Source: Monocercomonoides exilis PA203
Taxonomy: Eukaryota > Protista > Preaxostyla
Length of the DNA stretch: 64,000 bases
NCBI GenBank assembly: GCA_001643675.2
Contig: LSRY02000018.1
Span: 1,116,001 to 1,180,000, forward strand
Reading direction: 5' to 3'
Under the pieces are notes generated by a model. That model was not told where the DNA came from. It made no database searches and was given only the letters and a program-made list of their open reading frames with translations. This document shows positions 1-64,000 of this stretch, in pieces (the stretch's first letter is position 1; the number at the start of each line of letters is the position of its first letter). Made by a program: the position numbers and the translations under genes.

Positions 1-33
1 GGCTGTTTCGAGTCTGTAGTTGAGTGAAGACAG

Positions 34-1556
34 TCAAATGTCTCCAGCAAGTGCCGTCGCATCAGCCATGCCAATGTCAGCAAGTGAGAGCAGAGAGAAG
101 AACGACGTCCATTCTTTGGCCTGCTGGTGGGTGTATTGCTTGTGGATGATGGAAGAAGAGGCGAAAGAAGAAGAAGAGGCGGAAGAAGAAATAGATAATG
201 ATAATGAAGAAGATGATAATGAAGAAGAAGAAGAACATGAAGAAGAAGCATCATAAGAATCCTTCACTGAATCAACTTCCTCCATCTCTTTCTGATTTCT
301 TTCTCTTTCAAATGCCTCAATGAACTCCTGTGCGAGAATGTGGTCAACAACCATCTCATCAGTCACAATGTATGATGCACCATTAACACATTCACACAGA
401 AGTGCGAGGTGAGCAGGCAAAATCTTCAGCAGGTTCGCCAGTTGCATCATTACTCGTGAATAAAGCGCACTCGATCGAAGAGACTCAGAATGAGTGTTGT
501 ATAAATGTCCCCTCAGCGTTTCCTGCACAGATCAGGAGGAAGAAGAAGAGAAAGATAAGTTATTTCTTCTAATTTTGTTGGTTCTGCCTTTTTCTTCTTC
601 TTTCGCTGTTTCTCCTTCTTCTTCTGCTTGTCCTCTCTTTCACATTGTTTGTCTGTAAATTAATTTGTCTCTGCTCCTTTGCCACATGCTGTGCGACAGA
701 GTTGATGGAAGTCGTTCTGTTTTCCTTTTCCTCTGCCGTTTCAAAAAGGCTGCTGTTCTCCTTCAACAAGGACGGATAACAGTACAACAGCACTCCCAGC
801 ATAAAATTCTTCTTTGCCGAAAAAAGCATCTCTGTCTGCAGCATCGCAAACTCTTGCTTCACAGCCAGCGGCGGTACCTCATCCAAAATGCTTCCGTCTT
901 CCCACTTCGCAAAGAACACCGCTTCCCCGTCAGGCACCAGCCACCCGAAGCCTTCTCTCCACAGCTCTGCCAGCGCAATCATGTCCTGCTTCGGAAAGTC
1001 ATCTTCCGTGCCCTCTTTCGCAAAGTGCGCAGTGGCTCGACCGAAGTCGATGCGGTCGCTGCCAATGCCGTAGAGATGGTTCATTCAGTAGAACCGGTTG
1101 TGCTGTGTGCTGGCCAAATAGTCATTCTCTTCAGTTGCTTGAGAGAATGAAGGTTCCACTCCGGCTGTTTGTATCGCAGTGAAAAATGAATCTGCACCGC
1201 TTTTCTTCTCACTATCATAAAATTTGTAGTATGCTTGCTTGTTCTTTTTCAAAGCCGATCGAAATTTGGCAGACTTGTTCGCGATATGTTGAAAATCAAT
1301 GCAACTGTCAACTTCCATGGATTGATCAGCATCACAAGGTGGAATAACTCCAAGCCAGGAATAAAATGATGTGTATGTTGGAACAAAGGCCATGTTCAAA
1401 AGAGTCGAATGCGCCAAATTCATCATTAAAAAAAATGAAAAATAAAAGATCATGATCAATATTTATTATCAAAAAGGGATTATGCAACAGATTAGAGGCA
1501 AAAGAAAAGGAAGCTTCAGTGTTCATCGAAGAAGCAAATGCGTTAAACCCTATCAC
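34..1556 (-). pseudogene. Disrupted gene of unknown function with Ser-rich tract; probably a repeated family member or element cargo
   Basis: ORFs 1085-1459 and 569-1084 are in the same frame, separated by one TGA (1085-1087; F-Y-*-M-N-H). ORF 34-528 follows a plausible acceptor (..ctgtgcag|gaaacg). No domain recognised. Confidence 0.5.
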
Positions 1557-2899
1557 CTTTAATATAAAAAAAGATGATTTTTTAAATTAGTTGAAAATTT
1601 CATTGAATTTATGTTTTTTTGAAAATATTGAAATTTATTCTAACATTCATAGAATTATCAGAATAATGTCTTTGGGAAAATAGAAAGATTCTGTCATATT
1701 CATTATTTAACAAAAATGCCAATGTTCCAAATTACTCGGAATATCCTTTATCCAACTTTTTATTAATTACTTTCAAAACACTTAATTGATTGGAAGTTGG
1801 GGTCAACTTTACATCATTTTATTATAGAAAGAAAAATGAAACAAATAACATAACTGTTTGTATCATAAAATACAATTATTAAAATATTCTTAAAACAAAG
1901 CAAACGATGAAAGGAAAATGTACAAATTAAATCATCAAATTTCTAGAATTTTCAAACCGAAATTTTCCCCGATTCGATTTATTGAAAAAAGATAACATAA
2001 ACGACAACAATTACAAAGAAAAAGAAAAGGGGGGAGACGAGGAAGAAAAAGAAGAGCAGAAATTCCAATTGAAATTCTTTTGCTTGTTTGACGAAGATCG
2101 AAGAGGATGAAAAGCACAGAAAGAAGAAAATGATTTTGAATAAGCGTTAGAAAAAAAAAGTGAAGCTATTCATTAATGTGTGCGTGATATGGAGTCTTAA
2201 GTTCAATGATCTTCAGTAGTTGTCTCACTGTTTGCGCTCTGCTGCGAATGCTGCTAATGCTGAAGAGACCATGGTTGCATCAAAGACGCACTTCACGAAG
2301 GTGCTGAGCGCTTCCTTTCCAAAGCAATGCCACCGCCCTGGCTTAAAAAAGTCGCCAATCGCAGAAGATGCATTATTCGATGGGGAGGAGGCTGAGTATG
2401 TACTTCTGCAACATGAATGAATTTCGTTCTGAAAGATAGAAGAATGATAATTGAAAAATAATTGCAGTCAAAGAACTGAGAGGCAAAGAACTGAAATAAG
2501 ATGATAATTGATAATCATTAAACAGGAACGCAATTATCAAAATTATTGCATTTTGTTTACTGCTGATGAAAGGCAGTGATGAAAAAGAAAGAAGATAAAG
2601 TTGAAAAAACTCGAGAACAATGCATTGAGGATATGTTTGAAAGCAAAAAATAAAAGGTATTAAATAACAAAAGCAAAACGATAAAATACAATAAAATGGA
2701 CAGATAAAGAGATTGCAAAACCTTGATCAAACTTTTGTTAATTTCAACATCGGTTTTCTAAGATAATGAATTACGCCATCACTTTTTTTCTCACAGAATT
2801 GATCTTTTAAAAATGTTTCTGTTTCCACAGGAACACTGGATGTTTGAATATATTTTTCAAATTAATATCATTGGCAAATAACATTCCTTATAAGTTCTT

Positions 2900-3156
2900 C
2901 CAAAATTCAACAGAATTTAGTGCTCTCTATTTTCAAAAGCAAGACAACGAATTTTGATAATTAAAGTATGGGTTTCGATATAAATTTTTTCTCTTTTGAA
3001 ACATTATCAAAATCAATACACAATTATAGAAAATATAATCTAATAATTATTTAAAAAATTTTATAATTTAAAAAAAAAAAAAAATAAAAAAAAAAAACAC
3101 TGAGTGACGAAGTGACTGACGAATGATTTTGCTTTTTAGGGTGACGCAGAGGTTTA
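2900..3156. mobile_element. Terminus of a TIR element related to the 45502-49222 element (inverted orientation); other end not found in window
   Basis: Reverse complement from 3156 reads TAAACCT...CGTCAGTCACTTCGTCACTCAGTG-poly(T), matching the 45502 end TAAACCT...CGTCAGTGATTTCTGTTCACGTCAGTG-poly(T). A coding relic YGFRY lies ~190 bp inside, equivalent to YGIRY in the other element. Confidence 0.6.
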
Positions 3157-4995
3157 ATTGTTATAATTAATTGAAACTCAAATCGATCGGAAATAAGCAA
3201 ATAAACAATGTTGAAAAACATCAAAAAATAAAAATGATCAATGTCCCATAATATTTTCTTTTGAAAAGCAAGATATTTATTATTCAATTCTAAGACTTTG
3301 TGGAGTTTGAAACGATTTTTCAATCCTGTATTTGAAGAAAAGGTTTAATTGTTATTGTTAAACTTGGGAAGTTGAGACCTATATATTCTTTGATCTATCA
3401 TTATTCTTTCTAAATAAGAAAATACTCGATATATCCACTTTTACGTAAAAATGTATTTGTAAAACAGTGGAAATGCAAAACACAGGTTGATGAATGCATG
3501 TCTAATGGTATATTTATAAATTTTTATTGATATTATAGATTATTAAAAAATCAATTATTTTTTTTGTTGTTTCAATATAGAAACATTTATTTTGCATTTG
3601 GCTCCTGAAAAAAGTTTCGATTATAAATGAAACCTACAATTCATTGTTTATGAATGCAATGGTAATGTTGGAAAAGGCGAATCGCGGTTTCAGAAAGGAG
3701 GAAAGGAAAGAAGGATTGGAATGTGTGTTGAAAAGATAGTATTTTCGGAAAGGATTTGAAAAACATGAATGAGAGGAATGCACAGGAGGAAAATATAGAT
3801 ATTTTGATGAATCAAATAAAACAATGGAGACAACGGAGAAGAAGAAGAAAGGTGTGATTGGAAGACTTTTTTCAGAGGTATTTAGGAAAGATGAATAGAA
3901 TAAAAGCAAATGGACTGAGATTTGAATGTGCAGCGAAGCTGGGACTGAAGGAAGGAATGGGAAGGTGCGGAGTGTTTGAAAAAGTTGGTCAAGAATTCTT
4001 GCGCTTGGTTATTGGGCTTGGTATTAATGGAAAGTCTGGCGAAGAGGATGACGAAGAAGAATTGCGGATTGCAGATATTGCGATGTGAAAATGAAATGGG
4101 GCGAGGAGTGTTTGTGGGTGTGATGATTCCACGCTCAGCAAGGTTGTTGGCGATGTTGATGAAAGCGATGGATGCTGTGTGTTTCGGAGGAGAAAAGTTG
4201 GGAAAAGCAGACAGAAGAAACGAGAGAGGATGGTGGGTGGCAGGCTGTTGTGGAGTGAGGATGAAGATGAAGCGGAGGAAAGGATGCTGGATGGGCATAT
4301 GCATCATGGAGCAGATATGCTCGACAAGAGAGGTTGAGGGGCAGTTGGCATTAGGAAGTGCGAGAAAAGAAAAGGGAAATGGAGAACATTGGGAGGGTGT
4401 GGAACTTGCTGCAACAAGAGAAGGAAGATGAAGGTAAGGGGAGAAGTTAAATGATGCAATGTATTGAAGAATGAGGTTATCTCCGAAAATTCACAAAAGA
4501 TTGCCTTGTGGTTTTACAGAGAGATTTAAAACTTTGCATTCTTTGTTATTTTTTCTCGCATTGTTGATTTTTTTTCATTTCATCCTTTTTTTCGTTCATT
4601 GCTGTTTATGGTTTATTGTTGTTCGTGTAAAATTATTTTTTTTCCTGTTTTTGACAAAAGATTCACAACAAGCTCGATTATAACTATGTATACATGTTTT
4701 ATTTTGGCTTTGCAAAGCTGCTTACGTTTGTAAACGCATTTATAAAAGAAATGAGTGCGAATTAGTAAAAACTTGCATAAATAAAAAACAATTAATTCAA
4801 TTATTCATCTTTTTCAAAGTTTTATTAATTAAAGATAAAATAATAGCAATGAATAAATTAGGAATTCAAATAATTGGAAAAAAATCACAAAGCCAGTTCA
4901 AAAAATTGCTTCTGCCTGGATCAGAAATTATTCACCACTATCAAGTGAATGATTCGATATTTGTGGTGCAGCATTCGAATCTATTTTTTTTTAAC

Positions 4996-6330
4996 TCAAC
5001 AGCTATTATTAGTAACTGTGGTGAAGTGTGTGCAAATAACAATTCCAAGATAGGATTCTCCTTCAGACCTGGGATTATCCCTTTTTTTAGCAAGCTTAAA
5101 TATTTCTATATCAGCAGGCATCACAAACACACTCGGCGATGAGCTTCTTGCTGCGTTGTGGTTGATCCCCACATTACCCACCTCCAGTTGGCCAGAAGAT
5201 ACGCTGAACAGCGTTGTTGCAGACAAAGAAAGCGCACTCGTCCCAATCACACTCACTGTCTTCCCTCTCCCAACAACTGAAATCTTCTTTTCACCAACAC
5301 TGATCGTCGCCCCTTCACTCACATGCCTCCCACTCAGCAACGTGATTGTCGAGCTCAGCTGCGCCATGCTCGACCCCACCGCATGCCCCACTGACTTGCA
5401 CGGCGCTGCCTCACTCATCCCACACAGATTGCTTGCGTCATTCCCACCCACCCCAACAAACCGATCCTTCATCCCCTCCTTCAGCCAATCCTTCTTTTCT
5501 GTGTGCTGATATTGCCAACCGCCTGAATAATATTCATAGCACACTCTCGTATCATCGCTATTCGTTGTATATGATTCATGGAACGGGTTGGCCGATGAGA
5601 ACAGATTGTTTCCATCATAAAAATACACATCGTGGCCATATGGAGTGGTATCAGTGTAACTGCAATCATGGAAGAAGAAGAAATAGCAATAAATGTTGTT
5701 GCTTGGAGCAGTTTGTTGGTTTGGATCAAATCTCATTCCTCCGCCATATGAATATGCCGAACAAGAAATAAATTGGAGGCTCCTCATTTTGAATGCAGCT
5801 GGAACATTGAAACAGCACATCCCTCCGCCGCTAGTGCTTGAAAGTGAGCACGAAGTGAATAAGCATTCAAACACACAAGCGCTCTCTCCTTTACCGCTTT
5901 CTGTTCCGAAACATCCGGATCCAGAAACCTGAAAAGACACAAGACAAAGTCCTCCTCCTGAATTACTCGCCTTGCAACTCTTGAATTCGCAACCACTTAT
6001 CCCGACACGTTCTGTAATATAGCCAATAAACATTCCTCCGCCACAAAAATTTTGGGCACTACAAGCATTGAATGAGCTGTTTTCGATTTTGATTGAATTG
6101 ATAGAACGGCACATAATTCCTCCACCATCATAATGCGCATAGCAGTTGTTGAACGAACAAAATCTCACCGAAAGTGTTCCCGTTGCATTTCCACACATGA
6201 AAATCGTTCCGCCATTTGAAGTTCCATAAGAATAACCAGCGCTTGTCCCAGTTGTTTTTGAGCCATTCCACACACACCCGGTAAACGAATTCGTCCAGTG
6301 AACGAAATGATCTTCCTTCCTCACATGCAT
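4996..6330 (-). pseudogene. Truncated fragment of the giant beta-helix surface receptor family (N-terminal GGG-repeat beta-helix plus first CG..PC module)
   Basis: Repeated GGG[IMLF] / F..C.A motifs, 'FFFFHDC..GHDVYF' and 'CGMSEAAPCKSVGHA' are homologous to roughly aa 270-630 of the 15960 ORF. No signal peptide, TM or kinase; homology stops near 5120. Confidence 0.75.
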
Positions 6331-6662
6331 TTATATGATTTATTGAAATCATGATCAATTTCAAAAGATGTGTTCATTTGCAAAGACCTAAAAATTAAAA
6401 ATCAAAAATTCTTATGATTACAAAAATAAATAACAATTATTTTCAAACATGAATATTTAAAATACGCAATGAAGTCAAAAAAATCCCATATCAAATATGA
6501 AAAGTATTTTACAGCGGGATAGATCAAAAAAATTTTTAATTATGGGACGTTGATCATTTATATTTTTTGATGTTTTTCAACATTGTTTATTTGCTTATTT
6601 CCGATCAATTTGAGTTTCAATTAATTATAACAATTTATAATTTGTGAATTTTAGATTTTTTA

Positions 6663-8059
6663 ATGCCTTCAACAAAATGGTACAATTCAGACCTATGCCT
6701 GTGTGAAATGGAACAATTCGAACAAGGTTTTGAAGGATGGACCGGGTCAAAAGAAGACGGGAGCATCACTCCCACCGGGACCTTATTTAGTAGCAAGACT
6801 CAACTGGTAGCACAAAAAGGAGAGCAGTGGTGGAACTGCGGCTTTCGAAGAAGCAATGTTCCCGACGCAATAATCACAGAAGCAAAAAATTATGTATCGA
6901 CTTCAACTTAGTTTGCCTTAAAATTGGGATTCGTTAATTTTGCTCAGGCATGAACTGAGCAAAATTGTGGAGAATTTCCTTAAGATTTCGTGGAATGGTG
7001 TCGAAGGTGTGCCATGCTTTTTGTCAAATAAAAAGAAAAGGGATTCCCCAACACATGCTTGTGCGCCACGAGATCTGCAATTTTTCTATTCTCAAGAATA
7101 AGTTATGGAGAAGACATTGGGCAAGTCCCAATATTTAAGACAGTCTTCCGCTCCTTCCACCGTTCCCATGTTCCAAGAAAACCTTACACATATATGTGGT
7201 CGCCCACCTTGGTTTTCGATTTCTACGACTCACGGCCAAACAATATTGATCTATCCTTCAACGAACTTACAGTTAAGTGCATAATGCTTTGAGGGCTATT
7301 TACAGCATGCCGCTTCCACGAACTCGAACAACTATCGATGAGCAAATCCATTTTCAACAACGATGCCATCCACCTCCACACCACCTGAAAACTTCCATTC
7401 CACCGAGTTATCTTGCAATTCCTTTCTTAGGAGAAGTGGATAGGAATATTTGCCCAGCAAGAGCTGTCAACTGCCTTTGGGAAAGAGTTCGAAGAACCTA
7501 CGAATCGGGAGACACATTTCTTCTGAACACGACGCATCACTCACCGCTGAAGACTTCAGGAATTAGAAAACTGGCAAAACTCGGAATGATGCAGGTGGGG
7601 ATCCTACAGGAGTTCAGACCATACACAGTCAAGCATGCAGCCATTTCCGCCTTAATCTTGAAGGGAGTACCGGAAGTGTTTATAGCGAAACATGCTCGCC
7701 TATCGCCGACAGCTCACACTCCAACGCGCTCCTCCCTTAGAGCCAACCTTGCATCCAACATGGCCCACGCACTGGCTGCTCCTCGACAGGAAGATCTAAC
7801 CGCACTTATTGCTTGCAACTGCCCATCCACTACCTATGCACCATTTCCACCAGCCTCCGCCTCACAGGAAACAACAAGCCTCTTCTCAAGAACAACTGCA
7901 TTACCACGAACAACCATTGAGGAACTGAACAACCAACTCAATTCTCAAGTTCCAAGCGCACAGACAGTGGAGTCTTCAAGAGAATGCAGCAGAATTGAAT
8001 ATACCACAATTAGAACAGTTCAGACAAGTGAAATTGGTCACATTCATGCAGACATATAA
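6663..8059 (+). mobile_element. Degenerate DIRS/Crypton-type tyrosine recombinase gene
   Basis: Reading through stops gives 'YMWSPTLVFDF', 'LFTACRFHEL' (catalytic R), 'HLKTS' (K), 'ICPARAV', 'PYTVKHAAIS' and 'KHARLS'. In-frame stops at 6909, 6951, 7028 and 7290 and a frameshift near 7380. Confidence 0.8.
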
Positions 8060-8245
8060 CAATTGCCAACTATTATAACTCCCATAACATGAAGTGTTGT
8101 TGTTTTGTTTGTTCTTTACGAAATAAATAATATACCATAACAAACACTTTGATCATATAAAAAAAAAGAAATCTGATGTCCCGGTAAAAAACCCATTTAC
8201 CTGCATTTGATTCAGGAATATCTACATTTTCTTTTTATCCACCAT

Positions 8246-8246
<1 letters not shown>

Positions 8247-8309
<63 letters not shown>
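8247..8309 (+). repeat. 63-nt poly(T) tract
   Basis: Uninterrupted T run directly visible. Confidence 0.95.
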
Positions 8310-8403
8310 CGAAAATGTGCAAAACCCTTAATATTTTCTTTCAATTCCCATAACAATAGCATAATCGTTGATCGTGTACTTTAACCAAAATAATAAGTGT
8401 AAA

Positions 8404-9651
8404 ATGGATAAAGAATCATTTGAATCAACTGAACATAATATCCCGCAACCAATAAGGGAATTTGCAATGAGTTTGCCAGAGGATCTTAAGAATAAATGCA
8501 TAGGCCTCTTTTCAAAGTTCTTGCCTTCTTTGCCTTTGCCAATCGACTTGGAAGAATTTTCCGAAACTCTCAGCATTGCAGAAAAGGCAGAATTTTGGAA
8601 AGCAGTCTCTCAAGTTCAGGCTCAATTTGTTAACCCCGTTCCATTGCCAAGTTTGCCCACTTCTGACAACATTAACGCATGTACTGCAACACCTCCAAAT
8701 CTTGATGGAAATAATAATTCAGTTCCAGTTTCAGACGAAGTTAGTTGCGATCCCTCTACAAATCCAGGTGCAGCTGCTCCGAAGAATAAATGGGAATTAA
8801 GCTTTGTTGCGCCAATTATTGACGAAGAAGGTGTTCCTTCTCGGCAATTCTTTTCTCAGCTGATGGAAGGGATAAAAGCAGTAAAAGAGCCAGAGAAAGA
8901 AAAAACTCCATTTTTACGTTCGACAGACGTTCAACGCGAAGTTGCCAGGAAATCAATAGAAAATAACACTTTTCAAAACGATAAATGCCTTGATGAAGAT
9001 CAAAAAGCTGTGATAACTGAATTTAAGCGAGTTTGGGGAAAAGAGAAGAAAAGAGTTGCTTGCAACAAAAAGTTTTGCATCGATGACGAATGCATGCTGA
9101 ATTGCCTCTCAGTTGTACTTTTTTTTGGAACAGGTATGTTGATTGCCGGATGTGTTTTGTTGGGATGTAATTTATTATCTGAAAGCGGGCTAGCACTTAT
9201 TATTGTTGGATCGCTAATTATTATTATCTATGTAATCCTGTCAATTTGCATGTGCTGCCCTTTCTGTATGAATTCTTTAGGAACGGAAAGAGATTTATCC
9301 TCGAATGAATTTTATTTTGATTTGAAAGAATGTGTAAGGTTGTGTGTGGAAAAAAGAGTTAAGAATTGGAGGAGAAGAAAGGAATGGAGATGGCTTATGA
9401 TAAGAAAAGAAAGAGAGGCTGAAAAAAAGATTGATAAAGAGGAAGAAGAAAGAAAGAAAAAGGAAGAAAACGAGAAATTAAGTCGCGAGGCCGCAATTGA
9501 AATGGAGAAGCTGCAAATGAAACAAGTCATGACAGCTGGTACAAGTGGAGCAGGAAATGATAAGTTCACCAATCAAGCTTTCAGTTCTTCAGTGGCTGTG
9601 GAAATGGAAGTTGGAACAGAAGCAATTATGAAAGAAGACGAATATATTTGA
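8404..9651 (+). CDS. Hypothetical membrane protein with two TM helices, juxtamembrane Cys cluster and charged coiled coil
   Basis: Intact ORF from ATG 8404 (415 aa). Hydrophobic segments LSVVLFFGTGMLIAGCVLLG and LALIIVGSLIIIIYVILSI, followed by CMCCPFC and a K/E/R-rich helix. Confidence 0.75.
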   Translation: MDKESFESTEHNIPQPIREFAMSLPEDLKNKCIGLFSKFLPSLPLPIDLEEFSETLSIAEKAEFWKAVSQVQAQFVNPVPLPSLPTSDNINACTATPPNLDGNNNSVPVSDEVSCDPSTNPGAAAPKNKWELSFVAPIIDEEGVPSRQFFSQLMEGIKAVKEPEKEKTPFLRSTDVQREVARKSIENNTFQNDKCLDEDQKAVITEFKRVWGKEKKRVACNKKFCIDDECMLNCLSVVLFFGTGMLIAGCVLLGCNLLSESGLALIIVGSLIIIIYVILSICMCCPFCMNSLGTERDLSSNEFYFDLKECVRLCVEKRVKNWRRRKEWRWLMIRKEREAEKKIDKEEEERKKKEENEKLSREAAIEMEKLQMKQVMTAGTSGAGNDKFTNQAFSSSVAVEMEVGTEAIMKEDEYI

Positions 9652-10347
9652 GACGCACAAGCAAGCTTGATTGTTGAGGTATTTTTTTTATCTAATCGCC
9701 AATTGTTTGTTAAATATTATATTCGAATATGTGTTTTTATGTTGACAAACATTTTTATGTTGATTTTCATTTTATTTTGAATTGCGCTTTTAAAGATAAT
9801 TCTTTTTCATTGTGAAAGTTTATGTTGATTTTTTATTGATGATAAAATTTGTGATTGTCTATTTTATTTCATTTCATTTATCTTTTCTTTCCAAAGATAA
9901 TGTTTTATTATGCTTTTGTAATTCAGAACATATTTTTTTTTGCAATAATTTAATGAAAATTATTTATTAATCATTTGTTGAATAATCAATTTGGAAATTA
10001 AATACTTTCAAACTTGTTTTGTCCAAATCAAGTTTTTCAAAAATTTTATTGACTTTGATAATTCTTTATAATTGGAATTTCACTGACTTTTCTTTTCCTT
10101 CAATCCTTTGAATTGTGTTTTAAAAATAAATATGATCATTTTTTTTCTTTTATTCAATTTACAAAAGTGTAAAAACACATATTTGTTATTGAATATAAAA
10201 ATTACAATTAAAATTTATAAGTAATTTTGTGATTTTTACTAAAAAAATTGTCTTTGATCATTTCTTTTAATTTTTTCTTCAAAGTTGAATTAAGGAATAT
10301 TTCAACGGTTTGAAAAATCGTTTTTTAAGTTTTTAACTTAAGGAAAC

Positions 10348-12310
10348 ATGTCAAGGCAAATTGTTACTTGCTTTGAAGACTATCAAAAAGCACGCATTTC
10401 ATTTGTACAAAACATTGCAACTTTTGCGGAGAGGCCACAAAATATTGATGCATTAAAAGAGTCAGGGGTGATGCTTCTGCTGAAACCTCTCATTACAGAT
10501 CCAGTTCCATCTGTTTGCTTATCAGCTTCTCTTGCTCTTGGCCGACTTGCAAATGCTTCAGAAGAAATGGCAGAGGCTGTCGTTCAAAATGACATTTTAC
10601 CTCAATTAGTTACTAGTCTGAAGGAACAAAATGCATGAGAAACATTCAATTTTATATAACTTATTTTTTATTATATTCCATTTGTAAAATTTTTTTTTAC
10701 TTTTTAGAAATTCTTCAAGAAATCTGCTGCATTTATCATTCGTTCTGTTGTAAAACACAATGCAGCCCTTGCGCAAGCAGTAGTTGAAAGTGGAGCTTTG
10801 GAATCACTTGTTTCATGCCTTCGTATGAATTCTTTTCAGCAATTGAAGATTGAAGACAAATGAAATGTTTTTGTATTTTTAAGAGGAATTTGACCCTGGA
10901 TGCAAAGAATCAGCACTGTTTGCATTAGGCTACATTGCACGTCATAATGGAGGTTTTTGTTTTTCTTGTTATTTATTACCTGAAGTTTTATCCTGAATAT
11001 TTTTAGATCTTGCCCAGTTTGTTGTTGATGCTGGGGCAGTTCCTCTAACTGTTCTTTGCTTACAGGAGCCAGAAGTCTGCTTTGTTTTTATTGTTGCATA
11101 ATCATTTTTTGGATTGTTAATTCTTTTTTATCAAAACATCAATCGTTTCATTATTAATCCATTTCATTATGCAGCTCACTTTGAAGCGTGTATCAGCATC
11201 AACACTTGCTGATATCGCAAAGCACACGCCTGAGCTTGCACAGGTTGTAGCAGACAGCGGAGGGATTGGCTATCTTGTTCCTTTTGTCTCGTCGGCAGAC
11301 ACAAAGTTAAAGATGCAGGCAACAGCATGCCTGGCGCAAATAGCAAAGCACTCGGTTGATCTTGCTGAGCAGATTGTTGGTGCTGAGCTGTTCCCACGTG
11401 TTTTGGACTGTCTGAAGGACTCAGATGCTTCTGTGAGGAAGAACGCAGCCACACTTATCAGAGAAATTGCAAAGCATTCTTTGGATGTATGCGCTTTATG
11501 CTAGTTCTTTTCCTCATTTATTTTTTTAAACATTCTTGATATATTCTCTACAAATGGTTGTTAATGAAATGTTCAATAAAAATGTCTTCTGTGTAAACAA
11601 TTTGTTTAATCACATCGTTTCTGATGCAGCTTGCAAAGTACATTTCCGACATGGGCGGTATCCCTGCAGTCGTCGCCTTCACCAACGAGACACTTGGCGC
11701 TGATAGACTTCCTGGTGTGATGTGTGTTGGGTACATTGCTGCCTTCTCTGAGGCACTTGCACTGAAAGTGATCACCTCCAAGGGAATAGCGCCGTTGGTG
11801 CACTGTGTTGTAACAGAGCCCGCAGACTACCTCAAAGCAGCAGCAGCCTGGGCACTGGGGCAGATTGGGCGGCACTCGGCTGACCACGCAAAGGCTGTGG
11901 CAGATGAAGGCGTTCTGCCAAAGCTAGTGACTGTGATGGTACACGAGAAGGCTACAGACGATCTGCGCGCTAAATGCAAAGCAGCTTTAAAGGCGATCAT
12001 CGGAAAGTGTGTGTTTCTGCCTGCGCTGGAGCCACTTCTGCTGCAGCCAGCAGCGCCGAAGGAGATTCTGAAGTACATCGTAGAGCAGTATGCGAAGGTT
12101 CTTCCGTCAGATGTGGAAGGCAGAAAGCAGTTTGTATCGTGCGGCGGGCTGCAAAGGATTCAGGAGCTGGATGCTGCAGCTGAGGAAGGGTCGAGGCTGA
12201 AGACAGCGATTTCTCAGGTGAATGCGTGCTATCCAGTCGAGGTGGTGCGTTACTACACACCAGGATACAAAAGCGAGCTGTTCCAGAAGATCGAAGAGTT
12301 CAGACCTTAA
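10348..12310 (+). CDS. SPAG6: Sperm-associated antigen 6 / PF16, armadillo-repeat central-pair axonemal protein; exons 10348-10632, 10708-10822, 10884-10952, 11007-11074, 11175-11486, 11630-12310
   Basis: MSRQIVTCFEDYQKARISFVQ N-terminus, EFDPGCKE..ALGYIARH, LGQIGRHS and YPVEVVRYYTPGY C-terminus. The spliced phases sum to a 509-aa ORF. Confidence 0.96.
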
Positions 12311-12708
12311 ATCTTACTCTGTCACTTTGCTTTTCTTCTTCAAAAAATTCCTTTCATTAACTTCACCTTCTCTTCAACCAGTAGATGCATTTGCAAGCAC
12401 GAAAATCAGTTAGTTAAATGATTTTTGTGGTTGTCTGAACAATTTTCATCATTTCCTCGGTTGGGTCTTACTCATTTTCAACACAACGCTTTTTAAGTGC
12501 CTTCATTTCCTGTTTCCTTTTTCATTTGTAAAAGGGTTATGTGATAATTTCTCACCTCATTTTTTATTTTCAAAAAAACTTTTTCGTACAACACAACAAA
12601 TGATCATTTTGTAATTATATTTTCGTTCAAGTTTGCACAAAAACATTGTTACAATCATAAATAATAAAAATTATATTAATAAATACAAACAGTTAAATGA
12701 ATTTTTGA

Positions 12709-15631
12709 TTATCTTTGAGGTGAGATACAAATAACATTTTGAAATACCGAAGCATAAAACAGCCGAAAAGGGAGAACGATTGCACTTGAAGATCTGACCT
12801 CCTCAAACATTCGCTTCTTCTGTCTCACAAACAACTCTGGATCAAACCCGCGCTTCTGCATTCGCTTGATTTTGCGAGCTCCATTGACTGTGTCTGTGAA
12901 CCGCGGGAGTGTCTCGTCCGAGTCAGCAACACACACAGGCATTTGAGGATTGACCGAGAAACATGTGTCTGAAGAGCCACATGGCAACTGATCGTCGTTC
13001 AATGGCTGTGTTGGCAATCGGACAGGCGCATCTTCAAGACAGAAACACGACTCAAAAGGATCAGAAAAAGAACAATGGCAGCTGGATGCTGCTGTTTTGT
13101 TGCTCTTCGGGAGCCGAGCAGGATCACAATGAGATGAATGAAAATGGACATAGGCTGCCATCAAAGACGGAAAACTCTTGGCGGAATGGCTAGCAGAACG
13201 ATCAAGCGATGCAGAGAGCGCCATCGACAAAACAACCGAAGTCGCCAAGCCAGCTGCATTCTCTGGTGCTTGCAGCGGGCGATGCATCACAGCAACATCT
13301 GCATCTTTCTCATTGCCCAACCACGAGCACAAACACACTTGACATTTCGTTCGCTTGGAAGGCATGTCGCAACTGCTCTCCTCGAAGCTCTGCCTTTTGC
13401 TGCTCCGCTCGCAATTTGTGGCTTCTTCAAAAAAAGAATCATCTGATGAGCATATCCCAGAAGAACCAGAACAACAAAGAAGTGGATTGACTTGGCTATC
13501 CTCTGTTTTTGTTGTTGAGCTTGGCAACAGCAATGATGAAGTCACTGCAGACGAAGAAGAGGAAGAGGAAGAAGAAGAAGAAACGGGAAAAAGTGAAGGA
13601 CAGGCTCTGATTGCGATGTTCTTTTGATTCAATGACAGCAAATCATTCTGCTCGTTTTCAGAGTTTGGGGAACTCATTTCACCACACTCAGCGCAAACCT
13701 CTTTCGCTTTTCCTTTCTTTCTCTCCCTTTTCCTGCTTTGCCTCAACCAGAACCTTTCCAAAGTCGTCATGCTCTTTTCCATTTCTTGCCTTCTTTCCTC
13801 CCTTTCCTCCTTCGCCAGCATACTCCGAAGGTCTCTTTGCGCTCCACTACCCATCACTCCTTCTGTGCCTTCCTCATCCAAAAGCCTCTTTGCTTCTTCT
13901 GCTGTCATCGCAGCTTCCGCCCTTTCATCAGTCTCCTTCCCACAGCCCTGAACAGCTCTTCCGATCTTTGCCTCTGCCTTGTCCCATTCAGCTGCCTCTG
14001 CTCCATCAAACATCCACCCCTTTCTGATCCACTCCCCAAACAGCTTCCAGTGTTCCTTCGCCTCTCTGATCTGTCTTTTTGTCAAACGCGCCCTTCTTCT
14101 TCTTTTCAATCCGAAGAAGCTTTCATTCCCCAATTCTGCACCATGCGCACAGTCCAATTTCTGCCCGTCCTCTGCCAATAACCCTGACCCAAGATTTCCC
14201 TTTTCCTTCTGCATAACAACAGCATCAGCATCAGCATCAGCATCAGCACCAGAGTCTGTCTGTCCCTTCGCCACACACTCTGAAACACCTTGCCACTTCT
14301 CCAGTCGCATCCACAGCTCGTCTTCCTCTTTCCACTTCGCAATCAGCGCCATCCGACTCGCATGCTCTGCCCGTGACTGCCGCCTCCCTCCGACTGCTGC
14401 ATCGATGTCTCCACACAGCATTTGATTCCGGACTTCGCTCGGCTGCCAGCTGGCTATCCTTTCACATGCCTCAGCCTCTGATGAAGAAGACACACATTCA
14501 TCCTCTGCATCTGCCGATGCTTGTGCAAATGCAACTTGCGAGAATTCATTCTGCGCAGTGACTGTCTCTGCCAATAGGTCTGATTTGTGCCCATTCGCGT
14601 CGCTGCCTGCTGAGAAATCTATGATTTCTGTCTCTCTTTCAGTCTGCTTGTTCAATCGCTTGCCAATATCACTTTTCCTTGTCAGTCTGCTTTCCCCGCT
14701 TTCCTCTTTCAAAGCACTCTTCTTTCTCAAAAGTGCTGCCCTTATTTCGTCCAGCACCTCATATTCCTCCATTTTGTTCAGCGAAGGAATAAATCCGGCC
14801 TCACATATTTCTTTCTTTGCAGATGCTTCAAAACGCAATTGACCCCCCAAATCCACCCTTTGCTGGAAAAAGCACTCGCGCTTTTCATCAGCCCCTTCAA
14901 CCTTTTCACTCAACAATGCTTCATCCGAACGAAGATTTCCCACTGATAAGAGCCTTTCTCCTTCATTTCCAACTTTGCTGTCTGCTTGCGCCTTGAAAGA
15001 AGCGTCGCAAATGGGAACAGAAGACGGATGACAAACATGGGATGCAAGAAAGTCTGCTGATGCGCCTTATTGTTGCAATCAAAGAGGAACGTCTTTTCAT
15101 CAAATATTCAAAGCAAACATCTCAAACGAAAAACAAACCAGAATTCTGCTCGTGGTGCCCGACATGCGTGAGTGTTCCCATGCTGTATATAAAGGGAGAC
15201 GAGGACACGTTGGAACCTGATGGCCCACATTTCTTGGCATTATTAGAATCTGGAAGCAAAGAATAAGCAGTTTTTGCCTCAAAACAAATAATCAAACGTT
15301 TTCGAACTGATTGTGATTGATTCCTCGATGCAGTTGGAAAATGGATACTGCTGGAAAAATGCATGGAATTATCATCACTGAATGAAGCCCCTTGAGTCAA
15401 AGCAAACAACGAATGAATCTTCCTTTCCTCTTGAGGCAGCTTCAGTTTTTTTTTGAAAAAAAATACAAATATTGCAAATAGATTTTAAATTGGAAAACAT
15501 CTATGTGCGCATACGTTTTTGTGAGCGTCTATGCAAACGAAGCCAGTTTTTCCATCCATTCCATTGACAATAAATAAGTTTGGGTCTTTTCTCTCAAAAA
15601 TACAACTTTTCATCACTTTCTGTGTACTCAT
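12709..15631 (-). CDS. Hypothetical low-complexity protein, multi-exon
   Basis: ORFs 15485-15631 (MSTQKV..), 15122-15409 and 12709-14943 can be joined through GT-AG introns (gtatgc..gaag; gtttgt..catcag). No domain recognised; the 3' end may be further spliced. Confidence 0.6.
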
Positions 15632-15959
15632 TGAAAAAGCCAGAAAAGATTCTTCATTTTTTTCATCAAAGACAAACAATTTTCATTTTTTTATTTACTT
15701 GTCAATCTTAACAAATATTAAAAAATTCATATGCTTTGCAATAAATATGAAACATGTTTTAAAACTATTTCTTTGGTAAATTTTTTTGCATATTCTTCTA
15801 TATTTATGCAAAATAATAAAACGAAAACTATGAACAACCTCATCAATTATCAAAAATGGTTGTGCTAATTCATTTAATAATTTGTGAGATCTTTTATAAA
15901 TTGTTTTTATTCGTTTCTTTCTTCTAATTTCTTTCCAACTCTCGTCAAAAAGTGAGTGA

Positions 15960-18900
15960 ATGGTGTTGTTTTTTCTTCTCCAACTTTTCTGCTGTGTTGA
16001 TGTTTTTGCGTCAGGGTTAAAGAACATAAAAGAAGAAAATCAAATAGAAAGACATTTTGTGACAAGTGAGCCTCAAAACTACACAATCACACCAAAAAAT
16101 AAGATCAATGAGCATTGCCAAGTGAGGACATGCGCTCATCTGGTGAATTCATCCCTTGTTCTTTCCCGGTCGTGTTTGTTGAAAGGGAGTGGAAAAGTGG
16201 TGGAAACTGTGGATGTTCTGTCTGAAATGAAGATATCTGACTGTGAGCTGGAAGCAGAGGGTGTGATGGGAAGTTCGTTTTTTGTGAGTGTTGCTGGTGT
16301 TGTGGAAATGAACAATATTTCAGTTGGATCAGGGAAGCAGGGAATGTGTGTGAATTCGCTTTTTTCGAACAGGCAGATTGGCAGAAAAGATGGGGCAAGT
16401 GGCTCAGTTCTTTTGAAATCCTCGAATTTTTTGTCACTCTCCGTTTCAGAGGGGCCGTTCATAGATGCATATGGAACAAACAGCATCTGGATGTGTGAGA
16501 CAGTGTTCAGCAACATTTCTGTGGAAAGGAAAGTGGGAGGACACAGAAATGCTGGAAGGGATGGCTGCCAAACAACAATGGTTGGCTGCTGTTTCGTTTC
16601 GATGGAAGATGTGTTTTATGGGAGCATCGTCAACCCAGATTGCTGTGCTATGTCTCATTTGAACTCGATCAACAACACATACACAAACATCAACAGAGTC
16701 AGGAATGCGAATCAAACATATTCCGATGTTGAAGGGCACCAGTCTTTGAATTGCTCGGGATTCTTCGAAGATGACACATTTATCAAATGCACTGCTGCAT
16801 ATGGAGGAGCAATTTCAATCACAGGGATTGAATCTGCTCTCACAGCCACAAGATGTCAATTCCAAAAGTGTTCAGCAAGGAACAATGGAGGGGCTATCAG
16901 TGGGGAAAGAATGCTTTCAACGAGAGTGAATTCGAGTGTTTTCAACAACATTTCAGGGGGGGAAAATACTTCAATTGGATATGGAGGATGTTTGCATTTT
17001 CTTGAGGTTTTAGATGGATCCTTGATTGAAAACTCGGTTTTCAACAATAATTCTCAATATTCTGCTGGTGGATCTATTTATTTGAGAGCATTAAGTGGTT
17101 ATCAATATTTAAATACACCGGATTCCATTTCAAATTGTTCTTTTATGAACAGCACAGTGAGAGGTGGAAATGAAGGTTGTATTGGATATGAACAAACAAA
17201 ATCACACTTCACAATCACAGAACTGTATTGTAAGAATTCATGTTGCCCCCACGAAGCCGGATCTCTTTATTTTGTTATCATTCCAGGAAACAATCACTCT
17301 GATTCAAAAGTGTCATTTTGTTTTTTCCACAACAATACATGTGGAGCGAATTTCAATGGAAATGATGTGTATGTGCAAGATGGATCAGGATTGTTTTTGG
17401 GAGACAAATTCGTTGAATGCTTTTCCACCACTTTGTCAAACAGATTATTTCATGCTCTGAAAGGGACACAGAATGAATGGATTCCGTTGTTTGACACTCG
17501 ATTTGTGGATGTGGTCTCTGGAGATGATGAAGAGTGGACATGTGGGATGAGAGCAGACCAGCCATGCAAAACAGTGAAAGGGGCGCTGGACCACTCGGGA
17601 GAGGAGCACTCGTGGGTTGTGAAAGTGGGGAGCGAAATCACATATGAATCGGGAATGGAGATTGGGGGGAAAGTGGTTGGGATTGAATCGACAGAACACA
17701 GCAGAGAAGCGAGAAATGCGATGATGTGGAATGGAGAGGGGGGGAGGCTGTTTGGGATTGGGGCAGGAAGGCTGAAGATAGGGTGGATGAATGTGAGTGT
17801 GAAGATGGCAGGGTGGGTGAGTGTGTCAGTGTTTGTGATGAGTGGAGACGGGGAGCTGAGGGTGGACGAGAGTGTTGTGGGGTGTGTTTGCGATGGGGAG
17901 GATTGTGGGATGGAAAGAGCAGTGTTTGTGCTTGGGGGTGGAGAGACACGGATTGTGAGCTCGTTGATTGTGGGGATGAGATTCAGGATGGGAGGGAGTG
18001 TTTTTGGGATGAGTGGAAGGGCGAGGGTTGTGATGGAGGGATCGGAGGTGAGCGGGGTTGTGAAGACAGAAGGGAACGGAAGCGTGGTGGAGAGGGTTGT
18101 TGGGGAGGGAGAGGTGTTTGAGTTTGACAACTGCACAGTGCGGGGGTGTGAGTGCAGGGAGGGAGATGGGGGAGGAATATATGTGTGTGTGAAGAAAGGA
18201 GGGAAGGTGGGGGTGGGAAACAGCACATCGACAGAAAACACTGTGGAGTTTGTGGGGTGCCAGGCAGGGAGTGGGGGTGGTGAAAGGGGAGGGAGGGGAG
18301 GGAGAGGAGGAGGGGTGTATTTGCGGGTGGAGGATGAGGATGTGGATCTGTGTGTGAAGAATGTGGGATTTGTCGAGAACAGAGGGGAGGAAGGGAAGGA
18401 TTTGTTTGTGGAATCGGGGGATCTGAAAGGGTGTGTGAATGTGAAGAGATTTGTGCATGTGAAGGAATGGAGCAATGGGAGTGTGGAGAGTTGTGTGGGG
18501 GTTGATGAGAAGTGGCCGGATGTGATGATTCCGCTGGTATTCTATGTGATGGAGAGGGAGGAGAGGGTGGTGGTGGGGAGCGGAGGGCATGATGTGTCAG
18601 CGTGTGGATTCATGGAGTATCCGTGTCGGAGCGTGTGGTATTCGATGGAGCAGCAGGGTGGAGGGAGGAAGGAGGTGGTGGTGGTTGGGGAGTACCGGAT
18701 GGAGGAGAATGTTTTGTTTGGTGGAGGACAGGAGTATGTGTTGAATGGAGGAGGAAGGGAAGGAGAAAGGGCAGAAGTGGTGGTTGTGGGGAGCACGTCA
18801 GGAGCAGCTGGGGTTGTGACGATCGGAGGGGTTGGGAGGATGGAGGAGCTGGGGCTGGTGCTGGAGGCAGAGCTGGCAGAAGAAGGGATGAGTGTGGCCA

Positions 18901-21900
18901 GTGTGAGCGGAGATGGTGGGGAGGTGGAGATGGCGAAATGCACAGTGCGAGGGGATGGGTGCGAAAATGGAGTGGGGTTCAGTTTTGTGAGGGCGAGTGG
19001 GGGAAAAGTGACGCTGAGCGAGTTGGAAGTGTTTGTTGTTGCAGGATATGAGGAGTCGAGATCGTTTGTGGAGGTGAGTGGAGGAGGATGCATTGTCAGC
19101 GTGAGGAATTCGAGTGTGGAAGGAGGAGGAGGAGGAGGAGGAAAGAGGAGCCGGTTTCTGAAAAGTGAGGGAGCAGGGAGTGTTGAGCTGTGGAACAGCA
19201 CATTGAGAGGGATTGTTGTGGGAGGGGGAGATGGGGGGATTGTGTCAGGGGTTGTGGGGCTTGGGCAGAAAATAAGTATTGATGGGGGAACATTGAATGG
19301 GGTGTGCATGGAGGGGAATGGCGGGGGAGTGGAGGTGGTTGTGTCGGATGGCGGAACAGTGGAAGTTGGGAGGCGGCTGAGCACGGAGTTTTCATTGTGC
19401 AGTGCGGGGATGAGAAATGAGGGAGGGGGAGTTGGAGGGGGAGTTGGAGTGGGAAGAGGAGGGTTTGGAGGGGGGATGATGGTGAAGATGGAGGAAGGGA
19501 GCAGAGAGATATATGTGAAGATAGTGAAGTTCAGCGGGTGCAGTGCAGGAAAGGCGGGGAGAGACATATTCATGGAGGCAGAAAAGCTGTCGGAGGTGGT
19601 GGACAGCGAAAGGATGGGATGGATCACGAATATGTCAGACCGGGCAGGGGCGATGGGGTATGAGAATGGATGTGAGCACGGGATCCCGCTTGTGCTGTAT
19701 CTGCAGCCAGAGCCGTCGGTGATTGCAATCGGGGGAGCAGAGAGCTGGGATTTTGAGCGATGTGGATACGAAGGAGCTGGGTGCAGAACACTGGACTATG
19801 CGATGGAGAAGCGGGGAAGCATTCTGGGGCTTCGGAGCACGATTGAGATGAGTGTGAGTCTGGAGCGGGAGCATGTGATTGGGGAAGGGACTGTTGTTGT
19901 GGAAGGGAAAGGGGCAGGGTGTGTGGTGGATGTGGGAGGAAGCGGGGAAAAGAAGCAGGACGGGCTGGTGGTGAACAAGGCGACGACCACAATTGGGAAT
20001 GTGGGGATTCAGGTGCCTTGTGGGTTGAACGGGAGAAGAAGTTTTGTGAAGAGCATTGGAGGGGCGCTGACGATGAGGAGTGTGGTTGTTGTTGCGAAGG
20101 AGGGGAGCATGGTGGGGTTCAGGATTGTTGAAGCGACAGGAGGGAGTGTGATTCTGTCTCAGGTGGAGATGAGCGGGATCTGTTTCGGCGAGTGTCCGTT
20201 CTGTGAAGCGAGGGATGAAGGATGGGTGACAGTGTCATCGTGCACAGTGAGTGGGTGCAGCACCACATGTGGAGGAGGGCTTGTGCATGTGGAGGGAGGA
20301 GGGTCGATGAGCGTGCAAGGATCGGAGCTGACAGGGGTGGGAAGAGTGGATGGTGGGAGGGCAGTGTGTGGGAAGGGAGGAAAGAGTGTGGAGATCTTGA
20401 ACTCGAACATGAGTCTGTGGAAGGTGGGAGACGGGGATGGCGGGGCAGCGTATGTGGAGGTTGGGGAAGGGAGTGTGTTTGAGTGGAAGGGGAATGTTGT
20501 GAGAGACAGCATATCGGAAGGGGGGTGTGGAGGGGGATTGAAGATTGGAGTTGAGGGAAGCGGGAAGGTGAGGGTTGGGCAGAGCGGGGTGGTGACGAAG
20601 TTTGTGGGATGCAGGGCATTGAAGAAGGAAAACAGAGGAGGGTGTGGAGGAGGGGTGGCGATGGAGTTTATTGGGGAAGGTGAAGTGGGAAGAGACTATT
20701 TGGTGGAAGGGCTGACATTCGAAGACAACATGGCAGAAAGAGGGGCAAAGATGTTTGTGGAAGCAGAGGAGCTGTGGAGGGTTGCGACAGCGGAGAGTGT
20801 GAAAGTGGGAGGGGTGGAGGCAGCAGGGACAAGCAATGAGCATGTTGGATTCGACAAAGGGGAGGAGCTAGATGTTCCGCTTTGGGTGTGTGTGAGTGAA
20901 TGGGAAGAGCCGGGGTATGTGGGGGAAGAAGGGGTGGACTACAGGGTGTGTGGGTTTGAGAGGTATCCGTGCGGGTCAGTTGGGTTTGCGATCGGGGCGC
21001 GGTTTGGGGTGGGGAAGGTGCACATCCGACTTGTGGAGTCATACATGATAAGGGCAGAGATAGTGGCAGAAAGGCAGGAGGTGGATATTGAAGGGGCAGT
21101 TGAAGGGGCGGGTGTTGGAGTGGCGAGGGATGTGGAAGGGGGTGGAGAGTGTGTGTTTGGAACGAGAGGAGGGGTGGGGCGATTTGGCGGGATGAAAATG
21201 GGAGTGCCGAGCTCGTTTGCACCAGCTCGGAGAAGCTTGTTTTGCTGCAGCGGAGGGGAGCTGTGTGTGGAGAAGTGGGAGATGGAAGCAGAGGGAGGGG
21301 CTGCGACATATTGTGTGGCAGAGTGCACAGCAGGGCTGATGACGCTGCGGAATGTGACAGTGAAGGATGTGAACATTTTGACAGAGACTGGTGTTGTTGT
21401 GGTTGTTGTGAAGGGCGATGGAGCAAAAGGGGTGATTGACTTGCTGGTGTTGGAGAACATAACGGGAGGAGGGAGGGGAGGATTGGTGGAGCTTGGGGGA
21501 GGGGCAACGGCGAAGTGGGGCAACTCAACAGTTGGGTCATGTGTGTTTGGGGAGCATGGGGCAGTGAGATTTGAGAGAGGGGTGAGCATGGAAATGGGGA
21601 ACAACACGTTTGAAGGGGTGGCTCGAGAGAGTGGGAAAGGAGGGGTGATGGAAGGGGTCGTTGGGGGGTTGGAGAAGGTGGTTGTGAAGGATTGTCGGCT
21701 GATTGAAGTGGAGTGCCGGGAAGGGAGCGGAAAGGGAGGAGGGGGATACGTGGAGGTTGAGGAAGGAGGAGAGTTTTTGTTTGATTCGAACAGGGTTTGG
21801 GGGAACAAGGTGAACAGTGGGGATGGGCAGGGGGGCGGGATGTATCTGGTGCTGGGATCGAGGAATGTGAAATACAGTGTGAAGATGGTGGAGTTTGGGG

Positions 21901-24900
21901 AGAACGAGGCGTATGAGGGGAAGAACGCGTATGTTGTGTGTGCGGATGCACGAGCACTGGTGAACGAGAAGTGGTGGAGTGGGTCGGCGAGGGAGTCGGA
22001 TGGAGAAGAGAAGCAGCTGTGGGTGTATGATGAGGCGAGCGGGCGGAGCCTGTCGATGCTGCCGTATCTGTTTCCGGCAGACGAAGCGATTGTGTTTGTG
22101 AATGGAGGGGAGGGGAGCAACACAAAGGATTGTGGGGAGGAGGTGCGGCCGTGCTTGGATGTGGTGTATGGGGTGAAGCAAATGGGGGAAGGGCAAAGGA
22201 TAGTGCAGATTGTGGGGAATGGAAGGGTGGATGGGGCGGTGAAGGGAAAGGGAGGATGGCTGACGATTCAGGGGAAGAAGGAGACAAGGGCTTTGGTGGC
22301 GGTTGGAAGGGAGGGGCATTTGGAGTTGACAGGAGAGGCAGGGATGGTGGGGCTGATGCTGAGCAGACTGAGGTTTTGCCTTCCATGCACATCGACACAT
22401 GGGGAGGTGATAGAGGTGAGGGCCGGGGAGTGTTCGATTGTGAACTGCTCATTTGAGGCAGGAGAGGAAGGAGCAGGAGCAGGAGGAGGAGCAGAGACAA
22501 CAGGAATGGGGATGTGGATAGGAAGGGGAAGTGGAGGGTCATTGGAGATGAGCGGAATCAGGATAGAGGACATCAGGCTTGGAGCAGGATGTGGGGTGTT
22601 TGATGTGGAAGGAGGAGAAGTGAGTGTTGAAGGGGCATTTATTGGCGGGGTGGATGGAGAGGGCAGTTCGGTGATTGTGTGTGAGAAGTGTGAGAGAGTG
22701 AATGTGAGTGGGGTAGATATGGGAAACTGCAGTTGTGGAGAGGCGGTTGTTGTGCTGAGGGGAGTGAAGAGAGGGTGGATTGGGAATGGGAGCATGGTGG
22801 ATGGGTGTGTGTCATCAAAGGGAAAGGGGGGCTGGCTGAGGTGGGAGGCAAGCGAGGAGGAGGAGGAGGAGGAGGAGGAGAAAGAGAATGAAAAAGAAGA
22901 AGAAGAAGGAGAGGTGATGATCGAAGGAATAGAGGTGAAGGGGTGTGTTGCAGAGGGGGAGGAAGGGAAAGGAGGAGGAATATGGATGAGGCTGAATGGG
23001 AGGAAGGAGGGGGAGTTGTTGTTGAGGGATGTTGTGTTTGGGAGGAACAGAGCGAGAGAGGGGAGGGATTTGTATGTGGAATGTGAGTCACTGAACAGGA
23101 CAGTGAAGGCAGAGTGGATAGTGAATGTGGTGTGTGGAGAAGGAGAAGGAGAAGGAGAAGTGGAGATGAGAGGGAGAGACAGGGAGCACTTTTTTGGAGA
23201 AGCAGTGGACTTGATGATGTTTGTTCGGCAATATGTGAGCAGGAGTGTTTGTGTGGGGAGGAAGGGGTTTGACATGGTTGGGTGCGGGAGCACAGCGTAC
23301 CCCTGTGCAACATTCTGGAGAGGATTCATGAACACAGAGGCGAGCAGCGAGAAGAAGGAAATGATTATTGACGGGGAGTGCGAGGTGAGGAGGAGCTATG
23401 ACTTGTCGCGGTTTGTGATCCGATCGGCAGGCGGAGCGAGTGGAGAAGAGAAGATGGGAACACTGAAATTTGGAGGGGGTTTGGATGAAGAGGCAGGAGG
23501 AGGAGGAGAAGGAGTTGTTCGGAACATGGAAGGATTGAAGGTTGAGAAGATAAAGTTTTTGGTGGGGGCGCAGCTGCCTGGGAGCAAAGGGTGTGTGATC
23601 TATTCGTACTCGTATGTGGGAGGGGTGGAGCTGTCAGAGAGCATTGTTGAGGAGGAAATAGGGGTGTGGCTGGGGTTCAGCTTTGTGGTTGTGGAATGTG
23701 GGGAGTTGACAGTGAGAGGGTGCGTGGTGAAAGGGATTTGGACGTTGGCTCCTGTGTTGAAGGTGTCAGTGGCAGGGAGCGGATTGATTGAAAACACGCA
23801 GTTTGAGGATGTGAGTATTGGAGACAGCAGTGTTGTGGAAGTGGTTGGGACAGGGAGCAAGGGAGGTGGGAGATGGAACGGGGAGAACAGGATGGCTGTG
23901 AATGGATGCTCGTTTGTGGGGCTGAAGTCGGAGGTTGGAGGAGAAGGGGTGGTGCTGAGAGGAAGTGTGTTTGGAGAAGTGGTTGTGAATGGGTGCAAGG
24001 TGGAGGATGTGTTTGCCGGAGGGTCGTTGAGGGGAGGCGGGATAGGGATATGTGTGAAAGGGGAAGGGAGAATGGAGGTGAATGGAACGAGTGTGAAGAA
24101 GTGTATGTGCGAGAGGAGGAGTGGGAAAGGAGGAGGGATGTATTTGATGTGCACGGAAGCGCTGAGGGAATTGCCATTTGGAGTGAAGAACATGATATTT
24201 GGAGGGAATGAGGCATGGATGGGGAGGAACATGTTTGTGGTGGCAGCAGACCTGAATGGAAGTGTGAATGAAGAGAGTCTGAATGTGTTGTTGGAAGGAA
24301 TGGGATGGGACGAGAAATCGTTTTGTGGGGAAGATGAGATGGTGGGGGTTGTGGACCTGCTGATGTTTGTGATGAGTTATGAGAGCAGCACAGTGCATGT
24401 GTCGACAAGGGGGCTGGATGTGAGGCGGTGTGGAAGCGAGAAGGAGCCGTGCAAGACATTTTATGGAGGGTTCATGCACATTGGAGGAGAAGGAGAAGAG
24501 GATGATGGGGAGAAGAAGGTTGTGGTGGAGGATGCGAGTGTGATGAGGGAAGGATACGACTTGTCGGGTTTTGGAATTGAGGGGGGTGATGGTGAGGTTG
24601 AGACAGGGAAGAAAGCGATTCTGTTGATGGAGAACGGAGGGGCAGGAGGAGAGAGCGAGGCATGGATGGAAAACCGGGGAAGGCTGGGGATAAGGGAGAT
24701 TGGAATTGAGGTGGGGAAAGGGTTTGAGAGCAGAAAGGGGGCGATTATTGTGAATGAAGGGGGAAAGCTGGAGCTGGGGAAATGTGAGTTTGTGTCGGAG
24801 AGCAGTGCGAACATGCCGGGGAGGTATTCATTTGTGGTGTGCATGGGAGGAGAGATGGAGGCAGAAGAGGTGAGAGTGAAGGATGTGTTTTGCGAGAGAA

Positions 24901-27900
24901 GTGTGTTTGTGATTCGGGGGGCACGGGAGTGCAAAGTGGAGAAGATGCATGGATCGTCTGTGAGCCTGTGGGGAGGGGCAGTGTTTGAGATTGATTGCGA
25001 GGAAGGGGCAGAATGTTCGGGGGAGAGGTCGGGAGTGGTTGTGAATGGGAGCACATTGGAAGGGATCAAGCGGAATGGGGAAGGAGCGAGTGTGGTGGAG
25101 TGTGGGACGTCGAGGTGTGTGGATGTGGAGATAGTGGGGTGTGTGTTTGAGGTGTGTGTGTCGTCGGAGAGCGAGAAAGGGGGGATGATGATGATGTGTG
25201 TGGAGGAAGGAGGGAGGATTGGGGTGAGGAAGTCGGAGGTGCGGCAGTGCAGCTGCTCGACGAGGAATGGGAAAGGAGGAGGGATGTATGTGAGGAGCAC
25301 AGTTGAAGGAGACGTGGAGATGATGTTTTCGGGGATCGAGTTTGAATCGAACACGGCGCATGTGGGGCGAGACATGTTCATCGAGTGCCACGACATCGGA
25401 TCGCAGATAAATGAGACGCAGTTCAAGCTGGTGCTGAGCAGCGAGGTGTACAACCAAATCAACGCAATCTACGGGATGGATGAATGCGAGCATGCGCTTG
25501 AGCCGGTGAACCTGCTGGAGTTCATTATGACGTACCAGGCAGACACGATATTTGTGTCAGGCAGCGGGGCAGCGGCTGGGCTGGACACAAAGAAGTGTGG
25601 GAGCCGGGCACTTCCGTGTGCTTCGATCGGGTATGGGCTGGGCCACATGACGAAGATATATGAGAGCAAGCTGGTTGTGGATGGGGAAAGCGAGATTGAA
25701 AGCGAAATTGAGCTGGCAGAAGTGGGAGTGCAGTCGAAGTGGAAAGAGCAAGCAGAGGTGCATGTGAGGTCTGGGATGAAGCAGACGAAGGATTGTGTGG
25801 TGGAGAGTGTGGGAGAGGTGGAGTTTGAGCAGCTGGTGTTTGTCTTTTCTGGTTCGTTTGTGTCTTCGCACAAAATGTTCATGGAGGTGGCATCAGGAAC
25901 AGCTGAGCTGAGGAGCATTGGTGTGAGCAGCGAAGGCGAGGCAGGTGTTGGGAGAGTTCCATTTGTGCTGTTTAGCGTCGGAAGCGGGGAGCGCGGCGGA
26001 GAGAGTGGGATGAAGATGTGGGGATGCTCGATTGGAGGGATCAGCTGCGAACACGCGTTGATTGAAATTGGGAAGTGTGGCTCGCTGATGGCAACAGAAG
26101 TGGTGCTGAAGGATATTGAGTGCGCAAAGTCGCTTGTCCAGATTGGGGCTTTGAGCGGGAATGTGTCTGTGAAAGAGGTGGAAGTGAAAAGAGCAAAGTT
26201 GGTGGAGGGTGCAGTGATAAGCCATGTGTGGACTGGAGGAAATGAGAATGAAGACTCAGAAGTCTCATCCATTTGCGGGATATCGCTGAGCCGCTTCGAG
26301 AACATCAGCAGAGAGACAAGCTCTCCATCGGTGATTTGTTGGGAGAGCGGTGCATCAGAGGGGCTGGAATTGGTGAACTGCACGTGCACTGGATGCACAT
26401 CGGAGGCAGAGAGAGGAAAGGATGTTGGCATCTGTGGAGCAAATCATGTGGTGATGGGTGCATGCTTGTTTGCACTGGAAGACACACAAAGGATGGAGAA
26501 AGGGGTGGAATGGGATGGAGGTGTGTGCGAGTGGAGTGGATCGTTGGTGGATTGCATAGACTCATTGGTGATGATGAGAGACACAACGATTGCGAATGTG
26601 TCGTGTGGAGGGCTGTCGATGTGTGGGGGGAGCGTGACGATTGTGAAAGGAGAATTCATCAACAACAACCCATCAATGGCAAAGTACCCTTCGATGCGGC
26701 GGAATGTGCTGTGCAGTGGAAATGGGATGGTGGATGTTCAGAGCCTGAAGGGAGGGGATGGGATGCAGCCGAGCACATCGCTGTGGATTATGGATGGTGG
26801 ATGCGAGCTGATGGGGATTCCAGCAGAACGGGCATCGGCACTGTTCATCCCTCGGTTGGAGACAGTGAATATGGAAGAGAGCGGAAAAGAAATGAAGCTG
26901 ATTCTGGGCGGGATGCTGCTTCTCCCGTGCAATCTGAGCGTGCGTGTTGTTTCTGCTGTTGGGAGCACAGAATCTCTGGAAACATATGAACTGGAAGAGG
27001 AAGCAATTGTTTCAGAGACGGAAGCACATTATTGGATTGAGAAAGCAATGATCTGCTCTGCACCAGCCGAAGCAGAAGTTTCTGTGTGCATTCTGTTTGG
27101 AAACGGTGATTCCCGTTCGTCGACTGCAAGGCATGTTCTGAAGAACCGAACAGAGACAAAAGCAAATGGAGATAAAAAACTTGTTGAAAGTGGAAAAGAT
27201 GTAAAATCATCATGGGCATTGATTGTGATTGTGATATTTGCTGTGTTGTTTCTGATAGCTTTGATTGTTTCAATTGTTCTGGCTGTTCGATGGAGAATGG
27301 CAAAGAATGAAGCGAAAGACCTGAGAGAGATTGTGAATGATACAGTGAGGAAGGATCCAAAAGCATTTGAGATGGTAACGATGGAGATGTCTCCCGAGGA
27401 GCAGTGGAGGAGAGCAGAAAGAGAGGCAGAGAAGAAAAATGACGAGAGGATAAAGAAGAGGGTATATGATAAGACACTGGAACATTCGGAATCATCAGAA
27501 CATCTTCTATCTGAGAGTGGCTCAACTGAATATATTTTGGGGAGAGACTCAGACAAAATCCCAGAATGGGCATTGGAGAAAGAAGGAGAAGAAGAGACAA
27601 GGAAGCGAACGCCATCGCCATCCATTTCATCCACTTCAACAACGGATTCAGATTCGACATTTGTTCGAATGGAGGATATGTGTCCAACAACCTCTTCAAT
27701 GTCGAATCTGGTAGATGCAATGGCCTGTTCATCACCACATGAGAAACTGATTGTGGATTTGAGAGATTCACTATTTATGTTATTGCATGGAAGAAATGAG
27801 AAGAAAGAAATGGCAATTGGGAGCTTGAAGGAGAGGGAGGTGACTTCTGCTCAGATCCTGTTCTGGGTGGCTAATCTCGCTCTTCACTCGTTTGATGAAA

Positions 27901-28577
27901 TGGAAAACAAACTTCAGTCACTGGCCAATCTCAGTCCTCACATTGTACTCTTCTCCGAACACATGGTGATCTGCATTGTGATGCACTCTGATTTCATTTC
28001 ATCTGATGATTCTGATTCATCATCCATCTCTTCATCAACAGTTGTGACATCTGCAAGTGATGATGATGATGACAGTGACTCCCTTCCACCATCAGCATTT
28101 GAGGATGAGGATGATTACAAGAAAGAGTGCTTGAGGTGGATGGCACCAGAATTGCTGATGAACAGGAAGATGGGGGCAACGAAGAAGTCTGTTGTGTTCT
28201 CGATAGGGATGATGCTGTGGGAGTGCCTGACGCTGGAGATCCCGTTTGGGGAGTATCCAGCAGAGGTGGCGGGACAGAAGATAGCGAATGGGGAGAGACC
28301 AGATGTTGCGAGGGCAGGCTCGCCAGATGGAGTGAAAGCAGCCATCGCTTGTCTGTCAATGGGCCGGTACGCCAGGCCAACACTCACAGACTTGAAGCGG
28401 GCATTCATCAGTCATTTTCCGGCTGGCTGTGCTGTTCTGACAGTGTCTGATGCAATTGGGCTGGAGGAAACAACAGACAGAGGCAAAAGAGAAAGTGGAA
28501 GTGCACAAAGTGGAAGTGCACAAAGTGGAGATGCACAAAGTGGAAGTGTTGTGAGTGGATACAGCACATTTGAATGA
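15960..28577 (+). CDS. Giant single-exon type-I surface receptor: signal peptide, pectin-lyase-like beta-helix repeats, eight CG..[PG]C modules, TM helix, cytosolic TKL-like pseudokinase
   Basis: 4205-aa ORF with signal MVLFFLLQLFCCVDVFA, GGAI/GGG+Y repeats and TM WALIVIVIFAVLFLIALIVSIVLAV. Kinase C-lobe motifs LRWMAPE and VFSIGMMLWECLTLEIPF are present; HRD and DFG are absent. Confidence 0.9.
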   Translation: MVLFFLLQLFCCVDVFASGLKNIKEENQIERHFVTSEPQNYTITPKNKINEHCQVRTCAHLVNSSLVLSRSCLLKGSGKVVETVDVLSEMKISDCELEAEGVMGSSFFVSVAGVVEMNNISVGSGKQGMCVNSLFSNRQIGRKDGASGSVLLKSSNFLSLSVSEGPFIDAYGTNSIWMCETVFSNISVERKVGGHRNAGRDGCQTTMVGCCFVSMEDVFYGSIVNPDCCAMSHLNSINNTYTNINRVRNANQTYSDVEGHQSLNCSGFFEDDTFIKCTAAYGGAISITGIESALTATRCQFQKCSARNNGGAISGERMLSTRVNSSVFNNISGGENTSIGYGGCLHFLEVLDGSLIENSVFNNNSQYSAGGSIYLRALSGYQYLNTPDSISNCSFMNSTVRGGNEGCIGYEQTKSHFTITELYCKNSCCPHEAGSLYFVIIPGNNHSDSKVSFCFFHNNTCGANFNGNDVYVQDGSGLFLGDKFVECFSTTLSNRLFHALKGTQNEWIPLFDTRFVDVVSGDDEEWTCGMRADQPCKTVKGALDHSGEEHSWVVKVGSEITYESGMEIGGKVVGIESTEHSREARNAMMWNGEGGRLFGIGAGRLKIGWMNVSVKMAGWVSVSVFVMSGDGELRVDESVVGCVCDGEDCGMERAVFVLGGGETRIVSSLIVGMRFRMGGSVFGMSGRARVVMEGSEVSGVVKTEGNGSVVERVVGEGEVFEFDNCTVRGCECREGDGGGIYVCVKKGGKVGVGNSTSTENTVEFVGCQAGSGGGERGGRGGRGGGVYLRVEDEDVDLCVKNVGFVENRGEEGKDLFVESGDLKGCVNVKRFVHVKEWSNGSVESCVGVDEKWPDVMIPLVFYVMEREERVVVGSGGHDVSACGFMEYPCRSVWYSMEQQGGGRKEVVVVGEYRMEENVLFGGGQEYVLNGGGREGERAEVVVVGSTSGAAGVVTIGGVGRMEELGLVLEAELAEEGMSVASVSGDGGEVEMAKCTVRGDGCENGVGFSFVRASGGKVTLSELEVFVVAGYEESRSFVEVSGGGCIVSVRNSSVEGGGGGGGKRSRFLKSEGAGSVELWNSTLRGIVVGGGDGGIVSGVVGLGQKISIDGGTLNGVCMEGNGGGVEVVVSDGGTVEVGRRLSTEFSLCSAGMRNEGGGVGGGVGVGRGGFGGGMMVKMEEGSREIYVKIVKFSGCSAGKAGRDIFMEAEKLSEVVDSERMGWITNMSDRAGAMGYENGCEHGIPLVLYLQPEPSVIAIGGAESWDFERCGYEGAGCRTLDYAMEKRGSILGLRSTIEMSVSLEREHVIGEGTVVVEGKGAGCVVDVGGSGEKKQDGLVVNKATTTIGNVGIQVPCGLNGRRSFVKSIGGALTMRSVVVVAKEGSMVGFRIVEATGGSVILSQVEMSGICFGECPFCEARDEGWVTVSSCTVSGCSTTCGGGLVHVEGGGSMSVQGSELTGVGRVDGGRAVCGKGGKSVEILNSNMSLWKVGDGDGGAAYVEVGEGSVFEWKGNVVRDSISEGGCGGGLKIGVEGSGKVRVGQSGVVTKFVGCRALKKENRGGCGGGVAMEFIGEGEVGRDYLVEGLTFEDNMAERGAKMFVEAEELWRVATAESVKVGGVEAAGTSNEHVGFDKGEELDVPLWVCVSEWEEPGYVGEEGVDYRVCGFERYPCGSVGFAIGARFGVGKVHIRLVESYMIRAEIVAERQEVDIEGAVEGAGVGVARDVEGGGECVFGTRGGVGRFGGMKMGVPSSFAPARRSLFCCSGGELCVEKWEMEAEGGAATYCVAECTAGLMTLRNVTVKDVNILTETGVVVVVVKGDGAKGVIDLLVLENITGGGRGGLVELGGGATAKWGNSTVGSCVFGEHGAVRFERGVSMEMGNNTFEGVARESGKGGVMEGVVGGLEKVVVKDCRLIEVECREGSGKGGGGYVEVEEGGEFLFDSNRVWGNKVNSGDGQGGGMYLVLGSRNVKYSVKMVEFGENEAYEGKNAYVVCADARALVNEKWWSGSARESDGEEKQLWVYDEASGRSLSMLPYLFPADEAIVFVNGGEGSNTKDCGEEVRPCLDVVYGVKQMGEGQRIVQIVGNGRVDGAVKGKGGWLTIQGKKETRALVAVGREGHLELTGEAGMVGLMLSRLRFCLPCTSTHGEVIEVRAGECSIVNCSFEAGEEGAGAGGGAETTGMGMWIGRGSGGSLEMSGIRIEDIRLGAGCGVFDVEGGEVSVEGAFIGGVDGEGSSVIVCEKCERVNVSGVDMGNCSCGEAVVVLRGVKRGWIGNGSMVDGCVSSKGKGGWLRWEASEEEEEEEEEKENEKEEEEGEVMIEGIEVKGCVAEGEEGKGGGIWMRLNGRKEGELLLRDVVFGRNRAREGRDLYVECESLNRTVKAEWIVNVVCGEGEGEGEVEMRGRDREHFFGEAVDLMMFVRQYVSRSVCVGRKGFDMVGCGSTAYPCATFWRGFMNTEASSEKKEMIIDGECEVRRSYDLSRFVIRSAGGASGEEKMGTLKFGGGLDEEAGGGGEGVVRNMEGLKVEKIKFLVGAQLPGSKGCVIYSYSYVGGVELSESIVEEEIGVWLGFSFVVVECGELTVRGCVVKGIWTLAPVLKVSVAGSGLIENTQFEDVSIGDSSVVEVVGTGSKGGGRWNGENRMAVNGCSFVGLKSEVGGEGVVLRGSVFGEVVVNGCKVEDVFAGGSLRGGGIGICVKGEGRMEVNGTSVKKCMCERRSGKGGGMYLMCTEALRELPFGVKNMIFGGNEAWMGRNMFVVAADLNGSVNEESLNVLLEGMGWDEKSFCGEDEMVGVVDLLMFVMSYESSTVHVSTRGLDVRRCGSEKEPCKTFYGGFMHIGGEGEEDDGEKKVVVEDASVMREGYDLSGFGIEGGDGEVETGKKAILLMENGGAGGESEAWMENRGRLGIREIGIEVGKGFESRKGAIIVNEGGKLELGKCEFVSESSANMPGRYSFVVCMGGEMEAEEVRVKDVFCERSVFVIRGARECKVEKMHGSSVSLWGGAVFEIDCEEGAECSGERSGVVVNGSTLEGIKRNGEGASVVECGTSRCVDVEIVGCVFEVCVSSESEKGGMMMMCVEEGGRIGVRKSEVRQCSCSTRNGKGGGMYVRSTVEGDVEMMFSGIEFESNTAHVGRDMFIECHDIGSQINETQFKLVLSSEVYNQINAIYGMDECEHALEPVNLLEFIMTYQADTIFVSGSGAAAGLDTKKCGSRALPCASIGYGLGHMTKIYESKLVVDGESEIESEIELAEVGVQSKWKEQAEVHVRSGMKQTKDCVVESVGEVEFEQLVFVFSGSFVSSHKMFMEVASGTAELRSIGVSSEGEAGVGRVPFVLFSVGSGERGGESGMKMWGCSIGGISCEHALIEIGKCGSLMATEVVLKDIECAKSLVQIGALSGNVSVKEVEVKRAKLVEGAVISHVWTGGNENEDSEVSSICGISLSRFENISRETSSPSVICWESGASEGLELVNCTCTGCTSEAERGKDVGICGANHVVMGACLFALEDTQRMEKGVEWDGGVCEWSGSLVDCIDSLVMMRDTTIANVSCGGLSMCGGSVTIVKGEFINNNPSMAKYPSMRRNVLCSGNGMVDVQSLKGGDGMQPSTSLWIMDGGCELMGIPAERASALFIPRLETVNMEESGKEMKLILGGMLLLPCNLSVRVVSAVGSTESLETYELEEEAIVSETEAHYWIEKAMICSAPAEAEVSVCILFGNGDSRSSTARHVLKNRTETKANGDKKLVESGKDVKSSWALIVIVIFAVLFLIALIVSIVLAVRWRMAKNEAKDLREIVNDTVRKDPKAFEMVTMEMSPEEQWRRAEREAEKKNDERIKKRVYDKTLEHSESSEHLLSESGSTEYILGRDSDKIPEWALEKEGEEETRKRTPSPSISSTSTTDSDSTFVRMEDMCPTTSSMSNLVDAMACSSPHEKLIVDLRDSLFMLLHGRNEKKEMAIGSLKEREVTSAQILFWVANLALHSFDEMENKLQSLANLSPHIVLFSEHMVICIVMHSDFISSDDSDSSSISSSTVVTSASDDDDDSDSLPPSAFEDEDDYKKECLRWMAPELLMNRKMGATKKSVVFSIGMMLWECLTLEIPFGEYPAEVAGQKIANGERPDVARAGSPDGVKAAIACLSMGRYARPTLTDLKRAFISHFPAGCAVLTVSDAIGLEETTDRGKRESGSAQSGSAQSGDAQSGSVVSGYSTFE
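28493..28548 (+). repeat. In-frame 15-bp tandem repeat (SGSAQ x ~3.7) at the receptor C-terminus
   Basis: AAGTGGAAGTGCACA x2, AAGTGGAGATGCACA, AAGTGGAAGTG. Confidence 0.9.
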
Positions 28578-29277
28578 GGAGAGAAGACCAGGGATGGAGG
28601 GAATGGAGATAAACGAGAAGAAGAGAAGCAAAGGAATCTCCAAATCAGTTGAAGGAAATGAGACTAGATTTGATGAAATGATTATGTGCTTCGGGAAGGG
28701 GAAGATACAAGAGGGATATGAATATTTCGAAAAAAAAAGAAAAGAAATAAGATGAAGATGCTGTGCAGGATCTGTCTGCATTAATGGATAGCAGAGTTTT
28801 TTTGAAGTGTGTTGCTGTTCGTGAATGAGAAGGCAGATGACTGTTTACACTTTTTGTTTGATGGCAACTGTGCTGTCGGTGAATCACTTCATCCACTTCA
28901 AACAACAATCATAATATCCATGTATTCAATAACTGAAATCTTTTTTTCTTTTTTTGTTTTCCCCAAGAAACGAATGAAAAAGGAAAAATTGAAGAAATGT
29001 GTGTTTTCATAATGAATGAGATATGCAAAGAAGCAATAGGTGAAAAAAAAACATTGAATAAAGATTAGTATTGTTGGCTTTTTCACACATTTTAAAAATT
29101 TGTTCACACAAGAAAGTGAAATGAAATTTTCAAGTTATGGTTTAAAATAAACTTCAGTCCACTGCAATTCATCCATAATTTTCGAAATTCTTTCGAAGAA
29201 AAATAAAATTAAACACTTTTTATAAACATAGGACTTTATGAATTTTTGCGAATCTAATGAGGCGGATGAGCGTTGCT

Positions 29278-32200
29278 TCAATTCTTTTTGCTTTTAACCA
29301 ATTTTCTTTGCTTTTTCGTTTTTTCTTTATTTTTTTGTGTTTCGCTTTCTTTTTCATGTATTTTCGCTTTTTTCACAACCTTCTGTATTTGTGGCTTTCT
29401 TTGAACCTTGTGAGCCATTTTTCTCAACTTATCGGTCTTCGCATCTTTCTCAGCATTTTTGACTGTTGCAATTTGGTTGTCTTCTGCAGCAAGCCCTTTA
29501 AACTTGCTTTGCTTATCTTTTTCTTTTTTTTCAATCTGCTTCCTTTCAACATCTGCATCCTCAGCATTCGAATTTGTTGAAAAGAAGCTTTTACTTCCAG
29601 GAAATTCATGAGTTTGATTTATTTCGTTTCTTATTTCTTCTGTTTCCGAGTTAGATTTGTTGTATCTGTTCATTTTTTGTCCTTCTTTCAACTCATATCT
29701 CTTTTTTGATTCTAAATTCTTATCGATTTTAATTTTTGCTTTTTCATCTTCTTTTTCTGTCTTTATAAATAGTTCTTTATTTCTATCTTCGAAACTGTTC
29801 GCATCATTATTTTTTTCATCGACTTTTACAACTTCAACTTTGAATTGTTTGATGCCATTTTCACCTTCACTTTCTCCTTCTTTTTTATTTATTTCCTTTA
29901 CACGCTTTCTCTTCTCATATCTCAAGCTCTGACCTTCTGTTCCTCTATCCTCATCTTTCAATTCAGCCATAAGGATCCTCAACACTTTCTCCATTTCTCT
30001 TACTCCTTTCTCGTTCAACTCATTCAACTCCTCTGAAGATCCAATTTTATCAACCTTTGCCCGTTCGCCACAATCATCAAATGCCCACTCTGCGACAAGC
30101 GGACGCAGAGTCGAAAGATGTGTTGTTGTGTCCCATTCATTTGCAATAGAAGGAGAACGCGGGGAAGAAGAAAGAAGAGGAGATGATGCAGCAGCTGATA
30201 TGGAAGAAGAAGGAGATGCATTTGAAAGAGGAGGTGAAGCTGAGAATGCTTTTGAATCATCAGAGTTTCTATTTGACATTTGATCAGTTTTCAGTTGTTG
30301 TTCGCTTTGCTTTCCATTTGGATGGCTTTGGCTGTTGATGCGACGCATTTTGGAGCACAACAAACAGCGCGAATTGTGTAGTTCCTCTCGAGAATTACCA
30401 GAAACAGAGGAAGAAGGAGCTGAAAACGATGACTGATGAAGATAATATTCAGAATCATTCTCATTCAACTCATTCTTCAATTCTGGTTTTTCCTGCTCAG
30501 TAATAGAATTGGCCGATGCTGGAAAAGCCAACAAAGCACGAGGATCAGCATTTGCATTATGCAACTTGCGCTGAAGACAGATCCGCTGCTTGTTGATGGG
30601 TGAGATGACCCACTGAACACAGCTGTCATCTCCAATTGCAGGAGAAGTCTGAGAAGAAGAGGAAGAAGATGATGTTGTTGAAGAAGAAGGTGAAGTATTT
30701 GAAGATGAAGAAGGAGTCGCAATTGAATGCGGATGTAGATGCAATGGATCCAGCGGATTTGACAGCAAAGACGTCGCCTGAATGGAGTCTGCTCTTTCGT
30801 CCTCCTTCTTTGCATCGTAGACAACCCCAACTGGATACACCATCACTCGCTCTTCTTCACTCAGCCTGTCATCCACAAGCCCCCTGCGCAGCTCTTTCAG
30901 CTCATCATCTCGAAACCACGGCTCTTCAAACACATCTCCCTCATCAGCAGCATCGCCTTCATTGCCACCACCGCTTCCACTGCTCTTGCTTCTGCCTTTC
31001 TTCATTCCTATCCTTTCTCTCTCTTTCTCTCTCTCTTTCTTCTTCTCTATCTCCTTTTCCCTTAGCTGTGCCCGTAGCCCCACTGCCTGCTTCCTGCGCA
31101 AATACCACATTCCTGCCTCACCATACTCGATAGTCGTTCCACACCCAACGCAATGCAACAGTTGCCCCGATGAACAAGGCGAAGAAGGATGAATGTCGCG
31201 GCAAAGATAGCGATTGTGCATTGTGACAGCGACAAGCGGAGATGGTGATGCAGACGAAACCACAAATGGTCCGAGTGTTATGTTGACTGGAGAATATGGC
31301 GGAAGCACAGCTGGGTTGATAACAGTTGCTGATTGCAGCGGCTGAGAATGTGGAGAAGAGGAAGATGAATCAGGCGAATCAGAAGAAAGTGGCTGATATT
31401 GCTGGCTGGTAAACATATCTTCGCATTTCAGTGATAATCCCTTCGGAAGATCTGAGGAAGTTGATGATGATGATGATGAAGCTTGAAGAGCTCTCGAAGA
31501 AGAAGACGATGATGCAGCCAGAGCATCAACCACATCCTGTCTTGTTTCTTCTCCTTCTTCCATTTCATAGCCGTCTACCACAACAGACCCCGGCGGAAGC
31601 ACAAACCGCACAAAGTAGATCCCATCTCCCAGCCCGTTGAAGCAGAACCCGCAGTTTTCTGTGCGAGTGGCAGCGACTTCAACTCTTTCGCTGTTCAGCA
31701 GCACGACAAACACACCCCGCAGCGAGTGGATTGTGCTGAACGAGCCACACGTTGGACACAACGTCCGCGACGGCAGATGGCGCGGAGACGAAAACAGAGG
31801 CGACGACGAAAGAGGAACAGCAGATGAGCTAAATGAAGTCGGAGATGCGACGGTTGCTGCTGCACCATTCAGCAACGTCTGAGTAGATAACTCAGAAGAA
31901 GTCGGTTTCTTTTTGTCGCCCGTTAATGCTTGATCGTTCAGACGTCTTATTCGACTGTTTTTCAAACCATTTGCTCTTTCTTTTCTTTCGTATCGCAACT
32001 TCCTCTCGTTCCTCAGCGCTTCCATCCTTTCTTTTTGCTCCTCGCTTGCCATCTGCGTCTTTTCTGTGCTGAATATCTTCTCCTTCTCTCTGTTGTAGTC
32101 TGACAGCAGTTCAGTCCTCATCTTCCCTCGTGCTGCTTCTGCTGCATCCACATTCCCCATCTTTCCAAAGCCCAACGACGACAGAATATCCCCCGCTGAT

Positions 32201-35200
32201 GGTGACTGGCCAAATTGTGGCGTGTCTGCTCTTCCTGCTTGGAGAGGATAAGGAGCACGGCGTGAGGGAGAAGACGACGAAGAGGAAGGAGAGTATGAAG
32301 GATTTGGCGGGCCAATTGGAGGCTGATAAGCAGACGGAGATGAAGGAGTTGTTGATGAGGGCGAGGAAGATGACTGGGCAGGTGGCTGCATCACAGTCGG
32401 CTGGCTTCCTCCTCCGTCCTGTACTCCATTGTTATTGAAGCTGTCTTCTTCTCTTTCTCTTTCCATTTCTCTTTCCTTTTGCAGCTGCCTTTCCTTCTCC
32501 TGTGCCATCAACTTCATCATTTCTGGAGTGGCCTTGTGGCAGTAGTGAGCATTGGGGCATATTTTGCAGAGAAGATTGACTTTTCCACAGAGCGAAGAGC
32601 GGAGGGGAGTTACAGGCACATCCACAAACGCTGATGAAGAAGCAGACACAAACACAGAAAACGAGCGGAAGGGAAGCGACGATTGAGGCGGAGGAGGAGG
32701 AAGAGGAGGGCAAAATGAAGAAGAAAAAGAAGAGCCTTGTTGTGCACCGTTGAGCGACTGGAGCGATTGGAGTGAGGTTTCGCTGTCAGAAAAGAGAGGA
32801 ATGCAGTTGAATGACTGGGAAGGTAAACGGTTGATGAATGGCATGCTCAGCTCAACAGGGTTTGTTGTGTGGATGTTGACATGTGCATTTGAAGTGCCTT
32901 CTTCGCTGTCTTCGTCGCCCATCAGCCCAAACACAATTCGTTCAAACAGCTTTTCGCGGCTGGCTGGTTCGTTTGGCTGAGAAGATAGAAGAGGATTGGA
33001 CACGCTCGACGACAGCTTCCGAAGAGATGCCAAAGAAGAAGATGATGACAGCCTGGAAATAGGAATTGGTCCGACAATAACTGTAAATTCAACAGGAGTG
33101 AGTGATTGTGTAACGTTTGTAAATGAAAATCTTCCGTTGTTGTTTGTTGTGGTCTGTGCAATCAGAATTTGTGAGCGATACAGCTGCACAATAATACCTG
33201 AGATTCCGTTGCTCCAAAGATCAGAAAGCAAAGAAGAAGAAGGCGAAGAGGAAGAAGATGACGATCCAACAGTGTTTTGTGTGTTGTAACTATCCACATA
33301 ATACACAATACCATCAATCCTATTCGAGCACGCTGAAACACACGAGAACTGGAAATCTGCTCTAGCAAACGATGCGCCCTGCGACACAGCGCCTGAAGCA
33401 TTCCCCTGTTCGCCCACGACGACCGTCTGAGTGAGGATGACAGGCGGCACACACAGCGGCGACTGGGCAATGAGTGTATACACTCCACTGGGAACGTTGC
33501 TGAGCATGTACATCCCATCGGCGTCGCTAATTGTGCCCAGAACAGTCCCATTTGGCAGAGTGAGAGAGAGATGCGTGCCTTTCGCCGGCCGCTCGCAGAT
33601 GCCGCGGCGCTGGCAGTCGATGCACGTCTGACCGATGACGCCTCTTCTCGTGCCACACAGAGAAGGATCATTCAGAGCGAGGTCGAGTGACACATTTGAC
33701 GACGGCTGAAGGAGAATGCGGGTGACGAAGATGAATTTGGAGGAAGAGGAAGAGGAAGAAGAAGCGGATGTGAAGGGTCCAATGAACAAGTCGTATGTGC
33801 CTGGTGGAATGAAGTAAAAACGTGCTATGCCAAATCCATCTGTATCTTCATCGAAGATCAACCTTGTTGTGTCTAATCGAATGCTCTTTTTGGAAGCATC
33901 TCCCTCAGCCCCGCCTGCACCTGCTTCTCCATCCTCTTCTCCTTCTCCTTCTCCTTCCTCCACTCTTCCTCTTCCCACCACCTCCTCTTCCCCGTCTTTC
34001 ACCTCCCTCAGCTCAATCGTCTTCCCCACAATTGGCTGGAAGGGCTCGTCACAGACGCCATCGCTGTCACAATCCAAACAGGCAGAAACAGTCAAATTTG
34101 TCGCATTTGCCGGCGGAGGAGGGACGGGCGGGTCGCAAACAGCAGCACAATAGAGAGGAAGGTGGAGGGCAGCCACAGATGCTGGATGAGGAGTGAAGGA
34201 GAGATTCAGAAATGTACCGCCTTCAGACGAGAGAGTGAAGAGGGCACGTTCAAATGAAGAGGAAGAAGACAAAGAAGAAGATGAAGACGATGATGATGCT
34301 GCTGTTGTTGGACAGAATGGTCCCATTGACAGTGTCACCGCTGGCTCTGGTGAAAGCGGGACAAAAGGGACAGTAAACAAGAAAGAGCCGTCTCTGTCAG
34401 TGATTGTGGAGATAGTTTGCTCGTTGATGGTCAAATAGACAGGCACGCCCACCAGAGGAGGCGTGTATTCTGTTTGAGAAGGGTCATCGGGATCGATTGG
34501 GACTGTTTGGCATCTTCCTGTTCTGTTGCAGTCTAAGCAGGCGACGCCTGCAATGAGAGAGGTGCAGAGAAGAGGGTTTCGGATGCGGATGTCGTGTGCC
34601 AGTGACTCATTGGCTGTGAAGGAGATGACATCTGAATATTGCACTTTCATTCCAGTTGGCAGCTCGCCTTCGAAATATGCTGTGTAGTTTCCGACTCCGA
34701 TGCCTTCAAACGAATATAATCCATCTACAACGGCAGCTGTCACATTGGTGATGGCATAAGACGCTGCTGCTGCCAAAGAAGAAGAAGAAGAAGAAGGTTG
34801 AGAAGGAGATGAATAGAAACGGAGGTCTATGCTTTTTGCCTGCTGTCTTTGTGAAGGAGTAGCTGCTGCCGTGCGTGTGGTTGTTGTGGTTGTCGTCGTC
34901 GTCGTTGTTTGAACAGGAGCTTTTCCGCTTCCTCCTCTCACTTTCGTCTTTGTGGTGGTGGAAGAAGAGGATGTTGCTGATCCGTCTGTTGGTGCTCTGC
35001 TTCCACCAACACGAATGGATGTGGGAGAAGAAGAAGAAGCAGAAGAAGCATAAGGAGAAGCCAATGTTCTTGGATTAACACCAGAAGATGAAGAATACAA
35101 GGCATCTGAGTCAGCCAGCAGCACATTCGCATCGACCAGAGTGATTGTGCCGTTGAGAGCCAGCTGCGTCTCGTTCTCATCGCCACACACCAGCCACACA

Positions 35201-38200
35201 CTGCCACTCACATTCCCTTCGCACAGCAGCCCACAGGTGAGCACCAGCTCCACCGGAAGCGGAGCATCCAGCGATGAGTCGTTGACTGTCACACTCGCAA
35301 AGGCAGTCGCTCTGGTTGGCCCGCACTCAATCGACGTTGAGATCAAATAGCCGCCAGACTCAGCCACAGCGCCGGTGCTGAAGTTTCCTCTGTCATCGGT
35401 GTAATACGTGGCAGCTGCTTGTGAGGCGATGGAGGTGATGGTGACGGGGTGGTTGGGGATGGGAGTGAGAAGAGAAGAAGAAGAAGAAGAAGAAGCAGTT
35501 GAACAAGCAAATACAACACTGCCTGTGATTGCCTTTGGAGCTGGCAGATGAGACTGGCAGAGGTTTGTTCCCTCGGGTGGGCGGAAAGGAACACGCACAC
35601 GAGGATCAAACAGGCCATTCACAGTGATGTTGGCCAGCTCCATTCCAGGCTGTGTGTTGCTGGCAAGGTAGAGCGTATATTCCCCCACTGGGACATTCTG
35701 TGCTTCTCCTACGCCTTCTTCATCGGTGTCGAAGAGATAGTAGAAAGGGGACATAAAGGAGTAGAGGAGGAAGGAGTCTGAGACAGGGACGAAGGGGATG
35801 TCACATTGAGGACAAGAAGAGGAAGAGGAAGAGGAAGAAGAAGAAGAAGAGGTAGAAGAAGGGGTGTTGCAAGCTAAGCAGACTTCAACATAGACTGTGG
35901 ATAAATCAGATGGCTGCGACTGGAGAGGGATGTTTGATGTGTTTTTGGGTGAAGTGAGGCTGGGAAGGAGAGAAAGAGAAGAAGGAAAATGAGAAGAAAT
36001 AGGAGAAGGAGAGGAAGATGATGATGATGATTTTGTTTGAGAAGGTTTTTGTCTCAGAGATTTTGCTGGTTTTGTGTTGAGAGAGGCAGAAGGAGGGTGG
36101 TTGATGAATGAAGGGGAGAAAGAACTGAAAGGAGAAAAAGAAGAAGAGGAAGGAGAAGGAGAAGAAGGTGAAAATGAGGAAGAAAAGGGAGAATTGTTAG
36201 AAGAATCAAAAGGAGATTGGAAAGAGCCAAAAGAGGAAGTGTAGAACTCGTCAGGTGCTGAAGAAGAAGGAGAAGCAGAAGAGGAATAAACAGGCTGTGA
36301 TTGTGTTGTGATTGAAGGCTCTTTTGGAAATGAGTCAAAATTGATGTCTCTATCTGCAAATGGCTTGAAATGAGGAAAAGAGTCAAAATCTTCCTCTGTG
36401 TATTTGCCTTCCTTTCCTTTTTTTGCTGGCAAAGTGGAAGAAGATGTCGATTTAGTCGTTACAGTTGTCTTTGTTGATGTCTTCGTAACGGTTTTTTCTT
36501 CTGTGTTTCCATCTTCCTGTTTAGTGTTCTCTCTTCTTTTGATTGTCTTGCTCCCTTCGCCTTCATTCTGCTTCTTCTGCTTCTCCTTCTCTTCTTCGCT
36601 TTTCACAAACAACATCACTTTCCCTTCTTCATCATATACTCTTTCTCTTCCTTCTCTTTCACTTTCTTCTCTTTCTCCAGCCACAAACATCACCCCTTCA
36701 TCTTCGTCTGGCTCAAACTGGGCAAATTCACTCATCCACCCCATCATTCCATTCACATCTTCATTTTTTCCTCTTTTTCCTCTTTTTTCTTTGTTCTCCT
36801 CTTCAATCATCTCCTTCATCATCTCCATCGCTTCCTCTTCCTCTTCATTTGCCTCAGAAACTTTATATTCCACGCCTTCTTCCAAAAACAGAAGCAAACT
36901 TCCTGTTTGGGGTGTTCGAAATACACCTCGATTGTTCACTTCTGGATGAGGAACAGGAGGCAATGGATGGATCTTTAAGAGGGAATTTGGCTTTGGAATA
37001 CATTTTTGATTGCCTTTTTCTTCATTCTCTTTATTTTCATTGTTTAATTTTGTTGATTTTGCATTTAAAGGCTTATTTTGAATTTTGGTGGTCTTCGCTT
37101 TTCTGATCTTAACAGAAGGAGAATGAGAAGGAGAAGAAGAAGAAGAAGGCAATTTTGATTCATTTGGAGATAATTTTTGTGTTGAAGTATTTTCCCTTTC
37201 TTTTGAGCTGATTTCACTTTCACAGGAAACAATATGCACTTCCACAAGAGGAATGACATTTGAACAGAGAGCATCAGAGGAAAGAGGGAAAGAGAGGAAG
37301 GTGTGCTTATTTGGAAAGAGTAGAACTTCGAAAGAGGAGGAAGAGGAAAGAAGAGGGGAACGGAAAGAAGAAGGAGAGGGAGAAGGAGAAGGAGAAGGAG
37401 AAGGCAAAGAACGGGAAGAAGAAAGAGGAGAAAGGTTTTTGAACGAAGTAGAAGAAGAAGATGTATTTGCAATAGACTTGCTGTATGCAACAGGAAGAAG
37501 ATAACGCTTTTGAGTGTGTTTCAATTGACTTCCTCTTTCAAAATTGGTATTTTCATCTAATTCTTCAAAAGATATGTCATTTTTTGTGTCTTCTTCAGGA
37601 ATTTCTGTGCTTTGTTGATCAAAAGCACCAAGGTCATTTGATAATAATCCATTTTTATTTGCTAAATTTATGTTTCTATAAGAAATATAAGGTTCATTTC
37701 TCATCTTTCTCTCATTTGAAATTTTCTCAATTTTTGGCTTAATTCCATCTTTATCCTTAACCACTTTCACTTTTTGTTCTTTCTCTTTCTCCTTCTCTTT
37801 AATTTTATCTTTCTCCTTCACACTTCCCTTTAACCAATTGCTGTTTAATTTGTATCCAGCGAATTCTGCCTCCACATTCAGCCGTGTTCTGCCTGGGCGC
37901 AGCTTCTTCACAGAAAAAACGCCTTCTTCTCCAATTTGAACTTCGCGACTGGAAAACTCGTCACCCATAAGAGGAAGTTTGAGAGAAGAAGAAGATTTCT
38001 TTTTGATTGTGGAACTTTTTGTTGATGAAGAAGAAGAAACGGAGGAGGAGGAAGAAGAAGAAGAAGTTGATGTTGATGGTTTCTTTACTGCTGGTTTGAC
38101 TGATGATGAAGAAGAAGATGAAGATGAAGCAGAAGATTTTGGTTGTGTTTTGTCTGTTTTCGCTTTTCTTTTGATCTTCGATGTTGCATTCCCTTCATTC

Positions 38201-40138
38201 ATCACATTCAACCCTCTCATCAACTCTGCCGCATCTTCATTTCCCATCAAAATATTATCATTTCCTTCTCCTTCTCCTTCTTTACCATCTTCTTCTTCTG
38301 CTTCTGCTTCTGATGCCACTTGTTGCAATCCGCTTATCTTTCCCTTTGAGATCGGAATGAAGTTGTCTGTGCAGTTGCCTTCGCCCGCACAATCCACGCA
38401 AACAACACCAGTCAGCGCTGCTTGGCACATCGGATGGTATCTGAAGGAGGAGTCTTCATTAGACAGGGAATTGGAGGATGAACTGAGAGGAGGAGAAAGA
38501 GAAGAAGAAGAAGAAGAAGGTGAGTGAAGACGCAAAGAAGGCACAAAAGGCGAAAGAGGGAAGAAAATGTGGACGATATCTGGCTGTCCATAAAGCGACA
38601 AGGCGATTGTTGTTGGCGACGGCTGTGGAAAATGAGCAGACAGAAAAGAAGGAAGAGTCAGAGAAACGGTGCAGTTGACTGTGCTTTGTGCTTCTGTTTG
38701 GGCTGAGTCTGCATCTGGAATAGAAATAGCTGTTTGGCTTTTATTTTTATTTTTATTTTTGAGAAGGGTGTTTAGATTTGAAAACACAGCACATCCCCTT
38801 CGGATAGACTGTGTGATGTTTGGGAAGATGTTATTTGGAGAAGATAGTGTCACAACTGAGCCGTCAAGTGGAATGGAAAACGAAGAGCAATGTTCAGCTG
38901 ATATGAATAGAAAGAAATATTAATAAAGGAAATAATAATTGTTATTGGATATTTTGGATTGTTTGAGTTGAAACAATATTTCAGAGAAAAATTCAATGAA
39001 AAAGATCAAAATAAGAAGAAAGAATGGTAAAAAAAATCAATAGAATAGCATTAAACAAGTTTTAACTTAAAAAAAGAGCATACTTTCATCGCAGTCGATG
39101 CATGCACTCACAACAACAGTGGATTGTTTGTATTGGCATTCATTCATTGATTCGGCTGGAGTGAAGGCAATTTGAACAATGTTGAAGGCTGAACTGGAAT
39201 TGGCATATATCTGAGCTTCTTTATACAAAACAGAGGATCCGTCGACTTTATGCGAAACACATTAGAATGCCACAGAAATTAGGAAAAAAGAAATTTGAGT
39301 AATTTGTTAAAATAAGATGCATTTATAATAAAAAAAATGTGCAAACATTTTTTAACTCTCAACGTGTAATCTCCTTCAGCTGGCAAATCAAAAAGGCAGA
39401 CCCCGTTTCTCACTTTTCCTTCAAAAAATATGGCTCCGTTAGCAGAAGCCCCACACCAAATGTTCTGAGTTTGAAGAGTTTCAAAAGCATTTGAGTCTTT
39501 TGACTCGTTAGATCCACAATCATGTACAAGGACGATTTCAGCAGGAATTGATTTCGTTCCTATAATGCTTCTAAGAACAAATTCTTTCTTTGAGTCTTTC
39601 ATGTTGGCAAAAAAAGTCTATTAACAGCGAAAATTAAAGAAAAAATTCACAAATGCATATTAGAAAATAGCATACAAATGAAGGGTTTCCAATAGCATTT
39701 TCCATTTGAATCAAAAATTTCATGGTTTTTGGACTTTCCGAAAAATTGATTTTGTCAAAAGAAATTTTAACATCAACAGGGTGTTGTGCATCTCCAATGT
39801 TTTGCAAAAGTTGAAAATCTTTTTCTTTCCTTGCAATGACATGGATATTTTTCGCACTTTGCGATGAAACATTTGTTATTTTACAGTCTGAAGAAACAAA
39901 TAAAAATTCGTTTAAAAATTCCATTCAAACCTTCGTGACAAAAAATTGAAAATTCCGAGGAAGAAAAATTAAGAGCATTAAAATATGTAATAGATAATTC
40001 TATTTGATTGTTTTGTTTTGTTTTTGTTTCTATTACGCAAAACGGCGAGTTATTTTGATCATCAGCAAGTGCCTTATACTTCAAGCTAGAAGCAGTTCTT
40101 AGCAAAAAGCAAAGACACAAAATAATGTAACTTTGCAT
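29278..40138 (-). CDS. Very large secreted protein (~3,500 aa) with repeated SdrD-B/Cna-B/carboxypeptidase-regulatory-like beta-sandwich domains and Ser-rich linkers; four 5' introns
   Basis: Signal-like MQSYIILCLCFLLRTASS. Small ORFs 39881-40138, 39634-39924, 39279-39602 and an exon near 39084-39242 splice through GT-AG into the 3191-aa ORF. Motifs 'TD..G.Y/F...VP.G.Y' and 'CxDC...G.C' recur. Confidence 0.8.
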
Positions 40139-40779
40139 CTAAAGTGCGAAATTAGAGATTTACCGAAAGAATTTCCTTCAAAGCCCCATGTTTTACAATG
40201 CCTATCACACATAAAAAATCATGGGATCACAAAGGAATAAAGTGTTATTTTGGGGATGAAACAAAATATTTCATATGTGTTGATGATTAATAAATCAGTG
40301 CATTACCCCAAAAAAATATTCATAAAGTATTTGTTATTTTTTGAGGTTTTGATATATTTTTCAATATCTCGCAAATGTTTATATTTTTGTAAAAATGAAG
40401 AATAATGTTCTGGAAAAAAAATGATAGAAGAGCTCAATGCATTGCATAACTATCATGAAAGTGCACCGTTTTCAATTATAAAAACGCCAATAGTGCTCAC
40501 ATTTGTAACGTTAATAAAATAAACACAAAAGCATTTAAATTTGAAATAATTTTCTTTCAGAAATAAAAATTCATAAACAGTCTCAAAATTTTAATAAATA
40601 AGTTGAGCAAAATATCTTGAAAGAGAAATTCATATAAAAATAAAATAAAGTTTTGAGTGCGACAATCTCTTTAATGAAATACAATTTATTGCAACAGATA
40701 AAGAAAAATAAAAATAATTAAAAAATATGTTTTTCTCTTTACAGCTCTCGGATTCTGTACGGAAAACTCAATTATATTA

Positions 40780-43133
40780 TTAATATTTTACAAGTAAATT
40801 AGTCTCCTCTGCATCCTTCCTTCCAATCTTTCTTTTCTTGAGCCAGCATCCCAAGCACACAAACACCCCAATCAATATCCCCAATGCTGCAACACCTCCA
40901 ATTGCAATTCCAACAATTGCACCAACAGACAGCTTCGGCTTGTTATCTTCATCAACTTTCTTGATGTTTATCGCTTGGTTGTTGAGCTCCCACATGTCAG
41001 CGCTGAGCGAATCTGAGCCATTTCCTGCAATGTTGACCCACACATACACAAATGGCTTCTCGGGCACCTCAGCCGAAAGACTGGAAAGATCCACTGGTTT
41101 CTCCATGAAAAACTCAAAATATGGCGAACCTGTAACTGGATAAGAGGAAGATTCCGACAATGAAAATGGAGCAGAAGGCGCAGAAGAGGATTTCAGAGCA
41201 GTGAAACTCGATTCTGGATTGATCACCTTGTAAGACAGAGGAACGATAATGTGCTTTTTTTTAGAAAATAAAGGAGACTCATCAGAGTCGAGACTAATCC
41301 ACAGATGTGGATTAAACGGAAAATAGTTCTTGCCGCTAAGATGCAGCGCCGGCAGCATTGGATAGTCTTCAGAAAGCATCGTACGTGGTGAGACAGTTGA
41401 TGTTGTTGCTGCTTGAGCACTGCATTTAAACCATTTGCCTGTCGTCCCGTTCAGATGCTGTTCGCACACATCATCACAAATTGAGTCTGGAGCAACGTAT
41501 ATTTTGTTGGAATACAAAGCAGCAGACGTTGTTTCACTTGGAGCTGTGCTTTCAAAGCCCAGCATCTCCTTCTTTCCATTTGCCATTCCGTCTTCTGGCA
41601 TCTTCATTCTCAGAATAGAATTCTCGCAGCTGATGTCGAGTGGATATTGTACTCCGCTTTCGCTCATCACGTTGCTATTCCTTTTCAACTGATCAATCAG
41701 CACATGCGCTCCTTTCTCCACAGTGACAGCAGCTCGCTGGCTGTTGCTGAATGTGTTGTTTGTCAAATGAACATGAAAGGCTGTTTCGTCTTCGTTTTCA
41801 TTTTTCTGGTAAAGCTTCTCATTTTCTGCTCCCAAAGCAGCGACAGCTCCTCCACAAGGCATGAATGCGAGTTTATTGAAACTGCTCAGAAGATGGTTGC
41901 GGGCTGAAGAAGAAGATGCAAATGAAGAATGAGTACTCAGACATGCATTCTCATCAAAAACAGTCTTTTCTACAACAACAACTGCCTTTGTCGCCTCATC
42001 TCCAAGAATTCTATTTGTATTTTTCTTAAAACTCTTTTTCATCCCTCCGTTCCTTTCGAAATATTTATGTCGAATGTTCTCATTGTTAATTTGTTCAACA
42101 ACATAAAGCCCTCCTCCTTTCTTATTTGCTGTGTTGCTTGAAAAATGAGACCCAGAAATACGAATTTTTGTACCAAAATCTGCTTCTTTGCCTGCATTTC
42201 TTGTTAATAATACACAAATACCTCCTCCATTATCTGCCTTGTTTTGCAAAAAATCACAATCTGTCAGTGTGTAGGTTTCCAAATTATGTTCGTGATTATC
42301 ATGTGCAATTGCATTTTCGGTATGGACTGGACTATTAATGTCAACTTCCCAATAAATTGCTCCTCCTTCAACTGCATCGCAATTCTCAAATTTTGTGCTT
42401 TCCAAGTTTATTGATTTGGCATCATTCGAAATTTTTAGCGCTCCTCCATTCTTACCCGACAAATGAGTAAATGTTGCTCCTTTTATTGTTGCGCTTGATC
42501 CTTGAGAAAGTTCTATTCCTGCGACCGAAGTAGTGCAATGATTTCGAATGGTAGTTTTGTATTCTTTCTGATCTTCATTTATTGATTCCAAGTTTAGTGT
42601 GGAATCAATTCCAACAATAAGCGCAGAGGTCCTTGTACTTGTTCCTTCATTCCATGATCCACTAATGTCGCATCCTTTTATGGAAAATACTTCACATTGC
42701 TCAATATAAATTGCTGAATAGTCATTTATAATAATTGAACATTTAACAAGATTTGCGCTGAGAATCAAAAAAATTTTATGGAGTTAAAATAAATTGAAAT
42801 ACAAGAAAAATACCTTTTAAGAGCCTTGAACGAAAACAATGGCTTCTTTTGTTCTTCATCCAGTTTCAAAGATTTCGATCCTTCACTTTGTTGGATTGTA
42901 AAATCAGTCAAGCCTCCTTTGTTTATTTCAATAGGCAATATATGTTTTTCGTCATCTTGAGGATCAATGTCTAGCGTTGTCTCACTTTGGAAGAATTCAT
43001 CCTGTTTGTTCAAAGTCTTGCATGGCTTTGTTTGATCATTTACTTCACAATTCTCATCGTTTCCATCATTCATGCGAATATACCAAATGTCTTTGGAGTA
43101 AATTGAAGACAAAATTATCAAAAAGAGAAGCAT
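40780..43133 (-). CDS. Type-I membrane protein with GGAI beta-helix repeats and short cytosolic tail; one intron 42758-42813
   Basis: Signal MLLFLIILSSIYS; C..PCKT module; GGAL/GGAI/GGGI/GGGL repeats; TM VGAIVGIAIGGVAALGILIGVFVCLGC; tail DAEETNLLVKY. A 56-nt GT-AG intron restores the frame. Confidence 0.85.
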
Positions 43134-43766
43134 TTTCAAAGATATGTGACAATTGAAATAAATTATGGATTCAATGAATGTTGAACATGAGAAATCCGAA
43201 CTGAACATACAGAAGAATTTTACATAACATTTTGTTCTCACCAAACAAAAAAAAACAATCTTTTCTTATAAAAAAAAACCTCAATTGAGTTGGTAGTTGA
43301 AGGAAAATATTTTATTAAAAAATAAAAAATAAAAAAAAGCAAACAACATCTCTTATAAATTAAATGAACACAATTCTTGATCGATAATATTACACTTTTG
43401 TAAAATGTTGAGTTGCATTTTTTATTATTTGCAAAAAATTGATAAATACCAAAAACACATTAAAAATTACAATTCTCGAGAAAAATAATTATTGAAGGTT
43501 TTCCATTTAAAAGAAATCATTTCTGCAATGAATTTCAAAAAAAATAAAACAAAAATAAAAATAAAAATAAAATCTTTTTCAATTTGTAAATTTTTAATTT
43601 TTGTAATGTGTGAAATATTTGAAAATATAATCAATCATGTGAGAACCTAATATTTTTAATTTAAATTGCTGAAATTCAGTCAACATTTCCTTTCTCGACA
43701 AAAAAAAGCGAAATGTGAACGAATCCCTTAAACTTTTCTTTATTTCTTTATGAAAAACAGGGATAT

Positions 43767-45266
43767 TTATTTTTGAAGAGGTTTGAATTTGTATCTTAGC
43801 AAATATCGCTCATGTCGTGATATAAGGAAATTTTTGTACCATCTTCGCAAAATTCTATGAATGCAATAGACAATATCTTCGTATCCCTCTTCTTCCAGCT
43901 TTGCAAACATTTTTCTTTTCGTAAGCAATGCTCCTGTATCTGTTTTCTCAATTCCTGAGTTTTCGTTCAATCTGCTCAAAAGCATTGAAATGAACATCAA
44001 GCAGTGGCACACAGGGATATCTTTCAAAGAAGGCTGAGTGACTTCTTCCAAAACAAATTCGTCTGCGCCTCCTTCCAAAAAGTCATCAACACTTGCAACT
44101 TTCTTTCGGTTCATGGACTCCATTAGAAGCATGCTATTTTTGTGTACTTCTTCGTTGCATTCTCTTGCTGTTCTGCACATCCTGACAACGCAAGCAATCA
44201 ATTTTGCAATTTCTTCGCTTTTCACTTCGATGCATACAAAACACTTCTCAAGCATATAGCACCATTTTCTGATCACCCATTCTGCTTTCATTTCTTTTTC
44301 ATCCTTTTCTTTATTCTTCTGCTCCATCTCTTTTCTCAACTCTTCCAGTTCATTGACAACTTCCCTCTCAAAATGAAGCGAGTCTGTGATCTCTTTTTTC
44401 AACTCTTCTTCGTGGCTTAATCTGTCTATTAAAAACTCCCAAGCGGACTGATAGGCAAGATGTGTGAGATTGCGATGCTTCTGGTGATATTTGATGATAT
44501 CCATTATCTCGTTCAGATAAAGTTCTTTTTCAATAAACTATTTTAAAATGCAAATGAAACAAGAAGGTTATCAAAGAAATTTTTTTTTAAAAAAAAGAAT
44601 ACCTCTAATTGCCCAATATTGCTCAAAGCCAGCAATGCCATTTCCACTTCCATTCGAGCTTCCTCGTCTTCCTCTTTTTTCAATGCTTCTTTCAGAAAAC
44701 AAGGAACGCACACATAAAGCAAATTTTTATCAATTCCATGATAATCATCAACATTTCGATTCAAAAAATAGCACTCGCAAAGATCAATCAATAAGTGATA
44801 ATTTTTATCTTCTTTTTTGTTTTCTTCATCGCATATCATCGTTTCTAATCCTCCCGACAATGAAGAAAAATAAAAGTTATTGCTATATATTCCTTTCAAT
44901 TTTTTGCAATAGCCCGTACGCTTCAGTAGCAAAACAGCGTTTTCTAACAACAATTTCTTTTCTGTAATCATTTTGTAAAGCTTGTCAAACAGTTTCACGG
45001 TGAAGGAGGACCAAAACTGTTCCTCTTCCATTGCATCTACCAAATGGCTCATTTCATTGATTTTTTGATGTTGTTCCTTTTCGTTGCAAAATTTAAGTTC
45101 GGAAAATAATCCTTTTCCTATTTATTTGTTTTGTTTAATTTCTTTGCAAATAATCCAACAAATTCTTCCAAAGAAAGAAGGACACACTTTCAAGCTTTTC
45201 TTCTTTTGACTCTAAATGTAATTCTCCATTTGAGCTACTTTCTTGATTTGCCTGCGCAAAAAGCAT
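43767..45266 (-). CDS. Lineage-specific expanded helical (ARM-like) family protein, paralog 1, multi-exon
   Basis: Motifs LFSEL, EVEMALLALSNI, YHQKHRNLTHLAYQSAWEFLI and LEEEGYED are shared with 54747-56150. GT-AG introns near 45111-45187 and 44540-44602; the start is tentative. Confidence 0.75.
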
Positions 45267-46049
45267 AACCTAATTCTTAAAAGCTTTCGAAAAAAACATT
45301 TCAATCAAAATTCATATATCATATCTAAAAATTGTAAAAAATACTGAAATAAATTTGAATTTTTCAAAGCTTAAAACGAACATTGAGAATACTTTCTTTT
45401 TCGAAAAATATATGATGGAACATAAGATCAACATACAAAATAACTTTCTTGTGTAAATGCGATGTGTTTTATTTCTTCAATTCTGTTGATTGTTAGTGGG
45501 CTAAACCTGAGTGACGCACAGTAATTTTTGCTGCCACGTCCGTCAGTGATTTCTGTTCACGTCAGTGAATTTTTTTTTTTTTTAAAAAAAAAAAAGAGTT
45601 CGTTTAAAATGGTTCAGACCCTAATCCATTTATATGTTTTCTTTACACATTATTTTGTAAATATTTTCTATGTTTAACATGTAATATCTTATCCCATAAA
45701 TAGATTTCCATTTTTTCTTTGAATGAATTGTTCCTTTGTAAGAATTGTTGCGCATTGATAATGTGATAATGTTCATTTAGTGGTTGCAAACTTATTGTTT
45801 ATTCCATAAATTTTCTGTAAACAACTTTAATAGTTTGAACTTTATAAAATTAATCTGATTTTTCATTTTTCATCGTTTTTAAAAAATATTTCAAAGATAC
45901 AATTCATACATTCATTTCTGTGAGGAAGATGGCTTTAAGAAAACACTGAGTGAATCTTTAATTGGAATATTCTAAGAATTTTTCTCAAAAAAAATCTCTT
46001 TTTCGATACATTTTTCCATATTGACATTTCTTTTTCTTCTTCTCTTCCG

Positions 46050-47869
46050 TATTCGTTTTTATCTCCACACCACTCGATCGCTTCTTTCTGCTAATTGGTG
46101 CAACATACTTCTACCAAATAAGATCTCCAAATGACACTCTTGTTCATGTTGGAACTGAATCTCTAAGAGAAACATCTGGAAGACTGACTGCTTTTGATGA
46201 GAACAGCCATTGCTTCGAATGGTGTGAATGGAATGATTCAACTGGTGGATCAAGCGACGGAGTCGCACTTTCAGTTACTTGCATTAATGCAATTCTCGCA
46301 ATCAAATCTTGCTCATTCAACAATATTTCAACAACTGGGGAAGGAGGAGCATAGCATTGTCAAAGTTTGTTGAATGTCAACATCACAAAATCCACTTTCT
46401 CAGGTTGTTCGGGTTCTTCTGGAGGAGCTTCTTAAAAATCAATTCCTCAATCTAACTCTATTTGGACATTCTCAGAATACAGAGTGAAAAGCTGCTCAAT
46501 AATAAGCACGATTGGAACTGGTTGGTATTTTGGAATCTATAGCACGCCTTCAAATGCTCAATTCCTGTTTTCCAAATGCAAGTGCATCGCAAATTCTGGA
46601 AACGATTCAACTGGTGCTCTAACATTCAATTGACCTCCTCAAATAAAACCAAATCAATTTTCAATCAATGAGCGTATATTCATCAATAATAAATTGACAA
46701 ATTCAACTACAAGTGGTGGAGCTGGAATTATTACGGAAGTGACATTTCCATGGATGAACGGAGTGAAATTCATCACATTCTGTTTCTTTGATAGCAACAC
46801 AGCAACAAATGGCAGAGGAAACGATGTGTTCTTCAATAGCAGCAGCATTACTCAATCTCCTTTCCAGCAATGCGGCTCAACAACTCCGACTAAAAGAGTG
46901 TTTAATTATGGAATAGCTGATAATACCGTGTGCAACAGTTGGCTCCCCCTCTTCGCTCAGAACAAAATCGTTTCCAGCAATGGAACAAACACCAATCTCT
47001 GCGGAATCACATAGCTCAGTCCATGCAAAACAATTGAATTCTCTCTTGTTCACATGACAGATATCCAAGACGCCTCTCTCACTCTCCTTTCCTCAATATT
47101 TGTTCCAACTCAAACACTCACCTTCAGCGCGGTTGACACCATAATCACAGGAAATGGTACAACTGCCACCACAATCGCCTCCAGTGGAATTACTCAGCCA
47201 CAAAACTCACATTCACAGTCATCACAGTCATCATCATCATTTTCATCAACATTTTCTTCACCAGATCCATCTGCCTCGTCTGCCCTCTTCCAACAGACCC
47301 AGGGTTCCCTCACAGTCTCTGCCCTCGCACTCGCCCACAACTCCACAAATCAAATCACCCCCATCCTCTTCCACCTCTCCGATAACTCCCCTTCCCTCAC
47401 TCTCAACACAACCACCATCACCGGAACAACCCCATCTTCATCATCAATCACCACACCCCTCTTCTTCCTCACTGCTGGCTCCCTCACCCTCAACCACACA
47501 GCAATCACCAGTCTCGCTCTCAACAGCCAAAGCATCTTCCACCTCACCTCCCTCACAAATCCCCTCACCCTCAACTCCTCCAACATCACCCACATCACCT
47601 CCACAGCTTATCCCACCAGCTGTGTCCTCTCCTCTGCCACCTCCCCTGCCCTCTCCCTCTCCCTCACCAACTGCACCATCACCAACATCAACTCAGAACA
47701 GTTGAGCCAACAGACTGCCACCAATGGCGGGTGCATCTTATTCACCTCGTCTGCCTTTGCCAACTCGTTTTCAGTAAAAAGAAAGAAGTTCAACGAGAAT
47801 GAGATGAATGAGAAAAATCGAAGAATGAAAAAGAAGAAAAAGAAACAGCTTCTTAAGTTTTATATGTGA
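46050..47869 (+). pseudogene. Captured, decayed fragment of the beta-helix surface receptor family (Ser/Thr-rich subtype)
   Basis: 'FITFCFFDSN..GRGNDVFF', 'WLPLF' and 'LCGIT*LSPCKTIEFSL' (TAG at 47012-47014), then GGCILF. Further stops and frameshifts upstream; homology ends near 47775. Confidence 0.8.
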
Positions 47870-48076
47870 ATGCAATAAAAGTATCGAAACAATATTAAAC
47901 ATCTTTTTCCACAGTTTTCGAGATATATTCTGTGTTAATCTCAATGTTTAAAATTTTTTTGCAAATATAGAAGATCTAATAATTTTTAATCAGTTTTTAT
48001 TTTGATATGAAATGTTAAAAATTAAAAAAAACCTCAAAACAATGATGTTTGCAAATGAAAAACATGAACAACAACC

Positions 48077-48930
48077 TCAACAGTTCATCCAATGCTTTGT
48101 GCCTGATGAATGTCTTTTATCTTCCAGTTTGTGAAGCATCCCAGAGATGATTCTTTCACAGTTGGCTTCAGGATAAATTTCGAGATCTTCAAAACAATCG
48201 TCTTCCATCAAATTATTTTCTTCGAACGGTTGAGATAGAGTATATTTAGCTTTCTTTTTTGATAATAACACTTGTTAATTATAAATGTGCAGATGATGAT
48301 AATGAAGATTATTATATAGAAATTGATGAAGAAGAAACAGATTAAGAAGAAAATTAAGTTGATAATGAAAATTCATCTCATGATAATTCATTTCTTATTG
48401 GGACGTAATCATCTCCACCATTATTTTCTTTGGCTTGATAGAATTAATATTCATCTGCTTCATCAAACGTATCCAAATTTTCTTCATTAACTGAGTAAAA
48501 ATTTTGGATGAATAATTTCATTCTTTAATTTCCGTAATAAGCAGGAGCACAGAAAATTTTTCATTTTTGCTTGACTCTTTGTTGATTTCGCTTTCATCAT
48601 TATCTTTTTCTGTAGATGATCTAATTGTTGAAAAAATGTTGATTTCACAATTCAACTGATAATTATTTTTCGTTTTCAAAAAATCTCCTTGAAACTCCAG
48701 CTAATGAAGATATTTTTGGTTCTCTCTTCAAAGATCTAAATGAAGAAAATTGATTATTATCAGCAGGTGACCAGAAAGAATCTGCTTTCGAGTGATAAGA
48801 AGTAATTTATGAAGGAAACAAATAAATAATTCAAATATATTCTGTTAATAACAAACTATTTCAGATGTAAGCATGACATTTTTTCCTTCAATAAACCGAA
48901 TCGCTATCATTTTTCTCTTAAATTCATGGA
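48077..48930 (-). pseudogene. Decayed 5' part of the element's own ORF (acidic/Ser-rich)
   Basis: Fragmented reading frames (SKADSFWSPADNNQ.., ENLDTFDEADEY.., EDDCFEDLEIYPEANCE..) begin just inside the right subterminal motifs; many stops. Confidence 0.4.
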
Positions 48931-49789
48931 GAGTTTGACCTGACTTGTCCTGACGGGCATGACCGTCACTGACGATCTAAAATTCCTTATTTGACAATTC
49001 GTCAGTATCCCATAGAAACTTTTTTTTATAAGTGATATAAACGACGATTCATGATTTTCTTGTGCAAAAAAATATTTGAGGATAACATAAAATAAAATAT
49101 TTTATTTTTTTGAGTTTAAACGAGATTATTTTTCTTCAAAAATATTACTGACGTGGAATTTTTTCCGAGTCCGTCAGAATTGAAAATTTTCACGTCAGTA
49201 GTCATTACGTCACACAGGTTTATAGTGGGCATTTCAATATCGGTAAAAAAAAATTGGATTCATACATTTTTATTTATTTGAACCATAACTGATGAATGCA
49301 ATAATGATATTTCGATAGTGGTTATAAATTACAGCGATTCAAAACACAAAAACCTATATTTGAAATCCAATTTTCATATTTATATGGAAAACTTCCCCAT
49401 TTCAAATAAAAAGACCCAAATCAATTGATGAAATATTAAGTTTTCGTTAAACATAACCACAACATATTCATTGACAATGGATAAATCTTTTTTGTGGAAT
49501 ATGGTACTTAAAAGCCACCTAACCAAATTAAAGATAAACTTGAGCTCATATGTTTAAAGCACATTTGAAAAGATAATTCAATCATTTATCAGTGGAAAAA
49601 ACAGATTTTTAAGAATAAAATTTTGATCAACCCATAAAAAAATTCAAAATATTTGTGCACAATATTTTAGGTTTTAATATTGATGAGTATATTTATTATA
49701 CAAAAAACATTAACCAATGTCAATTATTTAATCATTTGATGGAGGAAATACAGAATTTGTTGAAAAATTTTTACGATAATGCAGAAACA

Positions 49790-50980
49790 ATGCAATATTA
49801 TCACTACAATGTGATAAGCACTGTCAGAAGATGCTCAATAGCAACTTGTCGTTCATTAATGATTTCTATTTGAGGAAGAAAAGGAAAATGGTTCTTCAGA
49901 TGCCACAAATGCCGAAAAGATATCTCTTATAGGACATGAACTCAGTTTTCAAAATCGAAACTCACAATTTCAAATCTATTTCTGATTCTTTACTTCTTCC
50001 ACCATCATCTCAATATAAAACAAGCATCATCTCTCACTTCACGTAAAAGACACAGTGTTTCTTTTAATTATTGTGTTCTTTGGAGAACATGTGTTATGAT
50101 GATTGGTGGAATTCAAACTCCTATTGGAGGTCGTGGCTGCATTGGAGAAATTGACGAAGCTGTTTGGAGAAGGAGAAAATTAAATAGTAGTTTTATGCAC
50201 TTTTAGTTGGATCTTAATTATAAATTGCACTTAATATGCTTGTCCGTGCAAAGAAGCAAATTCGAGTTTTTGAAGCTCATGAACGCGGAGGAAAAGCATT
50301 TGTTTTTACTGATTCCAATCGATTAACTTCGGTTTTAATTCCGTTAATAAAAAAATATATTCTTCTTAGAACAAAAATTCACTCTGATCAATGGAAAGCA
50401 TATTCTTCTTTGAGTGAGAATGGATTCACATACAAAACTGTCAATTATTCCGATTATTTTGTTGGATCTTTTTTTTTGCCTTTTTTATCAAATGTTATTT
50501 CAAACTTATTTAGATCCAGTCACAGATGCTAGCACAAATCATATTGAAGCATTGTGGGCTGAACTTCGGAAATTCATGCCTTCACATGGAGTGAAACAAA
50601 ATGGAATTCAAGAATATATCTATTCATTTTTGTTTTTCGAAAATCAAAAAGTTAATTTTTCTATTTTAGTGTAGAATGCTATGTTACACAACGATGAAGA
50701 ATACAAAGCTCTTGAGGATGAAGCTTTTGGTCCAGAAGAAGAGGAAGAAGATGCTGGAGCTGAAATGTTACACGAAAAAGAATTTTCAGAATCAGATAAT
50801 GAACATAAAATAGATTCATCATTTGATGGGGCTGGGGATGGAGCTGATGCATCTGAATGGGAGGTTGATAAAAACCGATTTTTCCCCACATCATTCTTCT
50901 TTAAAAAAAGAAAAGAAAGAAACGATATGGGCGATTATTTTTGTAATCAATTTTTTGTATCAAAAATTTCTGTTTCTTAA
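49790..50980 (+). mobile_element. Degenerate Merlin (IS1595/ISXO2-like) DDE transposase with intron relics
   Basis: Zn-ribbon CSIATC..FRCHKC, 'IGGRGCIGEIDEA', 'IHSDQWKAYSSL..GFTYKTVNYS..FV' and 'DPVTDASTNHIEALW'. In-frame stops at 49871, 49937 and 50672. Confidence 0.88.
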
Positions 50981-51336
50981 TTATGTTATAAAAATGTTAT
51001 TGATGGACACAGAAAAGTGATGACAACAATCAAAAACATCTTTGTCTTTCTTTTTCATCAACTATTAGCTTTTGAAACGATTGAAAAACAACTTTATTTC
51101 GAAAGATGATTATTTGGCAAATGATAATGAATTTTCAAAATAACTAACATCCCGAAAAAAGTTATGATTTCAAAAATAATCACCCATATGCACTCTTTGA
51201 TTATTTCTTTGTTTGATATGGTTTTGTGATGTGGTTTATAAGAACCATTTGTCTCTCTGTTTTGTTAATAAAAAAGTTCAAATTTCAAAAAAAAATATCC
51301 AGACTGGAAATGAACACTGAAAAAGAAACATTTTTT

Positions 51337-51500
51337 TTTTAATTTTAATTTTAATTTTTATTTTTATTTTTATTTTATTTTATTTTATTTTATTTTATTT
51401 TATTTTATTTTATTTTATTTTATTTTATTTTATTTTATTTTATTTTATTTTATTTTATTTTATTTTATTTTATTTTATTTTATATTTATTTATTTTTTTA
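51337..51500 (+). repeat. (TTTTA)n microsatellite
   Basis: Long near-perfect pentanucleotide array. Confidence 0.95.
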
Positions 51501-52304
51501 GTTGTTGTATCCCTTCTTCTGTTATTTTTTGTGAAAAATAAGTGTTGTTTGAATAAAGCACTCGATTATTTTCCACAGTGAATTTTTCATACAATTTTTT
51601 TTTTGAAATAGTTTTCCTTATTTACCAAACGCATTGTTGAATTTTTTTTTGTTTCGCATTTCTTGTTCACATCAAAAAATAAAAATAACTTATTTATGAA
51701 AAAACAATATTGAAAAAAAGATTACAACAATAGAAACACACTTTTATTTTCAAAGATATAAAAATTTCAATCCTCCATCCACCCCTCTTCCATTTCCTCC
51801 CCACATGACAAATCTTACAAGGACTGAAGTTATTAATTTTCTTCAGTTCACATAAAAATCATGAAGATGTGAAAACTTTTCCAAAAATGGAATTTAATCA
51901 ACAATTCAAATGTCAAAAACAAATCAATACAATAATTTTGTTCATTCACTACATAAAATTTTAAAAACAGTTTCGTTGATAGAATGAAAACATTTTGTCC
52001 AGCTGTTGAGCATAAGATTTTATTTTTGCTTAAATTTTTTCAAAAATTCAAATAATTAACAATTTCATTTTTAAAGCATCAAGAATTGCTTTTGATGGAT
52101 TTTTTTTTGATGATTGCATCGAAAAGCAATAAACAAAAACGAAAAATACACCTTCATACAACATAAGAAATGAATCAAATTATTAAGGAAAAGTACAACA
52201 CAATGCAACATATTTGCATTCTTATATATATACTTCTACAACCTAACATCACATTCATTTCGTATTCATAATTTACAAACACACACAAAGAAAATTATAA
52301 ATAA

Positions 52305-53651
52305 TTACTTCTTTTGAGCTTTTGCAGCAGCTTTTGTAACTTTAGCATCGCGGCTCTTCTTGACAACTGATCGAATAACTCCAACAGCAACAGTTGCTCT
52401 CATATCACGAACAGCGAAACGACCAAGTGGAGGATATTCAGTGAATGCCTCAACAACCATGGGCTTTGATGGAACCAATTCAACAAGAGCGGAATCTCCG
52501 GTCTTGATGAACTTGGGGTTCTCTTCTTGGACTTTGTTGGTACGACGATCAATTTTTGCTGTGATCTCCTTGAATTTACATGCAATGTGAGCTGTGTGGC
52601 AATCCAAAACTGGAGTGTATCCGTTTGAGATTTGACCTGGGTGAGACATGACAATAACCTGGGCAACGAATGATTCAGCTTCCATTGGCGGATCTTGCTT
52701 GGAATCTCCAGCAACATTACCACGACGGATATCTTTAACTGAAACATTTTTGACATTGAACCCAACATTATCACCAGGCACAGCTCGTTCAAGTGCTTCA
52801 TGATGCATTTCAACTGATTTTACTTCAGTTGTGATTGCAGCTGGAGCAATTGTGACAACCATGCCGGGAGTCAAAACACCAGTTTCAACACGACCGACAG
52901 GGACTGTTCCGATACCTCCGATCTTGAACACATCCTGAATTGGAAGACGCAGAGGCTTGTCAATTGGTCTCTTTGGAACTTCCAAGTTGTCAAGAGCATC
53001 AAAGAGAATATCTCCCTTGTACCATGGCATGTTCGTGGATCTTTCAAGCATGTTATCTCCATGGAATCCAGAGATTGGAATGACTGGGATTTTATCTGGG
53101 TTGTATCCAATCTTCTTCAGATAGTTGCGCATTTCACCCTTGATTTCATTGAAACGAGCTTCGCTGTAGTTGACAGATTTGTCGTCCATCTTATTAACAA
53201 GAATAATCATTTGTCTAACTCCAAGAGTGTAAGCAAGAAGAGCGTGCTCACGAGTTTGTCCATCCTTTGAAATACCGGCTTCAAATTCACCAACGTTAGC
53301 AGCGACGACAAGAAGAGCAACATCAGCTTGTGATGTTCCTGTGATCATGTTCTTGATGAAATCTCTATGTCCTGGAGCATCAATGATGGTGAAGTAGTAT
53401 TTGTTGGTTTCGAATTTCCACAAAGCGATATCAATGGTGATACCACGTTCACGCTCAGCCTTCAATTTATCGAGCACCCAGGCATATTTGAATGAAGCCT
53501 TTCCGATTTGATCGGCTTCTTGCTCAAATTTTTCAATTGTACGCTTATCGATTCCACCACATTTGTAGATCAGATGTCCAGTGGTTGTGGATTTACCAAC
53601 ATCAACATGACCAATAACAACAAGATTGATATGAGCTTTCTCTTTTCCCAT
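52305..53651 (-). CDS. EEF1A: Translation elongation factor 1-alpha, intronless
   Basis: [43 protein letters not shown] and [10 protein letters not shown]. It lacks the opisthokont-type insertion after WYKG. Confidence 0.99.
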
Positions 53652-54746
53652 GTTTGATTACCCAAGTTCAAGATTTGATATGTTTGATAGATATTTACTC
53701 TCTTCTTAAATAAAAATGCCCATTATATTTTTAATGAAAATCAACTCAGTTTCTTTTCAAAATTTTCAAAATTATTATTAAAATTGAGTATTTCAAAAAG
53801 AAAGTATAATTTTTCAAAAATTTTAACAACATCGCAATTGATAATAATGATAAAAATAATACTATTTTTGAAGAAAATGCATTTTTTTTCAAACATATAA
53901 TTTCTCACAAATCTTTTTCTTATTTCTGGACCCTCTCTCTTCTTTATTTTCTGTATTGTGCAATCTATATTATTTATATGCAATTATTTCACATAATGAT
54001 TGCATTGCTTGTTCATTTCCTCGGATGATGATATACAAATATATATTAAGAATTTTGAATTTGAAACAAAGAATTTCAAATCACATCAATGAACCAAAGG
54101 ATCAATATTTCTACAAACGAAATCTTCATTTCATTTGGAAAAGAGAAGAGTAAGCAGTAAACTTTGAAAGCCTGATTTTTTACAAGTGTTATTTGTTTGA
54201 CTCTTTTTCAGGAAAGAATTATCTCTTACTTGATTCTTTAAAAGTTTCCCACTTGAAGAAAAGATACAACAACATTATTTCTAAAACAGGCACACTTTCT
54301 ACCTCCATCAAGCACAGTGACAAACACATAAGTATTTTTAAAGTCATTTTTCATTATTCTTTGTCAATATGAAAAAGGATATTGAAGAGAAAATGAATAA
54401 CAGAATAAGCCATTTTGAGGTTCCAGCATACGCTAAAGATTTTTGTAATATATGAATTGACTCAAACATTAAAGTCATCAACAAATCATGATCAATAGTA
54501 AATGAAAATGAAGAGAAAGAAAGGAAGATTGTAAAAAGAAAAAATTGAGGCAATCAAACAAAAAATGGAAAAATCAATGTAAAAAATTTTAATAATTGAA
54601 ATAACAACAAAGTTGCATTACGAAAAAGAATAGTACTTACTCTCTCTGAAAAATTAAGCAAAGAAATATTTTACTCGAAAATAGAAGCGAAGTGATAATT
54701 CAAAAAAAAAAAAAAAAAAACAAAGAAAATTAAAAAATTAAATATC

Positions 54747-56150
54747 TCACAAATAGATACGAAATTCATCTAAATCTTTAATCAAAGGAATACAAGCATT
54801 CATTTCTTTAAGCATGCAATGGATCATCCCAGCGATACAATCTTCAAAACCCTCTTCCTCCAAAATATCAAATATATTTCTTTTTGTCTCTTTTCTTTTT
54901 CGATTCGAACATTCCTTTTCACACTTATGTTTCAATCTTTCGCAAAGGACTTTGATAATGTCCAAGCATTTTTTAGCTACAACATTAATTGCATCAAAAC
55001 GGATTGATTTCTTTAAAACAACATCGATTGCTCCACTTTTCAACAAGTCATTATCTTCCATTGACTTTGACATCGCCACATATCTGATTGAAGTTATGCA
55101 TTGGTTGCTAACATCTTCGAAGTTATCATCAGCCACTCGAAACATCCTCACAACACAGTTTATAAGACCAACAAATTCCTCTTTCCCAGTGAAATACCAA
55201 AAAAACGTGCTAATTGTAACAATCCATCTTGAAATTATCCATGCTTCTTTCCTTTCTTTCCCCTCTTTTTCTTCTTCGCTTTTCCAATTTACACATTTTG
55301 ACAGTTCTTCCAATTCTCTTTTTGCTTCTCTCACAAAATGCAATTCATTGACAATCGCATCTTCCAAACTTTTATCTTTGTAATGTCTGTTTATCAAAAA
55401 TTCCCAAGCAGATTGATAAGCAAGCCTTGTGAGGTTGCGATGCTCCTGATGATATTGAATTGTCTCTTTGATTTCAGGAAGATAAATTTTTTGCTCCATT
55501 TCCTACTCAAAAGAATAAAGTTTCATTATATGAACAAAAATTTTGTAATAACGCACTTGATAATGACAAATACTGCCAAGAGCCGTCAAAGTCATTTCCA
55601 CTTCCTTTTTAGTCTCTTCGTTCACTTCCTTGTTTAATGCTATTTTCAGAATACAATGCAGACATTTTGTGAGAAATTTTTTGGGGATCTCAAATCCATG
55701 AATCATCAGATAGCATGAGTAAAGATCAACAAGCAGCTTTTCGTTTCTTCTTTTTCTTCTCTTCTTCTCTTCTTTTGCAATCATTTTCTCGAAACTTTCG
55801 TGCAACATCAAATCGAAAACAATTCTGAGATCTTGGTAAATTGGTTTACAATATTCGACGCGGTTCAACAGCAAAATGGTATTTTCAGTTGATAATTTCT
55901 TTTCCACAATCATTTTTTCGACTTTTTTTGAACATTTCCATTGTGAAAATGGATTTAAATTCGTTATAGTTCATTCCATCTATGAATACATTCATTTCTT
56001 CAATTTTTTGTTTTTGCTCATTTTCAGGGTAGTGTTCAAGCTCAGAAAACAATTCTTCAAAAACAAATAAAAAAAACTGTAATTATCAAATATTCATTGC
56101 ATAAATTATTGCAAACTTGAAAAATTTTCGGTGAGGCTCATCTCTTGCAT
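54747..56150 (-). CDS. Lineage-specific helical family, paralog 2; apparent +1 frameshift in an A7 run (55923-55929)
   Basis: FEELFSELEH.., EVEMTLTALGSI, YHQEHRNLTRLAYQSAWEFLI and LEEEGFED. The upstream frame joins ORF 55503-55913 only if one A is removed. Confidence 0.65.
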
Positions 56151-56907
56151 TTTTGAAAAATTAAAGAATTAGGAAAGCAACATGATTTATCAATTTATAT
56201 GAAAAAAGAATTCACAGACAAAGAAAAAACAAATGAAGAAAATAACATTGAACATCCATTAATATACAAGTTCTCAGACTATTCTTTTTTGAATCAATGT
56301 TTCTACAAGAAAATTTTGAATAAAACAATGCTAAATCTTTTCACATTTGTTGTAATGGATCCTCTGATCATTCAATTTAAAAGAGAATAAAAGTTTTTTG
56401 AAATAAAAAAGATAACTTTAATTTCATTCTTTCATGAAATTTCATTTTTTAAAAAAATGATTTGCGCAATTCCATGATTGAGGAGCACTGAATTCAATAT
56501 TATGCGTGATAACAAATTTGTGTTCAACAACAACTATTCGTCAGCTTAATGTTAATTTTTGTTTTTGTATTTCGTTTTGTTCATATCAAAAGTTATTATT
56601 ATTTTATTTTTGAATAGCCATTATAAATTTTTAATTCTTTCAAAGATACTTTATATTTCTTTATTTTCCTGCTTTTACTTCATTTAAGCAATAAAATTAG
56701 TGAATTTATTTATATTATGAGCTTTCACCAGAAATTATTTTTTCCGTGAAAATGATTGTAGATTTTTACAAAACTCATCATTTCGAAATAACTGTTAAAC
56801 GGGCTGTAAATGCTGTCATATTTTGTTTTCTGATTGACTTTTTCATATGTTTGTTTTTTTCAACTTTTCTTTTCATAATTTTTCCGATTTCTTTTACATT
56901 ATTGAGA

Positions 56908-57609
56908 ATGCTGAATATTCTTCTTTCATTCGCTGCACTCGTAGCTTGCCAAGGATTTGATTGCGGTTGCTCACCGTGCTCTTTTCCATCTTTCTCTAGT
57001 GGATGCGGTGGAAGTTCATGTGCACCACCTCCACCACCTCCACCGCCACCATGCCCAGCTCCAGCTCCATCCCCATGTGCTTCACAAGCAACCTTTGTTG
57101 TCCCAGTGACTTATTCTGCTCCATCTCCTTGCCAGCTCCCTCCTCCTCCTCGCCATGAAGCTGCTGCAGATCAGTTTAATTTCCATCGCGATTCTGCAAA
57201 TTGCCAAGGAGCTCAAGACAGCATGCGCGCCAATGCAAATGATCATAGTTGCAATTCACGAAATGCTGATGTTGCAAGCTGCGACAACGCTAGAGTGAAG
57301 GCTGATGCAAATTTGTGCTCAAACAACAACCAGTTCACTGAATCAAACTTCGATGAAGTTTTGTGCCACAAGAAGAAAGCACGCACAGAATGCGGTGATT
57401 CATCTGCTCGTTCAGCAAACATTGACATGGATGCCGGAAAGAATTGCCGTGCTGCACAGAGATACAACGATAACAGACAAAATCAATTCTGTGCTGGTCG
57501 TGATAACAGCTGCCGTGCTGAAGACAGCTGCCACAACGATATTAATGGATGCAGATCAAGATCAAATTGCTTCACTCCACGTGGATTTGACTATTCCCAA
57601 TATTTCTAA
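56908..57609 (+). CDS. Small secreted Cys/Pro-rich then Cys/Asn/Asp/Ala/Arg-rich protein (233 aa), candidate structural or cyst-wall protein
   Basis: Signal MLNILLSFAALVAC, poly-Pro segment and scattered Cys. Codon choice resembles EF-1alpha (GCT, CCA, TGC). Confidence 0.8.
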   Translation: MLNILLSFAALVACQGFDCGCSPCSFPSFSSGCGGSSCAPPPPPPPPPCPAPAPSPCASQATFVVPVTYSAPSPCQLPPPPRHEAAADQFNFHRDSANCQGAQDSMRANANDHSCNSRNADVASCDNARVKADANLCSNNNQFTESNFDEVLCHKKKARTECGDSSARSANIDMDAGKNCRAAQRYNDNRQNQFCAGRDNSCRAEDSCHNDINGCRSRSNCFTPRGFDYSQYF

Positions 57610-58231
57610 ACATTTTGAATAACCTTGGGTTTTAGAAATTTATGTTTGTGCATCAAAAAATATTAATATGTATTCTCATTCATTCTCCCTATTGTTTGTG
57701 AGAGAAAGGAATCTTTTTGATATTCTTGTTTTTCCATCAACATCGTCAAAAATTCCAACAAATTTTTAACATTCCTGCATTTTTTTTTGTTTTTTTTATT
57801 CGAAACAAACAAACAAACAAACAAATAAATAAAAACCTTTTGCCACTCTATGAAAAAATTAAAATGTTAATTCAAAGTTGTAATTTAGAAAAGAATTATA
57901 AGAGCTGGTAATTCTTGTAAATAATGTTGTTGAACATAAGCTAAAATTTACAGAGATATGAATACTTCAAACTAACAGAATGAAAAGAAAAGAATAAAAT
58001 ATTAAGGAAATGAAAAAAATTAAAGATAACTTTACAATTTTCACTTTGCCAACAGATTTAAAATGAGAATAAATATCAAAATATTCTTTCTTTCACGAAA
58101 ATTAATAGTTGATTGTTGCAATTGATCTCATATAAATTATATTTTAACTCCAACATTATCAGATCCGTTTAAAATAAGAAAAAGAGAAACAATAAAAGAA
58201 GCAAAGAAGCAAGCAAGCATACAAACAAACA

Positions 58232-58278
58232 AAGAAGAAGAAGAAGAAGAAGAAGAAGAAGAAGAAGAAGAAGAAGAA
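58232..58278 (+). repeat. (AAG)n microsatellite downstream of the CLC gene
   Basis: Perfect trinucleotide run. Confidence 0.9.
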
Positions 58279-58499
58279 AAGAATATTTCCAAATGTTAAA
58301 GTTGAAAGAGGATAAATAATCAGTCAAAGATACAGACACATTTGGCAAGCCGATGTGCACCTCGAAACAATTCACGTTTCACATCCATTTAGCAACAACA
58401 AAATATGATTGTAATCTTTCTTATCATATTTATATATATGATGATGATGATGAGAAGAAGAAGATGAATAAATTTCTCCCACAATACTTACCATCAGCA

Positions 58500-61400
58500 T
58501 TATTCATTAAATTCATCCCTCAATATCAGAGGTGTTGCAGCACTTTCAACGTATTTAGAGCCATCACCCAAACTCCCCTCCGCATTCACCCCTTTCTGTC
58601 TCTTCATAATCATCTTCCTCTTCTCCTTAATCTTCTCTCTTTCTCTCTTCATCTCCTTTTCTTTCTCCTTCATCGCATTCTTTTCCCTCATCGCCACTTC
58701 CTTCTCATACGCAATCTGCTCCTTCTGCTGCGCTTTCTCTTTGCCCCACCGCTTCATCGCCTCCGCCAGCTCTGAAAAATCGCTCTTCCACACCACACCA
58801 ACATATTCTCCTTCTTCAGTGACCAAACAGAAAGACAGCTGAAGCAGATGGAAAAGAGAGTGTGCCTTGTGGAGAGAAGTTGAGCCAGACAGCTGAAAGG
58901 GCGAGGGATGCACAAGAACAAAACGGGAGAGCAAATTCACAACAGAAAAGTCGTCGTCACTCGACGACAGCTTCTGCACTGTGGCAGCAGTGACTGGCGT
59001 GTAGCATTCTTTCTTCTTTGTGCTGGTGAATGAAGGGGAGAGCTTGGAAGATGAGGGCGAGGAAGAAGAAAGAGAAGAAGAAGAAGAAGAAGAAGGGGCG
59101 GAAGGAGAGGAAGATGTTGAATGAGCTCTAAGCAGCTGTGTCTTTGTACGAGGAATTTCAGAAACAGAAGATGATTCATTTCTTTTTCTTTCATCTTTCT
59201 CCTTCTCTTTCTCCTTCTCTTTCTCTTTCCCTTTTCTATTCTCTCCTTCCCTTTTCATCTTCTCCCCCACCACCAGCGGCGGCGGAGGCACAGGCGCCCC
59301 CAGCACATCCTCTTCATCAGCAGGTGTAGCCACAAGCAGGCTCGTCTTCATTTCCATCATTTTATTCATCATTTTCCTTCTGCTCGTCTTTGGCAGTTTT
59401 CCTGTGAAATGTCTGGGCGCTTTAAAAGCTTGGATATTCTGCAGATTTGCTCCTTTGTCCACTGAAAGCTGGCCAACAAAGAAAGAACCAGTCCATTTGG
59501 ATGCTTTGCGCTCTTCTTCAGACAGAAAAGAAGGATTTGGAAGGGGAGAAGGTGAGGTGATGGTGGAAGAGGAGGAGGGGAAGGAAGAAGAAGAAGAAGA
59601 ATAAGGAGGAGGATGAGATGGAGGAGGAGGTGGTGGGGGAGGAGGAGGAGGGGGTGGAGCATAATTTGAAGAAGAAGAAGAAGAAGCAGTGGAAGAAAAG
59701 AAAGAAGTTGTTAGATGATTCATTTGAACCTGTTTTTGATTATCAGATTCATTAGCATTCTCATTCACTTCCTTCTCTTCCTCTTCTTCTTCCTCCGAAA
59801 CCTTCAGAATCCATCTCTTCATCCAGGACTCACTGAAATTATGAGGCCAAACTAGACTTCTTGGAGGAAGAGGAGTGGCTGGAATGTTCTTGGTGTGGGG
59901 GCAGAGGCTGAGGCGGGTGCATTTCTTTGAGAAAGAAGAAGAAGAAGAAGAAGAAGAGGAGGAGGAGGTGTTGAAAGGGAAAGGAGAAGGAGAGGAGAAG
60001 AAGGAGGTGGAAGAGGAAGAGGAAGAGGAAGAATATGTTGATGATGAATATGATGAAGATGAATTGTAAGTGGCAGGAGAAGGAGAGAGAGAAGGTGAAT
60101 TACCACTCGGTGAATGTAAATCTGCTCCTGCCCAGTTGCCGGCAAAAGAAGAAGAAGAAGAAGAAGAAGAATCGAATTGATGATTATATTGTGGTTGTGG
60201 TTGATGAATGGAAGAAGATGAGAAAGAAGAAGAAGAAGAAGAAGGAGAAGGAGAGAGAGAAAGAGAAAGAGAAGGAGAAGGAGGAGAAACAAACGTGATA
60301 TTAGAAGTGAAAGAAGCAAAAGAAGAAGAAGAAGAAGAAGAATAAAGAGAATGTTGAGAAAGGGCGTTGTTGATGCTGTCTTCATCAGCCACAATGAGAT
60401 CGGCAGAAGGGCGGAAGGAGCGGAAGAGAAGGGGAGGAGGAAGAGGAGAGGAAGGGAGACGTGGGAAGTGACGAATAAGAGAGGAAGAGGAGGAGGAGGA
60501 AGAAGAAGAAGGATAAGAAGAAGACAATGAAGACTGATGATGATTTAAAGAATTTTTATTTTGTTCTGTTTTCTGTCTATTTGCCATTGACAAAGCAGTA
60601 TTAACAATATTCTTTCTCTGCAACGCAATAGAATTATTAGGATATCTCGGGTGTGCAAAGAAAGTTGTCCAGAAATAAACTGATTTGGAGAATGCAAGAT
60701 GAGACGGGATGAATGGGAGTGTCAGCACATCTGCTGGGTTTGAGGGGTAACTGCGCGTGAAATAGAAAGAAGAAGGATGCTCTTTTGGGCGCGTGAAACA
60801 CAGCGGACGGATGAAATTGTGCTCGCTGGTGAGTTTTGCGCTGCCTAATTTGGCTTCTCTGCTCAATTGGTTGGAAAGATACGTGTGAAGATCTTCGCCT
60901 TCAATAATATCTTTCTCTCTTCTCCTCTGAATAAGCCTCTTTCTTCTTCTTTTCCCTTCTTTTCCATCTTTTTCTCTTATTTTTCCGCTTTTTCCTTCTT
61001 CTTTTTCTCCTCCTTTTCCCAACATATCATCATATTCCCCTCTTCCACTTTTATACCCTCTTTCTATTTGATTTCCCCTTATTTCAATTTCTTTTCCCCT
61101 TTCTCCATTCGTTTCATTGTCTTCCTTTTCTTCTCCTCCATCCAAAAATGGGGGAGAAACATAAGAAGAATCAGAAAATGCTGATTTTTTTTGATTTTTC
61201 TTGTTTATTTGATTTTTCTGTGTGAATTCACTGCCAGCCAATGCTTCAGCCATTCTCTGCTTAGATTCATCACTCAAAGTGCCTATATTATTCGAGTTAT
61301 TCGAGCTATGAGAAGAGGAAGAAGAAGAATTGGAAGAAGAAGATGTGCGTGAAGATTGAGAAAGAGTGGAAAAGGAATAAGAATGGACTAATTTCGAATG

Positions 61401-64000
61401 ATGATGATGATGATAACTTCCATCTCCATCAACTTTTCCCTTCTTCTCCCTCTTCTTCCTTCTCTTTCTCTCCTCTTCTCCTTCTTCTTCTTCTCCTTCT
61501 CCTCTTCCTCCTCTTCCATCCATCATCCCTTCCTCTGTCACATAATGATGATGATGATTATAATGATTATTATATGCCCTCGTGTTCAAATGCAGTGGAG
61601 AACGTGATTGTGCTGTTAAAGCTGCATTCAAAACTCCATCTTCTGCAAAAGATGCCACAAAACCTCCGTTTTCTTCATCTTCTGGCGAATGCACATTAAA
61701 CCGCTCAACACGTGATGGCAGATCATCTGCATTGCTTAGATCACTTTCACTCAAAGAAGACAATGAAGATTCACTTCCTATTTGATTTCTTCTTCTTCTT
61801 CTTCTTCTTTTGCTTTTGCTGTTTAGTTCGCTTCCTCTTCCTCCTCCTTCTCCTCCAATCACCCCTTCCCAAACAACTCCTCTTTTCTTCCCTTTCCTTC
61901 CTGAATACATTTTTGCTCCATTAGCATCACCATTTTGTCTGTTTTGTGTTATTTCTGCTCTTCTTCTGTGTCTTTTTTGATGTTTTTGATGAGATTTTCT
62001 AATTGCTCCTTCGCCTTCTCCTTCTCCTCCATCATCATCATCATCATCTCCATCTGAACTTAATAACTCGTCAAGTGGAGAAGATGAAGAATCAGAATCA
62101 GAAGAGGAGGAGGAAGAAGAGGAAGAGGAAGAGGAAGAGGATGATGACATTGGAGATACACTTGAAAAATTGTTAAAGCTCAAAGAAGATGAAGAAGATG
62201 TTGAAGAAGAAGAAGAGGAGGAGGAAGAAGAAGAGGAAAGAGAAGATTCATCATCAACATCATCTTCCTCATAATCTCTTTCTCTTTCATCTTCATCCTT
62301 TTCATCATCATCATCTTCTTCTTCTTCTCCCTCTTCTGAATTCTCTCCAAAAATTCTTCCTTTCAATCTGCTTCTGCGTTCTCCATTTACCTTCTCTTTC
62401 TCTTCTTTTTGTTCTTCATTTGTTTCTTTTCTCATATTTTTCTGTGAAGCTGATAAACTCAAAGAAGAAGAAGAAGAAGAAGTTATTTTATTCGTCTTCG
62501 TTGAAACCGTTCCAGAATTTCCCTCAAAGTTGGGCGAAGCCAACTGTCCACTCAACATTTCCTGTTCTTTTTCCTTTGGCAGCTCAACAAGAGACACAAG
62601 TTTTGTGTTTGTGCTGTTTTGTGGATGATCATTTTGTCTGAAATATACAGAAGATAAATGAGAGGATGATGATGATGGGGAATGCAATGAAAAAGAAGAA
62701 GAAGACAAAGAAGCAGAAGAAGCAAAAGAAGAAGAGGAAGAAGAAGAAGCAGAAGAAGCAGAAGCAGAAGAAGAAAGCGTTGAATCTTTCCCTCCATAAG
62801 CCGAGCCCACTGCTGACCCCAGCTTCATATTGAGAGCAATTCTGTTCTGTTTGGCAATCGCCATTTTGTACTCCACCAGCTCATTCCACGTCCTCGTGCC
62901 TCTTCTCCTTCTGTTGCTCAGCTCGATCCACGCTGAATCAATAGACTCACTCCATTTTCCTGTAAGAACCATCCCCTGTTGTGAGGAAGAAGAAGAAGAA
63001 GAAGAAGAAGAAGAGCCTTCAGAACGACGAATAGAGTCAGAAATGGATGGATTTATGTCATTTCCTGTGATCTCGATGTTGTTTGAATTAAAATTCATTT
63101 TGATTAGTTTTTCTCCTTCTCCATCTTCTTCTTCTTCCACATCTCCTTCTTCTCCTCTCTCCATCCTCTTTCTCCTCCTCCTCTTCTCCTCCTTCCTCCT
63201 CCTCCTCTCCCTCTCTTCCTCTTTCTCTCTCTCCACTCTCCATCTGTGCAGATCACCTCCCATCTCGATCGTCTTCACAATCGCCTTCTGCAGCAGCAAT
63301 GGATTGCCCATCAGCTGCTCCAATGAATCAACAGTAACTGCCCCCAGCAAAACTCTCTCTCCTTTCCTCTGCGAGCGAACAAGCGGAACATATAGCAGCC
63401 CCATTGCTCTTGCCAGCTGCATTTCTCTTCGGATGTCTCTGACAGTGGAGAACGGGACAAGCGCTATTGTGGTTGTCTTCATCAGGTCTTTCACAGTGAG
63501 TGAGGATGTGGCGGTCAAACGGCGAGGGATCGTGAAGTGCATGGGAGGAGGCAGAGGGCTGGCTGTGCGTGGGATGATTGAGCTTATTGCTTCATCTGAC
63601 TGAGAAAGAACTGAATTTGAATTTGAAAATGAAGTTGAATTCGAATTTGAACCAATTTCATTGGAATTTAAATCAGCTGCATTTTGCCCAAGAACCTTCA
63701 GTGTGTGTTCCTTGTGCCTCATCTCGTCTCTAATTCTCTTCTTTTCCTCTTTCTCCAGCTTCTTCCTCTCCTTTTCCAATCTCTTTCTCTCCTTCTCCTC
63801 CTGCTTCTCAATCTTCGCCTCTATCTTCTCTCTCCACTCCTTCTTCACAAACGGAACTTTGTGCGGCAGTTTCGGCGACAGATACGGAATCCCCCTGAAC
63901 TTCATCAGCATCGTGTACATCGAGTCCGACAGCGCCATCGACGTCAGATAAGCAGCCAGCACGCCCAGCACACAGCTCAAAGACACATTTGCCATGCCAC
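58500..64000 (-). CDS. 3' part of a CLC chloride channel (ClC-1/2-like): last membrane helices, CBS1 (~63310-63500), huge low-complexity insert, CBS2 (~58775-58915); gene continues beyond the window
   Basis: 'SMALSDSMYTMLMKFRGIPYL' is the CLC helix R motif. CBS1 'LTVKDLM..VPLV..VLLGAV..LEQL'; CBS2 'PSPFQLSGSTSLHKAHSLFHLLQL..VTEEGEYVGVV' matches the ClC-2-type PFQL..TSLHK motif. Confidence 0.9.
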   Translation of the reverse strand, partial: GMANVSLSCVLGVLAAYLTSMALSDSMYTMLMKFRGIPYLSPKLPHKVPFVKKEWREKIEAKIEKQEEKERKRLEKERKKLEKEEKKRIRDEMRHKEHTLKVLGQNAADLNSNEIGSNSNSTSFSNSNSVLSQSDEAISSIIPRTASPLPPPMHFTIPRRLTATSSLTVKDLMKTTTIALVPFSTVRDIRREMQLARAMGLLYVPLVRSQRKGERVLLGAVTVDSLEQLMGNPLLLQKAIVKTIEMGGDLHRWRVEREKEEERERRRRKEEKRRRRKRMERGEEGDVEEEEDGEGEKLIKMNFNSNNIEITGNDINPSISDSIRRSEGSSSSSSSSSSSQQGMVLTGKWSESIDSAWIELSNRRRRGTRTWNELVEYKMAIAKQNRIALNMKLGSAVGSAYGGKDSTLSSSASASSASSSSSSSFASSASLSSSSFSLHSPSSSSSHLSSVYFRQNDHPQNSTNTKLVSLVELPKEKEQEMLSGQLASPNFEGNSGTVSTKTNKITSSSSSSLSLSASQKNMRKETNEEQKEEKEKVNGERRSRLKGRIFGENSEEGEEEEDDDDEKDEDERERDYEEDDVDDESSLSSSSSSSSSSSSTSSSSSLSFNNFSSVSPMSSSSSSSSSSSSSSSSDSDSSSSPLDELLSSDGDDDDDDGGEGEGEGAIRKSHQKHQKRHRRRAEITQNRQNGDANGAKMYSGRKGKKRGVVWEGVIGGEGGGRGSELNSKSKRRRRRRRNQIGSESSLSSLSESDLSNADDLPSRVERFNVHSPEDEENGGFVASFAEDGVLNAALTAQSRSPLHLNTRAYNNHYNHHHHYVTEEGMMDGRGGRGEGEEEEGEEERKRRKKREKKGKVDGDGSYHHHHHSKLVHSYSFSTLSQSSRTSSSSNSSSSSSHSSNNSNNIGTLSDESKQRMAEALAGSEFTQKNQINKKNQKKSAFSDSSYVSPPFLDGGEEKEDNETNGERGKEIEIRGNQIERGYKSGRGEYDDMLGKGGEKEEGKSGKIREKDGKEGKRRRKRLIQRRREKDIIEGEDLHTYLSNQLSREAKLGSAKLTSEHNFIRPLCFTRPKEHPSSFYFTRSYPSNPADVLTLPFIPSHLAFSKSVYFWTTFFAHPRYPNNSIALQRKNIVNTALSMANRQKTEQNKNSLNHHQSSLSSSYPSSSSSSSSSSLIRHFPRLPSSPLPPPLLFRSFRPSADLIVADEDSINNALSQHSLYSSSSSSSFASFTSNITFVSPPSPSLSLSLSPSPSSSSSSFSSSSIHQPQPQYNHQFDSSSSSSSSFAGNWAGADLHSPSGNSPSLSPSPATYNSSSSYSSSTYSSSSSSSSTSFFSSPSPFPFNTSSSSSSSSSSSFSKKCTRLSLCPHTKNIPATPLPPRSLVWPHNFSESWMKRWILKVSEEEEEEEKEVNENANESDNQKQVQMNHLTTSFFSSTASSSSSSNYAPPPPPPPPPPPPPSHPPPYSSSSSSFPSSSSTITSPSPLPNPSFLSEEERKASKWTGSFFVGQLSVDKGANLQNIQAFKAPRHFTGKLPKTSRRKMMNKMMEMKTSLLVATPADEEDVLGAPVPPPPLVVGEKMKREGENRKGKEKEKEKEKEKDERKRNESSSVSEIPRTKTQLLRAHSTSSSPSAPSSSSSSSLSSSSPSSSKLSPSFTSTKKKECYTPVTAATVQKLSSSDDDFSVVNLLSRFVLVHPSPFQLSGSTSLHKAHSLFHLLQLSFCLVTEEGEYVGVVWKSDFSELAEAMKRWGKEKAQQKEQIAYEKEVAMREKNAMKEKEKEMKREREKIKEKRKMIMKRQKGVNAEGSLGDGSKYVESAATPLILRDEFNE

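Follow-up and report, generated by a model that had tools for sequence, protein, structure and literature searches.

How does a piece of a host receptor gene come to lie inside a DNA transposon, and what kind of transposon carries it? These questions are raised by a 3,721-bp element (45502–49222) of Monocercomonoides exilis, located in a 64-kb window, by which we mean the whole stretch of DNA analyzed. The original prediction was that the element belongs to an unclassified family and that receptor DNA replaced its central transposase region. The present analysis points to another answer: the window element is most probably a defunct, nonautonomous hAT copy, from a family that carries a receptor-kinase piece, captured once and later patched through exchange of sequence with related genes. 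The element and its immediate borders comprise the following features.

45494–45501, no strand: left copy of the target site duplication (TSD), TAGTGGGC, an exact repeat; a contig joins flank and element
45502–45516, plus strand: 5′ terminal inverted repeat (TIR), TAAACCTGAGTGACG, an inverted-repeat match whose terminus recurs at ∼77 exact sites in the genome
45517–46117, plus strand: 5′ subterminal non-host region with CGTCAG(T) motifs, a T14A12 tract, and a conserved stretch, without a conserved ORF
∼46118–47840, plus strand: captured piece from within the ectodomain of a receptor-like kinase gene (beta-helix region), a pseudogene recognized by homology to host ORFs, with in-frame stops and no start codon
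47862–48945, minus strand: remains of a hAT transposase gene, decayed and internally deleted, plus ∼215 bp of 3′ flank, recognized by a DNA match to the hAT ORF of a copy on contig 26 and by a C-terminal motif
48946–49207, minus strand: 3′ subterminal region with at least seven CGTCAG/CTGACG motifs
49208–49222, minus strand: 3′ TIR, TAAACCTGTGTGACG, an inverted-repeat match; contigs from other copies part exactly after 49222
49223–49230, no strand: right copy of the TSD, TAGTGGGC, an exact repeat

The 15-bp TIRs are the only two matches to this terminus in the window (chance expectation, 0.12), and the perfect 8-bp duplication is likewise represented there exactly twice, each copy flush against a TIR. 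Both ends of the element are spanned by Illumina-derived contigs from the source sample (45200–45563, 45361–45531, and 49193–49500), and 49222 is precisely the point at which contigs from other copies diverge. Together, these features bear out the predicted TIR/TSD DNA transposon. The contigs showed neither an empty-site allele nor an excision footprint, and none of their joints skips the element, although contigs cannot prove absence. The CGTCAG(T)/CTGACG motifs are confined to within 60 bp of the 5′ end (at 45541 and 45560) and 270 bp of the 3′ end, the sole exception being GTCAGT, which matches the hexamer in part, at element position 682; those of the 3′ subterminal region are presumed to be putative transposase-binding repeats. 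The T14A12 tract occupies 45564–45601, and 45687–45778 is conserved among subfamilies.

Other copies bounded by the same TIRs and by TSDs had been predicted, and they exist: the 82-Mb M. exilis genome contains at least 30 TIR pairs of this family, and all 13 full copies examined have their own 8-bp TSD (perfect in 12, with one mismatch in the other). Two of the copies, L067 and L073, are 99.7% identical with different TSDs, which indicates recent mobility. Among the long copies (contigs 6, 46, 10, 1, 26, and 68), whose structure is known from coordinates only, is a 6.8-kb copy on contig 26 with the same TIRs, at 667217 and 674052; the TIR pairs on contigs 6, 46, and 1 enclose 8.3–8.6 kb.

This longer copy is central to the classification of the family. 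It contains a stop-free frame of 917 aa that matches a hAT transposase (E = 9e-21 and 5e-14), and the matching transposase in turn passes Pfam PF05699. On sequence grounds, we assign the family to hAT; the assignment draws on this same-TIR ORF, the subterminal repeats, the hAT C-terminal motif of the relic, sister TIR types, TAA[C/G]CCTGGGTGACG, that enclose hAT ORFs of 900–924 aa, and the 8-bp TSD, whose second position is T in 11 of 13 copies (p = 7e-4). Position 7 of the TSD is A in 7 of the 13 copies (p = 0.15), and the window copy's own TSD does not fit nTnnnnAn at position 2 or 7. The usual hAT TIR consensus is (T/C)A(A/G)NG, with G at position 5; the TAAAC start of this family fits at positions 1–4 and has C, not G, at position 5. 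Because other hAT elements of the genome with intact transposase ORFs begin with TAA[C/G]CC, the TAAAC terminus looks like a lineage trait. The original view that the family is unclassified is not supported. The transposase of the contig 26 copy shares only ∼32% identity with the genome's other hAT clades. A tblastn search with hAT C-terminal halves against the fetched loci and the window gave no matches at 1e-4. When protein databases were searched with a hAT transposase, a single annotated M. exilis protein was recovered, which we attribute to the masking of transposons before gene prediction.

The window copy retains ∼870 bp of transposase coding sequence plus the ∼215 bp of 3′ flank, and every frame is broken by at least nine stops; these stops are numerous and common to sister copies. 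Its stop codon lies at 48077–48079 and is preceded by the motif EANCERIISG...KRHS (48107–48169), which aligns with the correspondingly placed C-terminal SEASCERIFS...RHS of the genome's PF05699-positive transposases. Two segments, 47862–48169 and 48344–48642, match contig 26 at 670340–670646 and 669501–669800, respectively, and both matched stretches fall within the 917-aa frame. Thus the minus-strand relic originally proposed at 48077–48930 is real and is a decayed hAT transposase gene. A Pfam search with pieces of it returned nothing meaningful, the relic itself being unscored, and exact contigs from RNA libraries give a weak signal over 48050–48309. The window copy has no transposase coding capacity and is nonautonomous. 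The second relic that had been proposed, at ∼45630–45790, is not supported as coding: it consists only of open stretches of 48–51 codons in AT-rich DNA that are absent or different in the other 12 copies.

These results bear directly on the idea of a transposase replaced by host DNA within an unclassified superfamily. Its appeal lay in an 8-bp TSD combined with a terminus, TAAAC, that departs from the textbook hAT consensus, and in ORF-like minus-strand stretches on both sides of the cargo. However, the transposase C terminus, its stop codon, and the 3′ flank are all found on the right side of the cargo; the left "relic" is conserved in no other copy; and the cargo is present in all subfamilies, as well as in the copy with the intact 917-aa hAT ORF. 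We therefore regard this explanation as very improbable. The cargo instead sits 3′ (downstream) of the transposase stop codon, tail-to-tail with the transposase gene. By coordinates, the layout of the contig 26 copy is the same. Loss of the transposase, through deletions totaling ∼1.9 kb and through stop codons, was a separate event.

The cargo itself is, as predicted, plus-strand coding sequence of a receptor family: one frame runs from 46025 to 47866, is broken by in-frame stops at 46352, 46433, 46631, and 47012, and is ended by a TGA at 47867. Weak similarity to host genes may begin at ∼46064. Although a Pfam search with the cargo found no family, it is 70–81% identical in amino acid sequence to stop-free ORFs of 700–3100 aa at dozens of non-element loci, and the host proteins run past both ends of the fragment, which supports the proposed Pack-type capture of a host ectodomain fragment. 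In the long host forms, which are stop-free ORFs of 2700–3100 aa, the segment is uninterrupted and internal, with coding sequence on either side, and the protein has one transmembrane helix and a C-terminal kinase lobe. In the two examples P0021 and P0023, the helix spans residues 1772–1803 and 2127–2159, respectively, and each has a PF07714 C-lobe; the kinase N-lobe and catalytic motifs were not detected in either, so the two may be pseudokinases. The ectodomain models as beta-helices. The source of the cargo is the giant receptor-like kinase family, the largest gene family of M. exilis: the fragment is 70–80% identical to well over a thousand paralogs, with ∼2,200 (2193) first-look candidates. 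Such abundance (719–2193 first-look candidates), in a genome of which 35% is "unclassified repeat," might suggest that the receptor-like segment is itself a mobile element nested in the hAT element. The host loci make this improbable in the extreme, because there the segment is internal to the stop-free ORFs just described, and a search for termini of its own found neither TIR nor TSD at the cargo borders.

When was the fragment acquired? The cargo is homologous in all subfamilies and is present, by coordinates, in both the contig 26 copy and an 8.2-kb copy on contig 10; its extent in the transposase-bearing copies is read from coordinates only. The non-host sequence upstream of the junction can be aligned across three subfamilies, and the 3′ end of the cargo, at element position ∼2339, is common to the subfamilies. 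Because cargo and junctions are shared by every subfamily, the transposase-bearing copy included, the data argue for one ancient capture followed by amplification, and against a capture specific to the window copy. The notion that Pack-TYPE cargo is acquired by the nonautonomous element itself and varies between elements is, as far as the sequences go, contradicted here for the same reason.

The alternative is that each subfamily independently captured a different paralog. When cargos and host genes are placed in one protein tree, the topology is star-like and the element cargos fall between host genes; they do not form one clade, and neither is a single clade rejected. Moreover, the cargo of copy L061 is 81% identical to a host protein, compared with at most 78% to other element cargos, and cargo divergence is far above flank divergence. 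Recurrent capture nevertheless seems decidedly unlikely, given the identical 5′ junction with alignable non-host sequence upstream in three subfamilies, the identical 3′ limit, and the distribution of the divergence, which is concentrated in internal blocks and not spread over the whole cargo. In one case it is confined to a 63-bp tract, with 18 substitutions, within otherwise near-identical copies.

Single capture followed by sequence exchange accounts for this pattern. In block profiles, sister copies differ by 2–8% in the flanks versus 15–40% in cargo blocks, and mismatches between sister copies number 157 in 600 bp versus 207 in 3300 bp (p = 1e-41). Low flank divergence combined with high block divergence suggests gene conversion with paralogs, and the mosaic indicates that the cargo, owing to its similarity to so many paralogs, has been overwritten repeatedly, in short to medium tracts, apparently by gene conversion or template switching. 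The nearest matches to the divergent tracts are non-element loci, and judging from these best matches, the donors would be host paralogs; for the L068 tract and the L062 block, no near-identical donor was found, the best matches being 93% at the nucleotide and 83% at the amino acid level. At each of the three codon positions the cargo has diverged more than the flanks, most of all at position 3. Mutation bias was rejected as the cause, since GC content peaks at codon position 2, where divergence is lowest. The proposed shuffling of receptor modules thus receives partial, indirect support: conversion tracts are present in element cargos, and any transfer from element to host gene would be hypothetical.

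Could the cargo serve the element or its host, either as a secreted beta-helix protein or decoy or as a source of antisense or small RNA directed against the receptor family through read-through? It is kept in every subfamily and in transposase-bearing copies, dN/dS among cargo copies is 0.3–0.5, L061 has an open frame of 618 codons, several element-like cargos are annotated as genes, and read-through would produce antisense RNA, since the transposase gene and the cargo converge. Against these points stand in-frame stops in 12 of 13 copies, the lack of a start codon at the junction in all of them, a cargo deletion of ∼900 bp in three copies, and RNA contigs over the cargo whose mismatches show that they derive from paralogs. 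Selection on the cargo was also rejected as the reason for a dN/dS below 1: since cargo divergence exceeds flank divergence, the low ratio is accounted for by the import of divergence already selected in host genes. A functional cargo is thus unlikely; the fragment is a pseudogene.

Collectively, these observations are consistent with a model in which the ancestral element had the order 5′ TIR, short subterminal region, ∼1.75-kb host ectodomain piece (plus strand), hAT transposase (minus strand), 3′ repeats, and 3′ TIR. From the common junctions, we infer that the host piece would have been acquired once, before the subfamilies split. It was then carried along by cut-and-paste transposition, with each insertion creating an 8-bp duplication that favors T at position 2. 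In the window lineage, the transposase gene lost ∼1.9 kb and gained stops before the subfamily amplified, given that these defects are common to the window copy and to copies on contigs 40, 62, and 15. The window copy could since have been mobilized only in trans, presumably by transposase from copies such as the 6.8-kb contig 26 element.

A more far-reaching proposal, conceivable though doubtful, is that the hypervariable part of the receptor-kinase ectodomains has a mobile exchange partner in the hAT family. The cargo would repeatedly acquire tracts of paralogs and, once moved to new sites, could return them through gene conversion, helping to diversify and homogenize the largest gene family of M. 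exilis, while convergent read-through from the transposase gene would generate antisense RNA. If exchange runs in both directions, this would be a mechanism of receptor diversification; as it stands, the result concerns mainly annotation and genome evolution. The M. exilis genome is 46% repeat, and the 35% that is "unclassified" partly overlaps the tyrosine-kinase family (PMC8767320). One multicopy repeat family is now assigned to hAT, and transposon cargo accounts for part of the kinase-like "repeat" signal. Some of the "uncharacterized proteins" in the annotation are likely pieces of pseudogenes carried by elements. Literature searches turned up no account of hAT or Pack elements from Monocercomonoides.

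Several known systems invite comparison. Ac/Ds-type hAT elements combine short TIRs and subterminal repeats with an 8-bp TSD whose target preference resembles nTnnnnAn, and their deletion derivatives retain the ends and are moved in trans. The M. exilis family shares the short TIRs, the subterminal repeats, the 8-bp TSD, and internally deleted derivatives that keep their ends, but its terminus is TAAAC, not (C/T)A(G/A)NG, and downstream of its transposase gene lies a fragment of a host gene. As in the Pack-MULEs of rice and the Pack-CACTA elements of Arabidopsis, that fragment is internal, has no start codon, and is for the most part a pseudogene, although it may have side effects on regulation or exon shuffling. 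Those elements, however, belong to different superfamilies, with TSDs of 9–11 bp or 3 bp and long TIRs, and usually have no transposase remnant, unlike the M. exilis element. Close parallels are the Pack-hAT/Pack-TYPE elements of maize and rice, nonautonomous TIR elements with an 8-bp TSD and a host gene fragment that are mobilized in trans (Gisby & Catoni 2022, PMC8903248). The window element has the same TIR ends, 8-bp TSD, and intervening host gene fragment, and the same lack of transposase coding capacity. In contrast to the plant elements, whose cargos are typically diverse and low-copy, a single kind of cargo is common to the whole M. exilis family (dozens of copies in several subfamilies) and is present also in the copy with a transposase ORF; it comes from a family of ∼2,200 candidate loci, is a gene-conversion mosaic, and resides in an oxymonad protist. 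The family thus provides a clean non-plant example of a gene fragment that has long ridden with a DNA transposon family, meanwhile exchanging sequence with its parent family.

The TIR pair and exact TSD of the original prediction stand up in the window copy (45502-49222, 3,721 bp; TSDs at 45494-45501 and 49223-49230), whose termini are:

45502-45516, plus strand: 5′ TIR, TAAACCTGAGTGACG
49208-49222, minus strand: 3′ TIR, the inverted partner, TAAACCTGTGTGACG

These are the only two TIR matches in the 64-kb window, where 0.12 would be expected by chance, and TAGTGGGC, the TSD, has two exact occurrences, one adjoining each TIR end. Both element–flank junctions are spanned by contigs assembled from the source sample's short-read runs, and contigs of other copies agree as far as 49222 and diverge beyond it, providing an independent marker of the element end. 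A check for an empty site among these read-derived contigs found no joint that skips the element. Just inside the 5′ end, the short-read contigs break at a homopolymer tract (45564-45601, T14A12); the same tract (element positions 68-104) differs by 37 nt between two near-identical copies elsewhere in the genome, L067 and L068.

Further TIR pairs with 8-bp TSDs were found in the 82.3-Mb genome (101 contigs). Each element end matches dozens of genomic sites, and a pattern scan located ~77 exact TIR sites forming at least 30 pairs, spaced 2.8-8.6 kb apart. Besides the window copy, 12 complete copies of 2.8-4.0 kb were retrieved; 11 have perfect 8-bp TSDs, one has a single mismatch, and all the TSD sequences are distinct, giving 13 of 13 copies with their own TSD. 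Oriented to the element, the TSD carries T at position 2 in 11/13 copies (p = 7e-4) and A at position 7 in 7/13. CGTCAG(T) motifs are limited to the 60 bp at the element's start and the 270 bp at its end. At 99.7% identity, two 3.47-kb copies nevertheless have different TSDs, which shows recent mobility of the family. Short derivatives (~305-324 bp), at C12:638072-638375 and on contig 41 (L048 and L050), are MITE-like, with little beyond the two ends. In the window itself, an opposite-strand fragment at 3026-3121, which contains a degenerate TIR-like site (3095-3109) and shares 74-85% identity with several copies over element positions 40-168, is a second, broken family member.

Searching with PF05699, the hAT dimerisation domain, returned many 900-1000-aa ORFs in the genome, two of which sit inside pairs of a sister TIR type, TAA[C/G]CCTGGGTGACG. 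On contig 26, a stop-free 917-aa frame matched by a transposase query (E = 9e-21 and 5e-14) is flanked by same-family TIRs at 667217 and 674052. The minus strand of the window at 47843-48945, which holds the transposase relic (47862-48945), matches contig 26 DNA at 670340-670646 and 669501-669800, within and just past this ORF, with a further match in a 7.2-kb copy on contig 68. The final open stretch of the relic ends as follows:

48077-48079, minus strand: stop codon following ...EANCERIISGMLHKLEDKRHS...

In PF05699-positive transposases of the genome, SEASCERIFS...RHS occupies the equivalent C-terminal position and aligns with this stretch. The family was initially called unclassified, a description that does not hold; on this evidence we file it under hAT, subject to two caveats: C in place of G at TIR position 5, and assignment of the contig 26 ORF by transposase match. 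At least nine stops fall in each frame of the relic, and the gene lacks ~1.9 kb. These defects are common to copies on contigs 40, 62, and 15, so the window copy's subfamily was amplified with its transposase gene already dead. The two sister hAT elements (C2:1489118-1498137, 9.0 kb; C8:56422-68675, 12.3 kb) contain hAT ORFs free of stops (924 and 900 aa, respectively) and may bear cargo too, since their size is far above what a transposase gene needs.

The predicted plus-strand receptor-family coding sequence is present as a frame at 46025-47866 with four stops (46352, 46433, 46631, and 47012). The window copy aligns to all 3.4-4-kb copies over element positions ~623-2339, at 73-78% identity, and for L064, L069, and L071 the alignment extends upstream to element position 186. 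The contig 26 copy has the cargo as well, as does a copy of 8.2 kb on contig 10. A six-frame search with an open 618-codon version from one copy (L061) gave 2193 first-look candidates. The non-element matches scored were ORFs free of stops, either ~700-780 aa or 2700-3100 aa long (70-81% identity), and the element-borne matches mostly contained stops. Annotated M. exilis proteins run past both fragment ends, so the cargo is an internal gene piece. It is placed in the N-terminal ectodomain of the long forms MONOS_5057 and MONOS_7112, in which a single strong TM helix precedes a PF07714 kinase lobe at the C terminus. The AlphaFold model of a host protein covering the fragment (pLDDT 74) displays tandem right-handed beta-helices, closest to PL6 alginate lyases, pectin methylesterases, and phage tailspikes. 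In the M. exilis genome, “unclassified repeats” are known to overlap a very large tyrosine-kinase family (PMC8767320).

Dozens of stop-free paralogs of ~400-780 aa, short receptor-ectodomain forms that include the closest matches to element cargos, lie at roughly 1.5-2.5 Mb on contig 25, many as inverted neighbouring pairs. Within the window, a 4205-aa ORF (15960-28577, plus strand) is another giant receptor-like kinase, given the PF07714 C-lobe at its end, of a subfamily other than the cargo's parent; a 3191-aa ORF (29278-38853, minus strand) carries SdrD_B and CarboxypepD_reg-like beta-sandwich repeats. On contig 40, the 764-aa MONOS protein P0017 (“putative nuclease HARBI1”) carries a DDE_Tnp_4 nuclease of PIF/Harbinger type (PF01609, PF13359) fused with the cargo's ectodomain segment, of which it has the C-terminal half plus the sequence beyond. 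Either a second transposon superfamily lies in, or has captured, the receptor gene family, or this is a merged gene model.

Host DNA had been proposed to replace the central transposase region, and this was not borne out. The window copy reads 5′ TIR, cargo (plus), transposase 3′ flank and stop codon, relic (minus), 3′ TIR, and the contig 26 copy has the identical order, judged from coordinates; the cargo therefore lies downstream of the transposase gene, tail-to-tail. A second minus-strand relic, proposed at 45630-45790, likewise dissolves into two open stretches of 48-51 codons, not shared by other copies. The receptor fragment might instead have been a nested insertion; neither a TIR nor a TSD delimits the cargo segment itself, which rules this out. 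Upstream of the start of host similarity, three subfamilies are mutually alignable at the DNA and peptide levels, and full-length cargo comparisons all stop at one 3′ position. This shared upstream sequence and 3′ limit point to one ancestral capture. In the group of L067, the cargo ends ~250 bp earlier. The protein tree built from cargos together with host proteins is star-like and neither shows nor rejects a single element-cargo clade. L065 (contig 40), L066 (contig 16), and L074 (contig 15) have in common a ~900-bp deletion within the cargo (window element positions ~816-1721) despite 3′ parts from different subfamilies, a combination that hints at recombination between element subfamilies.

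Between element cargos dN/dS is 0.3-0.5, though nearly all copies contain stops, and cargo divergence exceeds that of the flanks of the same copy pair at every codon position (L062 vs L063: codon-position distances of 0.10, 0.09, and 0.24; flanks, 0.05-0.08). Mismatch profiles in 100-nt windows confine the excess to blocks of 15-40% mismatch in elements otherwise 2-8% apart. L062 and L063 have 157 mismatches in a 600-bp block vs 207 over the 3300 bp outside it (p = 1e-41), and L067 and L068, otherwise near-identical save poly-T length, have 18 substitutions in 63 bp. The 63-bp tract and the L062 block have their nearest matches outside the elements, in paralogs on contigs 25 and 51 (93% nt, 83% aa, vs at most 88% nt and 77% aa for element copies); no exact donor for either was found. 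This mosaic is most simply read as the product of repeated exchange with paralogs, by gene conversion or template switching, which would bring into the cargo divergence built up under selection in host genes.

RNA-library contigs across the cargo are mismatched to the window copy, indicating an origin in paralogs. Two low-depth contigs are exact over 48050-48309, with DNA carry-over a possible source. No sign of cargo function was seen in the data examined.

Our literature search found no published description of hAT or Pack elements in Monocercomonoides. Pack-hAT elements are known in maize and rice (PMC8903248), and the present element is a genuine transposon, ordinary in kind, that is of moderate interest in two respects: a receptor fragment captured long ago and common to the whole family, and clear conversion tracts in that cargo.
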